Positions 1 through 64,000 of a stretch of 64,000 nucleotides of DNA are shown one piece after another. Each line of letters starts with the position of its first letter. Positions within the stretch are counted from its first letter, which is position 1. Below the pieces are notes generated by a model, which saw only the letters and a program-made list of their open reading frames with translations, was not told where the DNA came from and ran no database searches. Made by a program: the position numbers and the translations under genes. The stretch covers positions 378,730 through 442,729 of the forward strand of contig JACKDU010000002.1 of NCBI GenBank assembly GCA_020633335.1, written 5' to 3'. Source of the stretch: Myxococcales bacterium (GTDB taxonomy: Bacteria; Myxococcota_A; Polyangia; Nannocystales; Nannocystaceae).

Positions 1-3000
1 GCGGTTCAGATCGAGGTTCCACGGCCCCTCGGCGCTCCGCCAGAAGAAGCGCCCGCGGGTCACCGCGCCTGGCAGGCGGTGCTCGGCGATCGCCCAGAAC
101 GCGCCGGTGGCGTCGGTGGCGATCCGCACGACCCGGTGCTCGGCGATCCCCTCGACCGGCGCCCAGGCGTTCGGCCCGGGCTCGTAGCGGAAGATCACGC
201 CCTCGCCGTCGACCGCCGCGACCTGATCGCGCGACGCCGCGTCGAGGTGCTCAAAGCGCTGCGCCGCCCAGCTCGTCCAGGTCCCGTCGGCCTCGCGGCG
301 GTAGGGGATCCGGTCGGCGAGGATCCACGGGGTCCCATCGCCGCCGACCGAGACGTGGGTCGGCGCCGCCGGGGTCCCGATCACCGACCAGGTCCCGGAG
401 CCATCGCTCGCCCGCCGCAGGAGCTCGCCTCCCGAGTTGATCGCCCAGACGTCGAGCGCCGAGCCGACGGCGATGACGGCGATCTCGGTGTTGACGTCCG
501 AGGCCTCGATCATCGGCAGCCGCGCCGCCGGATCCTTGAAGAAGTGGAGGAGCGCCGAGACCATCCGCACCGCCTCGGTGATCCCGAGCTGCGGCATCGG
601 GAAGTGCGCGCCCGCGCCGATGTAGATCCCCTCGACCCCCTGCACCCGGAAGGCGAGCTTCTCGTAGAAGAGCGGGATCGGGATCGGGATCTTGGTCGCG
701 GTGACCACGAACATCATCAGATCCTCGATCACCAGCTGGCGGAGCATCGCGCTCCCCTGCGGGATCCACTGGTTCGGCGGGATCACCATGCCGGCGGCGA
801 TCGTGAAGGGATCGAAGACGTCGATCGTCGCCGTCGTCTGGAGCGAGACCAGGTTCCCGCCGAGGAGCATGCCGACCGAGAGGCGGCTCATCGACACGCC
901 GATCAGGAGCGGGAACATCGGCGTCATGTTCCAGTAGGGCAGGAAGAGGCGCAGCGGCCGATCCTCGTCGCCCCAGATGTTGATCGAGAAGTTGGTCTCG
1001 CCGCGGTAGACGACGTCGAACGAGAGGGTTCGCGGGACCTCGATGCTGAGGTAGTCCTTGAACGCGTCCGGGAGCCGCTCCGTGAATTCGGCGACCGCCT
1101 CCAGGGGCGGCTCCAGGAGCGCGAGGAGCCCCTCGGGGAGCGCGAGGCCGACCCCCGAGGCGAAGGAGGCGCAGTACTCGACGACCTTGCGGGCGGCGAG
1201 CTTCCCCTCCTCGTCGTAGAGCCGGACGTCCATCGCCGGGATCTTGGTCGGCAGTCGCGCGGCGACGTCGCCGAGCCCGAGGAGCCCAAGGAGGGCCTTG
1301 GCGTGGACGAGCGGGATCGCGAAGTCTCGGGTGACCCGCATCCCGCCGGTCGCCGCCAGGCCGCCGTCCTTGCTGGTGAAGGTCGGGATGTCGACTTCGA
1401 AGGCCCCGAACTCGCCGAGGTCGACGTACCAGACCCCGTCCTGGATCACCAGGAAGGTCACCGGCGAGTTCTTGAGGCGGAGGATGAACTTCGCCTTGTT
1501 GTCGGCGCCGGTGCCGACGCCGATCTCGAAGTCGATCGTCGAGGTCAGCGGCTGCTGCGGGTTGAAGGTCCGGAAGATGTTGGCCCGCGGCTGGTCGTTC
1601 TCGTCGACCCCAAAGATCCGGTTGACGCCCGCGGGGAGGCCGAGCGAGACGGTGAGCGTCCCCTCGGGCTTCTTCTTGAGGATCTTCGCGCTCAGCTCGC
1701 GGAGGTGGAGGCGCGTGGTCCCGAGCTTGCTCGTCTCGATCACCACGCCGGCGCCGAGGTCGAGGTTCGGGAGGGCGATGTCGAGGGGCTCGAGGATGTT
1801 CGTCGCCTTGAGGATGAGCCCCTCCTTGGTCCCCTTGAGCTCGCCCGTGACCTTGCGCGGGAAGCAGGCGTAGCGGTGGACCCACTCCGGGAGGCCGAGG
1901 AGCGCGAGCGACACCTTCGCCTCGATCTCGTAGGTCTTCTTGTCGCCGTCGATCTTCTGGGTGAGCGCGATGCGCGGCGCCGAGATCCGGATCTTGAGCC
2001 CGGATCCGACCTCGATCGGGATCTCGAAGTAGGACGCCTGATCCATCGTCAGCGCGAGGAAGCGGCGCTTCTCCTCGTCGGCGATCTCGAGGGTCATGTT
2101 GACGTCGACGATGTCGAGGAAGCGGACGCCGCTGCTCACGCTGAGCGACACCTCGAGGCGATCGTCGTCGTCGTCCGCGTCGACCGGCTTGGCCAGGGTG
2201 AGGATCACCTGGGTCGCCTTGATCGCCGCGACCTCGAAGATGTCGAGGAGGGTGCGGCCCGAGTCACCGAGCTGGCCAAAGAGCGTGAGCTTGCGCTTGC
2301 CGTCCTTGACCTCGTAGCCGGCCGAGAGCGCGAGCGAGACCCCGAGGATCGAGGTGCTGAGGCCGCCGCCGACCGCCCAGCTCCTCTCGATCGTCTTCTT
2401 CTTGGTCTCCTCGTCGGTCTTCTCGGTCTCCTGGTAGGCGAAGGCGAGCTCGACGCTGCCGACGCTGAGGCCGGGCACCACCTCGACCGGCCCGAGCGCC
2501 CCGAGGGTGATCGCGCACTTCTTCGGGTGATTCGGCCCGCCGCCGCGCTCGTAGACCAGGCGCGCCGTCGCCGTCAGGTCCACCCCCTCGATGCGCAGGA
2601 AGGTCACCGCGTCGCCGCTGACCTTGAGCGCGCCGTCGCTGAGGTCGAGCGACACCTCGACGTTCTTCAGGGTCACCTTGGGTACCTCCGGCGGCAGGGC
2701 GACGCCGCCCAGGAGGGCGCTGAGGATCGCCGTTATCGGCACCGAATCGACGCTCGCGCTGAAGACCGTCGATCCCTCCTCGGCGAGGAGGAGCACGCAG
2801 AGCTCGCCGAAGTAGAGGGTCGGCCCGCGCCCGTCCGTGGCCGCGCGGTAGTGGGCCATCACGTTCTCGGGAGCGAGCTGGCGGTCGAAGATCGCGACCG
2901 GCCCGATCTTCCCCTGGTAGTGGCGTGCGCCGCCGTAGCCCGCGCCGATCCGCAGGTCCTTGGTCGGCGTGAGGAGGCCGTAGCTGGTGCTCTCCTCGGT

Positions 3001-4833
3001 GATCAGGACGCCGTCGACGTAGAGGCGCTGCGAGCCCGATCGCGCGGCGACGACGACGTGGCGCCACTGATCGAGGGGGAGGGTCGAGACCACCGGGAGC
3101 TCGACCTTCTCGTCGTCGGCGCCGGTCGTGAAGATCCGGATCTTCTTCTCGTCGTCGTTGTTGCAGTGGAGGAAGAGGAAGGCCTCGTCCGCGGCGGCGA
3201 CCACCGCCTGCGTGTCCCATGAGCTCCGGCCGCTGCAGATCCAGGCCTCGACCGTGAGCTCGGTGCCGCCGCCCCACTCGCCGTCGAGGCGGACCTCGCC
3301 GGTCTTTCCGTCGAGCTCGAGGCAACGGAGGCCGACCAGGCCCTCGGCGTCGGTGACCGTGACGGCGCCGTGGAGGGCGCCCGTGCGCGCGGCGTCCGTG
3401 ACATCGCGGGCGATCCCGCCCTCGGTCGACCGCCAGTTGAAGAAGGCGACCGGCCCGTCGGCGAGGACCGCCTCGTCGTAGGTGCCCGGGGCCGCCTCTT
3501 CCCGGACCTCATCCGAGCTCCCCTCGTCGAAGCCGAGGTGGGCCCGGATCTCGGCCGGCGTCAGGGCCCGGGCGTAGATCGCCAGCGGACCGATCCGCCC
3601 GGCGAAGAAGCGGCCGTAGCCATAACCGCTGCCGACGTGAACGATCGACGAGGGCACGATCTCGTTGAAGGCGCACGCGGTCTCGGAGCGGACGACGCCG
3701 TCCTCGACGATCGTCACCGTCCCCGGACGGACGATGAGCACGATGTGCCGCCAGACGCCGATCGGCGCCGGCGAGAGCACCGGCACCAGAGAGTAGCCCG
3801 CGTCGGTGTAGATCGCGTTGCGATAGCCCGGGTCATCGCTCATCTGGAGGTGGACAAACTCGCCGCCGACCGCCGAGACGATCGCCTGGCCCTCGGGACC
3901 GCCGCGGGCGCTCCAGACCCAGACCTCGACGGTCAGCTCGCCGCCCTCGCCGGCCCAGCTCCCGTCGAGGACCACCCGGCCGCTCCCGTCGAATTCGAGG
4001 CTCTTTGTCCCCTCGATCGGCCCCGCGGCGCCGACCCGGACGCCGCCCTCGAGGGTCCCGCGGCGGCCGTGCGAGCTCTGATCAGCGATCGCCGTGCCGG
4101 CGACCTCGCCCATCGGGAAGTACGCGATCGGTTGATCGCCGAGGACCCTCGCCGCGTAGATCGTCGCGTCAACCGTCGGCAGGCCGAGGTGCCCACGGAT
4201 CGCGGCGACGCTGAGGGCCCGGTCGTAGATCGCCAGCGGACCGATCCGGCCGGCGAAGAAGCGGCCGCCCCCCCAGCCGCAGCCGATCCGGAGGAGGCTG
4301 GTCGGCCGGAGATCGGTGAAGGTCACGGCGGTCTCGGAGCGGACGACGCCGTCCTCGACGATCGTCACCATCCCCGGGCGGACGATGAAGGCGATGTGCC
4401 GCCAGACCTCGAGGGGCAGCGGCGAGAGCACCGGGACCATGTGGTCACCGTTGTCGGCGTAGAGCGCGTTGCGATAGCCGGGGTCCTCGCTCATCTGGAG
4501 GTGGACGAGCTCGGTCGTCGTCGACGAGACAATCGCCTGGCCCTCGGATCCGCCGCGGATCCCACGGACCCAGACCTCGATCGTCAGCTCGCCCCCACCG
4601 CTCGCCCAGCTCCCCTCGAGGGCCACGTGCCCGCTGCTCCCGTCGAGCTCGAGGCTCTTGCCCCCCGGAATCGGCCCCTCGGCGCCGAGGGTGACGCCGC
4701 CGACGATCGCCCCTCGGCGCGCGTTCGGGCTCGAGTCGACGATCGCCGCGCCGGCGACCTCGGTCATCTCAAAGAAGGCGATCGGCCGATCCGCGAGGAC
4801 CTTCGGCGAATACGAGGACACATCGATTTCCAT
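1..4833 (-). CDS. Giant multidomain lectin-like protein (at least 1611 aa; 3' end runs off window start). The N-terminal part has repeated concanavalin-A-like/LamG jelly-roll modules (GSWAGEGGELTVEVWV...GQAIVS...VHLQMSDDPGYRNAIY...VWRHIxxIVRPG, repeated three times). The C-terminal part has tectonin-like beta-propeller repeats (DVWAINSGGELLRR..DGSGTWSVIG; GTPWILADRIPYRREADGTWTSW)
   Basis: I translated the reverse complement by hand. The frame has high GC3, an ATG at 4833 preceded by GGGAGTGGGA about 5 nt upstream, and an in-frame TGA 7 codons upstream of that. The track lists no complete ORF in this frame, as expected for one ORF that leaves the window. The overlapping + strand ORFs 79-3222 and 3370-4860 are D/R/E/G/H-rich antisense shadows. 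Domain calls rest on motif recognition only. Confidence 0.7.
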   Translation of the reverse strand, partial: MEIDVSSYSPKVLADRPIAFFEMTEVAGAAIVDSSPNARRGAIVGGVTLGAEGPIPGGKSLELDGSSGHVALEGSWASGGGELTIEVWVRGIRGGSEGQAIVSSTTTELVHLQMSEDPGYRNALYADNGDHMVPVLSPLPLEVWRHIAFIVRPGMVTIVEDGVVRSETAVTFTDLRPTSLLRIGCGWGGGRFFAGRIGPLAIYDRALSVAAIRGHLGLPTVDATIYAARVLGDQPIAYFPMGEVAGTAIADQSSHGRRGTLEGGVRVGAAGPIEGTKSLEFDGSGRVVLDGSWAGEGGELTVEVWVWSARGGPEGQAIVSAVGGEFVHLQMSDDPGYRNAIYTDAGYSLVPVLSPAPIGVWRHIVLIVRPGTVTIVEDGVVRSETACAFNEIVPSSIVHVGSGYGYGRFFAGRIGPLAIYARALTPAEIRAHLGFDEGSSDEVREEAAPGTYDEAVLADGPVAFFNWRSTEGGIARDVTDAARTGALHGAVTVTDAEGLVGLRCLELDGKTGEVRLDGEWGGGTELTVEAWICSGRSSWDTQAVVAAADEAFLFLHCNNDDEKKIRIFTTGADDEKVELPVVSTLPLDQWRHVVVAARSGSQRLYVDGVLITEESTSYGLLTPTKDLRIGAGYGGARHYQGKIGPVAIFDRQLAPENVMAHYRAATDGRGPTLYFGELCVLLLAEEGSTVFSASVDSVPITAILSALLGGVALPPEVPKVTLKNVEVSLDLSDGALKVSGDAVTFLRIEGVDLTATARLVYERGGGPNHPKKCAITLGALGPVEVVPGLSVGSVELAFAYQETEKTDEETKKKTIERSWAVGGGLSTSILGVSLALSAGYEVKDGKRKLTLFGQLGDSGRTLLDIFEVAAIKATQVILTLAKPVDADDDDDRLEVSLSVSSGVRFLDIVDVNMTLEIADEEKRRFLALTMDQASYFEIPIEVGSGLKIRISAPRIALTQKIDGDKKTYEIEAKVSLALLGLPEWVHRYACFPRKVTGELKGTKEGLILKATNILEPLDIALPNLDLGAGVVIETSKLGTTRLHLRELSAKILKKKPEGTLTVSLGLPAGVNRIFGVDENDQPRANIFRTFNPQQPLTSTIDFEIGVGTGADNKAKFILRLKNSPVTFLVIQDGVWYVDLGEFGAFEVDIPTFTSKDGGLAATGGMRVTRDFAIPLVHAKALLGLLGLGDVAARLPTKIPAMDVRLYDEEGKLAARKVVEYCASFASGVGLALPEGLLALLEPPLEAVAEFTERLPDAFKDYLSIEVPRTLSFDVVYRGETNFSINIWGDEDRPLRLFLPYWNMTPMFPLLIGVSMSRLSVGMLLGGNLVSLQTTATIDVFDPFTIAAGMVIPPNQWIPQGSAMLRQLVIEDLMMFVVTATKIPIPIPLFYEKLAFRVQGVEGIYIGAGAHFPMPQLGITEAVRMVSALLHFFKDPAARLPMIEASDVNTEIAVIAVGSALDVWAINSGGELLRRASDGSGTWSVIGTPAAPTHVSVGGDGTPWILADRIPYRREADGTWTSWAAQRFEHLDAASRDQVAAVDGEGVIFRYEPGPNAWAPVEGIAEHRVVRIATDATGAFWAIAEHRLPGAVTRGRFFWRSAEGPWNLDLNR

Positions 4834-5086
4834 CGTCCCACTCCCAGCGACTCAGCGTGATGATCGAGCGCAGACGAGCGCCCCGATACACGCCGGCCGG
4901 GCCACGCTACCACGTCGAAATCGCGGCTCCGCGGGATCAAGAGCGCCCGCCGCACTCGCGCGAAGTCGCCTGCTCCGCACGAGAACGGCGTCTGCGGGCG
5001 TTCATGACGATCACCGAGAGCGACGTGCGTTCCCGCGACCGAGAGGACATGAACTTTAAGACATACTAAAAAGTGCAGGCACGGAG

Positions 5087-5118
5087 CGCGTCCGCGCGTC
5101 CGCGCGACCGCGCGACCC
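5087..5118. promoter_or_regulatory. Four tandem octamers CGCGTCCG CGCGTCCG CGCGACCG CGCGACCC in the divergent intergenic region, next to an unusually AT-rich patch (5050-5080)
   Basis: Seen directly; located 44-75 nt upstream of the CHAT-STAND start codon. Confidence 0.4.
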
Positions 5119-5161
5119 GCACGCTAGGTGATCCGCGTGCCGCGCGGCTACGATTGCGATC

Positions 5162-8100
5162 ATGGAGCCCCTCCACCTCCTCATCGAGCTCGTGCGCGCC
5201 GAGGACGCGGCCACGCAGCACGGCGCGAGGCCGGGTGACGAGCAGCTCTACCTGATGCGGGATCCCGACGACACCGGCCGCTACGCGGAGGGCTCCTTCC
5301 GGTGGACGCGGGCGGTCCAGGCCGACCTCGCGGCGCTCGCCGATCTCCGGGACTTCGAGGAGGCGGCGCTCCGCCTCGCCGCCCTCGTCGGGCGCTTCCT
5401 CGAGGACACGCCGTGGGCTCGCTACGCACCGCTCGTCGACGCGGCGATCGACGAGGGGCGCGGCGCGGTGATCACGATCCGCTCGGCAGCCGCCGAGCTC
5501 TACGCCCTGCCCTGGGAGTGGCTGCCCCTCGCGCAGGGCCCCGCCACCCGCGTGCCAGGGTGCGTCGTCCGCTACGACTGGCCCGACGATGAGCTCCGCG
5601 CGGATCGCCTCGTCGCTCCGGGCGAGGACGACCCCCTCGCGCGGACCGAGCCCCAGACCGCCGGGCGGATCGTCGTCGCCTGGTCCGCGAGGGCCGGCGC
5701 GGTGCCGGCGGCCGAGCACCTCCGGGCGATCAGCAGCGCCGCGAGCGAGGGTCGCCTCGACTTCGAATGGGACACCGACGTGATCGACCATGTCACCCGC
5801 GCGCGCCTCAAGGCCGCGCTGGACGCGAGTGACGACGTCGCCGTCCTCCACCTCCTCTGCCACGGCGTCCCGCTCCCGGGCGACGACGGCTTCGGGCTCG
5901 GGCTCGCCGACGACGAGGGCGGCCTCGACGTCGTCGCGCCGCGCGAGCTCGCGGAGCTCCTCCGCCCCCACGCCGCGACCCTCCGCCTGGTCGTCGTCCA
6001 GGCCTGCCAGAGCGGCAACACGGGCGGTCTCGAGTCCCACGCGGGGAGCGTCGCCCAGGCGATCCACCGCGCCGGGATCCCGGTGGTCCTCGCCTCCCGC
6101 TATCCCCTCTCCGTCGCCGGGTCGGTCCGGATCACCGAGCGCTTCTACCGCTCGCTCCTCGTCGATCTCCGCTCGACCGAGGCGGCGACCCTGGCGGCGC
6201 GCCAGGACGAGGTGGCGATCCCGGGGAGCTTCGACTGGGCGGCGCTCCAGCTCTACGCCGATCCCGAGGTCGGCCTCGAGAGCCGGCCGATCGCCTTCCG
6301 CCCCTTCCGCGGCCTCCTGCCCTTTGAGTCACGTCACGCCCGCTTCTTCTTCGGCCGCGACGATGACGTCGCGGCCCTCGTCGATCGCCTGGGCGCGCGC
6401 CTCCGCGAGGGCGGGCCCCGCCTCCTCCTGGTCGCCGGCGCGTCGGGCTCGGGCAAGTCGTCGCTGGTCCACGCCGGGCTCCTGCCGGCGCTCGCCAACT
6501 CCGCGCTCCCCGAGCTCCCGCACGACCCCGCGACCGACCTCGTCCTCTTCCGGCCGGGCGAGCGCCCCGACGATCCGCTCTCGCTCCTCCGCGAGCGCCT
6601 CGCCCGGGCCGCCGAAGCCGGCTCCGATCGCGCCGTCGTCGTCGTCATCGATCAGCTCGAGGAGCTCTTCACCGAGGTCGACGAGCCCGCGCGTACCAGC
6701 CTGACACGGGCGCTCTGGGGGCTCGCCACCGAGGGCCACGATGTCGTCGTGGCGACCGTGCGGATCGAGTTCATCGGCCGCTTCGGCGAGGTGCCGATGG
6801 ACGACGAGGGCCGCAAGTTCGACGCCGTCGCTCTCGACGAGCGCTTCCGCTACTTCGTCCGCCAGCTCGCGCCCGAGCAGGTCGACGCGATCATCCACGG
6901 CCCAGCCCGGGCGGTCGGCCTCCGCTTTGAAGACGGTCTCGTCGCCCGCCTCCGCGCCGACGTCGGCCGCGAGCCCGGGGCGCTCCCTCTCCTCAGCTAC
7001 ACCCTCGATCTCCTCTGGCAGCACCGCCGCGGCCGCTGGCTCAAGGACCAGACCTACGACGCGCTCGGCCGCCTGGTCGGGGCGCTGACGACGACCGCCG
7101 ACGACCTCTACGCGTCGCTCGGCGCTCCCGCCCGCCAGGCGCAGGCCGAGCGCCTCCTGGTCCAGCTGGTCCACATGGCCGAGGACCCGGCGATGGCGAC
7201 ACGGCGTCGCGGTCACCTCGATCGCCTGCGACCGGCCGCCGCCGCCGAGGGGGCCCACTTCGACGCGGCCGTCGACGCCCTGGTCGACGCCCGACTCCTG
7301 GTCCGCGGCTGCTCGAGCGACGAGCGCCGCGGCCTCGACCGGGCCTGGATCGAGATCGCCCACGAGGCGCTGATCCGCGGTTGGACCCGCCTCCAGACCT
7401 GGCTCCGCGAGTCCCGCGAGTGGCTCGACTACACCGATGATCTCCGGGCCTACGCCGAGGCCTGGTCGCCCCACCAGGGCGGGACGCGGGAGACCGACTA
7501 CCTCCTCACCGGCACCCGCCTCGCCTACGCGGCGGAGATGTGGTCGCGCCACGGCGCCCGCCTCGGCGCCGGCGACCAGCGCCTCCTCGGCGCCTTCGTC
7601 GAGCGCTGCACCGAGCGCGAGCGGGCCCGCCTCCGCGGCCGACGGGCGATCATCGGCGCGGTCTTCACGGCGATCTCGATCGCCGCGGTGATCGCGATCG
7701 TCCAGGCGATCGCGGCCGGGCGCGCGCGCGATGACGCTGAGGACAAGGCCCGGGTCGCGCGCGAGCAGACCGCGGTCGCCGAGGCGCAGACCGAGATCGC
7801 CGAGACCAAGACCGCGGAGGCCCTCGCCGAGGCGCGACGGGCCCGCAACGCGACCCGGCTCTCGGCCGCGCGCTCGCTCCTCACCCGCGATCCGACCGCC
7901 GCCGCCCTCATCCTCGCCGAGGTCGAGGCCGCTGAGCCGGTCCCGGGGCTCGAGGCGATCATTCGCTCCCTCACCGCCGACACGCAGGTGGCCGAGCGCG
8001 TCCTCGACTCCGGGGACGACATCTACTACCCGGAGAGCAGCGGCGACGGCCGGGTGATCGCCGTCCTCTACGGTGACGGCGTCGTCCGCCTCAGGGACGC

Positions 8101-10222
8101 GAACACCGGCGCACCGATGGCCGGGCCGCTGGCGCTCCGCGGCCCGGACGCGACCGGCCGCCTCACCCCCACCCCGCGCTACCTCCAGATCGTCGCCCTC
8201 TCCCCCGACGGAGCGGTCATCGCCACCGGGACCTGGGATGGCGACGTTCGGCTCTGGAGCGCCGCGGACGGCTCGCCGCTGGGCCCACCGCTCAAGCACG
8301 AGAGCGCGATCAAGGGCATCCTCTTCTCCCATGACGGGCGCACTCTCCTGACCTCGTCATGGAGTCGGAAGGCGCGCCTCTGGGACGCCCGCAGCGGCGC
8401 CTCCCTGGGTGAGCCGATGCCCGGCGAGGAGGCGTTCTTCTCCGCCGACGGCGCCGCGGTGATCACCACCTTCGCCGACGGCGTCCTCCGCTGGAGCGCG
8501 CACGACGGCGCGCCGCTCCCCCTCGAACGCGGCCGCAGCCAGACCCGCGAGGACGACGACCTGGTGGTCGTCCAAAGCTCCTTTGGGGGCAGCGGCGTCG
8601 CCCGGCGCTGGAACGCGACGACGGGTCGCTCGCTCGGGCCGCCGCTCGACCACGAGGGAGTGAAGCGCGCGTCGCTCGAGCGCGAGCAGGGCGTCATCAT
8701 CACCGTCTCGAACTCGGAGGTCCGCCTCTGGCGCGCCCAGACCGGCGAGGCGATCGGCCCGCCGATCACCTACGACGAGGTCCGCGACGAGGTGATCTAC
8801 GGCCTCCGCACCGCCGCGCTCTCGCGCGACGGCGAGCTCGTCTTGACGCTCGATGGCTTCGACAACATCCGCCTCTGGGAGGCGCGCTCGGGGGCCCCCT
8901 TCGGCCTGCCGATGCGCCACGAGAACGTCGAGCTCGCCGAGTTCTCGAGCGACGGCGCGTCGATCATCACGGCCGCCGTGGACGGCTCGATCCGCCGCTG
9001 GCCAGTGGGCCTCCGTCGTGGCCGCGTGATGACCCACGACGCCCTCCTCGCCCCGCGAGAGGAGCGCGAGTTCCGGCGGATCGTCGAGGACGCGCGCCTC
9101 GCCGGCGACGGGAGCAGACTCGTCACCGCGTCCTGGGACGGCAGCGCCCAGCTCTGGAGCGCGAGCACTGGCGAGCCGATCGGCGAGCCGATGCTCCATG
9201 AGAGCTCCGTCTCGAGCGCGGCGTTGTCCCCGGACGGCAGCCGCGTCCTCACGGCGAGCGGGGACCGCAGCGCCCGCCTCTGGGACGCGCGCTCGGGCGC
9301 GCCGATCGGCGAGCCGATGCTCCATGAGAGCTCCGTCTCGAGCGCCGAATTCTCCGCGGACGGCGCGATGCTTGCGACCGCGTCAGAGGATGGGTGCGCG
9401 CGGATCTGGAGCGGCACCACCGGCGCAGCGATCGGCGAACCGCTCCTCCACCCCGGACAGGTCCGCTCAGCCAGCTTCTCGCCGGACGGCCGCTCGCTCG
9501 TCACCGTCGCTACCGACATGAACGCCCGCGTGTGGAGCCTCGACGCTGGCGCGCTCCGCTTCCCCCCGATCACCCACGAGGACAAGCGCGTGACCGTGGC
9601 CCGCTTCTCCCCCGACGGGAAGGTGATCGCCACCGGCTCCGTCGAGTCCACGGCGCGCCTCTGGGACGCCGCCACGGGGGCGGCGATCGGCGACCCGATG
9701 ACGCACGAGGATCAGGTCCTCGACGTGCGCTTCTCCCCGCGCGGGGACCTCCTGGCCACCGGATCCATCGACGGGACCGCGCGGCTCTGGGACGCGCGCT
9801 CGGGCGCGCCGCTTGGCGAGCCGATCACCACCGACGGGCTCGGCCACAACGTCGCCTTCTCGCCAGACGCGCGGACGCTCCTCACCTCCGGAATCGGCGA
9901 CACCGCACAGCTCTGGGACGTGCGCACGCGCGAGCAGATCGGGCGCACGCTCACCCATGACGCGGGGATCGAGAGCGCCCGCTTCTCCCCCGATGGGCGG
10001 CTGGTCCTGACGGCCTCGAGCGACGGCAGCGCCCGCCTCTGGGACGCCGCCACCGGCGAGTCCCTGATGGAGGCGATGTGGCTCCGCTACCTCCGCGCCA
10101 ACGTCCGCGGCTGCCTCCCCCGCGACGCCCGGGTCGAGCACCTCGGCGTGACGAGCGAGCAGGCCGCCGCCGACTTCGCGGCGTGCGAGGCCCGCCAGAC
10201 CGACGCCGGCGCGCCGCCCTGA
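5162..10222 (+). CDS. CHAT (caspase-like) protease, STAND P-loop NTPase, single TM helix, coiled coil, and about 14 WD40 repeats in one 1686-aa protein
   Basis: The ORF track translation shows LPWEWLPL, HLLCHG (His) and VVVQACQSGN (Cys), which are the CHAT hallmarks. The Walker A is GASGSGKSSLV and the Walker B is VVVIDQLEELF. A hydrophobic helix IIGAVFTAISIAAVIAIVQAIAA lies at about aa 822-845, followed by an A/E-rich coiled coil. Repeated xRLWDAxxG and SPDG WD40 blades run from about aa 930 to 1640. Confidence 0.9.
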   Translation: MEPLHLLIELVRAEDAATQHGARPGDEQLYLMRDPDDTGRYAEGSFRWTRAVQADLAALADLRDFEEAALRLAALVGRFLEDTPWARYAPLVDAAIDEGRGAVITIRSAAAELYALPWEWLPLAQGPATRVPGCVVRYDWPDDELRADRLVAPGEDDPLARTEPQTAGRIVVAWSARAGAVPAAEHLRAISSAASEGRLDFEWDTDVIDHVTRARLKAALDASDDVAVLHLLCHGVPLPGDDGFGLGLADDEGGLDVVAPRELAELLRPHAATLRLVVVQACQSGNTGGLESHAGSVAQAIHRAGIPVVLASRYPLSVAGSVRITERFYRSLLVDLRSTEAATLAARQDEVAIPGSFDWAALQLYADPEVGLESRPIAFRPFRGLLPFESRHARFFFGRDDDVAALVDRLGARLREGGPRLLLVAGASGSGKSSLVHAGLLPALANSALPELPHDPATDLVLFRPGERPDDPLSLLRERLARAAEAGSDRAVVVVIDQLEELFTEVDEPARTSLTRALWGLATEGHDVVVATVRIEFIGRFGEVPMDDEGRKFDAVALDERFRYFVRQLAPEQVDAIIHGPARAVGLRFEDGLVARLRADVGREPGALPLLSYTLDLLWQHRRGRWLKDQTYDALGRLVGALTTTADDLYASLGAPARQAQAERLLVQLVHMAEDPAMATRRRGHLDRLRPAAAAEGAHFDAAVDALVDARLLVRGCSSDERRGLDRAWIEIAHEALIRGWTRLQTWLRESREWLDYTDDLRAYAEAWSPHQGGTRETDYLLTGTRLAYAAEMWSRHGARLGAGDQRLLGAFVERCTERERARLRGRRAIIGAVFTAISIAAVIAIVQAIAAGRARDDAEDKARVAREQTAVAEAQTEIAETKTAEALAEARRARNATRLSAARSLLTRDPTAAALILAEVEAAEPVPGLEAIIRSLTADTQVAERVLDSGDDIYYPESSGDGRVIAVLYGDGVVRLRDANTGAPMAGPLALRGPDATGRLTPTPRYLQIVALSPDGAVIATGTWDGDVRLWSAADGSPLGPPLKHESAIKGILFSHDGRTLLTSSWSRKARLWDARSGASLGEPMPGEEAFFSADGAAVITTFADGVLRWSAHDGAPLPLERGRSQTREDDDLVVVQSSFGGSGVARRWNATTGRSLGPPLDHEGVKRASLEREQGVIITVSNSEVRLWRAQTGEAIGPPITYDEVRDEVIYGLRTAALSRDGELVLTLDGFDNIRLWEARSGAPFGLPMRHENVELAEFSSDGASIITAAVDGSIRRWPVGLRRGRVMTHDALLAPREEREFRRIVEDARLAGDGSRLVTASWDGSAQLWSASTGEPIGEPMLHESSVSSAALSPDGSRVLTASGDRSARLWDARSGAPIGEPMLHESSVSSAEFSADGAMLATASEDGCARIWSGTTGAAIGEPLLHPGQVRSASFSPDGRSLVTVATDMNARVWSLDAGALRFPPITHEDKRVTVARFSPDGKVIATGSVESTARLWDAATGAAIGDPMTHEDQVLDVRFSPRGDLLATGSIDGTARLWDARSGAPLGEPITTDGLGHNVAFSPDARTLLTSGIGDTAQLWDVRTREQIGRTLTHDAGIESARFSPDGRLVLTASSDGSARLWDAATGESLMEAMWLRYLRANVRGCLPRDARVEHLGVTSEQAAADFAACEARQTDAGAPP

Positions 10223-10226
10223 TCGC

Positions 10227-11498
10227 CTAGCGACCCGCGCACTCGACTTCGTGCGCGGCGCAGCGGAAGCGGACGTGGAGGTGGATGTCATGCCCGGGCG
10301 AGTGGCGGATGAGCCCGCGCGGCGCCTTCGATCCCCGCGGGAACTGGATCACCCGCCGCAGCTCGCTCCGCGAGATCCCGGCCTCCTTCGCCGCCTTGTA
10401 GAGCCGCTTCTGGATCGCGTAGTCGAGGAAGATCCTCGTGATCTCGCCGCTCGCCTCAAACGACCGCACCAGCTCCCAAACCGCCATCCAGTCGACCCGC
10501 CGCGGGAGCGGATCGAGGTCCTGCCGGAGCTCGGCGCGGAGCGGCAGGCGGATGTCGAGATCGCGGCCGTTCTGATGCGAGAGGTGGCCGCCGATCTTGC
10601 GACCGCGCTGCCGGCTCATCGCCCCGAGGGTCAGCCGCCCCTCGTAGCCGGTCGCCTCGCGCCAGGCGTGGAGCGCCGTCACCGTCGCCCGGACCGCGCT
10701 CGTCGTCCCCCAGGCCGAGGCGGGGTAGCGGAGCTCGTAGTCCTCGCCCTCGGGGATCTGGACGCCGTTGATCAGGCGCCCGGCGTGCGGGCGACCGCTC
10801 GCGAAGGCTCCCGGGCGGATCGTCCCCGCCAACCCGGGCGGCGGCGTGTCGCCGGTGATCGCCGCGTAGAGCGGCGGATCGATCCAGACCTCGAGCTCGA
10901 CGCCCGGCCGCAGGCGCCGACCGACGCGCTTCGCGTTGGCGACCCGGAGGTCGCTGGCGTCGACGCCGTAGGCCCGACCGATCGAGCTCCAGCTCTCGCC
11001 CTCGATCACCAGGTGGCGCCGGAGCTCGCGCGGCGGCGGCGTCCGCCGGGCGAGGATCCGCAGGCGCTGCCCGGGGCGGATCTTCGCCCGCGCCCCGAGC
11101 CCGTTCCAGGCCCGGATCTTCCCGGGATCGACGCGGTAGCGGAGCGCGAGCGCGGCGATGTCCTCGGCCGGCACGACCTCATGCATCACCCAGGTCTTGC
11201 CCTCCTCGCTCTCGTCGTCGCCCGCGTCCTCGTCCTCGTCCTCGTCCTCCGCGTCCGTCGACCCGTCGACCCCGTCGAGCACGCCGTCCTCTCCCGGCTC
11301 CTCGCCCTCGCTCTCGCCGCCCTCCTCGGCCTCGTCGCGCTCGGCTTCCGCCACGCTCGGGGGCGCGCCCTCCTCCGCGATCGCGCGCCGCCAGGCGCTC
11401 ACGAGCTCCGCGTCGGGATCGACGAGCCCCGTGAGGACCAGGCCCAGGGCGATGAGGAGGCGGAGGAACACGAGCGCCCTGGGACGATAGCGCAGCAT
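10227..11498 (-). CDS. LysM-domain murein endopeptidase (penicillin-insensitive MepA/M74-like) with N-terminal signal/TM and acidic linker
   Basis: Signal/TM segment LVFLRLLIALGLVLTGLV. Two LysM-like segments (HEVVPAEDIAALALRYRVDPGKIRAWNGL; HLVIEGESWSSIGRAYGVDASDLRVANAK). M74-like His motifs GHLSHQNGRDLDI and HSPGHDIHLHVRF. Confidence 0.8.
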   Translation of the reverse strand: MLRYRPRALVFLRLLIALGLVLTGLVDPDAELVSAWRRAIAEEGAPPSVAEAERDEAEEGGESEGEEPGEDGVLDGVDGSTDAEDEDEDEDAGDDESEEGKTWVMHEVVPAEDIAALALRYRVDPGKIRAWNGLGARAKIRPGQRLRILARRTPPPRELRRHLVIEGESWSSIGRAYGVDASDLRVANAKRVGRRLRPGVELEVWIDPPLYAAITGDTPPPGLAGTIRPGAFASGRPHAGRLINGVQIPEGEDYELRYPASAWGTTSAVRATVTALHAWREATGYEGRLTLGAMSRQRGRKIGGHLSHQNGRDLDIRLPLRAELRQDLDPLPRRVDWMAVWELVRSFEASGEITRIFLDYAIQKRLYKAAKEAGISRSELRRVIQFPRGSKAPRGLIRHSPGHDIHLHVRFRCAAHEVECAGR

Positions 11499-11584
11499 CG
11501 CCCCCGCGATCGAACGCGCGCATCAAACGATCGCGCCGGCCCGCGGGCCCGCAGACCTCCTCGTAGCGCTCGCCCCCCCGCGCC

Positions 11585-12586
11585 CTACTCGTCGTCGGCC
11601 TCGATCGCCGCCTCGGGCTCGCCGAGGATCCCGAGGTGGAGGATCCGCGATCCCGTGGGGCTCACCGGGTTGACCGACTTGCCGACGACGATCCCGGCCT
11701 CCGGCGCGAAGTAGCGGGTGACCACGTCGCCGAAGATGTTGGTGATCCGGCCGACCATCTGGCCGGCGATCACCTCCTCGGTGAGCTCGGGGAAGACCTC
11801 CAGGAGCCCGCCCTCGTCGGAGTAGAGCCAGTGGGAGCGCGAGCAGACGATCGGCTCGTGCTCCGGCAGCTCCTCGTCGAGCTCGAGCACCTTGAGGCGG
11901 GCGAGGACGTTGCCGACGCCGATCATCCCGAAGCGGATCATCTTCTTCTGGAAGCGGTGGGGATCGCCGACCTCGACGGTGATCGCCGGGATCCCGAGGG
12001 CCATCGCCGCCCCCCGCAGGGTCTGCCCCTGTCCCTGGTTGTGGACGATGATCTGCGGGTGCTGGGCCCGGGCCATCCACGAGGTCTCGGGGTGGGTGAG
12101 ATCGGCGCGGACATAGAGCGAGTTGATCCGGCCGAAGCTCGCCGTGTGGAGATCGATCAGGTAGTCGAACTTTCGGACGATCCGCTCGACGAAGCGGTAG
12201 GCGAAGACCTCGGAGCTCGGCCCGTGGGGGCGCCCCGGCATCACCCGGTTGATGTCGACGCCGTCGGCGAAGGCGCGGGTGTTGCGGGCGAAGCCGGGGA
12301 CGTTGACCACCGGGACCGCGACCACCGTCCCCCGCATCTGATCGGGGTCGAGATCGGCGAAGAGGCGGTGGATGATCCGGATCCCGTTGAGCTCGTTGCC
12401 GTGGACCGCGGCCGTGATCCCGACCGTCGGCCCCGGGTACGCGCCGCGGGCGACGATCACCGGCACCCGGATCGGCGCGCCGATCGAGTCGGCCATCATC
12501 CGCACCTTGAGGCGGGTGATCGACGCCGGCGGGAGCGCGTCGAGCTCGAGGGCGTCGACCGGCTGAGGCTCGTGGAGCTCGGCCAC
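11585..12586 (-). CDS. Succinylglutamate desuccinylase/aspartoacylase (AstE/AspA) family zinc hydrolase
   Basis: ITAAVHGNELNG and DLHTA motifs, about 333 aa. I set the start to a GTG that overlaps the upstream gene's stop (TAGTG) instead of using the track ORF, which runs on to 13447 as an in-frame extension through the upstream gene. Confidence 0.75.
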   Translation of the reverse strand: MAELHEPQPVDALELDALPPASITRLKVRMMADSIGAPIRVPVIVARGAYPGPTVGITAAVHGNELNGIRIIHRLFADLDPDQMRGTVVAVPVVNVPGFARNTRAFADGVDINRVMPGRPHGPSSEVFAYRFVERIVRKFDYLIDLHTASFGRINSLYVRADLTHPETSWMARAQHPQIIVHNQGQGQTLRGAAMALGIPAITVEVGDPHRFQKKMIRFGMIGVGNVLARLKVLELDEELPEHEPIVCSRSHWLYSDEGGLLEVFPELTEEVIAGQMVGRITNIFGDVVTRYFAPEAGIVVGKSVNPVSPTGSRILHLGILGEPEAAIEADDE

Positions 12587-14094
12587 TAGCGCATGATCTC
12601 CTCGGCGAGGACCGCGTCGTCGTCGAGCGAGCGGAAGAGCTTGGTCTTGAGCTTGCCCTTCGACGAGGTCAACGCCGTCGCCATCCGATCGATCGCCGTC
12701 GTCGCCATCACCGTCTGGATATAGGCCTCGATCAGATCGTCGATCCCGAGGCCGAGGGTGTTGAAGTCCTTGCGGTCCATCAGGAGGAGGCGCGCGTGGT
12801 CGGAGTCGAAGCTCCCGTCCGCGAGCTTGATCGAGAGGTTGGTCCCGAGGATGTCCCAGCTCGGCGAGCCCGGGACCAGCTCGTCGACCAGCGGCGTCCG
12901 GGCCCGACGGGCGTAGATCACCAGCGGCCGGAAGCCCTCGGGGCCGCCGCTCACCATCATCCGAAGATCGGCGACGTAGGCCTCGCCCTTGCGGTTGGGG
13001 ATCGTGCCGACGTGGTAGAGGCGCCCCTGCGAGCTCCGCGAGCTCCACTTGTGGTTGCCGATCAGGCTCTGGACGATGTAGCGCTCGTAGTGGCGGGGCG
13101 CGTCCGCGAGGAAGGCGTCGAGCTCGGCCTGCGAGGTGATCGTGTAGACCCCCTGGCCGGCGTTCGAATAGGGCACCTTGATCACCGCGTGGCCGCCGAG
13201 GCGGCGGATCCAGAGCGGGATCTCGTCCCAGGTGACGTCCCAGATCGTCTCGGGGGTGCGGATCTGGAGGCCGGTGCCGTCGAGCTCGGCGTTGTAGAGA
13301 TCGTAGGCCTTGGCGGCGACCAGCTTGTTGCGGCCGCCGGCGAGGCAGGTCAGCACCGGGTTGAGGATCACCGTCTTGGTCGCCACTGGGATCCGGTTCC
13401 AGGGGCGCTGGGTCACGTAGCGGAAGGCGCAGCGGATCGGCCGCCACTCGTCGCCCTCGGGCCGGACCTGCAGGACCCCGTCGACGAAGCGGGCCCGCGG
13501 CGCGTAGGGGCGATCGGGGAACTCGACGAGGTGGACCGGCTCCTGCAGGAGATCGGCGAGGGCGGCCGCGTAGCCCGAGGCCTCCATGTAGTTCTTGTCG
13601 TAGATCACCGCGAGCTCGCCGGGCGGGAGCTGGCGCCCGCGCACCGTCGGCAGGAAGCCGTTCTCGAGGTTGATCCGGTAGCCGCCCTGCTCGTCGTGCT
13701 CCTCGTAGAGGGGCATCGACTTCTGCCCCGAAGGACAGGAGTTGGTCTCGACGATCACCATCTGCCGGTTGCCGCCGGCGGTCGTCGCGTGGAGGAGGTC
13801 CGAGCCCGCCCAGCGGAAGTAGCGGGGCTGAGTGGTCAGCAGGGCCCGCAGGGCGGCGGCGTCGACCTGCGGGTTGAGGTGGACGTAGCGGGCGATGATC
13901 CGCTCGTTCCCGAGGTTGAGGAAGAAGCGGACCAGCGGGTGGATCTGGGCGTTGAGCACCCGCGCGTAGAAGTGGCGCTCGGGCTCAAAGGATCCCGGCG
14001 AAACCAGCGAATACGCGGGCTCACGGGGCGGGGTCGGCGGGCTCTCGGCGGGGGGCGGGGCGAGTGCGTCGGGCGGGGCGGGTGCGTCGGCCAT
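12586..14094 (-). CDS. ATP-grasp-like amide ligase family protein (function unassigned), Pro-rich N-terminus
   Basis: 502-aa ORF with protein-like composition. Motifs compatible with an ATP-grasp fold are [47 protein letters not shown] and [11 protein letters not shown]. The stop overlaps the start of the downstream AstE-family gene. Confidence 0.7.
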
Positions 14095-14121
14095 GGCGGG
14101 GCGGCGCCCAGGATAGCAGCC

Positions 14122-14559
14122 CTACCACTCGCCCTGGCTCGGCATCGACGCCCAGGGCTCGCGCGGCGCCAGCGCTCCGCCCCGCTGCAGGAGCTCGATC
14201 GAGATCTGGTCGGGCGAGCGCACGAAGGCCATCCGCCCGTCACGCGGCGGCCGCAGGATCGTCACACCGGCCGCCTGCAGGCGCTCGCAGAGCGCGTAGA
14301 TGTCGTCGACCTCGAAGGCCAGGTGGCCGAAGTTGCGCCCGCCGGAGTAGGGCTCGGTCTCGTCCCAGTTGTGGGTGAGCTCGACCTCGGCCGCGTCGCC
14401 CTCGGCGCCCGTGCCGAGGTAGATCAGCGAGAAGCGGCCCTGCTCGTAGTCGTGGCGGCGGACGACCCGAAGGCCGAGCTTGCCGACGTAGAAGTCGAGG
14501 CTTGCGTCGAGATCGAGGACCCGGACCATCGTGTGGAGGAAGCGCATCGGCCCGTTCAT
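14122..14559 (-). CDS. gloA: Glyoxalase I / lactoylglutathione lyase (VOC family)
   Basis: [20 protein letters not shown]...ELTHNWD...[28 protein letters not shown] is a typical GloA sequence; 145 aa. Confidence 0.8.
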
Positions 14560-14603
14560 ACCAGAGGTCGCGCCGGCGTTGACAGGCGCGCGGGAGCGCG
14601 CGG

Positions 14604-15848
14604 ATGATGCCGCCCATGGTTCGCTCGGCCCTCGCCGTCGCCCTCACCCTCCCCCTCACGCTCGCCGGCTGCTCGATCTTCTCGGGCCTCTTCAAGACCA
14701 ACGCGTCGACCTCGACCAACGCCGGCGGCGGCGGTGGTGGTGGCGGCGGCGGGGCGGCCCCCAGCGATCCCCAGAAGGAGCGGGAGGCCGAGCTCTCCGA
14801 GGCCCACCGGCGCCTCGCCAGCGAGCTCGACGCCTCCCGCCAGGAGATCGCCGAGGCCGGGGTCGACAGCACCCGGGCGCTGCGCTTCGCCGACCTCACC
14901 CTCAAGGCCTACGAGAGCGAGGCGGTCGCCCGCGGGCGGATCGACGGGCCGGTCGTCGCCCAGGAGGCGCTCGGCTACCTCGCCCAGGCGAAGGAGGCCG
15001 AGCCGGCGGCGACCGTCGATCTGGCGAGCGCGGCCGGGTCGATCCACGCCCGCCTCGGCGACGCCGACGCGGCCGGGGCGAGCTTCGCCGAGGCGATCGC
15101 CGCCGAGCCGCGGGTCGACCTCTTCAACGCCCTCGCCGGCCTCTCCGCCGGCGGAGCGAACGACACGCGGGTGGTCGAGGCCTGCCCAAAGGTGCGCCCG
15201 CAGGTGAGCGACGACGCCCTCCCCGACTTCATGGCGATCTGCCTCGACCGCGCCGGCGGCGACGCCAAGCGCCTGAGCTGGAAGGGCTCGAAGCAGGACC
15301 TCGCGGCCTACCAGGCGGAGATGCGCCGGCGCGAGGAGGAGGCCAAGCGCCGCGAGGCCGAGGAGGCCAAGCGCCGCGAGGAGGAGGCCAAAGAGGCCGC
15401 CCAGCGCGAGCTCTACGCGGTCGCCGCGGTCTTCGCCGCCGGCCGCTGCGAGTTCGGCGACTGCGCCCACCGGGGCTGGAGCGTCCGCACCGATCAGGGC
15501 GAGGTCCGGGTCTCCTGCTCCTTCGGCGACTGCCTCACCCGCGGCTGGGAGGCCCGCTTCCCCGACGGCAAGAGCGCGCGCACCGACTGCTCCTTCGGCG
15601 AGTGCCTCCAGCGCGGCTGGGAGACCCGCTTCCCCGACGGCTCGACCGCCCGGACCTCCTGCTCCTTCGGCGAGTGCGCGACCCGGGGCTGGGAGACCCA
15701 CCTCCCCGACGGCTCGACCAGCCGGACCACCTGCTCCTTCAGCGAGTGCTTCACCCGCGGCTGGGAGACCTCGCTGCCGAGCGGCGGCTCGATCCGCTGC
15801 ACCTGCTCCTTCGGCGAGTGCCTGACCCGCGGCACCGAGTGCAACTAG
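14604..15848 (+). CDS. Lipoprotein with N-terminal TPR-like/helical region, a Glu/Arg/Lys-rich coiled segment and 5.5 C-terminal tandem 24-aa Cys-rich repeats
   Basis: Signal peptide with lipobox LTLAGC followed by a poly-Gly linker. The repeats follow the pattern CSFGEC(L/A)TRGWETxFPDGSxxRTx. Confidence 0.8.
15436..15846 (+). repeat. Tandem 72-bp coding repeats (about 5.5 copies) encoding CSFGECxTRGWExxFPDGSxxRTx
   Basis: The repeated peptide units are visible in the ORF translation, and gctccttcggcgagtgc..cgcggctgggagacc units recur in the DNA. Confidence 0.8.
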
Positions 15849-15857
15849 CGCCTCGAC

Positions 15858-15879
15858 GGAGATGTCCGTAAGGACAGGT
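15858..15879. repeat. REP-like element GGAGATGTCC-gtaa-GGACAGGT
   Basis: 10 nt downstream of the 14604-15848 stop; the same element in reverse orientation is at 19154-19175. Confidence 0.6.
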
Positions 15880-16055
15880 TGAAGGCGGGCGACGCCACCT
15901 TCTGCCAGCGCTGACCGGGTGACGACGAGCCGGGACCCGACGAGGGCTCCGCCGCCGCCACGTCCGACGCCCCGCCGCGCCCCCGCGGTGGCCTGGGTCA
16001 CAGCCCGCGCGGCCGCGATTGACTGCGTTCTCCGGCGGCAACCATCATCCCGCCG

Positions 16056-17036
16056 ATGACCGTCGTCGTCACCGGAGCCGCGGGCCACGTCGGCGCCGCC
16101 CTCGTCCGGGCCCTCCTCGCCGAGGGCCGCCAGGTGCGGGCGCTGATCCGCAGCGACGCGCGGGCGCTCGCCGGCCTCGACGTCGAGCGGATCCAGGTCG
16201 ACGTCACCGACCGCGAGCGCCTGGCGGCCGCCCTCGCCGGCGCGAGCGCGGTCTACCACGCCGCCGCCCAGATCTCGCTGCGCTCGAAGGACGACCCGCG
16301 GGCCTTCGAGGTCAACGTCGGCGGCACCCGGGCGCTGGTCGACGCCTGCCTCCGCGCCGGCGTCGGCCGCCTGGTCCACGTCTCGTCGCTCAACGCCCTC
16401 GACCTCCGCGCGCCGGGGGCGATCGACGAGCGCCGCCCCCTCGCCGATCGCCCGGGCGCCCGCCCCTACGATCGCAGCAAGGCGCAGGCCGAGCTCGAGG
16501 TGCTCCGCGGGATCGAGGCCGGCCTCGACGCGGTGATCGTCAGCCCGGCGGCGGTGATCGGGCCCTATGACTTCAAGCCCTCGCGGATGGGCAAGCTCTT
16601 CCTCGATCTCGGGCGCGGGACCTTGCCGGCCCTCAGCGGCGGCGGCCAGACCTGGGTCGACGTCCGCGACATCGCGGCCGGGGCGCTCGCGGCCGAGGCC
16701 CGCGGTCGCCGCGGCGAGCGCTACCTCCTCGGCGGTCACTACCGCCCGGTCACCGAGCTCGCGGCGATGGCGGCCGCGACGATCGGCGTCCGGCGCCCCC
16801 GGATCGTGCTCCCGCTCGGCCTCCTCGCCGTCGGCGCCCCGCTGGCCGAGGGCCTCAGCCGCCTCGTCGGCCGCGAGCCGATCTTCTCGCCGGTCGCCGT
16901 CGACGCCCTGCGACCGGCGACGATCTCCCACGCCAAGGCGAGCGACGAGCTCGGCTACACGCCGCGGCCGCTCGAGGCGACGATCGCCGAGACCATGGCC
17001 TGGCTCCGCGAGCACCACGCGCTCGCGCGAAACTGA
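16056..17036 (+). CDS. NAD(P)-dependent epimerase/dehydratase (SDR family)
   Basis: Rossmann motif VVVTGAAGHVGAAL, catalytic YDRSK (YxxxK), 326 aa. Confidence 0.9.
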   Translation: MTVVVTGAAGHVGAALVRALLAEGRQVRALIRSDARALAGLDVERIQVDVTDRERLAAALAGASAVYHAAAQISLRSKDDPRAFEVNVGGTRALVDACLRAGVGRLVHVSSLNALDLRAPGAIDERRPLADRPGARPYDRSKAQAELEVLRGIEAGLDAVIVSPAAVIGPYDFKPSRMGKLFLDLGRGTLPALSGGGQTWVDVRDIAAGALAAEARGRRGERYLLGGHYRPVTELAAMAAATIGVRRPRIVLPLGLLAVGAPLAEGLSRLVGREPIFSPVAVDALRPATISHAKASDELGYTPRPLEATIAETMAWLREHHALARN

Positions 17037-17049
17037 CCCTTTGGTCATG
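17036..17049. repeat. Palindrome TGACC-cttt-GGTCA that includes the stop codon of the epimerase gene; a related TGACC-caaa-GGACAG lies at 17887-17901 and includes the next gene's stop
   Basis: Seen directly; both start at the TGA stop codon. Confidence 0.5.
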
Positions 17050-17166
17050 TTCTTCCGGCGCCCGGGTGGCGGCTCCGCGGTCCCGTCTCGCGGCGCCGCT
17101 TCACGGCCCCGCGGGGCCGCGCGCGACCCTCACGGCCCCGCGCGAGCGCGTGATACGCTCGCGGCG

Positions 17167-17889
17167 ATGTCAGGCCCCCGCTCGCCCCGCCCCGGCGCCC
17201 TCGCGCTCGTCCCCCTCGTCGCCGCGCTCGCCTGCAGCGGCGGCGAATCGGCCGACAAGCCGACGACCCGGGTCGATCCCCCGAAGAGCGCCAGCCCCAG
17301 CGCCGAGGCGGCCCCGGCGAGCGCGACCGCGGAGAAGGCCCCCGACGCCCCGAAGCCCGGCGCAGACGCCGACGCCGACGCCGACAAGGACGGCCGCTTC
17401 ACCAGCAGCGACGGCCTGGTCAGCGCCCCCCGGCCGCGCGGCGAGGGCTGGGAGTGCGAGGAGCGGGTCGCCCGCCCGCCGGATCCGGAGACCACCCTGA
17501 TCAAGTGCCGGCAGACCACCCCCGGCCGCTTCTTCTTCTTCATGGCCAAGGACTACGCGGTCCCCGAGGAGCAGATCCGGAGGCCCGAGGGGATCGTCCG
17601 CGAGGTCCTCCCGCGGACCTACGACAAGCTCTACGAGAGCTACACCTTCACCCGCGAGGAGCCGGTGCTGGTCGCCGGGAACGCCGGGATCGACCTCTGG
17701 ATCGACGCCGTCCACGCCAAGACCGGGCCGATCCGCAAGCGCGAGCGGGTCCTCACCCAGGGCCAGCACGTCTTCATCCTCTCCGCCGAGGGGCTCCCCC
17801 CCGACTACGAGGCCGAGGAGGCGGCGATCGACGCCTGGCTCACGGGCGCGGCGTTCAAGAACCTCACCGAGGCGCCCGCCGCTCCCTGA
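17167..17889 (+). CDS. Lipoprotein of unknown function (paralog of 19193-19915)
   Basis: I used the internal ATG of track ORF 16567-17889. Signal peptide with lipobox LVAALACSG. Shares FTSSDGLVSAPRPRGEGWEC...TLIKCRQ...RFFFFMAKD...LPRTY...IRKR...SAEG...IDAW with the paralog. Confidence 0.75.
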   Translation: MSGPRSPRPGALALVPLVAALACSGGESADKPTTRVDPPKSASPSAEAAPASATAEKAPDAPKPGADADADADKDGRFTSSDGLVSAPRPRGEGWECEERVARPPDPETTLIKCRQTTPGRFFFFMAKDYAVPEEQIRRPEGIVREVLPRTYDKLYESYTFTREEPVLVAGNAGIDLWIDAVHAKTGPIRKRERVLTQGQHVFILSAEGLPPDYEAEEAAIDAWLTGAAFKNLTEAPAAP

Positions 17890-18059
17890 CCCAAAGGACA
17901 GAGAGAGCGCCGCCGATCCCCCCGAGCCCCCGGAGACCCCCCGGAGGCCCCCGGAGGCGTCCGCGCCCAGGCCCCCGGGAGCGGGCGCCCCGCCCCGCCG
18001 CCGCCGGGCCGCGATTCCTCCTTGACCCGCTCGCCCGTCGCCCCAACACTCCTCGGCCG

Positions 18060-19145
18060 ATGGGCGCCGAAGCGCAGCCGTCGAGCCTCGAGGAGCTCGG
18101 CTGGGACGATCGCTGGGCGGCCGCCCTGGCCGACGCCGGGGTCGCCGGCGCGCCCGCGCGGGTGGCGATCGTCTACCAGGACCGCCTCGCGGTGGTCGAC
18201 GGCGCCAGGACCCGCTGGGCCGAGCTCCGCGGCCGCCTCCGCCGGCGCCTCGGCGACGATCCGGCCCACACCCCGGCGGTCGGCGACTGGGTCGTGATCG
18301 CCGACAACCCGGGCGGCGGGATGGCGACGGTCGAGGCGATCCTGCCCCGAAGGACCTGCCTCATCCGCCAGGCCGCAGGGCGCCGCACGGCCCCCCAGGT
18401 CGTCGCCGCCAACGTCGACACGATCTTCGTCGTCACCTCGCCGAACCGCGACTTCAGCCCCCGCCGGGTCGAGCGCTACCTCGCGGCGATCGCCGACGGC
18501 GGGGCCGCGGCCGCCGTCCTCCTCAACAAGATCGACCTCTGCGAGGGCGAGCTCGCCCGCTGGGTCGCCGAGCTCGAGGCGGTCGCCGGCGACGCGCCGG
18601 TCCACCCGCTCTCGGCGACCAGCGGCGCCGGCCTCGACGCCCTCGCCCCCTACCTCGGGCGCGGCCGCACCCTCGCCTTCGTCGGCTCCTCCGGGGTCGG
18701 CAAGTCGTCGCTGATCAACCACCTCCTCGGCGCCGAGCGCCAGGCGGTCGCCGAGATCCGCGAGGAGGACGACAAGGGCCGGCACACCACCACCCACCGC
18801 GAGCTGATGGCGATCGACGGCGGCGCCGGCGGCCTCGTGATCGACACCCCGGGGATGCGCGAACTCCAGCTCTGGACCGACGAGCCGGCGATCGGCGGGA
18901 CCTTCGAGGACGTCGAGGCGATCGCCGCCGGCTGCCGCTTCCGCGACTGCAAGCACCGCGGCGAGCCCGGCTGCGCGGTCGTCGCGGCGGTCGCCGAGGG
19001 CCGCCTCGCCGCCGAGCGCCACGCCGCCTTCCTCAAGCTCGCGGCCGAGCAGAGCGCCCACCAGCGCCAGCGCGCGGGCTCGGCCCGGATCGCCTCGCGC
19101 CGGCGCGCCCGCCTAGCCCGCGCCGACGGCGACGTCGAGGGCTAG
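18060..19145 (+). CDS. rsgA: Ribosome small-subunit-dependent GTPase A (RsgA/YjeQ)
   Basis: Internal ATG of track ORF 17454-19145. Circularly permuted GTPase motifs LNKIDL, GSSGVGKSSLIN and DTPG, plus the zinc finger CRFRDCKHRGEPGC. Confidence 0.9.
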   Translation: MGAEAQPSSLEELGWDDRWAAALADAGVAGAPARVAIVYQDRLAVVDGARTRWAELRGRLRRRLGDDPAHTPAVGDWVVIADNPGGGMATVEAILPRRTCLIRQAAGRRTAPQVVAANVDTIFVVTSPNRDFSPRRVERYLAAIADGGAAAAVLLNKIDLCEGELARWVAELEAVAGDAPVHPLSATSGAGLDALAPYLGRGRTLAFVGSSGVGKSSLINHLLGAERQAVAEIREEDDKGRHTTTHRELMAIDGGAGGLVIDTPGMRELQLWTDEPAIGGTFEDVEAIAAGCRFRDCKHRGEPGCAVVAAVAEGRLAAERHAAFLKLAAEQSAHQRQRAGSARIASRRRARLARADGDVEG

Positions 19146-19153
19146 CCCGATCG

Positions 19154-19175
19154 ACCTGTCCTCTCGGACATCTCC
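19154..19175. repeat. REP-like element ACCTGTCC-tctc-GGACATCTCC (reverse complement of the 15858 element)
   Basis: In the 47-nt convergent gap between rsgA and the paralogous lipoprotein gene. Confidence 0.6.
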
Positions 19176-19192
19176 ATCCGCGCGCCGCGGGC

Positions 19193-19915
19193 TCAGGGGA
19201 GGTTGGCGAGGCGGGCCCCGGCGAACCAGGCGTCGATCACCGGGCCCATCGCGTCGAAGACCTCCGGCCGCCCCTCCGCCGAGATCTCGAGGATGTGGGG
19301 GCCGTTGACGAAGATCCGCACGCGCTTGCGGATCTTGCCCATGCGCGCGTGCTCGGCCTCGATCCAGAGCTCCCGCCCGCGGATCCCGTGGCGCTCGACC
19401 TTGGCGCTCCGGGTGATCTCGAAGCGCGCGAAGAGCTCGCCGTAGGTCCGCGGCAGCGCCTCGTCGACCAGGCGATCGACGTCGCGGCGCTCCGACGCCG
19501 GCACCTCCGAGTCCTTGACCATCACGAAGAAGAAGCGATCACGATCGTCCTGGCGGCACTTGATCAGGGTCGCCGGCGGGCTCGGCGGCTCCGCCTGCTG
19601 CTCGAGGCACTCCCAGCCCTCGCCGGCCGGGCGCGGCGCCGAGACCAGGCCGTCGGCGCTGGCGAAGCGCTCGACCGGCGCCGCGTCCTCGCCCGCGTCG
19701 TCCGCCGCCGCGCCCTCGCCCTCGCCCGTCGCCGACGCGTCCTGCTCGCCGACCTCGCCGGGACCCTCGGCCGCCTCGCCGCCCGCGTCCGTCGCCTCGC
19801 CCGCGGGGGTGATCGTCGCCGTGCCCCGACAGGCGGCGGCCGCGAGGAGCGTGGCGAGGAGCGCAGTCCAGGTGATCCCCGCGCGCTGGCGAGCACGTGC
19901 CATCACCTCAACCAT
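19193..19915 (-). CDS. Lipoprotein of unknown function (paralog of 17167-17889)
   Basis: Lipobox LLATLLAAAAC, and the same conserved core FASADGLVSAPRPAGEGWEC...TLIKCRQ...RFFFVMVKD. Start is ambiguous; Met candidates are at 19981, 19915 and 19903. Confidence 0.75.
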   Translation of the reverse strand: MVEVMARARQRAGITWTALLATLLAAAACRGTATITPAGEATDAGGEAAEGPGEVGEQDASATGEGEGAAADDAGEDAAPVERFASADGLVSAPRPAGEGWECLEQQAEPPSPPATLIKCRQDDRDRFFFVMVKDSEVPASERRDVDRLVDEALPRTYGELFARFEITRSAKVERHGIRGRELWIEAEHARMGKIRKRVRIFVNGPHILEISAEGRPEVFDAMGPVIDAWFAGARLANLP

Positions 19916-19952
19916 ATCGGAGGTCAAGCGCCTGCTGGTAACCTCTGACTCG

Positions 19953-20906
19953 ATGGAAGAGCGCAACCCCTTCATGGTCAAAAAGGCGCGCCCCCTGGTC
20001 CTCGGCCACCGCGGGGTCCCGCTCCTCCATCAGGAGAACACGCTCGCGGCCTTCCACAGGGCCCGCGAGCTCGGCGTCGACGGCGTCGAGCTCGACGTCC
20101 GCTGCACCCGCGACGGCCAGGTCGTGGTCTTCCACGACGACGAGACCACCCGCCTCACCGGGGTCGCCGGGCGGATCGAGGACATGACCTGGGATCAGGT
20201 GTCGCGCCTGCGGATCCAGCGCGATCTCTTCATGGGCAAGGCCGCCGACGGCTCGGACGTGGTCCTCCACTACGAGCGTGACGAGCGGATCCCCCTCCTC
20301 GCGGAGGTCCTGGACGAGCTCGCGGGCGCGCTGGCGATCAACGTCGAGCTCAAGCCGGCGACCCCAAATTGGCGCGAGCGCCACGTCGGCACCCGCACCG
20401 CCCGGGTGATCCGCGACGCCGCGGTCCTCGACTCGGTGATCGTCACCTCCTTCGACTTCTTCAAGCTCCACGCCCTCGAGAAGGAGCACTCGCCGATCCA
20501 CTCCGGCTTCGCCTACGACGACGACTTCGCGCTGGTGCTGCCGCGCTGGATCTCCCGGCTCCCCGACCTCGAGACCCAGGTGACCGAGATCGCCGAGGGC
20601 GAGAGCCGCAACCGCGAGGCGCTGGTCAACCGGCTCTTCGAGGCCAACCGGATCGGCCGCTGGATCGGCGCCAGCGTCGTCGCCGGCGAGCACACGCTGA
20701 TCGAGCCCGACAGCATCGGCCGCTTCAAGGCGCGGGGGACCGCGGTCGGCACCTTCACCTTCTTCCCGCTCGAGATGACCGGCGTCCGCCACCACCTCAG
20801 CGACGAGGCGCAGGTCAGCCGGCTCCGCGAGCTCCACGAGCAGGGCGTCGACTGGATCGAGACCGACGATCCGGTGCGGGCCATCGAGCTGCTCGAGCGC
20901 GTCTAG
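19953..20906 (+). CDS. Glycerophosphodiester phosphodiesterase (GDPD family)
   Basis: Internal ATG of track ORF 19515-20906. LVLGHRGVP...ENTLAAF...GVDGVELDVRCTRDGQVVVFHDD is a canonical GDPD N-terminus. Confidence 0.85.
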   Translation: MEERNPFMVKKARPLVLGHRGVPLLHQENTLAAFHRARELGVDGVELDVRCTRDGQVVVFHDDETTRLTGVAGRIEDMTWDQVSRLRIQRDLFMGKAADGSDVVLHYERDERIPLLAEVLDELAGALAINVELKPATPNWRERHVGTRTARVIRDAAVLDSVIVTSFDFFKLHALEKEHSPIHSGFAYDDDFALVLPRWISRLPDLETQVTEIAEGESRNREALVNRLFEANRIGRWIGASVVAGEHTLIEPDSIGRFKARGTAVGTFTFFPLEMTGVRHHLSDEAQVSRLRELHEQGVDWIETDDPVRAIELLERV

Positions 20907-20973
20907 TCTGGGAGGCCGCGGCCCGGGCGAGCGCGGCGGGCGATTTCGCCCGCCCTCTGGTATCGTCCCGGCG

Positions 20974-22302
20974 ATGCGTCGCGCCCCTGCCCTCGCCCTC
21001 GCCCTCGTCACTCCGCTCCTCGTCGCGCCGCTCGCCTGCTCGGGCGACGACACCGGCGACGGCGGCTCGACCTCGCCGATCACCAGCGCGAGCGCGAGCG
21101 CGACCGCGACCGCGACCGCGACCGCGACCGCGACCGGCGCGAGCACGACGGGCTCGACGACCAGCGGCGGCGCGTCGACCTCGAGCGGCGGCGACTCGAG
21201 CAGCGGCGGGGGCACCGAGGCCTCGACCAGCAGCGCCAGCGAAACCCAGGGATCGAGCGGCGGCCCGGACACGACCGGCGACGCGACGACCACCGGCGGG
21301 ATCGAGCCGCCTCCCTACGCCTGCCCGCCCGGCCTCGATCCCTGCCCCGCCTTCCCCGGCGCCGCCTGGGAGAGCCGCGATCCCGCCGAGCTCGGCCTCG
21401 ACGCCGGGCTCCTCGGCCAGCTCGCGTCGGCGACCGGCGGCGGCCAGGGCTGCGTGTTCCGCTACGGCTACCTCGCAACCTGCTGGGGCGATCCAGGCGC
21501 GGAGTTCGAGTGGGCGTCGGCGTCGAAGCCGGTGTGGTCGACCTTCCTCCTCCTCGCGGTCGCCGAGGGGAAGCTCGCTGACGTCGACGCGCCGATCGCC
21601 GCCTGGAATTGGCCGCTCCAGGGCGCCGATCAGGCGATGACCTTCCGCCACCTCGCCAACCAGGTCAGCGGCTACGCGCTCCCGGAGGCCCCCGGCGCGG
21701 CCTGGGGCTACAACGACTACGCGATCAAGCTCTACGCCCGGACCCTCTTCGAGCGGGTCTTCACCGACGGCGACGCCGACGCGGTCGCGGCCGCGCCGGG
21801 CCGCCTCGGCCCCCTGCAATTCCAGGACGGCCCCTTCTTCTCGCTGGTCAAGGGCGCCCCGCGGGTGACCACGACGCCGCGGGACTTCGCCCGCTTCGGC
21901 TGGCTCTGGGCCAACCACGGCCGCTGGGGCGAGACCCAGATCGTCCCGAGCGATCTCGTCAACCTGGCCCTAACGCCAGGTGTCCCGGGCAACCTCCCGC
22001 GGACCGCCGGCGCCCCGGTCGACGACTACCTCGGGATCGGCAGCGCCGGCGGCGGCGCCGATCAGACCCCGCTGGGCCCGGGGATCTACGGGTTCAACTG
22101 GTGGATGAACCCGGGTCGGGCGACCTGGCCGAGCGCCCCCGCCGACACCCTCCAGGCCAACGGCCACTGGAACGGCGAGGTCCTCACGGTGATCCCGAGC
22201 CTCGGCCTGGTCGCCGCCTGGAAGGGCAAGGGCGGCGACCCGGCGAGCTTCAACGCGGCGATGGACCCGATCCTCGCGCTCCTGGTCGCGGCCGCGGGAT
22301 AG
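20974..22302 (+). CDS. Lipoprotein with Ser/Thr/Gly-rich linker and a C-terminal serine-hydrolase-like (beta-lactamase-related) domain
   Basis: Lipobox PLACSG, an (AT)n/STG linker, and a possible SxxK motif (SASKPVWST). The enzyme class is tentative. Confidence 0.7.
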   Translation: MRRAPALALALVTPLLVAPLACSGDDTGDGGSTSPITSASASATATATATATATGASTTGSTTSGGASTSSGGDSSSGGGTEASTSSASETQGSSGGPDTTGDATTTGGIEPPPYACPPGLDPCPAFPGAAWESRDPAELGLDAGLLGQLASATGGGQGCVFRYGYLATCWGDPGAEFEWASASKPVWSTFLLLAVAEGKLADVDAPIAAWNWPLQGADQAMTFRHLANQVSGYALPEAPGAAWGYNDYAIKLYARTLFERVFTDGDADAVAAAPGRLGPLQFQDGPFFSLVKGAPRVTTTPRDFARFGWLWANHGRWGETQIVPSDLVNLALTPGVPGNLPRTAGAPVDDYLGIGSAGGGADQTPLGPGIYGFNWWMNPGRATWPSAPADTLQANGHWNGEVLTVIPSLGLVAAWKGKGGDPASFNAAMDPILALLVAAAG

Positions 22303-22389
22303 CCCGGCGAGCGGCCGATTGTGACCCCGGCCCCGCGTCTGCCTCCGACCACCTGGCGCCCGCGACCTCCGGCGCGCTAGTCTCGCGGC

Positions 22390-23364
22390 GTGCGATCTCT
22401 TGGAGCAGGCGGGCTCGCCCTCGCCCTCGCCCTCCTCCCCGCCTGCGTCCTCGCGCCCTTCGGCGCCACCGCGACCGCGACGAGCACGGACACCGGCGCG
22501 AGCGAGACCAACGGCGAGAGCGAGAGCGGCGGCCCGGCGGCCTCGCTGACGATCGCCACCTTCAACGTCCGCCGCTTCTTCGATCCGGTCTGTGACTCCG
22601 GCGCCTGCGGCCCCGACGACTTCGAGGAGGCGCCGACCCTCGCCGCCTTCGAGGCCCGCGCCGATCAGATCGCCGCGGCGATCACCGAGCTCGAGGCCGA
22701 CGTCGTCCTCCTCCAGGAGATCGAGAACCAGACCTGCATCGACGCGCTCCTCGCCCGCCTCCCCGAGTTCAGCGACGGCTACATCGGCGAGCAGGGCTAC
22801 GCGGCGTCGCTCGACACCGCGGTCCTCGTCGGCCTGCCCACGCTCGCCCTGATCTCCCACCAGGACGACGAGTTCCCCCGCCTCGACGGCAGCGGGCTCA
22901 CCTCCTTCACCCGCGATCTCCTCGAGGTCCACGTCGACGTCGACGGCGCCCGGGTGATCGTCTTCGCCGCCCACTTCCGCTCGAAGGTCGACGACGATCC
23001 CGGCCGCCGCCTCGCCGAGGGCCAGCGCGCGGGCGAGTGGCTGGCGATGCGCGCGGCCGAGTACCCCGAGGCGACGATCGTCCTCGGCGGCGACCTCAAC
23101 GACGTCCCGGCCTCGCCGCCGCTCCAGGCGCTCGAGTCGTCGGGGCCCCTCCTCCGGGTCGCCTCCGAGCTCGCGGACGACTCGACCTACCTCTACGACG
23201 GCAAGGCGTCGGCGCTCGATCACCTCTTCCAGGCGCTCTCGGCCGCGGGCGCCGCGGTCCCCGGCTCGGCGAAGATCTTCCGCTCGCCGACCGCCTGGGA
23301 CGGCGGCGGCTGGGGCGGCTCCGATCACGCCGCGCTGCGGGCGAGCTTCACGGTCGGCGGATGA
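22390..23364 (+). CDS. Endonuclease/exonuclease/phosphatase (EEP) family lipoprotein
   Basis: Lipobox LLPAC. EEP motifs include IATFNVRRF, LLQEIEN and C-terminal GGSDHAAL. Confidence 0.8.
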   Translation: MRSLGAGGLALALALLPACVLAPFGATATATSTDTGASETNGESESGGPAASLTIATFNVRRFFDPVCDSGACGPDDFEEAPTLAAFEARADQIAAAITELEADVVLLQEIENQTCIDALLARLPEFSDGYIGEQGYAASLDTAVLVGLPTLALISHQDDEFPRLDGSGLTSFTRDLLEVHVDVDGARVIVFAAHFRSKVDDDPGRRLAEGQRAGEWLAMRAAEYPEATIVLGGDLNDVPASPPLQALESSGPLLRVASELADDSTYLYDGKASALDHLFQALSAAGAAVPGSAKIFRSPTAWDGGGWGGSDHAALRASFTVGG

Positions 23365-24140
23365 TCACGGACGAGCTCTCGCCGGCCGATCGGGCCGACC
23401 TCTACGCGCGCCTCCACAGCGGCAACCCCGGCGATCTCGAGCGCTACCGCCGGGCCTGCGAGGGGGCGACGACGATCCTCGAGCTCGGCTGCGGCGAGGG
23501 TCGGGTGCTCCGGGCGCTCGCCGCCCCGGATCGCCACCTCGTCGGCGTCGACCTCGACCCCGGCCTCCTCGCCCTCGCCCGCCACCGCTGCGGCCGCGCC
23601 CGTCCGCGCCCCGCGAGCCTCCGCCTGATCGCCGGCGACATGCGGACGCTCGCGCTCGGCCGCGCCTTCGAGCGGGTGCTGATCCCCTACTCGGGGATCT
23701 TCTGCCTGGCCGACGAGGCCGAGGTGATCGCCGCCCTCAGCCGCGCCCGCGAGCACCTCGCGCCCGGCGGCGAGGTGATCTTCGACGCCTACCAGGTCGA
23801 CGCGGTCCACGACGAGCTCGCCGGCGAGGCGATCGTCGACGACCCGCCGATCGCGGTCGCCGAGCTCCGCTGGCGGGGCCGCGACTACGATGTCCTCGAG
23901 GCCAGCCGGTGGCGGCCGGGCGAGCAGGTCGTCGAGGTCCGCTACGAGCACCGCCCGCGCGACGGCGGGGCGCCGATTCGCAGCGCGATCCGCCACCGCT
24001 ACCTCCTCGTCCGCGAGCTCCCGCGCCTCCTCGTGGCCGCCGGCCTCCGCCTCCTCGCGCTCGAGGGCGGCTTCGAGGGCGCGCCCCTCGACGAGGCGAG
24101 CGAGCAATTCGTCGTCCGGGCCGCGGCCGCCGACGGCTGA
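23361..24140 (+). CDS. Class I SAM-dependent methyltransferase
   Basis: Motif I ILELGCGEGRVL. The start ATG overlaps the upstream stop (ATGA). Internal ATG of track ORF 23037-24140. Confidence 0.8.
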   Translation: MITDELSPADRADLYARLHSGNPGDLERYRRACEGATTILELGCGEGRVLRALAAPDRHLVGVDLDPGLLALARHRCGRARPRPASLRLIAGDMRTLALGRAFERVLIPYSGIFCLADEAEVIAALSRAREHLAPGGEVIFDAYQVDAVHDELAGEAIVDDPPIAVAELRWRGRDYDVLEASRWRPGEQVVEVRYEHRPRDGGAPIRSAIRHRYLLVRELPRLLVAAGLRLLALEGGFEGAPLDEASEQFVVRAAAADG

Positions 24141-24150
24141 TCCCGCGGCC

Positions 24151-25134
24151 TCAGCCGGCGCGCGGGAGCGCCCGCAGCCGCGCCCGCTCGAGCACCGGCG
24201 CCCCCTCGCCGATCCGGAGGACGCACTCGTCATCGGCGGCGACGATCGTCTCGAAGAGCTCGATCGGCTCGGTCGAGAGGATCCCGCGCTCGCGGAGGAA
24301 GCGGTCGCGCGCGGCCGGATCCGGCGCGTCGTCGCCCGCGAAGTGCGCGCGCGGTCGCAGCGAGAGCGCGGCCCGATCGGCGGCGACCGAGACCTCGCCG
24401 ATCACAAAGGCCGCGCTCCGCTGCTCGAGGAGGAGCCAGCTCCCGAGCTCGGCGTCGTCGGCGTCCCGATCCCGGCGGGCGCCGACCTCGTAGGCGACGC
24501 AGGGGCGGCCGCTGAGGGGCGCCCGCAGGAGCTCGGCGGCGGCAGGACGCCCCTGGATCCGGGCCCCGCGTCGACGCGAGCCCGACGCCAGCGACATCAG
24601 CCAGCGGGCGGGCAGCGGCTTCGCCTGGCTGCCGGCGAGGCGACGGCTGAGGATCGTCCCGGCCGTCAGGAGGAGCGGCATCAGGCAGACCAGCCAGAGC
24701 GAGATGTAGATCGGGTCGAGGGTGTGGGCGACGACGATCGCCCAGACCAGCACGGCGATCATCCCGAGCGCGCCGGCGACGATCCCGTAGCCGAGCGCCC
24801 GCGAGAGGAGCCGATGCCCGCGCGACGCCCGGGCCGGGGCGTCCTCCTCGTCGATCCGCGCGAGCGCGACGATCGCCCCGTTCGGCCGGAGATCGGCGAG
24901 CGCTGGCCGCCGGCAGGCGACGCAGACCCGCGGCGACGAGGCGCCCGCGACCTGCTCCGGCGGGTGGAGGCGGCCGCACTCGAGGCAGAGCCAGAAGCAG
25001 GGGAAGGGCGCGAGATCGGCCGCCTCCGGGCTCCCGCGGTGCGGCGAGTGGGGCATGCGCGGGCGCTCGAGATGGCGCGACGCCTGCCGCAGGCTGCGGA
25101 GCGCATCGTTGAAGGCGGCCGCTCCGCTGACCAT
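24151..25134 (-). CDS. Hypothetical protein with N-terminal zinc-ribbon-like Cys cluster and two TM helices
   Basis: CFWLCLECGRL...CVACRR followed by hydrophobic helices (GIVAGALGMIAVLVWAIVVA; ISLWLVCLMPLLLTAGTIL). The opposite-strand ORF is low-complexity antisense. Confidence 0.55.
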   Translation of the reverse strand: MVSGAAAFNDALRSLRQASRHLERPRMPHSPHRGSPEAADLAPFPCFWLCLECGRLHPPEQVAGASSPRVCVACRRPALADLRPNGAIVALARIDEEDAPARASRGHRLLSRALGYGIVAGALGMIAVLVWAIVVAHTLDPIYISLWLVCLMPLLLTAGTILSRRLAGSQAKPLPARWLMSLASGSRRRGARIQGRPAAAELLRAPLSGRPCVAYEVGARRDRDADDAELGSWLLLEQRSAAFVIGEVSVAADRAALSLRPRAHFAGDDAPDPAARDRFLRERGILSTEPIELFETIVAADDECVLRIGEGAPVLERARLRALPRAG

Positions 25135-25331
25135 TGAACGACCATGGGACCGGATCTCCAGGCCCGCAAGACGTCGACGACCGAACGCCGACCGGGGCCG
25201 CGAGCCGCACTACGTGGCGCACCACGACGACCCCGTGCGCCCAGGCCCGCGAGCCTGCTGGCCGCCGACCGCCCGCCTGGTGTACGCCGAGGGCGACGCG
25301 CCCGGCCGCGTCGACGCCCAGGAGCCGCGCC

Positions 25332-25841
25332 ATGCCCCTCCCCGCCCCCTTCGATCTCCGCCGCTTCGTCGACACGCACCGCGACCTCCTCCGCCCGCCG
25401 GTCGGCAACGCCCGGGTCTTCGACGACGGCGACTTCATCATCATGGTCGTGGGCGGGCCCAACCACCGCCGCGACTTCCACGTCGATCCCGGCGAGGAGC
25501 TCTTCTATCAGCTCGAGGGGGCGATCACCCTGGTCGTGATCGACGAGGGGCGCCCCCGCGAGGTCTCGATCGGCGAGGGCGAGATCTTCCTCCTGCCGGC
25601 CGGCGTCCCCCACTCGCCGCGGCGCGGACCCGACACGGTCGGCCTGGTGATCGAGCGCCGGCGCCTGGCGGGCGAGGTGGACGCGCTCCAGTGGTACTGC
25701 GAGGCCTGCGGGGCGCTCACCCACGAGCGCCGCTTCGCCCTCAAGGACATCACCACCGAGCTGGCGGCGGCGATCGCCGAGGTCCAATCGGACATTTCCC
25801 TGCGGACATGTCCTTCGTGTGGCGAGGTATCGCCCCCCTGA
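25332..25841 (+). CDS. nbaC: 3-hydroxyanthranilate 3,4-dioxygenase (cupin, with C-terminal rubredoxin-like Cys4 site)
   Basis: Internal ATG of track ORF 25134-25841. FYQLEG...GEIFLLPAGVPHSPRR is the 3-HAO signature, with WYCEACG and CPSCG Cys pairs. Confidence 0.85.
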   Translation: MPLPAPFDLRRFVDTHRDLLRPPVGNARVFDDGDFIIMVVGGPNHRRDFHVDPGEELFYQLEGAITLVVIDEGRPREVSIGEGEIFLLPAGVPHSPRRGPDTVGLVIERRRLAGEVDALQWYCEACGALTHERRFALKDITTELAAAIAEVQSDISLRTCPSCGEVSPP

Positions 25842-25853
25842 TCGCCGGCGGCG

Positions 25854-26690
25854 CTACGCGACTGGGTCCTTGGGAGCCGCAGGGGCCGCTAGCGCGAGCC
25901 CCTTGTCGGCGCTCTTCTTCCCCGCCGACTTCTTCCCCGCCGACTTCTTCTTCGCCGACTTCTTCTTCGCCGTCTTCTTCTTCACCGTCTTCTTCTTCGC
26001 CGTCTTCTTCTTCGCCGACTTCTTCTTCGCCGCCGGCGCCCCGGGCTCCACGGCGACGCCCCCGGCTCCGAGCGCCGCGCCGCGACGATGGGCCCGCCCC
26101 GCCAGCCGCCGCGGATTAAAGAGATCGAGCGGCGCCTCGCACCCCTCCTCGCGGAGCCGACAGGCGGCGCACTCGGCCCCCCGCCAGATCCGATCGTAGA
26201 TCTCCTGGATCGTGTCGAGGACGTCGTCGTCGTCGGTGACGAAGCCGACCTCGAAGTTGCGCCGCCCCTCGCCCTTGGCCCCGAGCCCCGCGCCCGTCCA
26301 GTTGGCCGAGCCGATGTAGCAGAGCGCCCCGTCGACGATCACCGTCTTGAGGTGGACGCGCGGGCACTCGCGGAGCTCGACGCCCCCCTGATAGAGCCGC
26401 GGCAGCCGATCGAAGCGCTCACGAAAGGGCCCCGAGGGGCGCGACGCGTGGAGGATCCGGAGCTCGACGCCGGCGGCCGCGAGCTCGTCGAAGACCTCGA
26501 GGATCGATCGATAGCGGCCGCGATCGCGGGCGCTGAGGCGCCGCCCCTCGACCATCATCTCCTTGAGGTTGGCGGTCGCCACCCACACCGATCGGGTCGC
26601 CCGCTGGACCGCGCCGATCACCGCGTCGTAGTGGCCGCGGCCGCTGACGAGGCGCATCTTCACCGGGCGCGGCGGGAGGGCGAAGTCCAC
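25854..26690 (-). CDS. Phospholipase D-family (single HKD) nuclease-like protein with C-terminal Lys/Ala-rich histone-H1-like tail
   Basis: HKD motif HLKTVIVDGALCYIGSANWT. C-terminal (KKKSA/KKKTA)n tail. Confidence 0.8.
   Translation of the reverse strand: MDFALPPRPVKMRLVSGRGHYDAVIGAVQRATRSVWVATANLKEMMVEGRRLSARDRGRYRSILEVFDELAAAGVELRILHASRPSGPFRERFDRLPRLYQGGVELRECPRVHLKTVIVDGALCYIGSANWTGAGLGAKGEGRRNFEVGFVTDDDDVLDTIQEIYDRIWRGAECAACRLREEGCEAPLDLFNPRRLAGRAHRRGAALGAGGVAVEPGAPAAKKKSAKKKTAKKKTVKKKTAKKKSAKKKSAGKKSAGKKSADKGLALAAPAAPKDPVA
25902..26040 (-). repeat. Tandem 12-bp coding repeats (ttcttcttcgcc gac/gtc)n encoding the (KKKxA)n tail
   Basis: Directly visible in the sequence from about 25900 to 26040. 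Confidence 0.8.
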
Positions 26691-26756
26691 GGCCGGCGAT
26701 CCTCGCAGGCCGCCGGCCGCCGGCCAAATTCTCGGGGCGTGCTATCCTCCGCGCCG

Positions 26757-27149
26757 ATGGCCGACGACCGCACGCCGCCCCGCCCGGACGCACCCGCGAG
26801 CGCGGAGCTCGTCGACGCAGCCCCGGCGGGCGCCCTCGAGGGCACGGACGAGCCGCCGGTGGTCGCGCGCCTGATGATCGAGCTCCGGGCCGACGGCTCG
26901 CGGACGATCGCCCGCGGCGCGATCGAGGATCTCCAGAGCGGCGAGACCGTGGCGATCGAGGCCCGCGCCGGCTCCCCCCTCGAGCTCTCGGCGAGCCTCG
27001 CCCGCGCGCTCCTCCAGGCGCCCGCGCTCGCCTCCCTCGCGGTCCGCTCGGCGCTCCCCACCGCCGCGGATCTCCGGGCCGGCGCCCGTGACCGCCTCGG
27101 TCGGATCGCCGGCCGACTCCGACGACGCCTCCGCGGCGACAACCCCTGA
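26757..27149 (+). CDS. Hypothetical protein (about 130 aa)
   Basis: The portion of track ORF 26088-27149 downstream of the internal ATG has protein-like composition. The upstream part is antisense to the PLD gene. Confidence 0.5.
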   Translation: MADDRTPPRPDAPASAELVDAAPAGALEGTDEPPVVARLMIELRADGSRTIARGAIEDLQSGETVAIEARAGSPLELSASLARALLQAPALASLAVRSALPTAADLRAGARDRLGRIAGRLRRRLRGDNP

Positions 27150-27173
27150 CCCCCGACGACTCAGGAGCGACCC

Positions 27174-27560
27174 ATGAGCCCGATCAGCGCCACCTTCGCC
27201 CTCCTCCTCGGCTCCCTCCTGACGAGCCTGGCGATGAACACGACCCGCCAGCGCCTCCGCTTCGCCCGCGACGCCGGCCCGGAGGCCAAGGAGTCGATCC
27301 GCCGCGCGAGCCGGGCCCACGGCAACACCCTCGAGCACGGCCTCCCCTTCCTCCTCCTGATCTTCTTCGCCGAGCGAGGCGGAGCGTCGGCGACCTGGCT
27401 CTGGGTCCTCTGCGGGCTCTTCGTCGCCGGCCGGATCAGCTACGCCTACGGGATGCTGACGCGGCCGACGAGCCCGCCGATGCGCTACGCCGCCGCCCTC
27501 ACCTACCTCCTCGAGATCGCCCTCCTGGCGACCCTCGCCCGCACGCTCCTCGCAAGCTGA
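27174..27560 (+). CDS. MAPEG-family membrane protein (tentative)
   Basis: 128 aa with 3-4 predicted TM helices; AGGAGC RBS 6 nt upstream. The family assignment rests on size and topology only. Confidence 0.65.
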   Translation: MSPISATFALLLGSLLTSLAMNTTRQRLRFARDAGPEAKESIRRASRAHGNTLEHGLPFLLLIFFAERGGASATWLWVLCGLFVAGRISYAYGMLTRPTSPPMRYAAALTYLLEIALLATLARTLLAS

Positions 27561-27620
27561 CGCGCCGCCGCGATCCGCTCCGCGGACCACGACGGCGACG
27601 CCACCGCCCGCTCGCGGGGG

Positions 27621-29246
27621 CTACTGCGGCGGCATGACGCCGCAGCAATTCGGATCGGGCACCTCGCCCGTGCACGCCGGATCATCGGCCGGGATGCAGG
27701 GCTCACACGCCCAGCGGAAGTTGTCGACGATCGCCAGGGTCGCCAGGATGCTGTCGCTCATGTCGGCGATCATGAACGCCATCTCGAGGGTCTCGCCGGG
27801 CGCGACGTTCTGCTTCGCCGAGAACCAGTCAGAGCCCGCGTTGCCGAGGCTGAAGCCGCCGGGGTCGAAGCCGGTGCCGGCGAGCTGGGGCTCGGCGTAG
27901 GTGTAGCCGTCCTGGATGAAGTAGGGATCGAGCGCCGTCACCGTCAGCGGCTGGTCGTTGATGAAGGTGACGTTGCCGGTGTAGACCTCCGAGGTCTGCC
28001 AGGCGATGAAGAGGTCGTTGAAGCCGGTGTCGACCCAGTCCGGCCACTCCGACGAGAAGTACGCGAAGGAGAACGAGTAGCCCTCGACGGTGTCGGGGAC
28101 GGTCGCCTTGAAGCCGAACCAGAGCTTGTCGTTCGGATCCTCGCCGCCGAGCATCCACTGGGCCTCGAGGGTGTCGGAGCAGTCGTTCACCCCGTCGCAG
28201 TCGACGAAGGGGGTCCCGCCGTTGCCGCTGTTCGAGCCCATGAGCTGGCTCATCGGCGGCGGCAGGGTGTCGGAGTCATCATTCTGGTTGTCGCCGTTGT
28301 TCTCCTGCGAGCCCGCCGCCTCGGTGACGATCCCCATCCCGTTGGGCTGGGCGATCACGCCGGTCGACACCATCAGGAAGGACGCGCCCTCCTGCGGGCT
28401 GTAGAGGAGCGGCTTGTTCGGATCGTTGTCGATGTGATAGGTGCCGAAGCCCTTGGCGATCCGCCAGGCGTTCTGATTGTTCGAGTTGAAGGTGGGATCC
28501 ATGATCACCACCGCATTCGACGGATCATCCGAGCAGCCGAGGCCGAAGGCCTTGTACCAGTCGGCGGTGTCCTCGTCGCAGACGATGTACTCGTCGGGCT
28601 GCGGGCACACGCCGATCCCGCCCTCCTTCTTGCAGTTGGCGTCGCAGCCGTCGCCCGGATCGAGGTTGCCGTCGTCGCAGCTCTCCCCCGGATCGAGGTT
28701 GCCGTCGCCGCACACGCCCATCACCGGCAGGGTGCAGTCGCCCTCGCAGCCGTCGCCGTCCTCGACGTTGCCGTCGTCGCACTCCTCGCCGACCTCGATG
28801 ATCCCGTTGCCGCACTCGCCCGGCGTCAGGGTGCAGTCGCTCTCGCAGCCGTCGCCGGGATCGAGGTTGCCGTCGTCGCACTCCTCCCCCGGATCGAGGT
28901 TGCCGTCGCCGCAGACCGGATCGGGGCCGGTCGTCGACACCGTCGTCGTCGGCTCCGTGGTGCCCGTCGTCGCCGTCAGCCCGGTGGTGTCGCCGGTCGT
29001 CCCGCTGGTGGTCGCCGAGTCCGACTCCGAGCCGCCCATCGTCGTCGAGGTCGAGGAGGTCGCGCTCGCGCTCCCGCTCGTCGTCCCGCCGGTCGAGCTG
29101 GCGTCGGAGTCGCTCTCGCTGGCGGTCGCGGTGTCCGAGGAGACGACGTCATCTCCGTTGCAGCCGGCGATCGCCAAGAGGAGGCCCACACTCAGACCCA
29201 CGCGCCCGGGGACGCGCCCCACGAAATTCATCCGTATCGTCATCAT
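27621..29246 (-). CDS. Secreted lipoprotein with Ser/Thr-rich linker, four Myxococcus cysteine-rich repeats (CGDGxxxxxEECDDGN) and a C-terminal beta-rich domain ending in NCCGVMPPQ
   Basis: Lipobox LLLAIAGC. Repeats CGDGNLDPGEECDDGN, CGNGIIEVGEECDDGN and similar. Confidence 0.85.
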   Translation of the reverse strand: MMTIRMNFVGRVPGRVGLSVGLLLAIAGCNGDDVVSSDTATASESDSDASSTGGTTSGSASATSSTSTTMGGSESDSATTSGTTGDTTGLTATTGTTEPTTTVSTTGPDPVCGDGNLDPGEECDDGNLDPGDGCESDCTLTPGECGNGIIEVGEECDDGNVEDGDGCEGDCTLPVMGVCGDGNLDPGESCDDGNLDPGDGCDANCKKEGGIGVCPQPDEYIVCDEDTADWYKAFGLGCSDDPSNAVVIMDPTFNSNNQNAWRIAKGFGTYHIDNDPNKPLLYSPQEGASFLMVSTGVIAQPNGMGIVTEAAGSQENNGDNQNDDSDTLPPPMSQLMGSNSGNGGTPFVDCDGVNDCSDTLEAQWMLGGEDPNDKLWFGFKATVPDTVEGYSFSFAYFSSEWPDWVDTGFNDLFIAWQTSEVYTGNVTFINDQPLTVTALDPYFIQDGYTYAEPQLAGTGFDPGGFSLGNAGSDWFSAKQNVAPGETLEMAFMIADMSDSILATLAIVDNFRWACEPCIPADDPACTGEVPDPNCCGVMPPQ

Positions 29247-29410
29247 CCTTCACCCCTGGCGGAGCTCGCCGCCGACGCCGCACGATAGCAGGAGGCCGAT
29301 CGGCCGGACACGCGCAGAGGCGCGCCGAGCGGGGCGCCGCGCCCGGTCCGCTTTCGAACGGCGAGGGCGAGGGAGCGCGCCCTCGCCCTCGATCGCCGCC
29401 GGCCGCGGGG

Positions 29411-30913
<1,503 letters not shown>

Positions 30914-30927
30914 TCGCGCCCACGACG

Positions 30928-30973
30928 GGCGAAATGGCCAACGATCGCAACACTAGCAGGTGTCCATTTCGCC
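30928..30973. promoter_or_regulatory. 10-bp inverted repeat GGCGAAATGG...(26 nt)...CCATTTCGCC upstream of lipoprotein gene 29411-30913
   Basis: Seen directly in the 115-nt intergenic region; a third related copy CCATTCGCGCC is at about 30909. Confidence 0.4.
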
Positions 30974-31028
30974 CCCTAGCGCGATCTTGGGCCGCCCGCC
31001 CCCTATCTTCCTCTGAAGAGCGCCCGGC

Positions 31029-33359
31029 TCACGCCCGGACGCGACGCCGTCGACGTCGGAGCAGGACCAGGAGCGACGCGCCAATCCCGAGCCCGAGCCT
31101 CTCCCCGCCCTCGCGGCTCCGGCAGGCGCAGCCGCCCCCGTCGTCCCCGGCGGTTCCGGTCGCCGAGCTCGCTCCCGTCGATCCCCCACTCGCCGTGCCG
31201 CTGCTGCCCCCCCCGGCCGTGGTGCCCTCGCCCCCCTCGGTCTCGCCGCCGGTGGTCTCGGGCTCGACCGCCGGCGCGATCAGGGTGAGCTTGAGATCGA
31301 AGGAGAGATCGCTCGAGTCCCCGCTCACCTGCTTGACCATCACCCCGATGACGTTGGTCCCCATCACCAGCGGGTTGGGGGCGAGCGCGAGGTCGAAGAC
31401 CGCGACCGCGTTGTCGTCGCTCTGCGCGCTCGCCCAGGCGTCGTAGGCGAGGTCGTCAGCGTTCACCGACGCCACCAGCTGACCGTTGAGCCAGACAGCC
31501 GCGCCGTCGTCGTGGAGGACCTCGAGGGTCGCGCCGACGATCTCCTGATCGACGTCAAAGGTCCGCAGGAAGTAGGCGCTCGGGTAGTTGGGGTCGGCGT
31601 CGAGGATCGCCGTCGCCTCGTCGCCCTCGCCGTAGCCGAGCTGGGCGGGGCCCGAGGGCCACTCCTTGAAGTCGTAGCCCGGCATCCGCCAGGCGTCGCC
31701 GAGATCGACCCCCTGGTCGTGGTACGACCACTCCGCGCCGAAGTCGATCGCGCCGATCTCGACGCCGCCCTCGACCACGAAGGAGGCGTTGCTCTCGTCG
31801 TAGATCGTCGGGTCGGAGACCGCCTTCACCCGCACCAGCCCCTTCGCCGTATCGACCGGCGGGACCAACCAGGGGTAGACCCCGGTGTTCGGGACGGCGT
31901 CGGCGATCGGCATCCAGGTCAGGCCGTCGTCGATCGAGTAGTCGAGGCCCACCTCGGCGATCGGCCCGACCGTCGCCCAGCCGATCTCGGCGACCCCGCC
32001 GACCGTCAGCGCCTCGCCGCCGTTTGGCGCGAAGATCTCGATCCCCTGCCCCTTGATCAGGGTTACGTGATCGCTGACCTCGCCGTCGTCGCGGATGTTG
32101 ATCAGCGTCAGTCGGTTCTGGTGGACGTCGAGGATGCACGAGCCGTGCTGGGCCTCGGCGAAGTACATGAGCGGGTGCTGCGGCAGCGAGCCGACGGTCG
32201 CGCCGCCGTGGCCGGCGACCACGTAGAGGGCGCCGAGGTGACCGAGGCCGCCGGGCGGCTTGACGTAGGGCCCGTCACCGTCCGCGCGCCCGTCGATCAT
32301 CGACAGGATCCCCGCGTCGGTGGTCGGCGTCTCGTAGCCGCCGTCGACCAGGTAGGAGCGCTCGTAGATGTGGCTGTGGCCGCCGAGGACGAGATCGACG
32401 CCGCCGGCCTCGAGGATCGGCAGGGCGTTCTCGCGCATCTCGATGTGCTGGGTCTCGGTGTCCGAGTCGTGGGTCCCCTTGGTGTAGGGCGGGTGGTGCC
32501 AGTAGGCGATCACCCACTCCGCCGAGGTCGTCGCCAGATCGATCGCCATCCACTGGAGCATCGCCCCGTCGGGCTCGCGCGGCGACTCGTGCGAGTCGAG
32601 GACGATGAAGTGGACGTTGCCGTAGTCGAAGGAGTAGTAGGCCTCGGTGCCGGAGGCGAGGCCGCCGGCCTCGCCCGCGCTCGGGAGGACGTAGGCGGTG
32701 TAGTAGGGCCCCGTCTGGGTCGCCGAGTCGGCGGACGATCCCTCGTGGTTGCCGAGGGCCGGCCAGACCGTCGTGTTGCGGAGGATCTCGCGGTAGGGCG
32801 CGAAGAACTTGTCAGTGAACTCGGCGTTGGTCCCGTTGCTGTAGGCCATGTCCCCCATGTGGAGGAGGAGCGAGGGCCGATCGCGGCCGACGTGGGTGAG
32901 CATCGCGTCGCGGACGTTGGCCTGGTTCTGGTTGCCGGTCCCCGAGTCGCCGAGCACCCAGGCGCGGATCTTCGCGCGCTCGCCGGTCGGCGGCGCGGTG
33001 TCGACGTAGTGCTTGGCGTCGCCGCCCGCGACCATCGCCCCGTCGCTGATCACCGCGTAGTAGTAGCGGGTCGCCGGCTGGAGGCCGCTGAGCTTGACCT
33101 CGTGCTGGCGACCGACGACCCCCGAGACGACTGAGCCGTCGAGGAGCTCGGGCGCGGTGCCGAAGCGGACCTCGCCGGTCGAGTCGTCGGCGGTCCGCCA
33201 GACGACGATCGTCGAGGTCGCCGTCGTCTGGTGGAGGTAGGGGCCGCGATCGAGGCCCGCGCTCACCTCCTCCGCGCAGGCGAGGGCGAGGATCGCCGCG
33301 AGGATCGCTCCGGGGGCGACGCGCCCGCGCGCTCGCGACCGCGCCCGTCGCCCGCTCAA
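31029..33359 (-). CDS. Purple-acid-phosphatase-like metallophosphoesterase with beta-sandwich extension domains and a MYXO-CTERM sorting tail
   Basis: Calcineurin-like motifs GDSGTG, GDMAYSNG, GNHE and GGHSHIYER. The C-terminus DDGGGCACRS...LGLGIGASLLVLLRRRRRRVRA has a Cys, a hydrophobic stretch and an Arg-rich tail. Confidence 0.85.
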   Translation of the reverse strand: MSGRRARSRARGRVAPGAILAAILALACAEEVSAGLDRGPYLHQTTATSTIVVWRTADDSTGEVRFGTAPELLDGSVVSGVVGRQHEVKLSGLQPATRYYYAVISDGAMVAGGDAKHYVDTAPPTGERAKIRAWVLGDSGTGNQNQANVRDAMLTHVGRDRPSLLLHMGDMAYSNGTNAEFTDKFFAPYREILRNTTVWPALGNHEGSSADSATQTGPYYTAYVLPSAGEAGGLASGTEAYYSFDYGNVHFIVLDSHESPREPDGAMLQWMAIDLATTSAEWVIAYWHHPPYTKGTHDSDTETQHIEMRENALPILEAGGVDLVLGGHSHIYERSYLVDGGYETPTTDAGILSMIDGRADGDGPYVKPPGGLGHLGALYVVAGHGGATVGSLPQHPLMYFAEAQHGSCILDVHQNRLTLINIRDDGEVSDHVTLIKGQGIEIFAPNGGEALTVGGVAEIGWATVGPIAEVGLDYSIDDGLTWMPIADAVPNTGVYPWLVPPVDTAKGLVRVKAVSDPTIYDESNASFVVEGGVEIGAIDFGAEWSYHDQGVDLGDAWRMPGYDFKEWPSGPAQLGYGEGDEATAILDADPNYPSAYFLRTFDVDQEIVGATLEVLHDDGAAVWLNGQLVASVNADDLAYDAWASAQSDDNAVAVFDLALAPNPLVMGTNVIGVMVKQVSGDSSDLSFDLKLTLIAPAVEPETTGGETEGGEGTTAGGGSSGTASGGSTGASSATGTAGDDGGGCACRSREGGERLGLGIGASLLVLLRRRRRRVRA

Positions 33360-34306
33360 CGACCCCCTCCGTCGACCGCGAGCTCGGCGATCAGGGCCGC
33401 CGCCTGCGGCAGCTTCGGGTGCTCGCGCTCGATCGCCGCCGCGATCGTCCGCGCCTCCGCCCGGCGACCGAGGGCGGCGAGGATCCGCGCGCGCGTCAGC
33501 GCATGGAGGGCGCTCGGACGCCGCTCGAGCACCCCGTCGATCTCCTGGAGCGCCCTCCCCAGCTCGGCCTCGGCGCCCTCGCGATCGCCGGCGGCCGCGA
33601 GGATCGCCGCCCGCTCGAGGCGGAGATCGGCGGCCACCGGCGCCCGGCGGATCAGCGCGTCGATCCGCGCGATCGCCAGGGCGAGGTGGCCGCGCTCGCG
33701 CTCGACCCGGATCAGCGCGAGCTCGAGGACCACCGCCCCGCCGAGGTGATCGAGCCCCTCGCGATAGCCCCGCGCGGCCGCGTCGAGCTCACCCGCGGCC
33801 TCGTCGATCCGCCCGCGGAGGAGGTAGCGCTCGGGCGTCGGCCGGGCCTCGATCGCGGCGGTGAGATCGGCGCGGGCGCCCTCCGGATCCCCGCGCCCCA
33901 GCCGGAGGCGCGCCCGCAGCTCGTGGGCCTCGCCGCGCTCGCCCGCCGACAGCGGACCCGCGAGCGCCGGGGCGAGCGCCTCCTCGGCCCCCGCTGGATC
34001 CCCGGCGTCGGCCCGCAGGCGCGCGCGCTCGAGATCCATCCGGCGATCCTCCGGCGCCGCCCGCCGGGCGGCCTCGAGATCCGCCGCTGCGCCCCGGTGA
34101 TCGCCCCGCTCACGGCGGATCCGCGCCCGCCGGAGGCGGAGCTCGGGATCTCCGGGCGCCGCGGTGATCGCCCGATCGAGCGCGTCCTCTTGATCGGCGA
34201 GGCGCGGGTGGGCGGCCGCCGGAGCGATCACCGAGAACGCCAGCGCCAGCGTCAGGAGGGCCCTCGTCACCGCTCCAACGGTATCAAGCCGGCGAGATCT
34301 TGCCAT
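33356..34306 (-). CDS. Secreted TPR-repeat protein
   Basis: Signal peptide, then Ala/Arg/Leu-rich 34-aa TPR-like repeats. 4-nt start/stop overlap with the upstream phosphoesterase gene. Confidence 0.7.
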   Translation of the reverse strand: MARSRRLDTVGAVTRALLTLALAFSVIAPAAAHPRLADQEDALDRAITAAPGDPELRLRRARIRRERGDHRGAAADLEAARRAAPEDRRMDLERARLRADAGDPAGAEEALAPALAGPLSAGERGEAHELRARLRLGRGDPEGARADLTAAIEARPTPERYLLRGRIDEAAGELDAAARGYREGLDHLGGAVVLELALIRVERERGHLALAIARIDALIRRAPVAADLRLERAAILAAAGDREGAEAELGRALQEIDGVLERRPSALHALTRARILAALGRRAEARTIAAAIEREHPKLPQAAALIAELAVDGGGR

Positions 34307-34568
34307 GCACCGACGACCGCTCAGGCCCGCGCCGAGGGCGCGTCATCGCCCGCCCAGCTCGTCCGCTGGACCGCGCAGACCCTGCCGGCCTTCACCCCAC
34401 GCTGTCGCGAAATGCGTCGCAGAACGCCACAGAGGCGCCGGCCCGGCCGACCACCCCACCCGTGATCACAGCCTTTTTCCTGCAGGGGGCTTGGCTGCGA
34501 GATTGCGAATGATTCCATTGAACAAAGCCGCGGTCAGCCCGTCTCTCGCCGACCCGCCACGAGGACCC

Positions 34569-35180
34569 ATGCTCAGCGCCCTTCGCAAGACTCTCGCCGG
34601 TATCTGCCTCCTCACCGCCGTCGCCATCGCCCCGAGCGTGGCCTCTGCAGCCGAGGGCGCCCTCGACACCTTCCGGACCAGCCACACCAAGGTCTCCTCG
34701 CTCCTCGCCAGCCGCGCGGACACCTCGGCCCTCCAGACCGAGGTCGACAACCTCCTCGACTACCACGCGCTCGCGGTCGAGTCCCTCGGCGGCGCCGCCC
34801 AATTCCCCAAGCGCTGCGAGCCCCGCTGCGACGAGCTCGAGACCCTCCTCGCCCGCCTGATCCGCGAGAACTACCTCCGTCGCCTGCGCAGCGACAAGGA
34901 CCACAAGGTCACCTTCGTAGGCGAGGAGAAGCGCCCCCGCGGGGTCCGGGTCCAGACCACCGTCGAGTACGTCAAGGAGGGGCGCCCGGTGGTCGTCGAG
35001 GTCGACTACCTGATGCACGAGGTCGACGGTCGCTGGCAGGTCCGCGACATCATCACCGACGGGGTCAGCCTCGCCCGCAACTACAAGTACGAGTTCAACC
35101 AGATCCTCAAGCAGGACGGGATCGACGGGCTCATCGCCCGCCTCGAGTCGAAGCTCGCGCTGGTCGCCAAGAAGGACTGA
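34569..35180 (+). CDS. MlaC/Ttg2D-like periplasmic phospholipid-binding protein
   Basis: Internal ATG of track ORF 34305-35180. Signal peptide MLSALRKTLAGICLLTAVAIAPSVASA. The C-terminal DIITDGVSLARNYKYEFNQILKQDGIDGLIARLESK resembles the MlaC core. Confidence 0.7.
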   Translation: MLSALRKTLAGICLLTAVAIAPSVASAAEGALDTFRTSHTKVSSLLASRADTSALQTEVDNLLDYHALAVESLGGAAQFPKRCEPRCDELETLLARLIRENYLRRLRSDKDHKVTFVGEEKRPRGVRVQTTVEYVKEGRPVVVEVDYLMHEVDGRWQVRDIITDGVSLARNYKYEFNQILKQDGIDGLIARLESKLALVAKKD

Positions 35181-35258
35181 GCGCCGCCCCGCCGCCCGCC
35201 ACCGAGGGCCCGCGACCGCCGCGGGCCCTCGTCGCGTTCGAATGCTGGTGTCGCTACG

Positions 35259-35909
35259 CTAGTCGCTGACGAGCCCGTCCTCGCCGCGATAGCGCCAGCG
35301 GACCCGGCCGCCGACGACCTCGAAGACCACGCCCTCGAGGTAGCCGGGCCAGGCGTCGTCGGCGAGGACCCGCCGGCGGAGGACGCCGACGAGCGCGGCG
35401 ATGATCAGATCGTGGGAGACCACGAGGTGGAGGCCGGGCGTCCGCCGAGCCGGCGCGAGGAGCTCCTGGACGAGGCCGGCGGCCGCCGCCCGGGGCTCGT
35501 GGAAGCCCGCCAGCGGACCTGGCCCGGCGACCAGGCGCTCGATGAGGCGGTGCTTGCCGAGGCGCCAGAAGGCCTCCCAGGCGACGTCGACGTCGGCGAC
35601 GAAGGGGCCCGGCCCGCCGAGGTCGCTCGAGCTCTCGATCCGGACCAGCGCGTCGGCGCCGCTGCGGATGCACTCCGCGGTCTCGAGCGCCCGCGCCACC
35701 GGGCTCGCCCGGAGGCCGACGAGCGCGCCCGGCAGGGCCCCCCCGAGCGCCCGCGCGGCTCGCCGCCCCGCGGCGGTGAGCGGGACGTCGTCGCCGCGCT
35801 CACCGACGATGAGCGGCCCCCGCTCGGCGTGGCGGATCATCACCACCGCCGCCCCCGAGGCGAGCGCCGCGGGGAGCTCGGCCAGCCACGCGGGGAGCGC
35901 CTGGTTCAC
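35259..35909 (-). CDS. Histidine phosphatase family protein (phosphoglycerate mutase-like)
   Basis: VVMIRHAERG (RHG/RHAE catalytic motif) and SHD; 216 aa. Confidence 0.75.
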   Translation of the reverse strand: MNQALPAWLAELPAALASGAAVVMIRHAERGPLIVGERGDDVPLTAAGRRAARALGGALPGALVGLRASPVARALETAECIRSGADALVRIESSSDLGGPGPFVADVDVAWEAFWRLGKHRLIERLVAGPGPLAGFHEPRAAAAGLVQELLAPARRTPGLHLVVSHDLIIAALVGVLRRRVLADDAWPGYLEGVVFEVVGGRVRWRYRGEDGLVSD

Positions 35910-38074
35910 TTCGACTCACCGGTCCAGGTGTCGAGCCAGCCCAGCACCTCGTCGTGCCACTGCAGCGAGTTCGCCGGCTTCAGCACCCAGTGGTTCTCGT
36001 CCGGGAAGATCACGAGGCGGCTCGGGATCTCGCGGCGCTGGAGCGCGGTGAAGGCCCCGAGCCCCTGGGTCTCCGGGATCCGGTAGTCGAGCGAGCCGTG
36101 GATCACCAGCATCGGCGTCTTCCAGCGCTCGACGAAGCGGACCGGGTTGTGGCGCTCGTGCTCCTTCTCGTGCTTCCAGTAGGGCCCGCCCTGCTCCCAC
36201 TCCGCGAACCAGAGCTCGTCGGTCGCGTAGTACATCATCCGGTTGTCGAAGACGCCGTCGTGGTTGACCAGGCAGCGGAAGCGATCGCTCCACTGGCCGG
36301 CGATCCAGTTGATCATGAAGCCGCCGTAGGAGGCCCCGAGCGCGCAGACCCGATCCTCGGCGAGCCACGGGTAGGCGTCGGTGACGTGCTTCAGGCCGAG
36401 CTTGAGGTCGTCGAGGGGCTTGCCGCCCCAGTCGCCCGAGATCGAGTCGGTGAAGCGCTGGCCGTAGCCGGTCGAGCCGTGGAAGTCGATCATCACGACC
36501 GCGTAGCCGGCCCCGGCGTAGACCTGCGGGTTCCACCGGTAGTGGAAGTGGTTGCCGAAGGAGCCCTGGGGCCCGCCGTGGATCAGGAAGGCGACCGGGT
36601 AGCGCTTCTTCTCGTCGAAGTCGACCGGCTTGACCACCCATCCGTGGACCGTCTCCTTCTTCCAGCCGGCGAAGGAGAATTGCTCGGGCTCCCCCATCTT
36701 GAGCGCCGCCACCCGGGCCCCGTTGATCGCCGTGATCGCCTCGGGATCGCCGCCGCTCGCCTTGACGCGGAAGAGCTCCGCCGGCGACCGGAGGTCGTCA
36801 CGGGCGAAGACGAGCTGATCGCCGGCGAGGCGCGGCGAGGCGACGTAGCCGTCACCGACCACCTTGGTCACCGCCCCGCTGGCGACGTCGATCGCAAAGA
36901 GCGGGTGTTGGCCGAGGTCATCGGCGGTCGCGTAGAGGGTCTTGCCGTCGGCCGAGAAGAGCAGGCCGCCGGGCGAGCGATCCCACTCCGGCGCGACCTC
37001 ACGCGCCTGACCATCAGGCCAGCTTCGGATCATGATCCGGAAGCGGTCGGCCTCGAAGCCCGGCCGGCTCATCGCCAGGTAGGCGAGGCTCTTGCCGTCC
37101 GCCGAGAAGACCGGCTGGGTGTCCCAGGCCGGGTTGTCGGCGCTGAGGTTGGTCGACTCGCCGCCGCCGATCGCCACCTTGAAGAGGTCGAAGTTGGTCG
37201 ACCACGGCTCCTCGCGGCCGGCGACCCGCGCGGTGTAGACGAGGTGCCCGCCGTCAGGCGTGAAGGCGATCTCCTCGTCGCCGCCGAAGGGCTTCGACGG
37301 GACGTCGGCGTCGAGGCCCGCGGTCACGTCGACCGCCGGCCCGCCCTTGATCGGGACGACGAAGAGGTGGGAGCGCAGCTCGCCCTTCCAGGTGTCCCAG
37401 TGGCGGGCGAAGAGGCGATCGTGGACCATCCCCGTCGACTTCCGCGCCTTCGCCTCGGCGATCCGGTGGGCGCTGCACTCGAGGTCCTCGCAGGTCGGGT
37501 AGACCTCGGCGCTGAAGGCGAGGTGCTCGCCGTCGGGGCTGACCAGGAAGGAGCCGATGTCCACCGGCACCTTGGTGACCTGGCGGGGCTCACCGCCGTC
37601 GGCGTCGACCACCCAGATCTGCGACGAGCCCGAGCGACGGGAGAGGAAGAAGACCTCGCCGCCGCGAGCACCCCAGCGCGGCGACATATCGGCCTCCGGG
37701 TGCTCGGCGAGGGTCAGCGGCTTGCCGCCGTCGACGCTGGTGATCCAGAGATCGGTGCGGCCGCGGTTGGCCGCGGTGTCGGTGCTGCGGACGACGAAGA
37801 CCACGCGCTTGCCGTCGGGCGAGACCTGGGGATCGCCGACCCGATCGAAGGCGATCAAGTCGCGGGCCGAGAAGGCGTGCTCGTTGAAGTCGAACTCGGC
37901 GGGGGTCGGAGCCGCCGCGGGCGCCTTCGCCTCCGCCGGCGCGGCCGCAGGCGGGCACTCGGCGGCCTCCGGCGACCCAGCCTTCGACATCACATGATCC
38001 GGCTGGGTACAGGCGAAGCCGCCCAGGAGGACCGGCGCGAGCGAGAGGAGAGAGCGGCGATAGCGCATCTGCAT
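35906..38074 (-). CDS. S9-family serine peptidase lipoprotein (prolyl oligopeptidase/acylaminoacyl-peptidase-like; beta-propeller plus alpha/beta hydrolase)
   Basis: Lipobox LLGGFAC, a propeller region, the nucleophile elbow GASYGG, and HGSLDYR...H in the catalytic domain. 4-nt overlap with the downstream gene. Confidence 0.9.
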   Translation of the reverse strand: MQMRYRRSLLSLAPVLLGGFACTQPDHVMSKAGSPEAAECPPAAAPAEAKAPAAAPTPAEFDFNEHAFSARDLIAFDRVGDPQVSPDGKRVVFVVRSTDTAANRGRTDLWITSVDGGKPLTLAEHPEADMSPRWGARGGEVFFLSRRSGSSQIWVVDADGGEPRQVTKVPVDIGSFLVSPDGEHLAFSAEVYPTCEDLECSAHRIAEAKARKSTGMVHDRLFARHWDTWKGELRSHLFVVPIKGGPAVDVTAGLDADVPSKPFGGDEEIAFTPDGGHLVYTARVAGREEPWSTNFDLFKVAIGGGESTNLSADNPAWDTQPVFSADGKSLAYLAMSRPGFEADRFRIMIRSWPDGQAREVAPEWDRSPGGLLFSADGKTLYATADDLGQHPLFAIDVASGAVTKVVGDGYVASPRLAGDQLVFARDDLRSPAELFRVKASGGDPEAITAINGARVAALKMGEPEQFSFAGWKKETVHGWVVKPVDFDEKKRYPVAFLIHGGPQGSFGNHFHYRWNPQVYAGAGYAVVMIDFHGSTGYGQRFTDSISGDWGGKPLDDLKLGLKHVTDAYPWLAEDRVCALGASYGGFMINWIAGQWSDRFRCLVNHDGVFDNRMMYYATDELWFAEWEQGGPYWKHEKEHERHNPVRFVERWKTPMLVIHGSLDYRIPETQGLGAFTALQRREIPSRLVIFPDENHWVLKPANSLQWHDEVLGWLDTWTGESK

Positions 38075-38290
38075 GCGCCGATACTAGGTCATCTCGGACG
38101 ACCTCGCCCACTGGCCGCGCGCGGGCGTGCCGGCCGGCCCGCACACCGAGGCCCGCTCGTCCCGGCTGCGCCCGCCCCAATTTGGAACGAGCGTGGACAA
38201 TTGCCACACATGTGGCCAAGAGAACCCAGTCCACAACACACTTCCTGGAAAATCTCACCTCGCACTCATCTTGCATGACAGCGCGGTGCG

Positions 38291-39262
38291 ATGATGGAGG
38301 CTGGCGTGACCGGGCGCGGATCGGGGGAGGACACGCAGCACTCCGGGCGGGGGCGCCGCTCGAGCTTCATTCGGCGCGCCCGCGAGTGCTCGGAGAGCGC
38401 GATGCTCCGCCAGCTCGATCCGGAGGAGCTGATGATCGTCGGCCGGATCGCCGAGAGCGACGAGGGCCGGGTCGTCCACGCCTACGACACCCGCGCCCGC
38501 CGACACGTCGCCCTCAAGCAGCTCTTCGGCCCGCTCTCGCCGATCACCGAGGCCCGCTTCCTCCGCGAGGCCCACCTCCCGGCGCGGCTCAGCCACCCGG
38601 GGATCGTCGAGATCCTCGGCGTCGGCCGCTGGCCCGGCGGCGATCCCTTCTACGTGATGGAGCTGATCCACGGGATCGAGCTCAGCCAGCTCGTCGCCCA
38701 GGCCCGCCTCCTCCGCGAGCGCCTCCCCCTCCTCCGCCACGTCTGCGCCTGCGCCGAGGCGATCGGCAGCGCCCACCGCAGGCGGATCATCCACCGCGAC
38801 CTCAAGCCGGAGAACGTCCTGATCAGCGACCGCGGCCAGCCCGTGATCATCGACTGGGGCCTCGCCAAGGACCTCGCCGAGGACGATGAGCCGGTCGCCG
38901 ACGACGCACCGCCCCCCTCCGGCCACAGCGGCCGCACCCTCGCCGGTCACATCGTCGGCACGCCCTCGTTCATGTCCCCCGAGCAAGCGCGGGGCGAGGC
39001 CGCGGATCCCCGGAGCGACGTCTACGCGGTCGGGGCGATCCTCCTCCACGTCCTCACCGGCGTCCTCCCCTACCCCGGCGACGACGCCCGGCAGGTGGTC
39101 GACCAGGTGATCGCCGGGCCGCCGCCCGCGCTCGGGCTCCTCTCCTCGAGCCTGCGACCGGAGCTGGTCGCGGTCGTCGAGCGGGCGCTCGCCCGCGCTC
39201 CCGACGAGCGCTACCCCGACGGCGACGCCCTCGCCGAGGCGCTCCAGGGCCTCACGCTCTGA
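38291..39262 (+). CDS. Hanks-type Ser/Thr protein kinase (atypical glycine loop)
   Basis: VALK, HRDLKPENVL, DWGLAKD, GTPSFMSPE and DVYAVG. The start may be an internal Met (MLRQ or MIVG). Confidence 0.8.
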   Translation: MMEAGVTGRGSGEDTQHSGRGRRSSFIRRARECSESAMLRQLDPEELMIVGRIAESDEGRVVHAYDTRARRHVALKQLFGPLSPITEARFLREAHLPARLSHPGIVEILGVGRWPGGDPFYVMELIHGIELSQLVAQARLLRERLPLLRHVCACAEAIGSAHRRRIIHRDLKPENVLISDRGQPVIIDWGLAKDLAEDDEPVADDAPPPSGHSGRTLAGHIVGTPSFMSPEQARGEAADPRSDVYAVGAILLHVLTGVLPYPGDDARQVVDQVIAGPPPALGLLSSSLRPELVAVVERALARAPDERYPDGDALAEALQGLTL

Positions 39263-41114
39263 GGAGCGGGCCGCCGCCGGCGCTCAGCCCTCGCGCGGAC
39301 GCGGCGGCGCCCGGCTCGAGCGCCGCCTCGATCGCCTCGCGGAGACCCTCGACGCCGATCGGCTTGCTCAAGATGGCGGTGAGCCCGCTCTGGGCGTAGC
39401 GGTGGAGGTTCTCGGGGACGACGTCCGCGGTCAGGCCGATGACCGGGAGCTCCGCGCGCCGATCCCCGCACCCACGGATCCTCGACATGACGGCGGGCCC
39501 GTCGAGCCCGGGCATGTGCATGTCGAGGATGACGGCGTCGATCGCCTCGCTGTCGAGGAGCGCCAGGGCCTCGTAGCCATCGGCGGCCTCGAGGACCCGG
39601 TAGCCGAGGGAGGTGAGCATCGCCGAGATGACCACGCGGTTGACGAGCTCGTCGTCGGTCACGAGGACGCTCAGGCTCCTGCCGCCGAGCGAGGAGCTCG
39701 AGGTCGCAGGGGTGTCGCGGCTGATCGCCAGCTCGGCCGAGTCGCTCGGCTCCGGCGCAGGCAGGGTGACGACGAAGGTCGAGCCGCGCCCCGGGACGCT
39801 CTTCGCCTCGATCGTCCCCCCCAACGCGGCGACCAGGCGGCGACAGATCGCCAGGCCGAGGCCGCTGCCGCCGAAGCGCCGCGCGGTCGTGCTGTCGGCC
39901 TGGACGAAGGTGGCGAAGATGTCATCGCTGACGTCGTCGGAGAAGCCCACCCCCGTGTCGCGGACGACGAGCTCGACGCGATCGTCGCGGAGCGTCCGCG
40001 CCGACATGCTGATCTCGCCGCGCTCGGTGAACTTGATCGCGTTGTTCACGAGGTTGCCGAGGATCTGCTGGAGACGGAAGGCGTCGCCGACGATCCGCGC
40101 CGGGATCGCGTCCTCGATCACGACCCTGAGGGCCAGCCCCTTGTTCTCCGCCGGGGCCCGGAACATCGCCTCGACGTCATGGAAGACCCTCCGGAGGTCG
40201 AGCGACGCGCGCTCGATCTGGAGCTGGTCGGCTTCGATCCGCGAGAGGTCGAGGATGTTGCCGATGAGCTCGAGCTGTGACTGCGCCGAGCGCCGGAGGA
40301 TGCGGATGAGCCGGCGCTGCTCGCCGCGATCGTCGGTGCGCTCGAGGAGCTCGGCGGCCCCGAGGACCCCGACCATCGGCGTCCGCAGCTCGTGGCTCAT
40401 CACCGAGAGGAAGCGCGACTTGGCCGACGAGAGGGCGAGCGCGTTCTCGCGATCGGCGGCGAAGCCCGCGCTCTGGCGGGCGTGGAGCGAGGCGAAGACC
40501 GACGTGACCGCCAGGAGGGCCAAGCTCGCGCTCGTCGTCAGCAGCCAAGCGCCCCCGGAGGCCAGCCCGACGTCGACGCCGACCATCGGGGCGGCGAGCG
40601 CAGCGAAGGCGAGGAGCGCGGCGTTGATCCAGCCGGCCGCGACACCCACCAGGAGCACCGCGAGCGCGGGGATGATGACGAGGAAGGGTGCGAGCGGCCC
40701 GGCCACGCCCAGCGTCGCGCTGCTGAAGAGGAGCGCCAGGTTGAGGAGGAGGACGAGGACCAGCCCGCCCCTCCGCGGCCCGGCGACGCCGACCCAGAGC
40801 GGCGTCGCCAGCATCGCCGCGACGACGGCGGCGGCGACGAGCCACGCCGGTCCCGGCGTCGGATCGGCGACGACGAGCGGGACGATGGTAGCCGCGCCGA
40901 CGATCGCCACGATGAGGCCGGAGGCGATCAGGAGGCGCTGGCGCAGGGCGTCGACGGGGTCGGTCGCGCGTCTGGTGGCCGGGATCAGCCGCTCCAGCCA
41001 GGCGAGCGGGAGGTGCGAGCGAGCGAGGTCAGCGGCCCTCCGCGACTCCTCCTCGCCCTCGTCCACCCACACCCATTGACGATGAAGACAGCGCGCTCGT
41101 CGGGCAAGCTCCAC
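39252..41114 (-). CDS. Hybrid sensor histidine kinase (polytopic membrane N-terminus, HisKA, HATPase_c, C-terminal receiver)
   Basis: H-box SHELRTPM, N/G boxes (NLVNNAIKF, DTGVGF, GGSGLGLAI), receiver motifs VLVTDDE...ILDMHMPGLDG...K. Confidence 0.9.
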   Translation of the reverse strand: MELARRARCLHRQWVWVDEGEEESRRAADLARSHLPLAWLERLIPATRRATDPVDALRQRLLIASGLIVAIVGAATIVPLVVADPTPGPAWLVAAAVVAAMLATPLWVGVAGPRRGGLVLVLLLNLALLFSSATLGVAGPLAPFLVIIPALAVLLVGVAAGWINAALLAFAALAAPMVGVDVGLASGGAWLLTTSASLALLAVTSVFASLHARQSAGFAADRENALALSSAKSRFLSVMSHELRTPMVGVLGAAELLERTDDRGEQRRLIRILRRSAQSQLELIGNILDLSRIEADQLQIERASLDLRRVFHDVEAMFRAPAENKGLALRVVIEDAIPARIVGDAFRLQQILGNLVNNAIKFTERGEISMSARTLRDDRVELVVRDTGVGFSDDVSDDIFATFVQADSTTARRFGGSGLGLAICRRLVAALGGTIEAKSVPGRGSTFVVTLPAPEPSDSAELAISRDTPATSSSSLGGRSLSVLVTDDELVNRVVISAMLTSLGYRVLEAADGYEALALLDSEAIDAVILDMHMPGLDGPAVMSRIRGCGDRRAELPVIGLTADVVPENLHRYAQSGLTAILSKPIGVEGLREAIEAALEPGAAASARGLSAGGGPLLRA

Positions 41115-41187
41115 AAGGTCGGACGGACGCGCCCGCGTCCTCGACGAGGGCCCTCGCGGACGAGAGCGCGCGACCCGAGAAGGACCA

Positions 41188-41601
41188 CTAGCGGCCGAGG
41201 ATTCTGTCGACGGCGTCGACGTCGTCGGTGATCACGACCGGGCCGCTCTCGGTGCCGCGGACGATCCGCTGGCCCTGGAGACGGCCCGCGATCGTCCGGA
41301 CCAGGATCACCGTCCGCCGAAAGCGGCTCACGAAGCGCCCGAGGAGATCGCGGACGGCCGCCTCGAAGGCGTCGTCGTTGTTGCCGACCGGCGCGCGGAT
41401 GTCGAGGACGAGGTCGGCGGCGCCGATCGGGATCCCGGCGACCGCGGCGATCAGCGCGTCCACTTCGCTCCGCAGCGCCTCCACCTCGAGGCGGGCGCGG
41501 TTGCGCACGAGGATCACGCGATCGCGGCGACGATCGTGGGCCAGGGTGCCGTGCTCGGTGCGCAGGAGGATCTCCGCGTCGTCGCCGATCATCCGCGGCA
41601 C
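41188..41601 (-). CDS. Hypothetical protein (137 aa) immediately upstream of the hybrid kinase
   Basis: Protein-like ORF; the opposite-strand frame is R/T/S-rich garbage; 73-nt gap to the kinase start. Confidence 0.45.
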   Translation of the reverse strand: MPRMIGDDAEILLRTEHGTLAHDRRRDRVILVRNRARLEVEALRSEVDALIAAVAGIPIGAADLVLDIRAPVGNNDDAFEAAVRDLLGRFVSRFRRTVILVRTIAGRLQGQRIVRGTESGPVVITDDVDAVDRILGR

Positions 41602-41632
41602 TATAGCGCAACCGCAGACCGGCGGCCTCGCC

Positions 41633-41983
41633 TCAGTGACCGAGCCGGCAGCGACCGAGACCGGCGAGCGCCTTCGCCTGGGCGGCGGTGCAGGTCAGGG
41701 TCTCGCGCCAGCGGCGGTCGATGAGCGCGGCCGCGTCGCAGGTCGCCTTCGGATCGCCGGCGCGGGCGCGCTCGATCAGCATCCTCCAGGTCGTGCCGCG
41801 GACCGCGGCGTCGCGCCAGGTGTGCGGATCGCCGCCGGCGATCATCGTGCAAACCGCCGCGGTGTCCTCGAGGAGCGCCCGCGGATCGTCGCTCGCCTCG
41901 ACGACGCCGCCCTTCGGCGTGCAGGCGGCGAGCGCAGGGGCGACGAGCGCGAGGACGGCGAGGAGACGAGCCGCGGCCGGCAT
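41633..41983 (-). CDS. Small Cys-containing lipoprotein, hypothetical
   Basis: Signal peptide and lipobox LALVAPALAAC; 116 aa. Confidence 0.45.
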   Translation of the reverse strand: MPAAARLLAVLALVAPALAACTPKGGVVEASDDPRALLEDTAAVCTMIAGGDPHTWRDAAVRGTTWRMLIERARAGDPKATCDAAALIDRRWRETLTCTAAQAKALAGLGRCRLGH

Positions 41984-42026
41984 GGGGGCTCCATACCACC
42001 CCGGGCGCGCCTGCTACCATCGCGCC

Positions 42027-43277
42027 GTGCTCGATCTCGACTTCGTCCGCGCCGCCTTCCCGGCCCTGGAGGGGGGCTGGGCCCACCTCGACAACGCCGG
42101 AGGGACCGCCGCGCCGCGGGCCGTGATCGAGCGCCTCCAGGCGGCCGCCGCCGGCTCGCCGATGCTCGCGCGCGGCGGTCCGCACCGCAGCTCACGCGAG
42201 GCTGGCGAGTCCTACGCCGCAGGTCACGCGGCCGCCGCCGCGCTCCTCGGCGGCGATCCCGATGAGGTGATCCTCGGGACCTCGACCACCGCCAACCTCG
42301 ACCTCCTCGCCCGCGCGCTCCGGCCGGCCTGGTCGGCCGGCGACGAGGTGATCGTCACCGACCTCGATCACGAGGCGAACATCGGCCCCTGGCGGCGCCT
42401 CGCGGCGACCGGGATCGACGTCCGGGAGTGGCGCGCGCGGCCCGAGAGCGCGACGCTCGAGCTGGACGATCTCCTCCCTCTCCTCGGCCCGCGCACGCGC
42501 CTCGTCGCCTTCACCCACTGCGCGAACGTCGTCGGGGCGATCCACGAGGTCGCCGCGATCACCCGGGCGATCCACGACGCCGGCGCGCTCGCCTGCGTCG
42601 ACGGGGTCGCGCTCGCGCCCCACCGCGCCGTCGACGTCCGGGCGCTCGGCGCCGACTTCTACGCGGTCTCGCTCTACAAGATCTTCGGGCCCCACCTGGG
42701 CGCCCTCTATGGCCGCCGCGAGCTCCTCGAGGGCGCCTCGCCGCCGACCCACGACTTCCTCGCCGCCGCCTCGCCGCCGCTCCGCTACGAGCCCGGCGGG
42801 GCGCCGCCCGAGCTGGTGGCGGCGGTCGGCGGGATCCTCGACTACCTCGACGCCCTCGATCAGCACACCTTCGCGCTCCGCGGCGACGCCGGCGAGGCCC
42901 CCCGCGGGCGGATCTTCGCGGCGATCGCCGACCACGAGGCGGCCCTCTGCGCGCGCCTCCTCGACGGCCTCCGGGCGTCGCCGCGGGTCCGCGTCGTCGG
43001 CCCGGCGAGCGCCGATCCCGAGCGGCGGATCGCCCTCGTGACCTTCACGATCGACGGCGTCCCCTCGGCCGAGGTCGCCGCCCACCTCGCGGACGCCGGC
43101 GTCGCCCTCCGCAGCGGCCACTTCTACGCGCCGCGGGCGATCGCCGCCCTCGGCCTCGATCCGGCGGCCGGCGGCCTCGTCCGGGTGAGCCTCGCCCACT
43201 ACAACAGCGAGGAGGAGATCGATCGGGCGCTCGCCGCCCTCGCTCCGCTCGTCGATCGGGCGCCGCGCTCGACCTGA
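42027..43277 (+). CDS. Class V aminotransferase / cysteine-desulfurase-like PLP enzyme
   Basis: FPALEGGWAHLDNAGGTA at the N-terminus; SLYKIFGPHLG contains the PLP Lys. The GTG at 42027 is the probable start; the ATG at 41982 would overlap the divergent gene's start codon. Confidence 0.8.
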   Translation: MLDLDFVRAAFPALEGGWAHLDNAGGTAAPRAVIERLQAAAAGSPMLARGGPHRSSREAGESYAAGHAAAAALLGGDPDEVILGTSTTANLDLLARALRPAWSAGDEVIVTDLDHEANIGPWRRLAATGIDVREWRARPESATLELDDLLPLLGPRTRLVAFTHCANVVGAIHEVAAITRAIHDAGALACVDGVALAPHRAVDVRALGADFYAVSLYKIFGPHLGALYGRRELLEGASPPTHDFLAAASPPLRYEPGGAPPELVAAVGGILDYLDALDQHTFALRGDAGEAPRGRIFAAIADHEAALCARLLDGLRASPRVRVVGPASADPERRIALVTFTIDGVPSAEVAAHLADAGVALRSGHFYAPRAIAALGLDPAAGGLVRVSLAHYNSEEEIDRALAALAPLVDRAPRST

Positions 43278-43310
43278 CCTTTCAGGCAGGCAGGCACACG
43301 GCGGGCGCCC

Positions 43311-43880
43311 TCAGGCCTCGCGGACCGCCGCCAGCGCCTCGCGGTAGCGCGGCAGGAGGAGCGGCGTGATCGAGCAGCCGCTGCAGGCCCAGTGGAAGAG
43401 GATCGCCTGCTCCTCCCGATCGAGGCCGTTGGGCGCGTAGGGCCGCGCGAGGTAGGCGCTCACGCAGCAGGGCGGGAAGCCGAAGAGGTAGCCCTCGAGC
43501 ATCCCGAGCTCGCGGCTGAGGCGGAGGGGGCCGCCGTCGAAGGCCTGGCGGTAGATCTCGAGGAGCGGCGTGTGCCGCGAGAAGACGGTCTCGTCGACCT
43601 CCCCGCCCTCCTCGGTGCGCCGCCGGCAGGTCCGCTGGACCAGCCCGAGGGCGACCAGCTCGGCCCGGAGCCCGTCGTTGAGCGGCCGCTCGTAGCGCGA
43701 GAGCGGCTTGAGGCCGACGCAGGTGAGCTGCGCGAGGTAGGCGAGATCCTCGTCGTGCTCCCGCAGGCGCCGGAGGTTGTCGGCCCGCCGCTTCGCCGGA
43801 TCGCGGCGCAGCGGCCCCGACGCCGGGTGAGACCGGGGGATCACCGTCGGGTGCGGCGCACTCGCTGGACGATTGGCCAT
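43311..43880 (-). CDS. Hypothetical Cys-motif protein (FPPCC...HWACSGCS)
   Basis: Protein-like C-terminal 150 aa. The N-terminal Pro/Arg-rich part of the track ORF is probably not coding. Start uncertain. Confidence 0.5.
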   Translation of the reverse strand: MANRPASAPHPTVIPRSHPASGPLRRDPAKRRADNLRRLREHDEDLAYLAQLTCVGLKPLSRYERPLNDGLRAELVALGLVQRTCRRRTEEGGEVDETVFSRHTPLLEIYRQAFDGGPLRLSRELGMLEGYLFGFPPCCVSAYLARPYAPNGLDREEQAILFHWACSGCSITPLLLPRYREALAAVREA

Positions 43881-44866
43881 GTCCGTTTCACCAGGCGATT
43901 GAGGAGCGGGACGTCGACCCACCCACGGTGGAGCGAGCCCCGGAAGTAGGCGTCGCCGTGCGCGGCGAGCGAGTGGACGGCGACGTAGGGGAGGACCATC
44001 TCGTGGCCGGTGTGGCGGTTGCGGAGCTCGAAGGTCCCCATGTTGATCGACTCGCCACAGACCGCGCAGGTCTCGAGCCCGCGCTGGACGTGCTCGACGA
44101 CGTCGAGGTGGCGCGGGGTCGGCTCGCTGCCGCCGAGGCCCTCGAGGTAGGAGGCGAGGCGCTGGCCGAACTCGGCGTGGGCCCGCGACTGCCCGAGGAT
44201 CGAGCGCAGCAGCTCCATGTCGAGGCGCCCGTCGATCACCTCGTCGGCGCCCGCGTCGACCGAGTCGCCGAGCTCGTGGCTCGCGTAGTTGGCGTCCTTG
44301 TGCTCGACGAGGCCGTGGAGCGCGAGGTAGGGCACCTGCATCGACCGCTCGTTGTGGGTGTTGGTGACCACGAAGTAGCCCATGTTCACGTGGTCACCGC
44401 ACTCGCCGCAGGGGACCACCCCGCGCATCATGTGCTCCTCGATCGTCAGGTGCTCGGGGAGCAGCGAGGTGTGGGCCAGGAGCGCGGTCATCAAGCGGCC
44501 GATCCGGTACTCCTCGTAGTTGAGGACGTCCTTGAGGAGATCGACGTCGATCTGCCCGTCGCCGCGGAGGGTCCCGTGGAAGCCGCGATCACCGTGGGTG
44601 ACCAGGGCGTGGACGGCGATGTAGGGGAGCTCGATCTGAAGCTCGTTGTCGAGGTTGCGGACGCTGAGCTCGCCCATGTTGACGGTCGCGCCGCAGAGCG
44701 TGCAGGTCTCGACGCCCCGCATCGGCCGCTCCTCGACCTCGAGGTAGCGCGGCGGCTTGATCCGCCCGCCGAGCCCCGGGAGATAGCTCAGGAGGAGGTG
44801 GCCGAGCTTCTTCAGCTCGATCTCGCCGGCGTGGTGGCCGTGGCTCTGTCCCTCACCTTCGAGCAT
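43841..44866 (-). CDS. Protein of three tandem ~105-aa repeats, each with CxxCG...NMG and conserved His/HGD motifs (putative metal-binding)
   Basis: Repeats align internally on LxxYLxGLGG...RG(V/L)ETC.xCG...NMG...LPYxAxHxLxxHGD. Start set at the internal ATG, which has a GGAGCGAGG RBS about 8 nt upstream. Confidence 0.7.
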   Translation of the reverse strand: MLEGEGQSHGHHAGEIELKKLGHLLLSYLPGLGGRIKPPRYLEVEERPMRGVETCTLCGATVNMGELSVRNLDNELQIELPYIAVHALVTHGDRGFHGTLRGDGQIDVDLLKDVLNYEEYRIGRLMTALLAHTSLLPEHLTIEEHMMRGVVPCGECGDHVNMGYFVVTNTHNERSMQVPYLALHGLVEHKDANYASHELGDSVDAGADEVIDGRLDMELLRSILGQSRAHAEFGQRLASYLEGLGGSEPTPRHLDVVEHVQRGLETCAVCGESINMGTFELRNRHTGHEMVLPYVAVHSLAAHGDAYFRGSLHRGWVDVPLLNRLVKRTWPIVQRVRRTRR

Positions 44867-45008
44867 CGCCTCGCTCCTCTTAGCGCCTCGGCTCCGGACA
44901 CTCAAGCGTCCGCGCCTCGGCGATGTTGAGAATGCTCCCAATGCTCGAGCATCGCCAGGCGTCGAAGCGGCAAAGTGCGCGCAGCGGCGGATGCGGGGGC
45001 TGCGGGGC

Positions 45009-46229
45009 TCAGGCCCCAGCGTCGCGCTGGAGCGCCTCCTCGGCCGCCAGGCGCTCGCGCGGATGGCGGATCGACCCCATGATCGTCCCGCCGCAGCGCG
45101 GGCACTGGGTCATCTCGGGCCGCAGCGGCGCCCCGCATTTGGGCTCGGAGCAGCGGCTCTCGCGGATCAGCGACCCCAGGAGGAGACCGGCGACGCCGAG
45201 GATCACCGCGCCGATCGCCACTTGCCCCATGGTCAGGACCTCTCCCATCTGCGGACGGGTAGCGAGGCCGCCGAGCATCACCGCGGCCATCACCGCGACC
45301 TTGGCGATCCGCAGACCCGCCCGCCGCTCGACCCGAAAGACCGGCTTGCCGAGGTTGGTACCGACGATCCCGCGGTCCTCGACCGCCTCCGAGGCCTCGA
45401 CGCTCGCGCCGGGCTCCTCGTCGGCGAAGGGCGCCGTGAGCTCGGCGAGGGAGGGGGCCTCAGGCCACGCATCGCGGGGCGGGAGGCCGAGGCGCTCGGC
45501 GAGCGGCGGGCGCTCCTCCTCGAGGATCTCGACCGAGCGCCGCACAAACGCGCGCTGGTTGGCCTGGAGTCCGCCGGCGATCGCCTTGAGCGCGCGCGCG
45601 TCGAGCTCGCGGGCGACGATCACCGCGCCGAGGAGGAACGCGACCGCCTTCGGCGACAAGAGACCCTGTCGGCTGGGCCGCGGACGGCCGCTGGCGTAGC
45701 GGTGGGCGGCGTCGACGGTGAGCCGGCCGAAGCCGAGGTAGACCGCGGTGACGTCGATCCGCCGCTGCTCCTCGGTCGCGTCGCGGACCCGCAGCGAGCG
45801 GAGCGAACGGAAGGCGTCGGCGACCGCCCGGGCCGCGGCCGCGACCACCGCCTCGGGATCGGCGAGGAGGGTCCCTTCGACCGCGAAGCGCAGGGTCGCG
45901 CCGCGGGCCTCGACCAGCCAGAGATCGCTGACCCCCGCGAGGTTGCCGCTTGGCCGACCGACGCGGGCGCGCTCGTCGTCGGCGCCGTAGACCTCGACCT
46001 CGACGGTGTCGGCGTCGATCCCCGCGTAGCCGAGGAGGCGCCGGAGGAGGCGACGGACGCTCGCCTTGCCGCCGGCCCAGGGATCGGGGAAGAAACGGGC
46101 GTCGCCGGCGATCAGCGGCGCGACCAGGAGCGGCGCCGGCCCACAGGCCCGCACGAGCTCGGCCAGCGCCCCCAGGAGCCACTCGCGATCGCCGTCCGGC
46201 GGCAGGAGGATGTCACCTTCGGCGACCAT
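45009..46229 (-). CDS. Hypothetical protein with C-terminal TM helices and zinc-ribbon (CSEPKCG...CPRCGG)
   Basis: 406-aa protein-like ORF; the opposite-strand 1220-aa ORF is antisense garbage. Confidence 0.65.
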   Translation of the reverse strand: MVAEGDILLPPDGDREWLLGALAELVRACGPAPLLVAPLIAGDARFFPDPWAGGKASVRRLLRRLLGYAGIDADTVEVEVYGADDERARVGRPSGNLAGVSDLWLVEARGATLRFAVEGTLLADPEAVVAAAARAVADAFRSLRSLRVRDATEEQRRIDVTAVYLGFGRLTVDAAHRYASGRPRPSRQGLLSPKAVAFLLGAVIVARELDARALKAIAGGLQANQRAFVRRSVEILEEERPPLAERLGLPPRDAWPEAPSLAELTAPFADEEPGASVEASEAVEDRGIVGTNLGKPVFRVERRAGLRIAKVAVMAAVMLGGLATRPQMGEVLTMGQVAIGAVILGVAGLLLGSLIRESRCSEPKCGAPLRPEMTQCPRCGGTIMGSIRHPRERLAAEEALQRDAGA

Positions 46230-46268
46230 CGCTGGCGGTGTAGCACGCCTCGGGGGTCGATCCGACGA

Positions 46269-48536
46269 TCAGCCCTCGGCCTCGACCTCGGCCTCGGCCT
46301 CGAAGCGCAGCGGCAGGGAGACGGTGAAGGTCGAGCCGGCGCCGAGCACCGAGGTCGCGGTCACGTCGCCGCCCATGAGCCGGGCGATCCGCCGCGAGAT
46401 CGCCAGACCGAGGCCGGTCCCCGACGACCGCGAGCGCTCCGGCGACTCCCCCTGGACGAAGGGCTCGAAGAGGCTCTCGACCTGATCAGCGGCGATGCCG
46501 ATCCCGGTGTCGCCGACCGCGAAGTCGATCATCGGCGCCGCCTCGTCGCCGCTGGCCGTGACGCTCAGCGAGATCTCGCCACGCTCGGTGAACTTGCAGG
46601 CGTTCGAGAGGAGGTTAAAGAGGAGCTGGCGGACCCGGGTCTTGTCGCTCCGGATCGTCGTCACCGCCGGATCGAGGCGGACGCTCAGGAGGTTGTGATT
46701 CATCGCCACCATCGTCCCGAGGGTGCTCACGACCTCGTCGACCAGCGCCGGGACCTCGAAGTCCTCGACGCTGAGCCGCATCTTGTCGGCCTCGATCTTC
46801 GAGAGATCGAGGATGTCGTTGATCAGCACCAGGAGGTGGCGGCCGGCGGAGGTGATCCGCGTGAGGTCCTTGTAGTAGTCGGCGAGCGCCGCCCGCGATC
46901 CCGTCGCCTCGTCGACGAGCATCTCGGAGTAGCCGATGATCGCGTTGAGCGGGGTCCGGAGCTCGTGGCTCATGTTGGCGAGGAAGAGGCTCTTGACCCG
47001 ATTGGCGGCCTCCGCCTCCTCCTTCGCCCGCTTGAGCGCGATCTCGGCCTCCTTGCGCTCGGTGATGTCGCGGACCGTCGCCTGCAGCACCCGCTCGCCG
47101 CTGTAGTCGAAGGCGGCGAGGAGGACCTCGGCCGGGAAGGCCTCGCCGTCGCGGCGGCGATGGAGCCATTCGAAGTGGACGCTCCCCTCGGCGAAGGCGA
47201 CGTCGATCTTCGCCTGCGCCTGCTCCCGCGAGGACGCGCCGTCGGCCTGGAATTCCGGCGAGAAGTCGGCCGGGTGGGCGCCGACGAAGTCGTCCTTCGA
47301 CGGGATCCCGAACATCTCGAGGGTGCGGGTGTTGCAGTCGAAGAAGCCGTCGCGGCTGAGGAGCATGATCGCGTCGTTCGACCCCTCAAAGATCGCCCGG
47401 AAGCGGCGCTCGCTCGCCTGCAGGGCGTCGAGCGCCGCCCGCCGCTCGGTGATGTCGCGGACCGTCGCCTGCAGCACCCGCTCGCCGCCGTAGTCGAAGG
47501 CGGTGAGGAGGACCTCGGCCGGGAAGTCGACGCCGCCCTGGCGGCGGTGGATCCACTCGAAGCGCCGGCTCCCGTCGGCGAAGGCGGCCTCGATGTGGGC
47601 CTGAGCGGCCGTCCACGAGTCGTCGCCGCCGGGCTGGGACGGCGGCGAGAAGTCGCCGGGGTGGGCGCCTACGAAGGCGACCTTCGACCCGAGCCCGAAC
47701 ATCTCGAGGGTGCGGGTGTTGCAGTCGAAGAAGCCGTCGCGGTTGAGGAGCATGATCGCGTCGTTCGAGCCCTCGAAGATCGCCTGGAACTTGCCCTCGC
47801 GCTCGCGGATCGCCTGGGTCGAGCGCTCACGCTCGCTGAGATCGCGGACCGTCGCGATCAACGCGATCCGACCGCCGTAGGAGAAGCGACGGAGCGAGAC
47901 CAGCGCGGGGAAGGTGCTGCCGTCGGCGCGGGTGTGGACCCAGTCGAACTCGATCGACCCGCGGGCCACCGCCACGTCGATCCACTGCGCGGCCGCCCGC
48001 AGCGAGTCGACGCCGCCGGGCTGGGTGGCCGGCGAGAGCTCGCCGGGGTGGCGGCCGATGAAGCTCGCCCGCTCGGCGACGCCGAAGAGCTCGAGGGTCC
48101 GCGCGTTGCAGTCGAAGAAGCCGTCGGTGGTGAGGAGCATCACCGCGTCGTTCGACGAGTCGAAGACCGCCCGGAACTTGCGGGCGTCGTCCCCCTCGCC
48201 GCCGGCCGCGGAGATCAGCGCGTCGCGGCTGCGGCCGAGGATCTCGGCGACCCGCCGGGCGTCCGCCAGCGTCTCGGCCGCGTCGACCAGGTTGACCTCG
48301 ACGACGTCGAGCGCCGCCGCGACCTCGCGCGGGAAGCAGGCGTCGAGGAGCGAGACGACGTGCTGGACGACGCGGTGGACGTCGGCCCCGTCGATCGCCT
48401 CGACCACCCGGCTCCAGAGGTGATCGGCCCAGACGTCGACGTCAAAGGTCCGCGACCGATCGCTCCGCAAGGCGCCGGCGACTTCGGCCACCAGGCGGGT
48501 GCGCTCCTTCCAGATCAGCGGGACAATCGACGGCAT
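46269..48536 (-). CDS. Sensor histidine kinase with three PAS domains
   Basis: Internal ATG of track ORF 46269-49139. Three repeats of FEGSNDAIMLL..DGFFDCNTRTLEMFG. H-box SHELRTPLNAI; HATPase motifs NLLSNACKF, DTGIGI, GTGLGLAI. Confidence 0.9.
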   Translation of the reverse strand: MPSIVPLIWKERTRLVAEVAGALRSDRSRTFDVDVWADHLWSRVVEAIDGADVHRVVQHVVSLLDACFPREVAAALDVVEVNLVDAAETLADARRVAEILGRSRDALISAAGGEGDDARKFRAVFDSSNDAVMLLTTDGFFDCNARTLELFGVAERASFIGRHPGELSPATQPGGVDSLRAAAQWIDVAVARGSIEFDWVHTRADGSTFPALVSLRRFSYGGRIALIATVRDLSERERSTQAIREREGKFQAIFEGSNDAIMLLNRDGFFDCNTRTLEMFGLGSKVAFVGAHPGDFSPPSQPGGDDSWTAAQAHIEAAFADGSRRFEWIHRRQGGVDFPAEVLLTAFDYGGERVLQATVRDITERRAALDALQASERRFRAIFEGSNDAIMLLSRDGFFDCNTRTLEMFGIPSKDDFVGAHPADFSPEFQADGASSREQAQAKIDVAFAEGSVHFEWLHRRRDGEAFPAEVLLAAFDYSGERVLQATVRDITERKEAEIALKRAKEEAEAANRVKSLFLANMSHELRTPLNAIIGYSEMLVDEATGSRAALADYYKDLTRITSAGRHLLVLINDILDLSKIEADKMRLSVEDFEVPALVDEVVSTLGTMVAMNHNLLSVRLDPAVTTIRSDKTRVRQLLFNLLSNACKFTERGEISLSVTASGDEAAPMIDFAVGDTGIGIAADQVESLFEPFVQGESPERSRSSGTGLGLAISRRIARLMGGDVTATSVLGAGSTFTVSLPLRFEAEAEVEAEG

Positions 48537-48663
48537 CAGCGACGACAATCGATTGTAGCCGGGTTCCCGTGCTCGTTGGCCGACCCTTCCCCGGCAAAGC
48601 GCGCGCGCTCTGCCGCGCATCCGCCGGTCGCGGGCCGTCCGCGACCGTGCTAGGGATTCGCCC

Positions 48664-49653
48664 ATGCAGATCCTCGCCGGCGACATCGGCGGCACCAAGA
48701 CTGACCTCGCCCTCCTCCGCGTCGACCCATCGGGGGAGAGCGCCCCCCGCGAGCTCGCGTCGGCGCGCTTTCGCAGCGCCGAGCACTCCGGCCTGTCGGC
48801 GATGGTCGACGCCTTCCTCGGCGGAGCGTCGGCGACGATCGAGCGCGCGGCCTTCGGCGTCGCCGGTCCGGTGGTCGGCGACGTCTGCACGACCACCAAC
48901 CTCCCCTGGCGGATCGACGCCGCCGAGCTCGCGCGCGGGCTCGGGATCCCTCGCGTCCGCCTCCTCAACGACTTCCACGCGCTCGCGCTCGGAATCGGCG
49001 TCCTCGGCCCGAACCAGGTGGAGATCCTCCAGGCGGGCGAGGTCGACCCGAGCGGGCCGCAGGCGATCATCGGCGCCGGCACCGGCCTCGGCGAGGCGAT
49101 CCTCGTGCCGACGCCGAGCGGGCCGCGGGTGATCGCCACCGAGGGCGGCCACGCCGACTTCGCCCCCCGCGACGCGATCGAGCTCCGCCTCCTCCGCCGC
49201 CTCCTCGATCGCCACCAGCACGTCTCCTACGAGCGCCTGGTCTCGGGGACAGGGATCGCGACGATCTACGAGCTCCTGGTCGCCGAGGGGCTGGTCGCCG
49301 AGTCGGCGGCGACCCGCGCGCGCCTCGGCGCCGAGGACCCGGCGGCGGTGATCGGCGAGCTCGCGCTCGCCGGCGCGGATCCGGCCTGCGTCGCCGCCGT
49401 CGATCGCTTCGTCGCGATCTACGGGGCCGAGGCCGGCAACCTCGCGCTCAAGACGCTGCCGCGCGGCGGCCTCTACGTCGCCGGCGGGATCGCCCCCAAG
49501 CTCCTGCCGATCCTCCGCCGCGGCGCCTTCGTCGAGGCGCTCTGCGCCAAGGGGCGGATGGAGCCGCTCCTCCGTCGCCTCCAGGTGGCGGTGGTCACCG
49601 AGCCGCGGGTCGGCCTCCTCGGGGCCGCCCGCGCCGCCGCCGAGGGGCTCTAG
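48664..49653 (+). CDS. glk: Glucokinase
   Basis: MQILAGDIGGTKTDLAL, plus NDFHALALG typical of the Glk/ROK fold; 329 aa. Confidence 0.85.
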   Translation: MQILAGDIGGTKTDLALLRVDPSGESAPRELASARFRSAEHSGLSAMVDAFLGGASATIERAAFGVAGPVVGDVCTTTNLPWRIDAAELARGLGIPRVRLLNDFHALALGIGVLGPNQVEILQAGEVDPSGPQAIIGAGTGLGEAILVPTPSGPRVIATEGGHADFAPRDAIELRLLRRLLDRHQHVSYERLVSGTGIATIYELLVAEGLVAESAATRARLGAEDPAAVIGELALAGADPACVAAVDRFVAIYGAEAGNLALKTLPRGGLYVAGGIAPKLLPILRRGAFVEALCAKGRMEPLLRRLQVAVVTEPRVGLLGAARAAAEGL

Positions 49654-49666
49654 GCGCGAGAGAACA

Positions 49667-49688
49667 AGCCTGTCCCCGAGGACAGGCT
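49667..49688. repeat. Perfect 9-4-9 palindrome AGCCTGTCC-ccga-GGACAGGCT
   Basis: In the 47-nt convergent gap between glk and the acylase gene. Confidence 0.6.
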
Positions 49689-49700
49689 CGATCCCCTCCC

Positions 49701-52289
49701 CTACTCCGGCTTGAGGGTCACGGTCGCCTCGACGTCGGCGTCGACCTCGTCGCGGGTGAAGGGGAGGCGGTGGTACTCGCCCGCGACCCACTCGTCGAGG
49801 CCGTCGGCCCAGTGTGGGCTCGTCGGCTCGCCGCTGTTGCCCCGCGGGAAGTTGAGGTAGGTGACCGGGAGCCCGTCATCGTCGAACTCGGTGACGATCC
49901 GGAAGACCGGCCCGTCGTGCGAGTCGAAGCGGCCGGCGATCTCGCCCATCTCGTCGTGGTACTTCGACGACGAGACGTTGACCGTGTCCTCGCCGCCGTC
50001 GACCGGCGTCCACGGGCTGTCGAGGTCGCCCCCGTAGGGGTTGCGGAAGTGGGCGCCGTGGCGATCGCCCCAGGCGTAGCCCGCGGGATCGACCCCGCCG
50101 AACTCGGTCGTCAGCCAATTCGCCGCCTCCGCGAGGCCGCGGAGGATCAGCACGTCGCGCCCCTGCTGGAGGATCGAGTCGCCCTCCGGGTAGGCGCCGC
50201 TGTAGAGGAGCATGCCGAACTTGATGATGTAGACCGGCGCGGCCGACAAGACCTGCTCGTAGAAGGCCTCCGGCAGGTCGTCGCGGAGCGCGGCGATCGT
50301 CGCCTCGTGGGCGAAGACGTGGAAGGCGAGCGCGGCCGCCGAGTCGCGGCGCATCTGCCGGTCCCAGTCCTGGGTCATCAGCTTGACCAGCGCGTCGAGC
50401 TCGGGGCGGCCGCGGAACTCCATCAGCGCGTCGTCGGTGTCGACCCGCGAGTACGCGTCCTCGAGCGCCGTCAGCATGACCTCGGCGTTGAGCGAGTAGG
50501 CGTCGTTCTGCAGCGCCTTCATCGAGTCGACGGTGACCGGGCCGGCGCTGGTGAGGAGCCCCAGTTGATCCTCGATCCGCTTGGCCCGGTAGCCCGGCGC
50601 GAAGTAGGTGCCGTAGTACCAGGGGTCGTTGCCGACGTCGCCGTCGCCGGTGAAGCCCCAGGGGTCGTTGTTGGCGGTAACGATGAAGCCGGTCTGGGCG
50701 GCCCGCGAGGCCGGCATCTTGTCGCGGCCGAGCCAGGTCCCGGTCCAGTAGGAGCCGACGTCGTCGCCGTCGATCACCTGGAAGGGCATCGGCCGCGCGC
50801 TCGGATCACCGCGATCGGGGATCAGCACGTGGACCCGGTAGGAGATGTCCTGGGCGTCGGCCGAGACGAAGTTGAAGGTGCCGACCTCCATCGTGTCGAC
50901 CGCCTCCTCGTACTCGCTCACCGAGCCCGCCCGCATCATCCGCAGGAAGGCCAGCGCCTCGTTGGTCGCCCGGAAGCCGGTCCAATTGAAGAGGACCTTG
51001 CGCCCGGGATCGACGAGGAGCGCCTCGTCGAGGAGGTAGTTGTCGATCAGGAGGCCGTAGCCCGGGACCTCGCGGATCGTCATCGCCCGATCGGCCGCGC
51101 CCTTCACCTTGATCACCTCGTCGCGGGTGACGATCGCGACCTCCTGGCCGGCGACGTTCGCCTTGGTCTCGTCGCCCGAGAGGGTGATGCTCCAGAGATC
51201 CATGACGTCGGCGAAGCCGGTGGTCGCCGCCCACTGCACCTTGCGGTTGTGCCCGAGCTGGACCCCGGGGGCGCCGACGAAGCCGAAGCCGGCGACGTCG
51301 ACGTTGCCCGCCCGATCCGCGGAGTTGAGGTGGAGGGCGTACATCACCGACGGCGACTCGAGGGGCTGGTGGGGATCGTTGCAGATGATCGGCCGGCCGT
51401 TCTCGGTGAATTGGCCGCTCACCGCCCAGTTGTTCGAGCCCTGGATCCGGATCCCGTCCATCTTCGCCCGGAACTCGCGGAGCGCCTCGGGGAGCCGCTC
51501 GCGGAGCTCCGCCGGCATCGCCCGCGGAGGCGCGGCGAGGCCCTTGGCGGGCGCCTTGCCGACGCTCGGCGCCGGTCGATCCTCGGGCGGCACGGTGAAG
51601 GTCTGGAAGGCCGGCTTCGGCAGCTCGATCGCGTCGAGGAGCGAGGTCCAGCGGCCGACGACCGTCGCCAGGAGCTCGTTCTCCACCGAGTTCGAGTTGC
51701 CGAAGGTGATCAGCTTGGCGATGACGAAGGGGTCGTCGTTGGTCCAGGGCTCGGGCATGTAGTCGAGCTCCCCGGGGCCGAAGCCGTAGGGGAGCGGCGC
51801 CTCGCCGGCCTCGATCTCGGCGATCCGCCGGTTGACGCCGGCGACCCAGGAGACGAAGAGCTTGTACTCCTCGGGGTTCTCGTCGCGGAGGCGGGCCGCG
51901 TCCTCGGCCCCCCAGCGGGCGAAGTCCATCAGGCGGGCGAGCTCGTCGTCGCCGAGGCGACCCGAGCCGAGCACCTCGGCCCGCCGCCCGTGGGCCCGCC
52001 GCCGCATCAGGTCGAGCTGGAAGAGGCGATCGGTCGCCACCTGATAGCCGGCGGCGTAGAGGAGATCGAAGTCGTTGGCCGCGTAGATGTGGGGGACGCC
52101 GCGGGTGTCGATCTTGATCTCGACCTCGTCCGCGAGGCCCGGGAAGGTCTCGAGATCCTCCCACGCGAGGCCGGCGGTGCCGCCCTCCCCTTCGGTGTCT
52201 CCGTCGCCGCCGCTGCAGGCGAGGAGGAGGGCGAGAGCGGCGGAGCTGAGGGTCGTGCAGGCGCGTCGTAGGGTCTTCAACATGGCCAA
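49701..52289 (-). CDS. Penicillin-amidase (Ntn-hydrolase) family lipoprotein, possibly an acyl-homoserine-lactone or beta-lactam acylase
   Basis: Lipobox LLLACSG. Nucleophile region GSNNWAVSG; size (862 aa) and motifs fit the penicillin acylase family. Confidence 0.85.
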   Translation of the reverse strand: MAMLKTLRRACTTLSSAALALLLACSGGDGDTEGEGGTAGLAWEDLETFPGLADEVEIKIDTRGVPHIYAANDFDLLYAAGYQVATDRLFQLDLMRRRAHGRRAEVLGSGRLGDDELARLMDFARWGAEDAARLRDENPEEYKLFVSWVAGVNRRIAEIEAGEAPLPYGFGPGELDYMPEPWTNDDPFVIAKLITFGNSNSVENELLATVVGRWTSLLDAIELPKPAFQTFTVPPEDRPAPSVGKAPAKGLAAPPRAMPAELRERLPEALREFRAKMDGIRIQGSNNWAVSGQFTENGRPIICNDPHQPLESPSVMYALHLNSADRAGNVDVAGFGFVGAPGVQLGHNRKVQWAATTGFADVMDLWSITLSGDETKANVAGQEVAIVTRDEVIKVKGAADRAMTIREVPGYGLLIDNYLLDEALLVDPGRKVLFNWTGFRATNEALAFLRMMRAGSVSEYEEAVDTMEVGTFNFVSADAQDISYRVHVLIPDRGDPSARPMPFQVIDGDDVGSYWTGTWLGRDKMPASRAAQTGFIVTANNDPWGFTGDGDVGNDPWYYGTYFAPGYRAKRIEDQLGLLTSAGPVTVDSMKALQNDAYSLNAEVMLTALEDAYSRVDTDDALMEFRGRPELDALVKLMTQDWDRQMRRDSAAALAFHVFAHEATIAALRDDLPEAFYEQVLSAAPVYIIKFGMLLYSGAYPEGDSILQQGRDVLILRGLAEAANWLTTEFGGVDPAGYAWGDRHGAHFRNPYGGDLDSPWTPVDGGEDTVNVSSSKYHDEMGEIAGRFDSHDGPVFRIVTEFDDDGLPVTYLNFPRGNSGEPTSPHWADGLDEWVAGEYHRLPFTRDEVDADVEATVTLKPE

Positions 52290-52428
52290 GTCCTTGAACC
52301 CGTGACCGGCCCGCGGGCGCGGCCTCGAGGCGCCCGGAGTCTATCAGCACGGCGCGGCGACGCGCGCGATCCGGTCGCCCTCGACGGGGCCGCGACGTCG
52401 GGGGCTCGCCACCCCGACGCTCATCACC

Positions 52429-53391
52429 TCACTTCGGCATCGCCACGATCCACGCGACGTGGTGCCCGCACGACGCGTTGGGATCGAGCGCGCTGTGCAC
52501 GTGGGTCTGCAGGGCCTTGCACTTGTGCACCCCGCAGAACCCCTCCTCCAGCTCCAGGATCTCGATCTGGGGCGCCTCCCAGCGGAGCGTGAAGGTCCCC
52601 TCCGGCGGATCGCAGGTCACCGGATCTGGGACGCAGCCCGGGCCCGTGGCGTTCGGGCTCAGATCATGGAGGAGGGGCGCGGGCTTGGGCAGCGAGACCA
52701 CGCCCTGGCCGGCGACGTAGAGGGGATCGAGCGCGTTCATCGCCTCGGGGTTGGGCCCCTGGAAGATCTGGTAGGCCGCGAACTCGCAGACGCCGCCCCG
52801 CTCGACGAAGTGGAGGAAGACCCGCGCGCAGGCGTCTGGGGGGAGCACCGGGGCGTAGCCGTCGGGCCACTTCGCCAAGACCTTGACCCAGCTCTCGACC
52901 GGGCTCCCCTTGCAGGCGAAGTCGTCGGCGACGACCTTGATCCCGCCGTCGATCGCGCTGATCGCCCCGGTGAAGAAGCGGATCTCGCCGCAATTCGGCG
53001 GCTCTGGGATCGCAAAGCCCGGCTCGACGTCCGAGAGCTCGAGGAGGAGGAAGGGCGCGAGCGAGTCGTCGACCTCGCAGACCAGGCCACCGGTGGTGCT
53101 GGTGTCGGTCGTGCCGCTGGTGATCGGCTCGCTCGTCGACGTGTCGGCGGCGGTCGTCGGATCGGTGGTCGAGGTGCCGCCGCTGCCGGCGCTCGTGGTC
53201 GACGTGCTCGCGCTCGTGCTCGTGCTCGTCGCGCTCGCGGACCCGTCGCTCGCGCTCACCTGCGAGTCGGAGCTGACGGTCTCCCCGCCGGTGGTCTTGC
53301 CGGTGGTCGCGTACTCGTGCCAGGCCGGGTTGTCCATCGGACAGCCGAGCAGCACGAGGCCGACCGCGGCCATGGGGAGTACGCGGGCCAT
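52429..53391 (-). CDS. Lipoprotein with Ser/Thr-rich linker and Cys-containing C-terminal domain, hypothetical
   Basis: Signal peptide and lipobox MARVLPMAAVGLVLLGC; S/T-rich low-complexity linker. Start chosen at an internal Met. Confidence 0.65.
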   Translation of the reverse strand: MARVLPMAAVGLVLLGCPMDNPAWHEYATTGKTTGGETVSSDSQVSASDGSASATSTSTSASTSTTSAGSGGTSTTDPTTAADTSTSEPITSGTTDTSTTGGLVCEVDDSLAPFLLLELSDVEPGFAIPEPPNCGEIRFFTGAISAIDGGIKVVADDFACKGSPVESWVKVLAKWPDGYAPVLPPDACARVFLHFVERGGVCEFAAYQIFQGPNPEAMNALDPLYVAGQGVVSLPKPAPLLHDLSPNATGPGCVPDPVTCDPPEGTFTLRWEAPQIEILELEEGFCGVHKCKALQTHVHSALDPNASCGHHVAWIVAMPK

Positions 53392-53467
53392 GAGGCGATG
53401 GTAGCCGCCCGCGCCCCGGCCGGCCATCGGCGATTGGGGCGCTCGCCGACCGCGCGGCCGGCCGGCC

Positions 53468-55201
53468 CTACATCGAGATCGAGCCCTTGCGGAAGTCGGT
53501 GGTCGCCAGGTGGGCGTTGATCAGCACCGGCTTGCCGGCGCGCGCCGCCTCCTTGGCGGCCGCCAGGACCGGCTCGATCTCGGCGCTCTCGCCGATCACG
53601 AAGCCGACGCCGCCGAATCCCTCGGCCGCGCGGTGGTAGTCGGTCCGCGCGAGCGGACAGCCGACATCATCGCCGAGGATCTCGACCTGCTCGCGGGCGA
53701 TCTGCGACCAGCAGGCGTCGTTGCCGACGACCGCGATCACCGGCACGCCGTGGCGCGCGAAGGTGTCGAACTCGGCGAGGCTGTAGCCGACCGAGCCGTC
53801 GCCGTAGAGGATCCAGGTCTCGGCCTCGGGGCGCGCGAGCTTGGCCCCGAGGGCGAATCCCGCGCCCACGCCGAGGGTGCCGAAGACCCCGGGATCGAGC
53901 CAGCGGAGCGGCCCCCGCGGGCTCATCGTGTAGGACGCGGTGGCGACGAAGTCCCCGCCGTCCGCGACCAGCACCGAGTCCTCCTCGAGGACCGCGTCCA
54001 TCCGCCGGCAGAGGTCGACCGGGTTGACCATCTTCTCGGCGGGCGTGGCCTTGGCCGCGATCTCGACCTCGCGGTCGTTGTCGGCGGCGCGCAGGCGATC
54101 GATCCAGTCGCCGTGGCGACCCGCGCTCGGCAGCGCCGCCGCCAGGCGGATCAGGAAGCGGCCGGCGTCGCCGTGGGCCGCGACGTCCGGCCGGCGGTTG
54201 CGCTGCATCTCCTCCATGCTCCGGTTGGCGGCGATGTAGGTCGCGCGCGAGGGGATGTGGCGCCCGTACTCGAGGCGGAAGTCGGCCGGGACCCCGGCGA
54301 GGATCACCAGGTCGGCCTGCTTGAGTGCGTTGCGCCGGCCGTGACGCATCTGCAGGGTGTGGCCGACGCCGAGGAGGCCGCGGGCCATCCCCGAGAGGTA
54401 GACCGGGATCCCGAGCCCCTCGATCGCCCGCGCGAGCGCGTCGGCCTCGCCCGGGGAGACCAGCGCCTGCGAGCCCACCAGGAGGACCGGCCGCTCGGCG
54501 GCCGCGAGCGCCTTGGCGGCGGCCTTCACCGACGCCGGGCTCGGCTCGGGGAGCGCGATCGTCGGCGCCTCGGCGACCGACTGCCGATCGGCGCCGGCGA
54601 AGAGGCGCCAGGTGTGGGCGCCGAGGTAGGCGGCCATCGCCCGCTCCTGCATCGTCGGCGAGCGACCCGGCTTCGACTTGGCGCCGTACCAGCTCTTGAC
54701 CACCGAGGCCTCGTAGAGGAGGTCGACCGGCACCTCGATGAAGACCGGCCCGGGCACCCCGGCCTGGGCGACCTGGAAGGCGTGCTCGACGACGCCGACG
54801 AGATCACGGACCCGCCGCACCGAGGTCGCCCACTTCACGTGGGGCCGCATCAGCGCCATCTGATCGATGTCCTGGAGCGCCCCGCGGCCGCGGAGCACCG
54901 TCGCCGTCGCGCCGCCAAAGAGGATCAGCGGCGACTGGGCGAGCTGCGCGTTCTTGACCGCGGTGATCGTGTTGGTGAGGCCAGGGCCGGCGGTCACCGC
55001 CGCGACCCCCGGGACCCCGGTGAGGCGGGCGACGGCGTCGGCGGCGAAGACCGCGTTGACCTCGTGGCGGACGTCGATCACCGAGATCCCGCGGCGCTTG
55101 GCGCCCACCAGGATCGGCGAGATGTGCCCCCCGCAGAGGGTAAAGAGCCAGCGCACGCCCTGCTTGTGCAGGACCTCGGCAATCCAGGCGCCACCGTCCA
55201 T
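53468..55201 (-). CDS. Thiamine-diphosphate-dependent enzyme (acetolactate synthase large-subunit/benzoylformate-decarboxylase-like)
   Basis: TPP-enzyme N-terminal domain ([18 protein letters not shown]) and C-terminal TPP motif GDGSVGYS...NN; 577 aa. Confidence 0.85.
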
Positions 55202-55218
55202 CGCGTCCTCCTCAGAAG

Positions 55219-55620
55219 TCAGCCCGCGCCGCGGCGGGCGAGCACGTGGGTCTCGAGCACAAAGCAGGTGAGCTCGCCGCTGAGGACGACCTCGTCCCCG
55301 CGGCGGACCTCGACGCTCACCCGCCGCTTCTTGCCGCCCTCGCCGGCGGCCTCCGTGGCGATCGCCACGACCTCGTCGCCGACGACCACCGGCTTCAGGA
55401 AGCGGAGCTCGGCGCCGCCGAGGACGACGTTGGGGTGGTTGACCGCGAGCATCGCCGCGTAGTCGGCGAGGCCGAAGATGAAGCCGCCGTGGACGAGGCC
55501 GTGCTCGTCGGCGGCCATCTCCGGCAGGGTCGTCAGGGCGACCTCGGCCCGCCCGGGGCTGAGGGCGATCGGCGCGCCGACCAGGCGAGGGCTGATCTGA
55601 AGGTGGGTCCGGGCTTCCAT
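55219..55620 (-). CDS. Hotdog-fold thioesterase (PaaI/YbgC-like)
   Basis: Internal ATG of track ORF 55219-56256. [21 protein letters not shown] motif; the rest of the track ORF is antisense low-complexity. Confidence 0.7.
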
Positions 55621-55851
55621 CGGGTCGATCGCGCGCCGCGAGTGGCGCGCCTTATAGCACGCTGACCCGCGGCCGTCGCCCCGCGCGCCGCCCCGGCGAG
55701 GTCGTCCGGGACCCCCAAGAATGGGCGTCTGCGGGCCACGGGCGCCGATGGGGGCGCGCGGCGGGGGGCCCGGACCTGGCGGCGGCGCCACCGCCGCGAG
55801 CACGCAGAGCGCCGGGCGACGCGCCCGCGACTCCCCGGCTACCATGGGCGA

Positions 55852-56349
55852 ATGGCCGCCGCCGATCGCCCCAGCCTCCTCGTCCGCCTGCCGGCGCTCG
55901 CGCTCTCCCTCGGGATCGCCGGCTTCCTGGTCTTTCAGGCAGGTGTCCCCGGCTGCGGCCCGGAGAGCGCGTCGCGCTCGCCCGCGCCGCCGGCGAGCGA
56001 GAACCCGGCCGCCGCCGAGGCGCCATCGAGCGAGGCCCCGGTCGCGGCCGCCCCGGCCGAGCCAACGCCGGAGCCCGCCGACAACCCCGCGCCCGCGCCC
56101 GCCGAGCCGGCGACCGACGCGGGCATCGTCGCTGGCGCCGGCGAGCCGACCCCGCCCGAGCCCGAGCCCGTCGCCAAGCCCCGCTACTTCCCGGCGAGCA
56201 AGGCGATGGCCCCGCTCATCGAGCCCCAGGCCCTCGCGCCCGAGCCGACCGACCACGGCAAGCGCCAGCAGCAGAACGCGCGCCCCCGGCAGGCCCAGCA
56301 GGCGCCGCAGCCGACCCAGCAGGCCCTCAACCCGGCGCCGGAGCGCTAG
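55852..56349 (+). CDS. Pro/Ala-rich secreted or membrane-anchored hypothetical protein
   Basis: N-terminal hydrophobic segment LPALALSLGIAGFLVFQAGVPGCG, high GC3, low-complexity PAE-rich body. Confidence 0.45.
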   Translation: MAAADRPSLLVRLPALALSLGIAGFLVFQAGVPGCGPESASRSPAPPASENPAAAEAPSSEAPVAAAPAEPTPEPADNPAPAPAEPATDAGIVAGAGEPTPPEPEPVAKPRYFPASKAMAPLIEPQALAPEPTDHGKRQQQNARPRQAQQAPQPTQQALNPAPER

Positions 56350-56354
56350 CGCCG

Positions 56355-57170
56355 ATGGATCTCCTGGCCTCGACCGCGCTCTCGCTCGGCCTCCTCGCGC
56401 TGATCTTCGGCCCGCTCGAGCGCGCCTTCCCGGCCCGCCGCGGGCAGCCGACGCTGCGCCCCGAGCTGGCGATCGATCTCGCCTTCTTCCTCGGCCAGTA
56501 CCTCGCCTTCGCCGGCCTCGCGCTCATCCTCCTCGGCGGCGCCGCCGGGCTCCTGGAGCCGCTGATCCCGGGGCCGCTGCGGGCCGCCAGCGAGGCGACG
56601 CCGCTCCTCCTCCGCGGCCTCCTCGCCCTCGCGATCGGCGACGTCCTGGTCTACTGGTTCCACCGCGCGTGCCACCAGGTGCCGCTCCTCTGGCGCTTCC
56701 ACGCGGTCCACCACTCGGCCGAGCACCTCGACTGGCTCGCCGCCCACCGCGAGCACCCGGTCGACGGGCTCCTCACCCAGCTCGTGATCAACGTCCCGGC
56801 GATCGCCCTCGGCCTCCCCTTCGAGGCGGTCGGCGGCCTCGTCGTCCTCCGCGGCCTCTGGGCGATCTTCATCCACTCGAACGTCCGCCTGCCGCTCGGT
56901 CCCCTGCGGGTGCTCCTCGGCGCCCCCGAGCTCCACCACTGGCACCACGCCCGGGTCGCCGAGACCCGCCACAACTTCGCCAACCTCGCGCCCTGGGTCG
57001 ACCTGGTCTTTGGGACCTATCACTGCCCCCGCGACCCCGAGCGCTACCCCCTCGGCCTCACCGATCCGTGGCCGCGCGGCTACCTCGCGCAGCTCCTCTG
57101 GCCGCTCGGGCTCCGCCTCGGCCGCGCCCGCGCGCCTAGCCCCGAGCGGGCCCCGGCTCCGCCCGGCTGA
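56355..57170 (+). CDS. Fatty acid hydroxylase / sterol desaturase superfamily membrane protein
   Basis: His boxes HRACH, HAVHH and HHWHH, plus TM helices. Confidence 0.85.
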   Translation: MDLLASTALSLGLLALIFGPLERAFPARRGQPTLRPELAIDLAFFLGQYLAFAGLALILLGGAAGLLEPLIPGPLRAASEATPLLLRGLLALAIGDVLVYWFHRACHQVPLLWRFHAVHHSAEHLDWLAAHREHPVDGLLTQLVINVPAIALGLPFEAVGGLVVLRGLWAIFIHSNVRLPLGPLRVLLGAPELHHWHHARVAETRHNFANLAPWVDLVFGTYHCPRDPERYPLGLTDPWPRGYLAQLLWPLGLRLGRARAPSPERAPAPPG

Positions 57171-57227
57171 GCGAGGGCCGCGCGTCGAAACAATCCAGGC
57201 GCGCGCGCCCTCTCAGGGAGAGGGCTC

Positions 57228-58553
57228 ATGACGTCCGCCGAACGCCCCCATGACGCAGCGCGCCCCGGTCGGCGCGCCGAGCTCGTCGCCCTCGCGGCGC
57301 TCCTCCTCGCCTGCGCCGGACGCGGAGGCGAGCGCGCGAGCGAGGGCGGAGCCGGAGCCCGCGGGGAAGCGGCCGCGGCCGCGGACGCGGCGAGCTCGGA
57401 GCCGCCCGCGCTCCTCGCCGAGCTCGAGGCGCGGGCCGAGGCGCACCCCGGCGACGCCAGCCTCCGCTATGTCCTCGCCCTCCTCGAGGAGCGCCGCGGC
57501 GAGCCCGAGCGGGCGCTCGCACGCCTCCGCGAGCTGGCCCCGCTCGGCTGGGACTACGCCCTCGACGACGACGACTTCCCGACCGCCCGCGCGCTCCCCG
57601 AGTACGCCGCGATCGCCCGCGAGCTCGCCGACCGCGAGCCCAGGGTGGCGGGCGGCGAGGTCGTCCGTGAGCTCGCGCCGACCGGCCTCTTCTCCGAGGG
57701 GATCGCCTGGGACCCCGCGGGCCGCGCCTTCTACTTCGGCGACGCGCCCGCGCGCCGGGTGCTCCGCGCGCCCTTCGACGGCGAGCCCTCGCCCCTCGGA
57801 GGACCTGCCCCCGGGGACATGTTCTCCCCGCTGGGGATGCACGTCGATCCGGCGACCCAGACCCTCTGGGTCGCGTCGGTCGCCTTCGGGGTGATGGAGG
57901 GCTACACCGAGGCCGACGCCGGCCGCGCCCGCCTGGTGGCGCTCGACCTCGCTAGCGGGCGCGCCCGCGCGAGCTTCGCGATCGGCGATCCCTCGGCGCC
58001 GAGCCTCCTCAACGACGTCGCCCCCCTCCCCGGCGGGCGCGCGGCCGTCACCGACTCGCAGCGCGGCGCGGTCTACCTCGGCGACCTCGCGGGGGGCGAG
58101 CTGCGGCCCCTCGCGCCGCCCGGCACCTTCGAGAGCCCGAACGGGATCGTCGCCGACGAGGGCGGCGCGACCCTCTACGTCGCCGACCTCTACGGCCTCA
58201 GCGCGGTCGACACGACGAGTGGGCGAGCGCGCCGCCTCCCGGCCCCGCCGGGCGCCTACGTCGGCGGGGTCGACGGCCTCTGCCTCGTCGACGGGCGCCT
58301 GGTCGGCGTCCAGAACCTCTTCGGCGCCCCGCGGATCTGGGCGCTGCCGCTCGGCCCCGAGGGGCTCGGCGCGCCGACGATCCTCTCGTCGGGCGATCCC
58401 CGGATCGAGGCGCCGACGACCGCGACGATCGCCGAAGGGGCGCTCTGGCTCCTCGCAAACCCGCAGATCCGGGGGAAGCCCGGCGACCCGCGGGCGCCGA
58501 TCCGCCTCCTGCGGATCCCGCTCGCGCCGTCGCCGAGCCGCGCGCTCCCTTGA
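57228..58553 (+). CDS. Lipoprotein with N-terminal TPR-like segment and SMP-30/gluconolactonase/LRE-like beta-propeller region (tentative)
   Basis: Lipobox LLLACAG; repeated xxG..YVAD/LxGxLYVAD-like blades. Confidence 0.65.
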   Translation: MTSAERPHDAARPGRRAELVALAALLLACAGRGGERASEGGAGARGEAAAAADAASSEPPALLAELEARAEAHPGDASLRYVLALLEERRGEPERALARLRELAPLGWDYALDDDDFPTARALPEYAAIARELADREPRVAGGEVVRELAPTGLFSEGIAWDPAGRAFYFGDAPARRVLRAPFDGEPSPLGGPAPGDMFSPLGMHVDPATQTLWVASVAFGVMEGYTEADAGRARLVALDLASGRARASFAIGDPSAPSLLNDVAPLPGGRAAVTDSQRGAVYLGDLAGGELRPLAPPGTFESPNGIVADEGGATLYVADLYGLSAVDTTSGRARRLPAPPGAYVGGVDGLCLVDGRLVGVQNLFGAPRIWALPLGPEGLGAPTILSSGDPRIEAPTTATIAEGALWLLANPQIRGKPGDPRAPIRLLRIPLAPSPSRALP

Positions 58554-58565
58554 TCCATCGCTGAC

Positions 58566-58638
58566 GAAGATGTCCCTTCAGACATCAAGAAGTGACACCG
58601 CGACGGCCTCGAACCTACATGTCCATTCGGACATGTCC
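58566..58638. repeat. REP-like palindromic elements: GAAGATGTCC-cttc-AGACATC and CTACATGTCC-attc-GGACATGTCC
   Basis: Two decamer-pair palindromes in the convergent intergenic region 58554-58657. Confidence 0.6.
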
Positions 58639-58657
58639 CTTCGCCGACGCGCTCGCC

Positions 58658-59563
58658 TCAGCCGACGAGATCGCGGAGCGCCGCCTCGAGGGTAGCGAAG
58701 CGGAAGCGGAAGCCGGCCGCCTGCGCCCGCCGCGGGAGCGCCCGCTGGCCGCCGAGGAGCGCGCTCGCGGCCTCGCCGAGGCCCATGCGGAGGGCGAAGG
58801 CCGGCACCCGCAGGAAGGCCGGCCGTCGGAGCACCGCGCCGAGGGTCGCCGCGAAGTCCCGGCTCCGCGCCGGCGCCGGGCCGACGCCGTTCACCGCCCC
58901 GCGGTAGCGCGCGTCGCCGAGGGCGGCGACGATCATCGCCACGAGGTCGTCGACGTGGATCCAGGGGATCCACTGCGCCCCCGATCCCATCGGCCCGCCG
59001 AGGCCGAGACGCGCCGGCCCGATCATCGCCTGGAGCGCGCCGCCCTCGCGGCCGAGGACGATCCCGATCCGCAGGAGGACGACCCGGACCCCGGCGTCCT
59101 CGGCGGCGGCGGCCGCCGCCTCCCAGCGCTTGCAGAGATCGGCGAGGAAGTCCCCGGCCGGAGCAGGCGCCGCGGCCTCGTCGATCTCCTCGTCGCCGCG
59201 ATCGCCGTAGTAGCCGACCGCCGACGCCGAGAGGAGCACCCGCGGCGGCGCCTTGGCGCCGGCGATCGCCGCGACCAGGGCCTCGGTCAGGTCCACCCGG
59301 GAGGCGATCAGCGCGCGCTTTCGCGCCTCCGACCAGCGGCCGATCACCGGCTCACCGGCGAGGTTGATCACCGCGTCGCAGCCGTCGATCGCCGCCTTCA
59401 TCGCCGCCGCGCCGCCGCCCGCCGCGACCCGCTCGACCGCCGGATCGAGGCGCGCCCGCGCCGGGTCACGGACCCAGGCGACGAGCTCGTGCCCCTCGTT
59501 CAGGAGCCGCCGGGCCAAATGACCGCCGATGAACCCCGTCGCGCCGGTGATGAAGATCCGCAC
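58658..59563 (-). CDS. TIGR01777/YfcH-like NAD-dependent epimerase family protein
   Basis: MRIFITGATGFIGGHL at the N-terminus; 301 aa with a C-terminal DUF1731-like region. Confidence 0.85.
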   Translation of the reverse strand: MRIFITGATGFIGGHLARRLLNEGHELVAWVRDPARARLDPAVERVAAGGGAAAMKAAIDGCDAVINLAGEPVIGRWSEARKRALIASRVDLTEALVAAIAGAKAPPRVLLSASAVGYYGDRGDEEIDEAAAPAPAGDFLADLCKRWEAAAAAAEDAGVRVVLLRIGIVLGREGGALQAMIGPARLGLGGPMGSGAQWIPWIHVDDLVAMIVAALGDARYRGAVNGVGPAPARSRDFAATLGAVLRRPAFLRVPAFALRMGLGEAASALLGGQRALPRRAQAAGFRFRFATLEAALRDLVG

Positions 59564-59575
59564 GATGGCCTCGCC

Positions 59576-59896
59576 CTACTCCTGAGGCACCCGCGCCCAG
59601 GCCGACCAGTGGATGATGTGGCGGACGCCGGGCATCGGCTCGAGGTGGGTCAGGATCTCCTCGAGGCGCCCCGGCTCCTCGTAGAACTCGACCACGAGCG
59701 GCATCTCCTCCTCGGTCAGCGAGGTCGTCGGCCGCACCGGCGTGTTCCCGCCGTAGCCCTGGATCCCCCGCAGCACGGTCACGCCGCGGACCTTCCCCCA
59801 GGCGTGGAGGCGCTTGAGGAGGGTGTCGACGCTGCTTGAGCCGCCGACCATGTAGACCCGGACGACGACGACTTCGACGCTGGCGCGCTCGAGCAT
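59576..59896 (-). CDS. DUF190 (PII-like/ACT-like) small protein
   Basis: Internal ATG of track ORF 59576-60031. VRVYMVGG...VTVLRGIQGYGG...VVEFYEEPGRLEEILTHL matches the DUF190 pattern. Confidence 0.7.
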   Translation of the reverse strand: MLERASVEVVVVRVYMVGGSSSVDTLLKRLHAWGKVRGVTVLRGIQGYGGNTPVRPTTSLTEEEMPLVVEFYEEPGRLEEILTHLEPMPGVRHIIHWSAWARVPQE

Positions 59897-59927
59897 GCCT
59901 GCCACTACCACGAGGCCGCGGCCCGGG

Positions 59928-60713
59928 TCACGCGCCGACGGCGACGGGCGCCCCGCCCAGGAGGGCGCCGCGGAGCTCGGGCTCGGCCCAGGGCTCGCGG
60001 TCGTGGCGGAAGGGCTGGCGACGCAGATCACCGGCGATCACCTCGCGGCGGGCCATCATCTGCCGGGTCAGCGCGCGCCAGCGCTGGAGGTCCTGGGGGT
60101 GGCCCTGATCGCCGGCGAGGCGGGCGAGCGCGCGCCCGCGCAGGAGATTCGAGAACTGATCGCCGATCCAGCCGCCGAACGACGCGCCGATCACGACCGT
60201 CAGGATCGCGACCACCACCATCAGGAGGCCGCCGAGGACGAAGAGGGTCTCGACCGCGAAGCGCGGCGGGATCACCAGGAGGAGCGAGCTCATCGACGCG
60301 AAGGCGAGGAGCCCGAAGCCGCCCATCACCCAGCGGAGGAGCTCGGAGGCGCCGAGGCCGAGGCGGCGCGCGCGGCTGAGCGCGCGCGACTGGGAGCGGC
60401 CGCTGAGCCGGACCCAGGCCGGCGCCCCGGGCTCGCGGGGGGCGACGCAGGTGAACTCGACGTCGGCGTCGAAGTCCCCGCGGCGGACGGCGATCCGCAG
60501 CCCCTCAAAGGCGCCCTCGAAGCCGCGGCCCCCGGTCGTCAGCGCGGCCTCGCCCGCGACCTCGACCGTGTAGCCCTCGCGCTCGGGGAAGTACGCGTTG
60601 GCGATCTGCTCGACCTGGCGGCGGAGGCCGAGGAGCTCGCGGGCGATCTCCTCGGGCGCCCGCCCGCGGAGCGGCAACGACCATCCGAAGCCTCGGCCCT
60701 CATTCAACTCCAT
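59928..60713 (-). CDS. Hypothetical membrane protein (two TM helices)
   Basis: Protein-like ORF with hydrophobic helices (FGLLAFASMSSLLLVI; LFVLGGLLMVVVAILTVVIGA); the opposite-strand ORF is an antisense shadow. Confidence 0.6.
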   Translation of the reverse strand: MELNEGRGFGWSLPLRGRAPEEIARELLGLRRQVEQIANAYFPEREGYTVEVAGEAALTTGGRGFEGAFEGLRIAVRRGDFDADVEFTCVAPREPGAPAWVRLSGRSQSRALSRARRLGLGASELLRWVMGGFGLLAFASMSSLLLVIPPRFAVETLFVLGGLLMVVVAILTVVIGASFGGWIGDQFSNLLRGRALARLAGDQGHPQDLQRWRALTRQMMARREVIAGDLRRQPFRHDREPWAEPELRGALLGGAPVAVGA

Positions 60714-60918
60714 CGCCGTACCAGGCTAGCCGCGTCCCCCCGAAGCGTCCAGCCATCACCTCCTGCGAGGCCGATGGGGGGCGAGGAGCCCCGCCCGGCG
60801 CCGCAGCGTGCGGGGCGCGCAGACGATCCGGGCGCATCGCCGACGACCCTGGGCGGCGCCGCCGCTACAATGGGGCGGCGGCCGAGCGCCGCGCATACCT
60901 CGATAGGACGGGTGATGG

Positions 60919-62517
60919 ATGATGGGCTGGGCAGGTAATTTCACGACTCTCCGCGCGTTGTCGGGGCTCGGGGCGCTGGCCCTCGGCCTCGCCTGCAACG
61001 GCGACGACATGGGCACCTCGGCGACCGACGCGAGCGCGACCAACGGCTCGACGAGCGCCGCGTCCGCGACCGCGTCCGCGTCCGCGACCGCGACCGCGAC
61101 GATGAGCGGCTCGGCGACAGACGGCTCGGGGAGCGCGACCGAGAGCTCAGGCACCGGCACCAGCGCCTCGTCGACCACCGACCCGACCGCGACCGCGACC
61201 GCGACGATGGGGAGCACCGGCACCCCCGAGACCGGCACCGGCACCGCCACCACCAGCGACACCACCGGGGTGATGGGCTGCGGGATCTGCAACCAGCCGA
61301 ACCAGGAGTGCATCGACGACGTCTGCGTGACCTCGTGCCAGGGCCAGGACCCCGACCCCTGCGGCCCCGATCAGGTCTGCGACGTGATCAGCGGCGAGTG
61401 CAAGGCGGCCGACGCCCCCTGCACCCTCGCCGGCGGCTCCGAGCCCTGCGGTGACGGGATCTGCGGCCCGGGCTCGGTCTGCGACGGCCTCGGCGAGTGC
61501 GTGCCGATCGCCCCCTGCGCCGCGGTCGAGTGCACCGACGACAAGGCCTGCTGGGGCGCGCTCTGCTCCTGCACCCGCGAGATCGAGTGCACCGAGCCGT
61601 CGGCCGATCTCCTCAACGGCCCCTTCTCGGTCGACATCGGCGGCCTCGACTTCGCCGACGACTGCAACGCCTGGATGGTCACGCTGCGCAGCGGCACCGA
61701 CTACCTCCGCAAGCTGACGCCCGAGGGCGTCGTCACCACCTGGGCCGGCGTCGCCAACCTCAACATGGGCGAGGTCCGGGTGCTCAAGCGCCTGACGGTC
61801 CCGCAGGCGCTCAAGCCCCCGACCGATCTCGCCGGCGAGGAGGTCACGCCGCCGACCCCGGTCGAGGGGATCGGCGAGGTCGCGATCACCTACACCTGCT
61901 GCCCGAGCTGCGGCTGCTTCGTCGACCCGCCCCAGGGGGTCGCCCGTCTCAACGAGATGGACATGCAGAACCCGCTGCCGATCATCATCGTCGCCAAGCC
62001 GACCCAGGGGACCGGCCCCTTCGGCTCGACCGCCGCCGACGCCGGCCCCCACGGCCTCACCTGGGGTCAGGACCGGGTCCTCTATGTCGGCAACAGCACC
62101 AACAACGGCGATCTCAACACCGCCGACCTCGACATGATGACCCAGGATCTCCTCCTCACCTTCGACTCGCGGGTGACCGCGGGCGCGCCGGTGAGCCCCG
62201 CCCACATCCTGGTCGCGCTGATCGGCGGCGAGGTCTACCGCTACAACACCAACACCGGCGACGCCGAGCTCGTCGTCGACCTCATGGCCGACGTCACCAG
62301 CCTCAGCCACGATTCCTTCACCGGCCTGGTCTACGCCGGCCTCTCGACCCTCGAGATCGTCGAGCTCCACCCCTTCACCGGCGAGGTCGCGACCTTCGAC
62401 ATGATGCCCGGCAAGGGCCGGGTCGCGGTGAGCCCGAGCGGCAAGCTCTGGTTCACGCCGGTGAAGTACATCTACAACGGCCCGCTCACCAGCTGGCCGC
62501 TGCCGGACGCGTTCTAG
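60919..62517 (+). CDS. Lipoprotein with Ser/Thr/Ala-rich linker, a Cys-rich EGF-like region and a beta-rich C-terminal domain, hypothetical
   Basis: Lipobox LGLACNG. Cys-rich segment CGICNQPNQECIDDVCVTSCQG...CGDGICGPGSVCDGLGEC. Confidence 0.75.
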   Translation: MMGWAGNFTTLRALSGLGALALGLACNGDDMGTSATDASATNGSTSAASATASASATATATMSGSATDGSGSATESSGTGTSASSTTDPTATATATMGSTGTPETGTGTATTSDTTGVMGCGICNQPNQECIDDVCVTSCQGQDPDPCGPDQVCDVISGECKAADAPCTLAGGSEPCGDGICGPGSVCDGLGECVPIAPCAAVECTDDKACWGALCSCTREIECTEPSADLLNGPFSVDIGGLDFADDCNAWMVTLRSGTDYLRKLTPEGVVTTWAGVANLNMGEVRVLKRLTVPQALKPPTDLAGEEVTPPTPVEGIGEVAITYTCCPSCGCFVDPPQGVARLNEMDMQNPLPIIIVAKPTQGTGPFGSTAADAGPHGLTWGQDRVLYVGNSTNNGDLNTADLDMMTQDLLLTFDSRVTAGAPVSPAHILVALIGGEVYRYNTNTGDAELVVDLMADVTSLSHDSFTGLVYAGLSTLEIVELHPFTGEVATFDMMPGKGRVAVSPSGKLWFTPVKYIYNGPLTSWPLPDAF

Positions 62518-62689
62518 CGCGCCGACTCGGACACCGCGATTGGTCCCCTGGCCGCCGGCGGGCGCGGCCAGGGAGACGTGTCGCGCGCCGCCCCCTGGCG
62601 CAGCGCGGCGCGTCCCCGCGCATCCCTTGCGATCGCGGACGGGCCGGCCGGCGGGGTAGTACGATGGCCGCCTCGACAGGGAGCCGCCG

Positions 62690-64000
62690 ATGATCCGCCG
62701 CAGCCTCGCCCGCAGCCTCGCCCTCGCCCTCGCCCTTCCGCTCTGCCTGGCCGGGCCGCGCCTCGCCGACGCCTTCTGCGGCTTCTACGTGAGCGGCGCC
62801 GACGCCAAGCTCTTCAACAACGCGACCCTGGTGGTGATGATGCGCGAGGGCACCCGGACCGTGCTCTCGATGCAGAACAACTACCAGGGGCCGCCGGAGG
62901 ACTTCGCGATGGTCGTCCCGGTGCCGGTCGTCCTCCAGGAGGAGAACGTCAAGACCCTCCCGCACGAGGTCTTCGAGCACGTCGATCAGCTCGCCGCCCC
63001 CCGCCTGGTCGAGTACTGGGAGCAGGATCCCTGCTACGTCGAGCCGCCCTGGGAGGAGGAGGGGGCGATGCGCGACGCCGCGATGCCGCCCTCGCCGGCG
63101 CCGAGCGGCGGCGCGGCCGACGATCTCGGCGTCAAGATCGAGGCCCAGTTCACCGTCGGCGAGTACCAGATCGTCGTCCTCAGCGCCCAGGACTCGACCG
63201 GCCTCGACACCTGGCTCCGCCGCGAGAAGTACACGATCCCCGCGGGCGCCGAGCCGCTCCTCCGGCCCTACGTCGAGGAGGGGATGAAGTTCTTCGTCGC
63301 CAAGGTCGACATCAAGAAGGTCAAGATCGACGCCCAGGGCAAGACCATGCTCTCGCCGCTGCGCTTCCACTACGACACCCCGGAGTTCCGCCTGCCGGTG
63401 CGCCTCGGCCTCATCAACTCGAGCGGCGCCCAGGATCTCCTGGTCCACATCCTCGCCCGCGGCAAGCGCTACGAGCTCGCCAACTACGACAACGTCACGA
63501 TCCCCACCAACCTCGACGTCGCCCCCGAGGCCCGCGAGCGCTTCGGCGAGCTCTACGCCGCGCTCTTCGACGCGACCCTCGGCAAGCACCCGAAGGCGGT
63601 GGTCACCGAGTACGCCTGGGACTCCGGCACCTGCGATCCCTGCCCGACGCCGCCGCTCACCAACGAGGAGCTGACCACCCTCGGCGCCGACGTCCTCGGC
63701 GGCCCGCCCCTCGATCCCTGGGGCGGCGGCGGCTTCGTCCTCACCCGCCTCCACGCCCGCTACGACAAGGGCTCGCTCGGCGAGGATCTGATCTTCCGCG
63801 AGGCCGGGGCGATCGTCGGCGGCCGCGAGTGGATCGGCGACAAGGGCCTCGAGAAGGGCGCCCTGCCGAGCGGCTACAACAACTTCCAGGCCCGCTATGC
63901 GATCCGCCACCCCTGGGAGGGGAAGATCGCGTGCAAGGACCCGATCCGCGGGCGCTGGGGCGGGCCCTGGCCGGGCGTCGAGAACAAGGGCACGACCGCC
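62690..64000 (+). CDS. DUF2330-like secreted protein (3' end truncated by window)
   Basis: Hand translation gives MIRRSLARSLALALALPLCLAGPRLADAFCGFYVSGADAKLFNNATLVVMMREG... with high GC3. The ORF runs in frame to the window edge, so it is absent from the complete-ORF track. Confidence 0.7.
   Translation, partial: MIRRSLARSLALALALPLCLAGPRLADAFCGFYVSGADAKLFNNATLVVMMREGTRTVLSMQNNYQGPPEDFAMVVPVPVVLQEENVKTLPHEVFEHVDQLAAPRLVEYWEQDPCYVEPPWEEEGAMRDAAMPPSPAPSGGAADDLGVKIEAQFTVGEYQIVVLSAQDSTGLDTWLRREKYTIPAGAEPLLRPYVEEGMKFFVAKVDIKKVKIDAQGKTMLSPLRFHYDTPEFRLPVRLGLINSSGAQDLLVHILARGKRYELANYDNVTIPTNLDVAPEARERFGELYAALFDATLGKHPKAVVTEYAWDSGTCDPCPTPPLTNEELTTLGADVLGGPPLDPWGGGGFVLTRLHARYDKGSLGEDLIFREAGAIVGGREWIGDKGLEKGALPSGYNNFQARYAIRHPWEGKIACKDPIRGRWGGPWPGVENKGTTA

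Follow-up and report, generated by a model that had tools for sequence, protein, structure and literature searches.

The window analysed here is a 64,000-nucleotide stretch of a Myxococcales bacterium genome (contig JACKDU010000002.1). Within this window, a single open reading frame runs on the + strand from an ATG at 5162 to a stop at 10222 and encodes a protein of 1686 aa. It was noted that the third-position GC of the frame is 0.94 compared to approximately 0.73 for the window overall, so the frame looks coding. The best homologue (P0001) shares 55% identity at 100% coverage, and many homologues of 1550-1700 aa are collinear with 96-100% of the protein length, which indicates one gene and not several. 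A single frame without a split, as given in the first-pass annotation, is therefore retained. Scanning species-representative genomes with this protein as sole query recovered no relative, and no exact copy of the full protein was retrieved; the only identical match was a 600-aa fragment on a 1.8-kb metagenome-assembled contig, over the 420 residues searched.

The gene is flanked upstream by a divergent gene for a giant Laminin_G_3/Tectonin protein (1-4851, - strand), the lectin-like neighbour that had been described at the outset, and downstream by a convergent gene for a LysM/M74-like peptidase (10227-11498, - strand). DUF4215 proteins are also encoded in the window; together with its 73% GC and the best named homologues, they mark the DNA as Myxococcota-like. 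The four modules of the protein follow one another in the order first proposed (CHAT, aa 89-364; nSTAND1, aa 381-771; hydrophobic helix, aa 829-853; propellers, aa 945-1628). The features of the locus, with the evidence for each, are as follows:

4852..5161, no strand: intergenic region between this gene and the divergent giant gene (no stop-to-stop frame with coding-like GC3 >0.85)
5162..10222, + strand: whole gene, encoding the CHAT-nSTAND1-TM-double WD40 propeller protein, 1686 aa (single ORF, GC3, homologue collinearity)
5426..6253, + strand: CHAT caspase-like protease domain, aa 89-364, with His234 at 5861-5863 and Cys282 at 6005-6007 (Pfam)
6302..7474, + strand: nSTAND1 STAND NTPase, aa 381-771, with Walker A (aa 426-434) at 6437-6463 and Walker B (aa 493-501) at 6638-6664 (Pfam PF20703, alignment, fold matches)
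7646..7720, + strand: single predicted transmembrane helix, aa 829-853, with an arginine-rich N-terminal side (hydropathy, insertion energy, model, family conservation)
7721..7993, + strand: charged Ala/Glu/Arg-rich helical linker ("stalk"), aa 854-944, from the membrane helix to the first propeller (predicted helical, pLDDT)
7994..9004, + strand: beta-propeller 1, the more degenerate of the two, aa ~945-1281 (strands at residues 46-382 of AlphaFold model B, repeat parsing)
9083..10045, + strand: beta-propeller 2, of canonical WD40 type, aa ~1308-1628, made of eight repeats of 42 residues (model B pLDDT mostly >90, Pfam WD40, TRF, Foldseek)
10067..10204, + strand: C-terminal three-helix cap, aa 1636-1681, with Cys1651 at 10112-10114 and Cys1675 at 10184-10186 (helices at model B residues 737-782)

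The two catalytic modules were both recovered well above their profile cut-offs. The CHAT domain (Pfam PF12770) scored 74-79 bits compared to a cut-off of 24, and in a 48-sequence alignment its motifs HLLCHG (H230, L232, H234, and G235) and QACQSG (A281 and C282) were invariant at the residues named. The His/Cys dyad (H234/C282) that had been read from the sequence is thus intact, and it is accompanied by the profile match and a caspase-like fold. The nSTAND1 domain (Pfam PF20703) scored 306-310 bits compared to a cut-off of 27.1 (E = 9e-91), covering profile positions 1-374 of 379. Within the same alignment, the Walker A motif GASGSGKSS was invariant from G426 to S434 (pattern G426-x2-G429-x-G431-K432-S433), while in Walker B D497 was invariant and E500 and E501 were at least 90% conserved. 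Searching solved structures by sequence with aa 1-820 yielded chance matches only, so a fold comparison was required; this matched the NTPase to Orc/Cdc6, NRC2, NLRP3, and MalT. These results agree with the initial call of a STAND-type P-loop NTPase. The label "Avs-like" that accompanied it was not upheld, as the NTPase is nSTAND1, NACHT reached 13.5 bits against a cut-off of 26.7 in the Pfam search, and no PADLOC Avs model matched. NB-ARC was absent from the Pfam matches even at E up to 1.

The repeat region beyond the stalk contains approximately 15-16 WD-like units in two propellers, followed by the three-helix cap. Two propellers had been expected from the start, although as two 7-bladed rings with some 14 blades in all; the second was found to have eight repeats. 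The Pfam WD40 score was 223 bits, and the best Foldseek matches of the propellers were 2ymu and Apaf-1. A tandem DNA repeat of 126 bp lies within the second propeller at 9135-9450 (TRF period 126, 86% matches). Of the two cap cysteines, C1651 was invariant, and C1675 reached a conservation of at least 90%. The protein has cysteines at 134, 233, 282, 717, and 816 before the helix, and after it only 1412 and the pair 1651/1675.

Exactly one hydrophobic segment was found in the protein, at aa 829-853 (AIIGAVFTAISIAAVIAIVQAIAAG), with 25 uncharged residues. The transmembrane call rests on hydropathy scales: the 19-residue Kyte-Doolittle maximum of this segment is 2.70, with every other segment below 1.6, and its summed Hessa insertion energy is -2.1 kcal/mol compared to +8.2 for the second-best segment, the former value being matched in only 9 of 1000 shuffles. 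In the structure model the segment falls inside a long helix (803-859). Its flanks hold seven K+R residues on the N side and three on the C side, so that one bilayer-long hydrophobic segment is joined by a positive-inside bias, as in single-pass proteins. The single helix of the first-pass annotation was borne out, at a position slightly downstream of the 822-845 given there. A coiled coil had also been placed after the helix and was not established; the stalk is predicted to be helical at low confidence, with pLDDT below 50 at aa 852-881 and 70-81 at aa 890-940.

We found that the helix is a family trait. Approximately 400 aa past Walker A, it was present in 157 of 215 long-enough homologues, with 41 lacking it and 17 borderline. 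In species-representative genomes covering six phyla, 55 of 65 nSTAND1 genes encoded it (Actinomycetota 29/29, Chloroflexota 17/18), and across these phyla its position was conserved while its sequence was not. The membrane-spanning form, which the first-pass annotation did not recognise as characterised, is not unusual but the majority state of the family, and the architecture was catalogued in 2021. For the 157 helix-bearing homologues, K+R in the 15 flanking residues averaged 5.7 before the helix and 3.1 after it. Protein by protein, the N side was higher in 131 and lower in 9 (Wilcoxon test on the first 121 sequences; p = 6e-14). However, the C-terminal flank is positively charged too, which counts against this reading of the topology.

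The cysteine content of the sensor half follows the helix as well. It was 0.375% in helix-bearing and 0.918% in helix-less homologues, a 2.4-fold depletion (Mann-Whitney test; p = 3e-6), whereas the N-terminal halves were similar (0.83% vs 0.96%). In a neighbour-joining tree the helix-less state formed 25 groups, and 21 of these had sensor-half cysteine above that of the nearest helix-bearing relative (Wilcoxon test; p = 3e-4). The tail cysteine pair was intact in 51 of 54 helix-bearing compared to 7 of 24 helix-less sequences (Fisher exact test; p = 4e-9), and its two members co-occur (p = 4e-5). However, the pair is retained in some helix-less lineages, which counts against the compartment reading. 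Even and odd sensor-half cysteine counts were equally frequent (47 vs 47), showing no bias of the kind that an oxidising compartment might impose. Approximately one fifth of the relatives are helix-less with the same propellers, which implies that the sensor is able to function in the cytoplasm and that its ligand need not be envelope-specific.

The absence of the helix from this fifth of the relatives and the lack of an even-number cysteine bias would both fit a wholly cytoplasmic protein like Apaf-1, with a helix that does not span the membrane and instead serves oligomerisation or peripheral membrane attachment. To our knowledge, characterised STAND and NLR proteins are cytoplasmic, with sensors that touch the NTPase. 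We nevertheless consider this arrangement highly improbable, given an uncharged segment of negative predicted insertion energy that is the only one of its kind in the chain, a position conserved over six phyla where the sequence is not, a strong positive-inside bias, and cysteine depletion and pair retention that both follow helix presence. The protein is most likely, on these predictions, a single-pass inner-membrane protein with its N-terminus inside and its C-terminus outside. That the two halves lie across the membrane from each other had been proposed from the helix, and the charge and cysteine statistics of the family give this independent support. The charge bias, the cysteine depletion, and the cysteine pair are new here as sequence evidence suggesting a sensor half outside the cytoplasm.

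Considered as a whole, the locus is explained best, and with fair probability, as encoding an NLR-like receptor in the inner membrane that senses the outside and, on oligomerising, activates a cytoplasmic protease. The CHAT protease and an ATP-dependent STAND switch would lie in the cytoplasm, and the periplasm would hold the helical stalk, both WD40 propellers, and a cap that is probably disulfide-bonded. The propellers may recognise a ligand in the envelope or periplasm, such as part of a phage, of a competitor, or of damaged envelope, and this binding would cluster the receptors. Clustering would in turn drive nucleotide-dependent oligomerisation of the cytoplasmic nSTAND1 modules, with the CHAT domains switched on through induced proximity. 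Because no dedicated substrate gene is adjacent, the protease probably acts in trans, cutting host or invader proteins; the cell could then stop growing or die, or a regulatory signal could result.

Apaf-1 and the NLRs are kept off by a sensor folded back on the NTPase, and the membrane would block such folding here. The same topology could instead be activated through shedding, with the signal removing or unfolding the periplasmic propellers and freeing the NTPase-protease half to oligomerise, as in the regulated intramembrane proteolysis of anti-sigma factors. The low-confidence stretch right after the helix may be flexible, and in the myxobacterial sensor DdvA, which has a single membrane helix and a large periplasmic domain, release by proteolysis has been proposed. 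We regard shedding as distinctly unlikely, however, since the locus has no linked gene for a site-1 or site-2 protease, no evidence of a cleavage site was found, and helix-less relatives with the same propellers point to a mechanism without need of a membrane.

The genomic context was examined for partners and for signs of defence. No EACC1- or Pepco-type partner was found in the 310-bp spacer (4852-5161) from the GC3 of its stop-to-stop frames, and with a divergent gene upstream and a convergent gene downstream, an adjacent co-directional effector gene of the EACC1, Pepco, MBL, or alpha/beta-hydrolase type (Evans et al. 2025) is absent. No conserved partner was common to four homologous loci, where the neighbours vary. 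Two candidates were rejected: a 196-aa gene called upstream of the closest ortholog (L001) is Arg/Ser-rich, domainless, and apparently spurious, and the giant lectin-like neighbour is not a family feature, as tblastn against 85 loci matched only L001. In PADLOC the gene itself gave only SAVED_CHAT, for the protease part, and weak mad8 and mad3 P-loop matches; its eight neighbours had no match and formed no recognisable defence island.

The protein may have a role in cell death or phage defence, and the same architecture and topology could also belong to a receptor for myxobacterial envelope, social, or predation signalling, in which CHAT would make restricted regulatory cuts in a target such as a transcription regulator. 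The setting suits such a receptor, since the rest of the window carries housekeeping and signalling genes, including histidine kinases, peptidases, and metabolic genes, and neither the gene nor its neighbours form a PADLOC defence system. Single-pass receptors with outward WD40/TPR arrays are plentiful in myxobacteria and Planctomycetes, and narrow regulatory CHAT substrates are known (Craspase on Csx30) or proposed (for DdvA). However, the family is enriched in conflict-system contexts (Kaur et al. 2021), some homologues have integrases, IS elements, or toxin-immunity genes as neighbours, members from actinobacteria are paired with EACC1, a pore-forming effector, and the sensor contains recently duplicated blades, consistent with diversifying recognition. 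A purely signalling role is, in our judgement, unlikely.

The gene alone contributes little: it is typical of its family, which received its name and was catalogued, with the membrane helix, in 2021. The broader claim concerns the clade, for which NTPase-domain matches at E up to 0.001 formed 36,507 clusters at 50% identity, and our literature search returned no experimental study of any family member. We give even chances to the proposal that nSTAND1 proteins are, as a rule, trans-membrane NLR-like receptors, numbering tens of thousands of clusters in Actinomycetota, Chloroflexota, Myxococcota, and other phyla. Their repeat sensor would lie in the periplasm or cell-wall space and their NTPase and effector in the cytoplasm, activation would not involve the autoinhibition by sensor on NTPase that all STANDs studied so far show, and repeated gain and loss of the helix (approximately two dozen switches among 198 sequences) would move the sensor between compartments. 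We know of no characterised STAND or NLR with a membrane between sensor and switch. If the proposal is true, nSTAND1 receptors would be closer to Toll-like or receptor-kinase receptors than to cytosolic NLRs, and an abundant bacterial class of NLR-type receptors would survey the envelope and not the cytoplasm. The statistics on cysteine and charge turn an outward-facing sensor into a concrete hypothesis.

Judged by its sequence, the gene is an ordinary member of the catalogued family that joins a caspase-like protease, an nSTAND1 NTPase, a TM helix, and a beta-propeller. Its exact architecture, "CASPASE+nSTAND1+TM+BetaPropeller", is found in the source data of Kaur, Burroughs, Iyer and Aravind 2021 (eLife 10:e70394), with examples from Kitasatospora (AUG75452.1) and Planktothrix (BBD52759.1). 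These proteins share the four modules in the same order, membrane helix and PF20703 NTPase included, and some are likewise stand-alone genes. The present protein differs in being of myxobacterial type, with at most 55% identity to anything in the databases searched, and in lacking the EACC1 effector gene that lies upstream of the actinobacterial example. Topology is not discussed in the main text of that paper, nor is membrane topology in a systematic study of prokaryotic WD40 proteins, while Evans et al. 2025 mention "transmembrane STAND ATPases" fused to proteases. No literature on a CHAT domain combined with WD40 in myxobacteria was found.

Among characterised systems, the Apaf-1 apoptosome shows a similar plan, with a STAND NTPase followed by two WD40 propellers and coupled to a caspase-fold protease. 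Apaf-1 is an animal AP-ATPase with tandem 7- and 8-bladed propellers that activates caspase-9, and the modelled propeller pair resembles it structurally (Foldseek E ~1e-29). In contrast, the NTPase here is nSTAND1 instead of NB-ARC, the protease is fused instead of recruited through a CARD, and a membrane helix lies between sensor and NTPase, which rules out the fold-back contact of Apaf-1. Avs1-5 and the bacterial NACHT proteins also place an effector, a STAND NTPase, and a repeat sensor in one chain, with protease effectors in some Avs. However, Avs sensors recognise phage terminase or portal in the cytoplasm, whereas the present sensor is predicted to lie outside the cytoplasm. Two further CHAT proteases, SAVED-CHAT of type III CRISPR and Csx29 (TPR-CHAT, Craspase), are cytoplasmic, have dedicated substrates, and are not activated by a STAND NTPase; the former is activated by cyclic oligoadenylate through filaments and the latter by RNA-guided Cas7-11. 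An effector-less caspase-like protease has been found to defend E. coli, with its catalytic cysteine needed (PMC12642450).

Two comparisons concern the membrane. DdvA of Myxococcus xanthus, a solved single-pass sensor with a CHAT domain (PMC11506125, PDB 8rot), is likewise a myxobacterial envelope sensor and is implicated in phage defence. It is, however, a transmembrane anti-sigma factor whose TPR-CHAT region is periplasmic, the reverse of the topology predicted here, and it releases an ECF sigma factor and lacks both NTPase and WD40 domains. The present protein has no anti-sigma domain, and its CHAT lies on the N-terminal, arginine-flanked and so presumably cytoplasmic side. The predicted topology is matched by single-pass Ser/Thr kinases of Planctomycetota and Myxococcota, in which a cytoplasmic ATP-using enzyme is joined through one helix to an outward C-terminal WD40/TPR array predicted to be periplasmic (PMC11032199). 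The output of those receptors is a kinase, whereas here it would be a STAND switch and a protease.

We found that the CHAT-STAND gene at window positions 5162-10222 (+) comprises one uninterrupted open reading frame of 1686 codons. Its GC3 of 0.94, in a window of approximately 73% GC, follows the pattern typical of real coding frames there. More than 1600 database proteins matched the query at E < 1e-10; dozens were collinear with 96-100% of its length, and the top homologue (P0001) shared 55% identity across the whole query. These full-length collinear homologues exclude a reading-frame error or a multi-gene fusion, and the single-frame reading of the first-pass annotation was upheld. Its four-module architecture of CHAT protease, STAND NTPase, helix, and double propeller was also right with small corrections; Pfam (which recovered CHAT, nSTAND1, and WD40) and the structure models gave the following parts:

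aa 89-364 (+), CHAT domain (Pfam, 74-79 bits against a cut-off of 24)
aa 381-771 (+), nSTAND1, PF20703, 'Novel STAND NTPase 1' (Pfam, 306-310 bits against a cut-off of 27)
C-terminal half of the query (+), many WD40 repeats (Pfam)
aa ~945-1281 (+), degenerate propeller (model of aa 900-1686)
aa ~1308-1628 (+), canonical propeller (model of aa 900-1686)
aa 1636-1681 (+), three-helix cap (model of aa 900-1686)

All the motifs quoted earlier were recovered and show no variation across 48 aligned relatives, namely the caspase-like dyad of H234 (HLLCHG) and C282 (QACQSG), the Walker A loop (G426-S434), and the Walker B D497, with E500/E501 nearly invariant. In a model of aa 1-960 built on the 48-sequence alignment (mean pLDDT 87.8, pTM 0.82), the CHAT and NTPase domains pack as a compact unit, and a single long helix (803-859) contains the hydrophobic segment, with model confidence collapsing at aa 852-881. 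The N-terminal 820 residues matched no solved structure by sequence alone. The sensor model (mean pLDDT 85.7) fell into the three parts listed, and its best structural matches were the Nostoc 'highly repetitive' double propeller (2ymu) and the Apaf-1 tandem propellers. The two propellers proposed earlier are thus modelled, but the estimate of about 14 blades rises to about 15-16 repeat units when parsed by the WD dipeptide. Neighbouring WD40 blades (aa ~1325-1430) are encoded by a 126-bp tandem DNA repeat at window 9135-9450, with 1.8 copies at 86% matches or 2.5 copies at 74%, which indicates recent blade duplication or gene conversion. This recent repetition resembles the 'highly repetitive' sensors of bacterial and fungal NLRs.

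The query contains a sole hydrophobic segment, aa 829-853 (AIIGAVFTAISIAAVIAIVQAIAAG); the transmembrane helix annotated at aa 822-845 therefore stands as one segment, but had been annotated several residues too early. On the Kyte-Doolittle scale, averaged over 19 residues, it peaks at 2.70, whereas no other segment reaches 1.6. The Hessa insertion energy, a simple sum on the biological scale, was -2.1 kcal/mol compared to +8.2 for the runner-up; 9/1000 shuffles of the protein reached -2.1. Seven Arg/Lys residues lie ahead of the helix (ERCTERERARLRGRR) and three behind it; a signal peptide was not found in the query.

We assessed whether relatives carry the helix. Among 121 sequences (the top 120 homologues and the query), 95 had an uncharged hydrophobic stretch at a median of 396 residues past Walker A. 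Adding the best 150 cluster representatives of an exhaustive search gave 215 long-enough proteins, with the helix present in 157, clearly absent in 41, and borderline in 17. A one-genome-per-species scan returned at least 581 related loci; among the best 80 retained, 65 had an evaluable ORF, and in 55 of these the helix follows Walker A with the same spacing. By phylum, it was found among these 65 in Actinomycetota (29/29), Chloroflexota (17/18), Acidobacteriota (3/3), Myxococcota (3/8), and Cyanobacteria (0/3). The helix occurs regardless of the N-terminal module, as in the homologue P0079 (a kinase by its source's naming), in effector-less proteins such as P0083 of Nitrosomonas, and with TPR-like instead of WD40 sensors. 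Its sequence varies, and only hydrophobicity, position, and the arginine-rich N-terminal flank are conserved. Judged from these profiles, the membrane helix is a family trait and not peculiar to the query, so the earlier view of an unusual membrane-spanning form was not borne out.

An N-in orientation is expected because the NTPase requires nucleotide and the query is without a signal peptide. The 15-residue flanks of the helix carried a mean of 5.7 K+R before it versus 3.1 after it, the N-side flank being higher in 131, equal in 17, and lower in 9 helix-bearing proteins (Wilcoxon p 6e-14 in the first 121 sequences). Unpaired cysteines tend to be scarce in exported domains. Cysteine content of the sensor half, computed without the last 70 residues, was 0.375% in helix-bearing versus 0.918% in helix-less proteins (Mann-Whitney p 3e-6), and that of the N-terminal half was 0.83% versus 0.96%. 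The C-terminal cap has the consensus CLxPxxRxxYLGE followed by CE ~20 residues on, and its cysteines are C1651 (invariant) and C1675 (at least 90% conserved) in the query. Among 83 homologues with a recognisable cap motif, the two cysteines co-occur (p 4e-5), with the pair intact in 51/54 helix-bearing versus 7/24 helix-less proteins (Fisher p 4e-9). The query itself has cysteines 134, 233, 282, 717, and 816 before the helix and, after it, only 1412 and the pair 1651/1675.

Relatedness makes these sequences non-independent, so shared ancestry was controlled for with a neighbour-joining tree built on the NTPase domain. On this tree the helix-less state formed 25 separate groups, with 24 changes by parsimony and a helix-bearing root, and sensor-half cysteine content exceeded that of the nearest helix-bearing relative in 21/25 (Wilcoxon p 3e-4). 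The cysteine pair was lost in about six helix-less groups and kept in four to five. Sensor-half cysteine counts showed no even-number bias (47 even versus 47 odd). Taken together, the charge bias and the cysteine statistics are good indirect evidence, though not proof, that the propellers of helix-bearing members, the query included, lie outside the cytoplasm. The earlier proposal that the two halves sit on opposite sides of the membrane is probably right; cysteine depletion and the cysteine pair track the helix. An entirely cytoplasmic protein is very improbable for the query.

The immediate neighbours of the query were as follows:

window 1-4851 (-), giant protein with three Laminin_G_3 domains and one Tectonin domain, cut by the window edge; upstream, divergent
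window 10227-11498 (-), LysM and Peptidase_M74-like protein (murein endopeptidase); downstream, convergent

The divergent giant lectin-like neighbour agrees with the first-pass annotation; it has no obvious signal peptide. The stop codons of the query and the LysM/M74-like gene are 4 nt apart, which leaves no room for separate terminators, and the latter gene is not conserved beside homologues. The 310-bp spacer upstream contains no coding-like ORF, so the query lacks a substrate gene of the EACC1, Pepco, MBL, or hydrolase type known from protease-effector modules. Neighbours within 10 kb gave no PADLOC match; the remaining window genes encode histidine kinases, peptidases, penicillin amidase, DUF4215 proteins, and similar products, including two adjacent paralogues with DUF4215 cysteine-rich repeats at 27624-29249 (-) and 29414-30952 (-). 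These paralogues, the 73% GC, and the best named homologues are jointly indicative of a Myxococcota chromosome. Well-coded genes (GC3 0.96-0.98) at 12589-14094 (-) and 14604-15845 (+) encode 502-aa and 414-aa proteins with no Pfam or PADLOC match.

No neighbour was common to four homologous loci; one adjoins an IS110 transposase and integrase, another VgrG and toxin-immunity genes. In L001, which holds the closest ortholog (55-56% identity), a giant-gene ortholog (17592-25043, 56-57%) lies two genes away, with the pair differing from the window in orientation and every other neighbour; this pairing was absent from the other 84 related loci. Between the two, a 566-aa protein (15338-17038) with caspase-like His and Cys motifs (TMSHGVG, FACFGAGT) has no Pfam match and no counterpart within the window. 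Several homologues have glyoxalase-family or B12-binding radical SAM genes a few kb away, which may be chance because both families are abundant in these genomes:

window 14125-14559 (-); L002 16761-17186; L004 17249-17611; L001 6763-8184; L004 15182-17233, glyoxalase-family or B12-binding radical SAM genes

A metagenome-assembled contig of 1.8 kb (L005; GCA_020431225.1, JAGQIR010001115.1) carries a 600-aa gene fragment that is 100% identical to query aa 381-800; this organism, or one very close to it, has thus been sampled already, in fragments only.

On its arginine-flanked side, the single membrane-type helix thus has an intact caspase-fold protease and an intact STAND P-loop NTPase; on the opposite side come a helical linker, the two propellers, and the cap with its cysteine pair. 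The query would sit in the inner membrane, N-in and C-out, with its propellers binding a putative periplasmic ligand. Binding would gather receptors, nSTAND1 modules would oligomerise with nucleotide as other STANDs do, and proximity would activate the CHAT domains. The protease may then work in trans on proteins of the host or an invader, since no dedicated substrate gene is present; candidate outcomes are death, arrested growth, or regulatory signalling. Apaf-1 and NLRs use an intramolecular sensor-on-NTPase lock, which the membrane rules out in the query. The helix was gained or lost about two dozen times with the remaining architecture unchanged; with the membrane barrier, this makes induced proximity a better fit than a fold-back lock. 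An inner-membrane, outside-sensing receptor with proximity-activated CHAT is the reading we favour, with moderate confidence. An effector-less caspase-like protease was recently reported to protect E. coli, dependent on its catalytic cysteine (PMC12642450). A purely signalling role for the query is rather doubtful. Activation by shedding, as proposed for the Myxococcus xanthus protein DdvA (PMC11506125), seems unlikely.

Kaur et al. 2021 (eLife 10:e70394) defined the NTPase clade nSTAND1 and gave caspase as one of its effector partners; the source data of their Figure 2 record 'nSTAND1+TM' 412 times and 'CASPASE+nSTAND1+TM+BetaPropeller' 63 times, with a Kitasatospora protein that follows EACC1 and a Planktothrix protein encoded on its own among the examples. 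The sensors that Evans et al. 2025 describe as fused to Pepco-associated proteases include 'transmembrane STAND ATPases', and close relatives carry the NCBI names 'nSTAND1 domain-containing NTPase' or 'CHAT domain-containing protein'. This architecture had thus been recorded before, together with its helix, and by sequence the query is a member of a catalogued family with predicted function. Our literature search found no paper on the topology of caspase-nSTAND1-TM-propeller proteins or testing any member. The query's interest lies at the family level: this STAND clade is very abundant and probably has its sensor outside the cell membrane, a claim that the assembled statistics make directly testable.

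Among known systems, the 'Avs-like' label was loose, as the query matches no Avs model in PADLOC and its NTPase is nSTAND1; Pfam rejected NACHT and NB-ARC. An anti-sigma factor of the DdvA type, a transmembrane protein with CHAT, was rejected because the topology is reversed. The nearest functional analogy in parts list is Apaf-1, and the nearest in topology are single-pass Ser/Thr kinases with predicted periplasmic WD40 arrays (PMC11032199).
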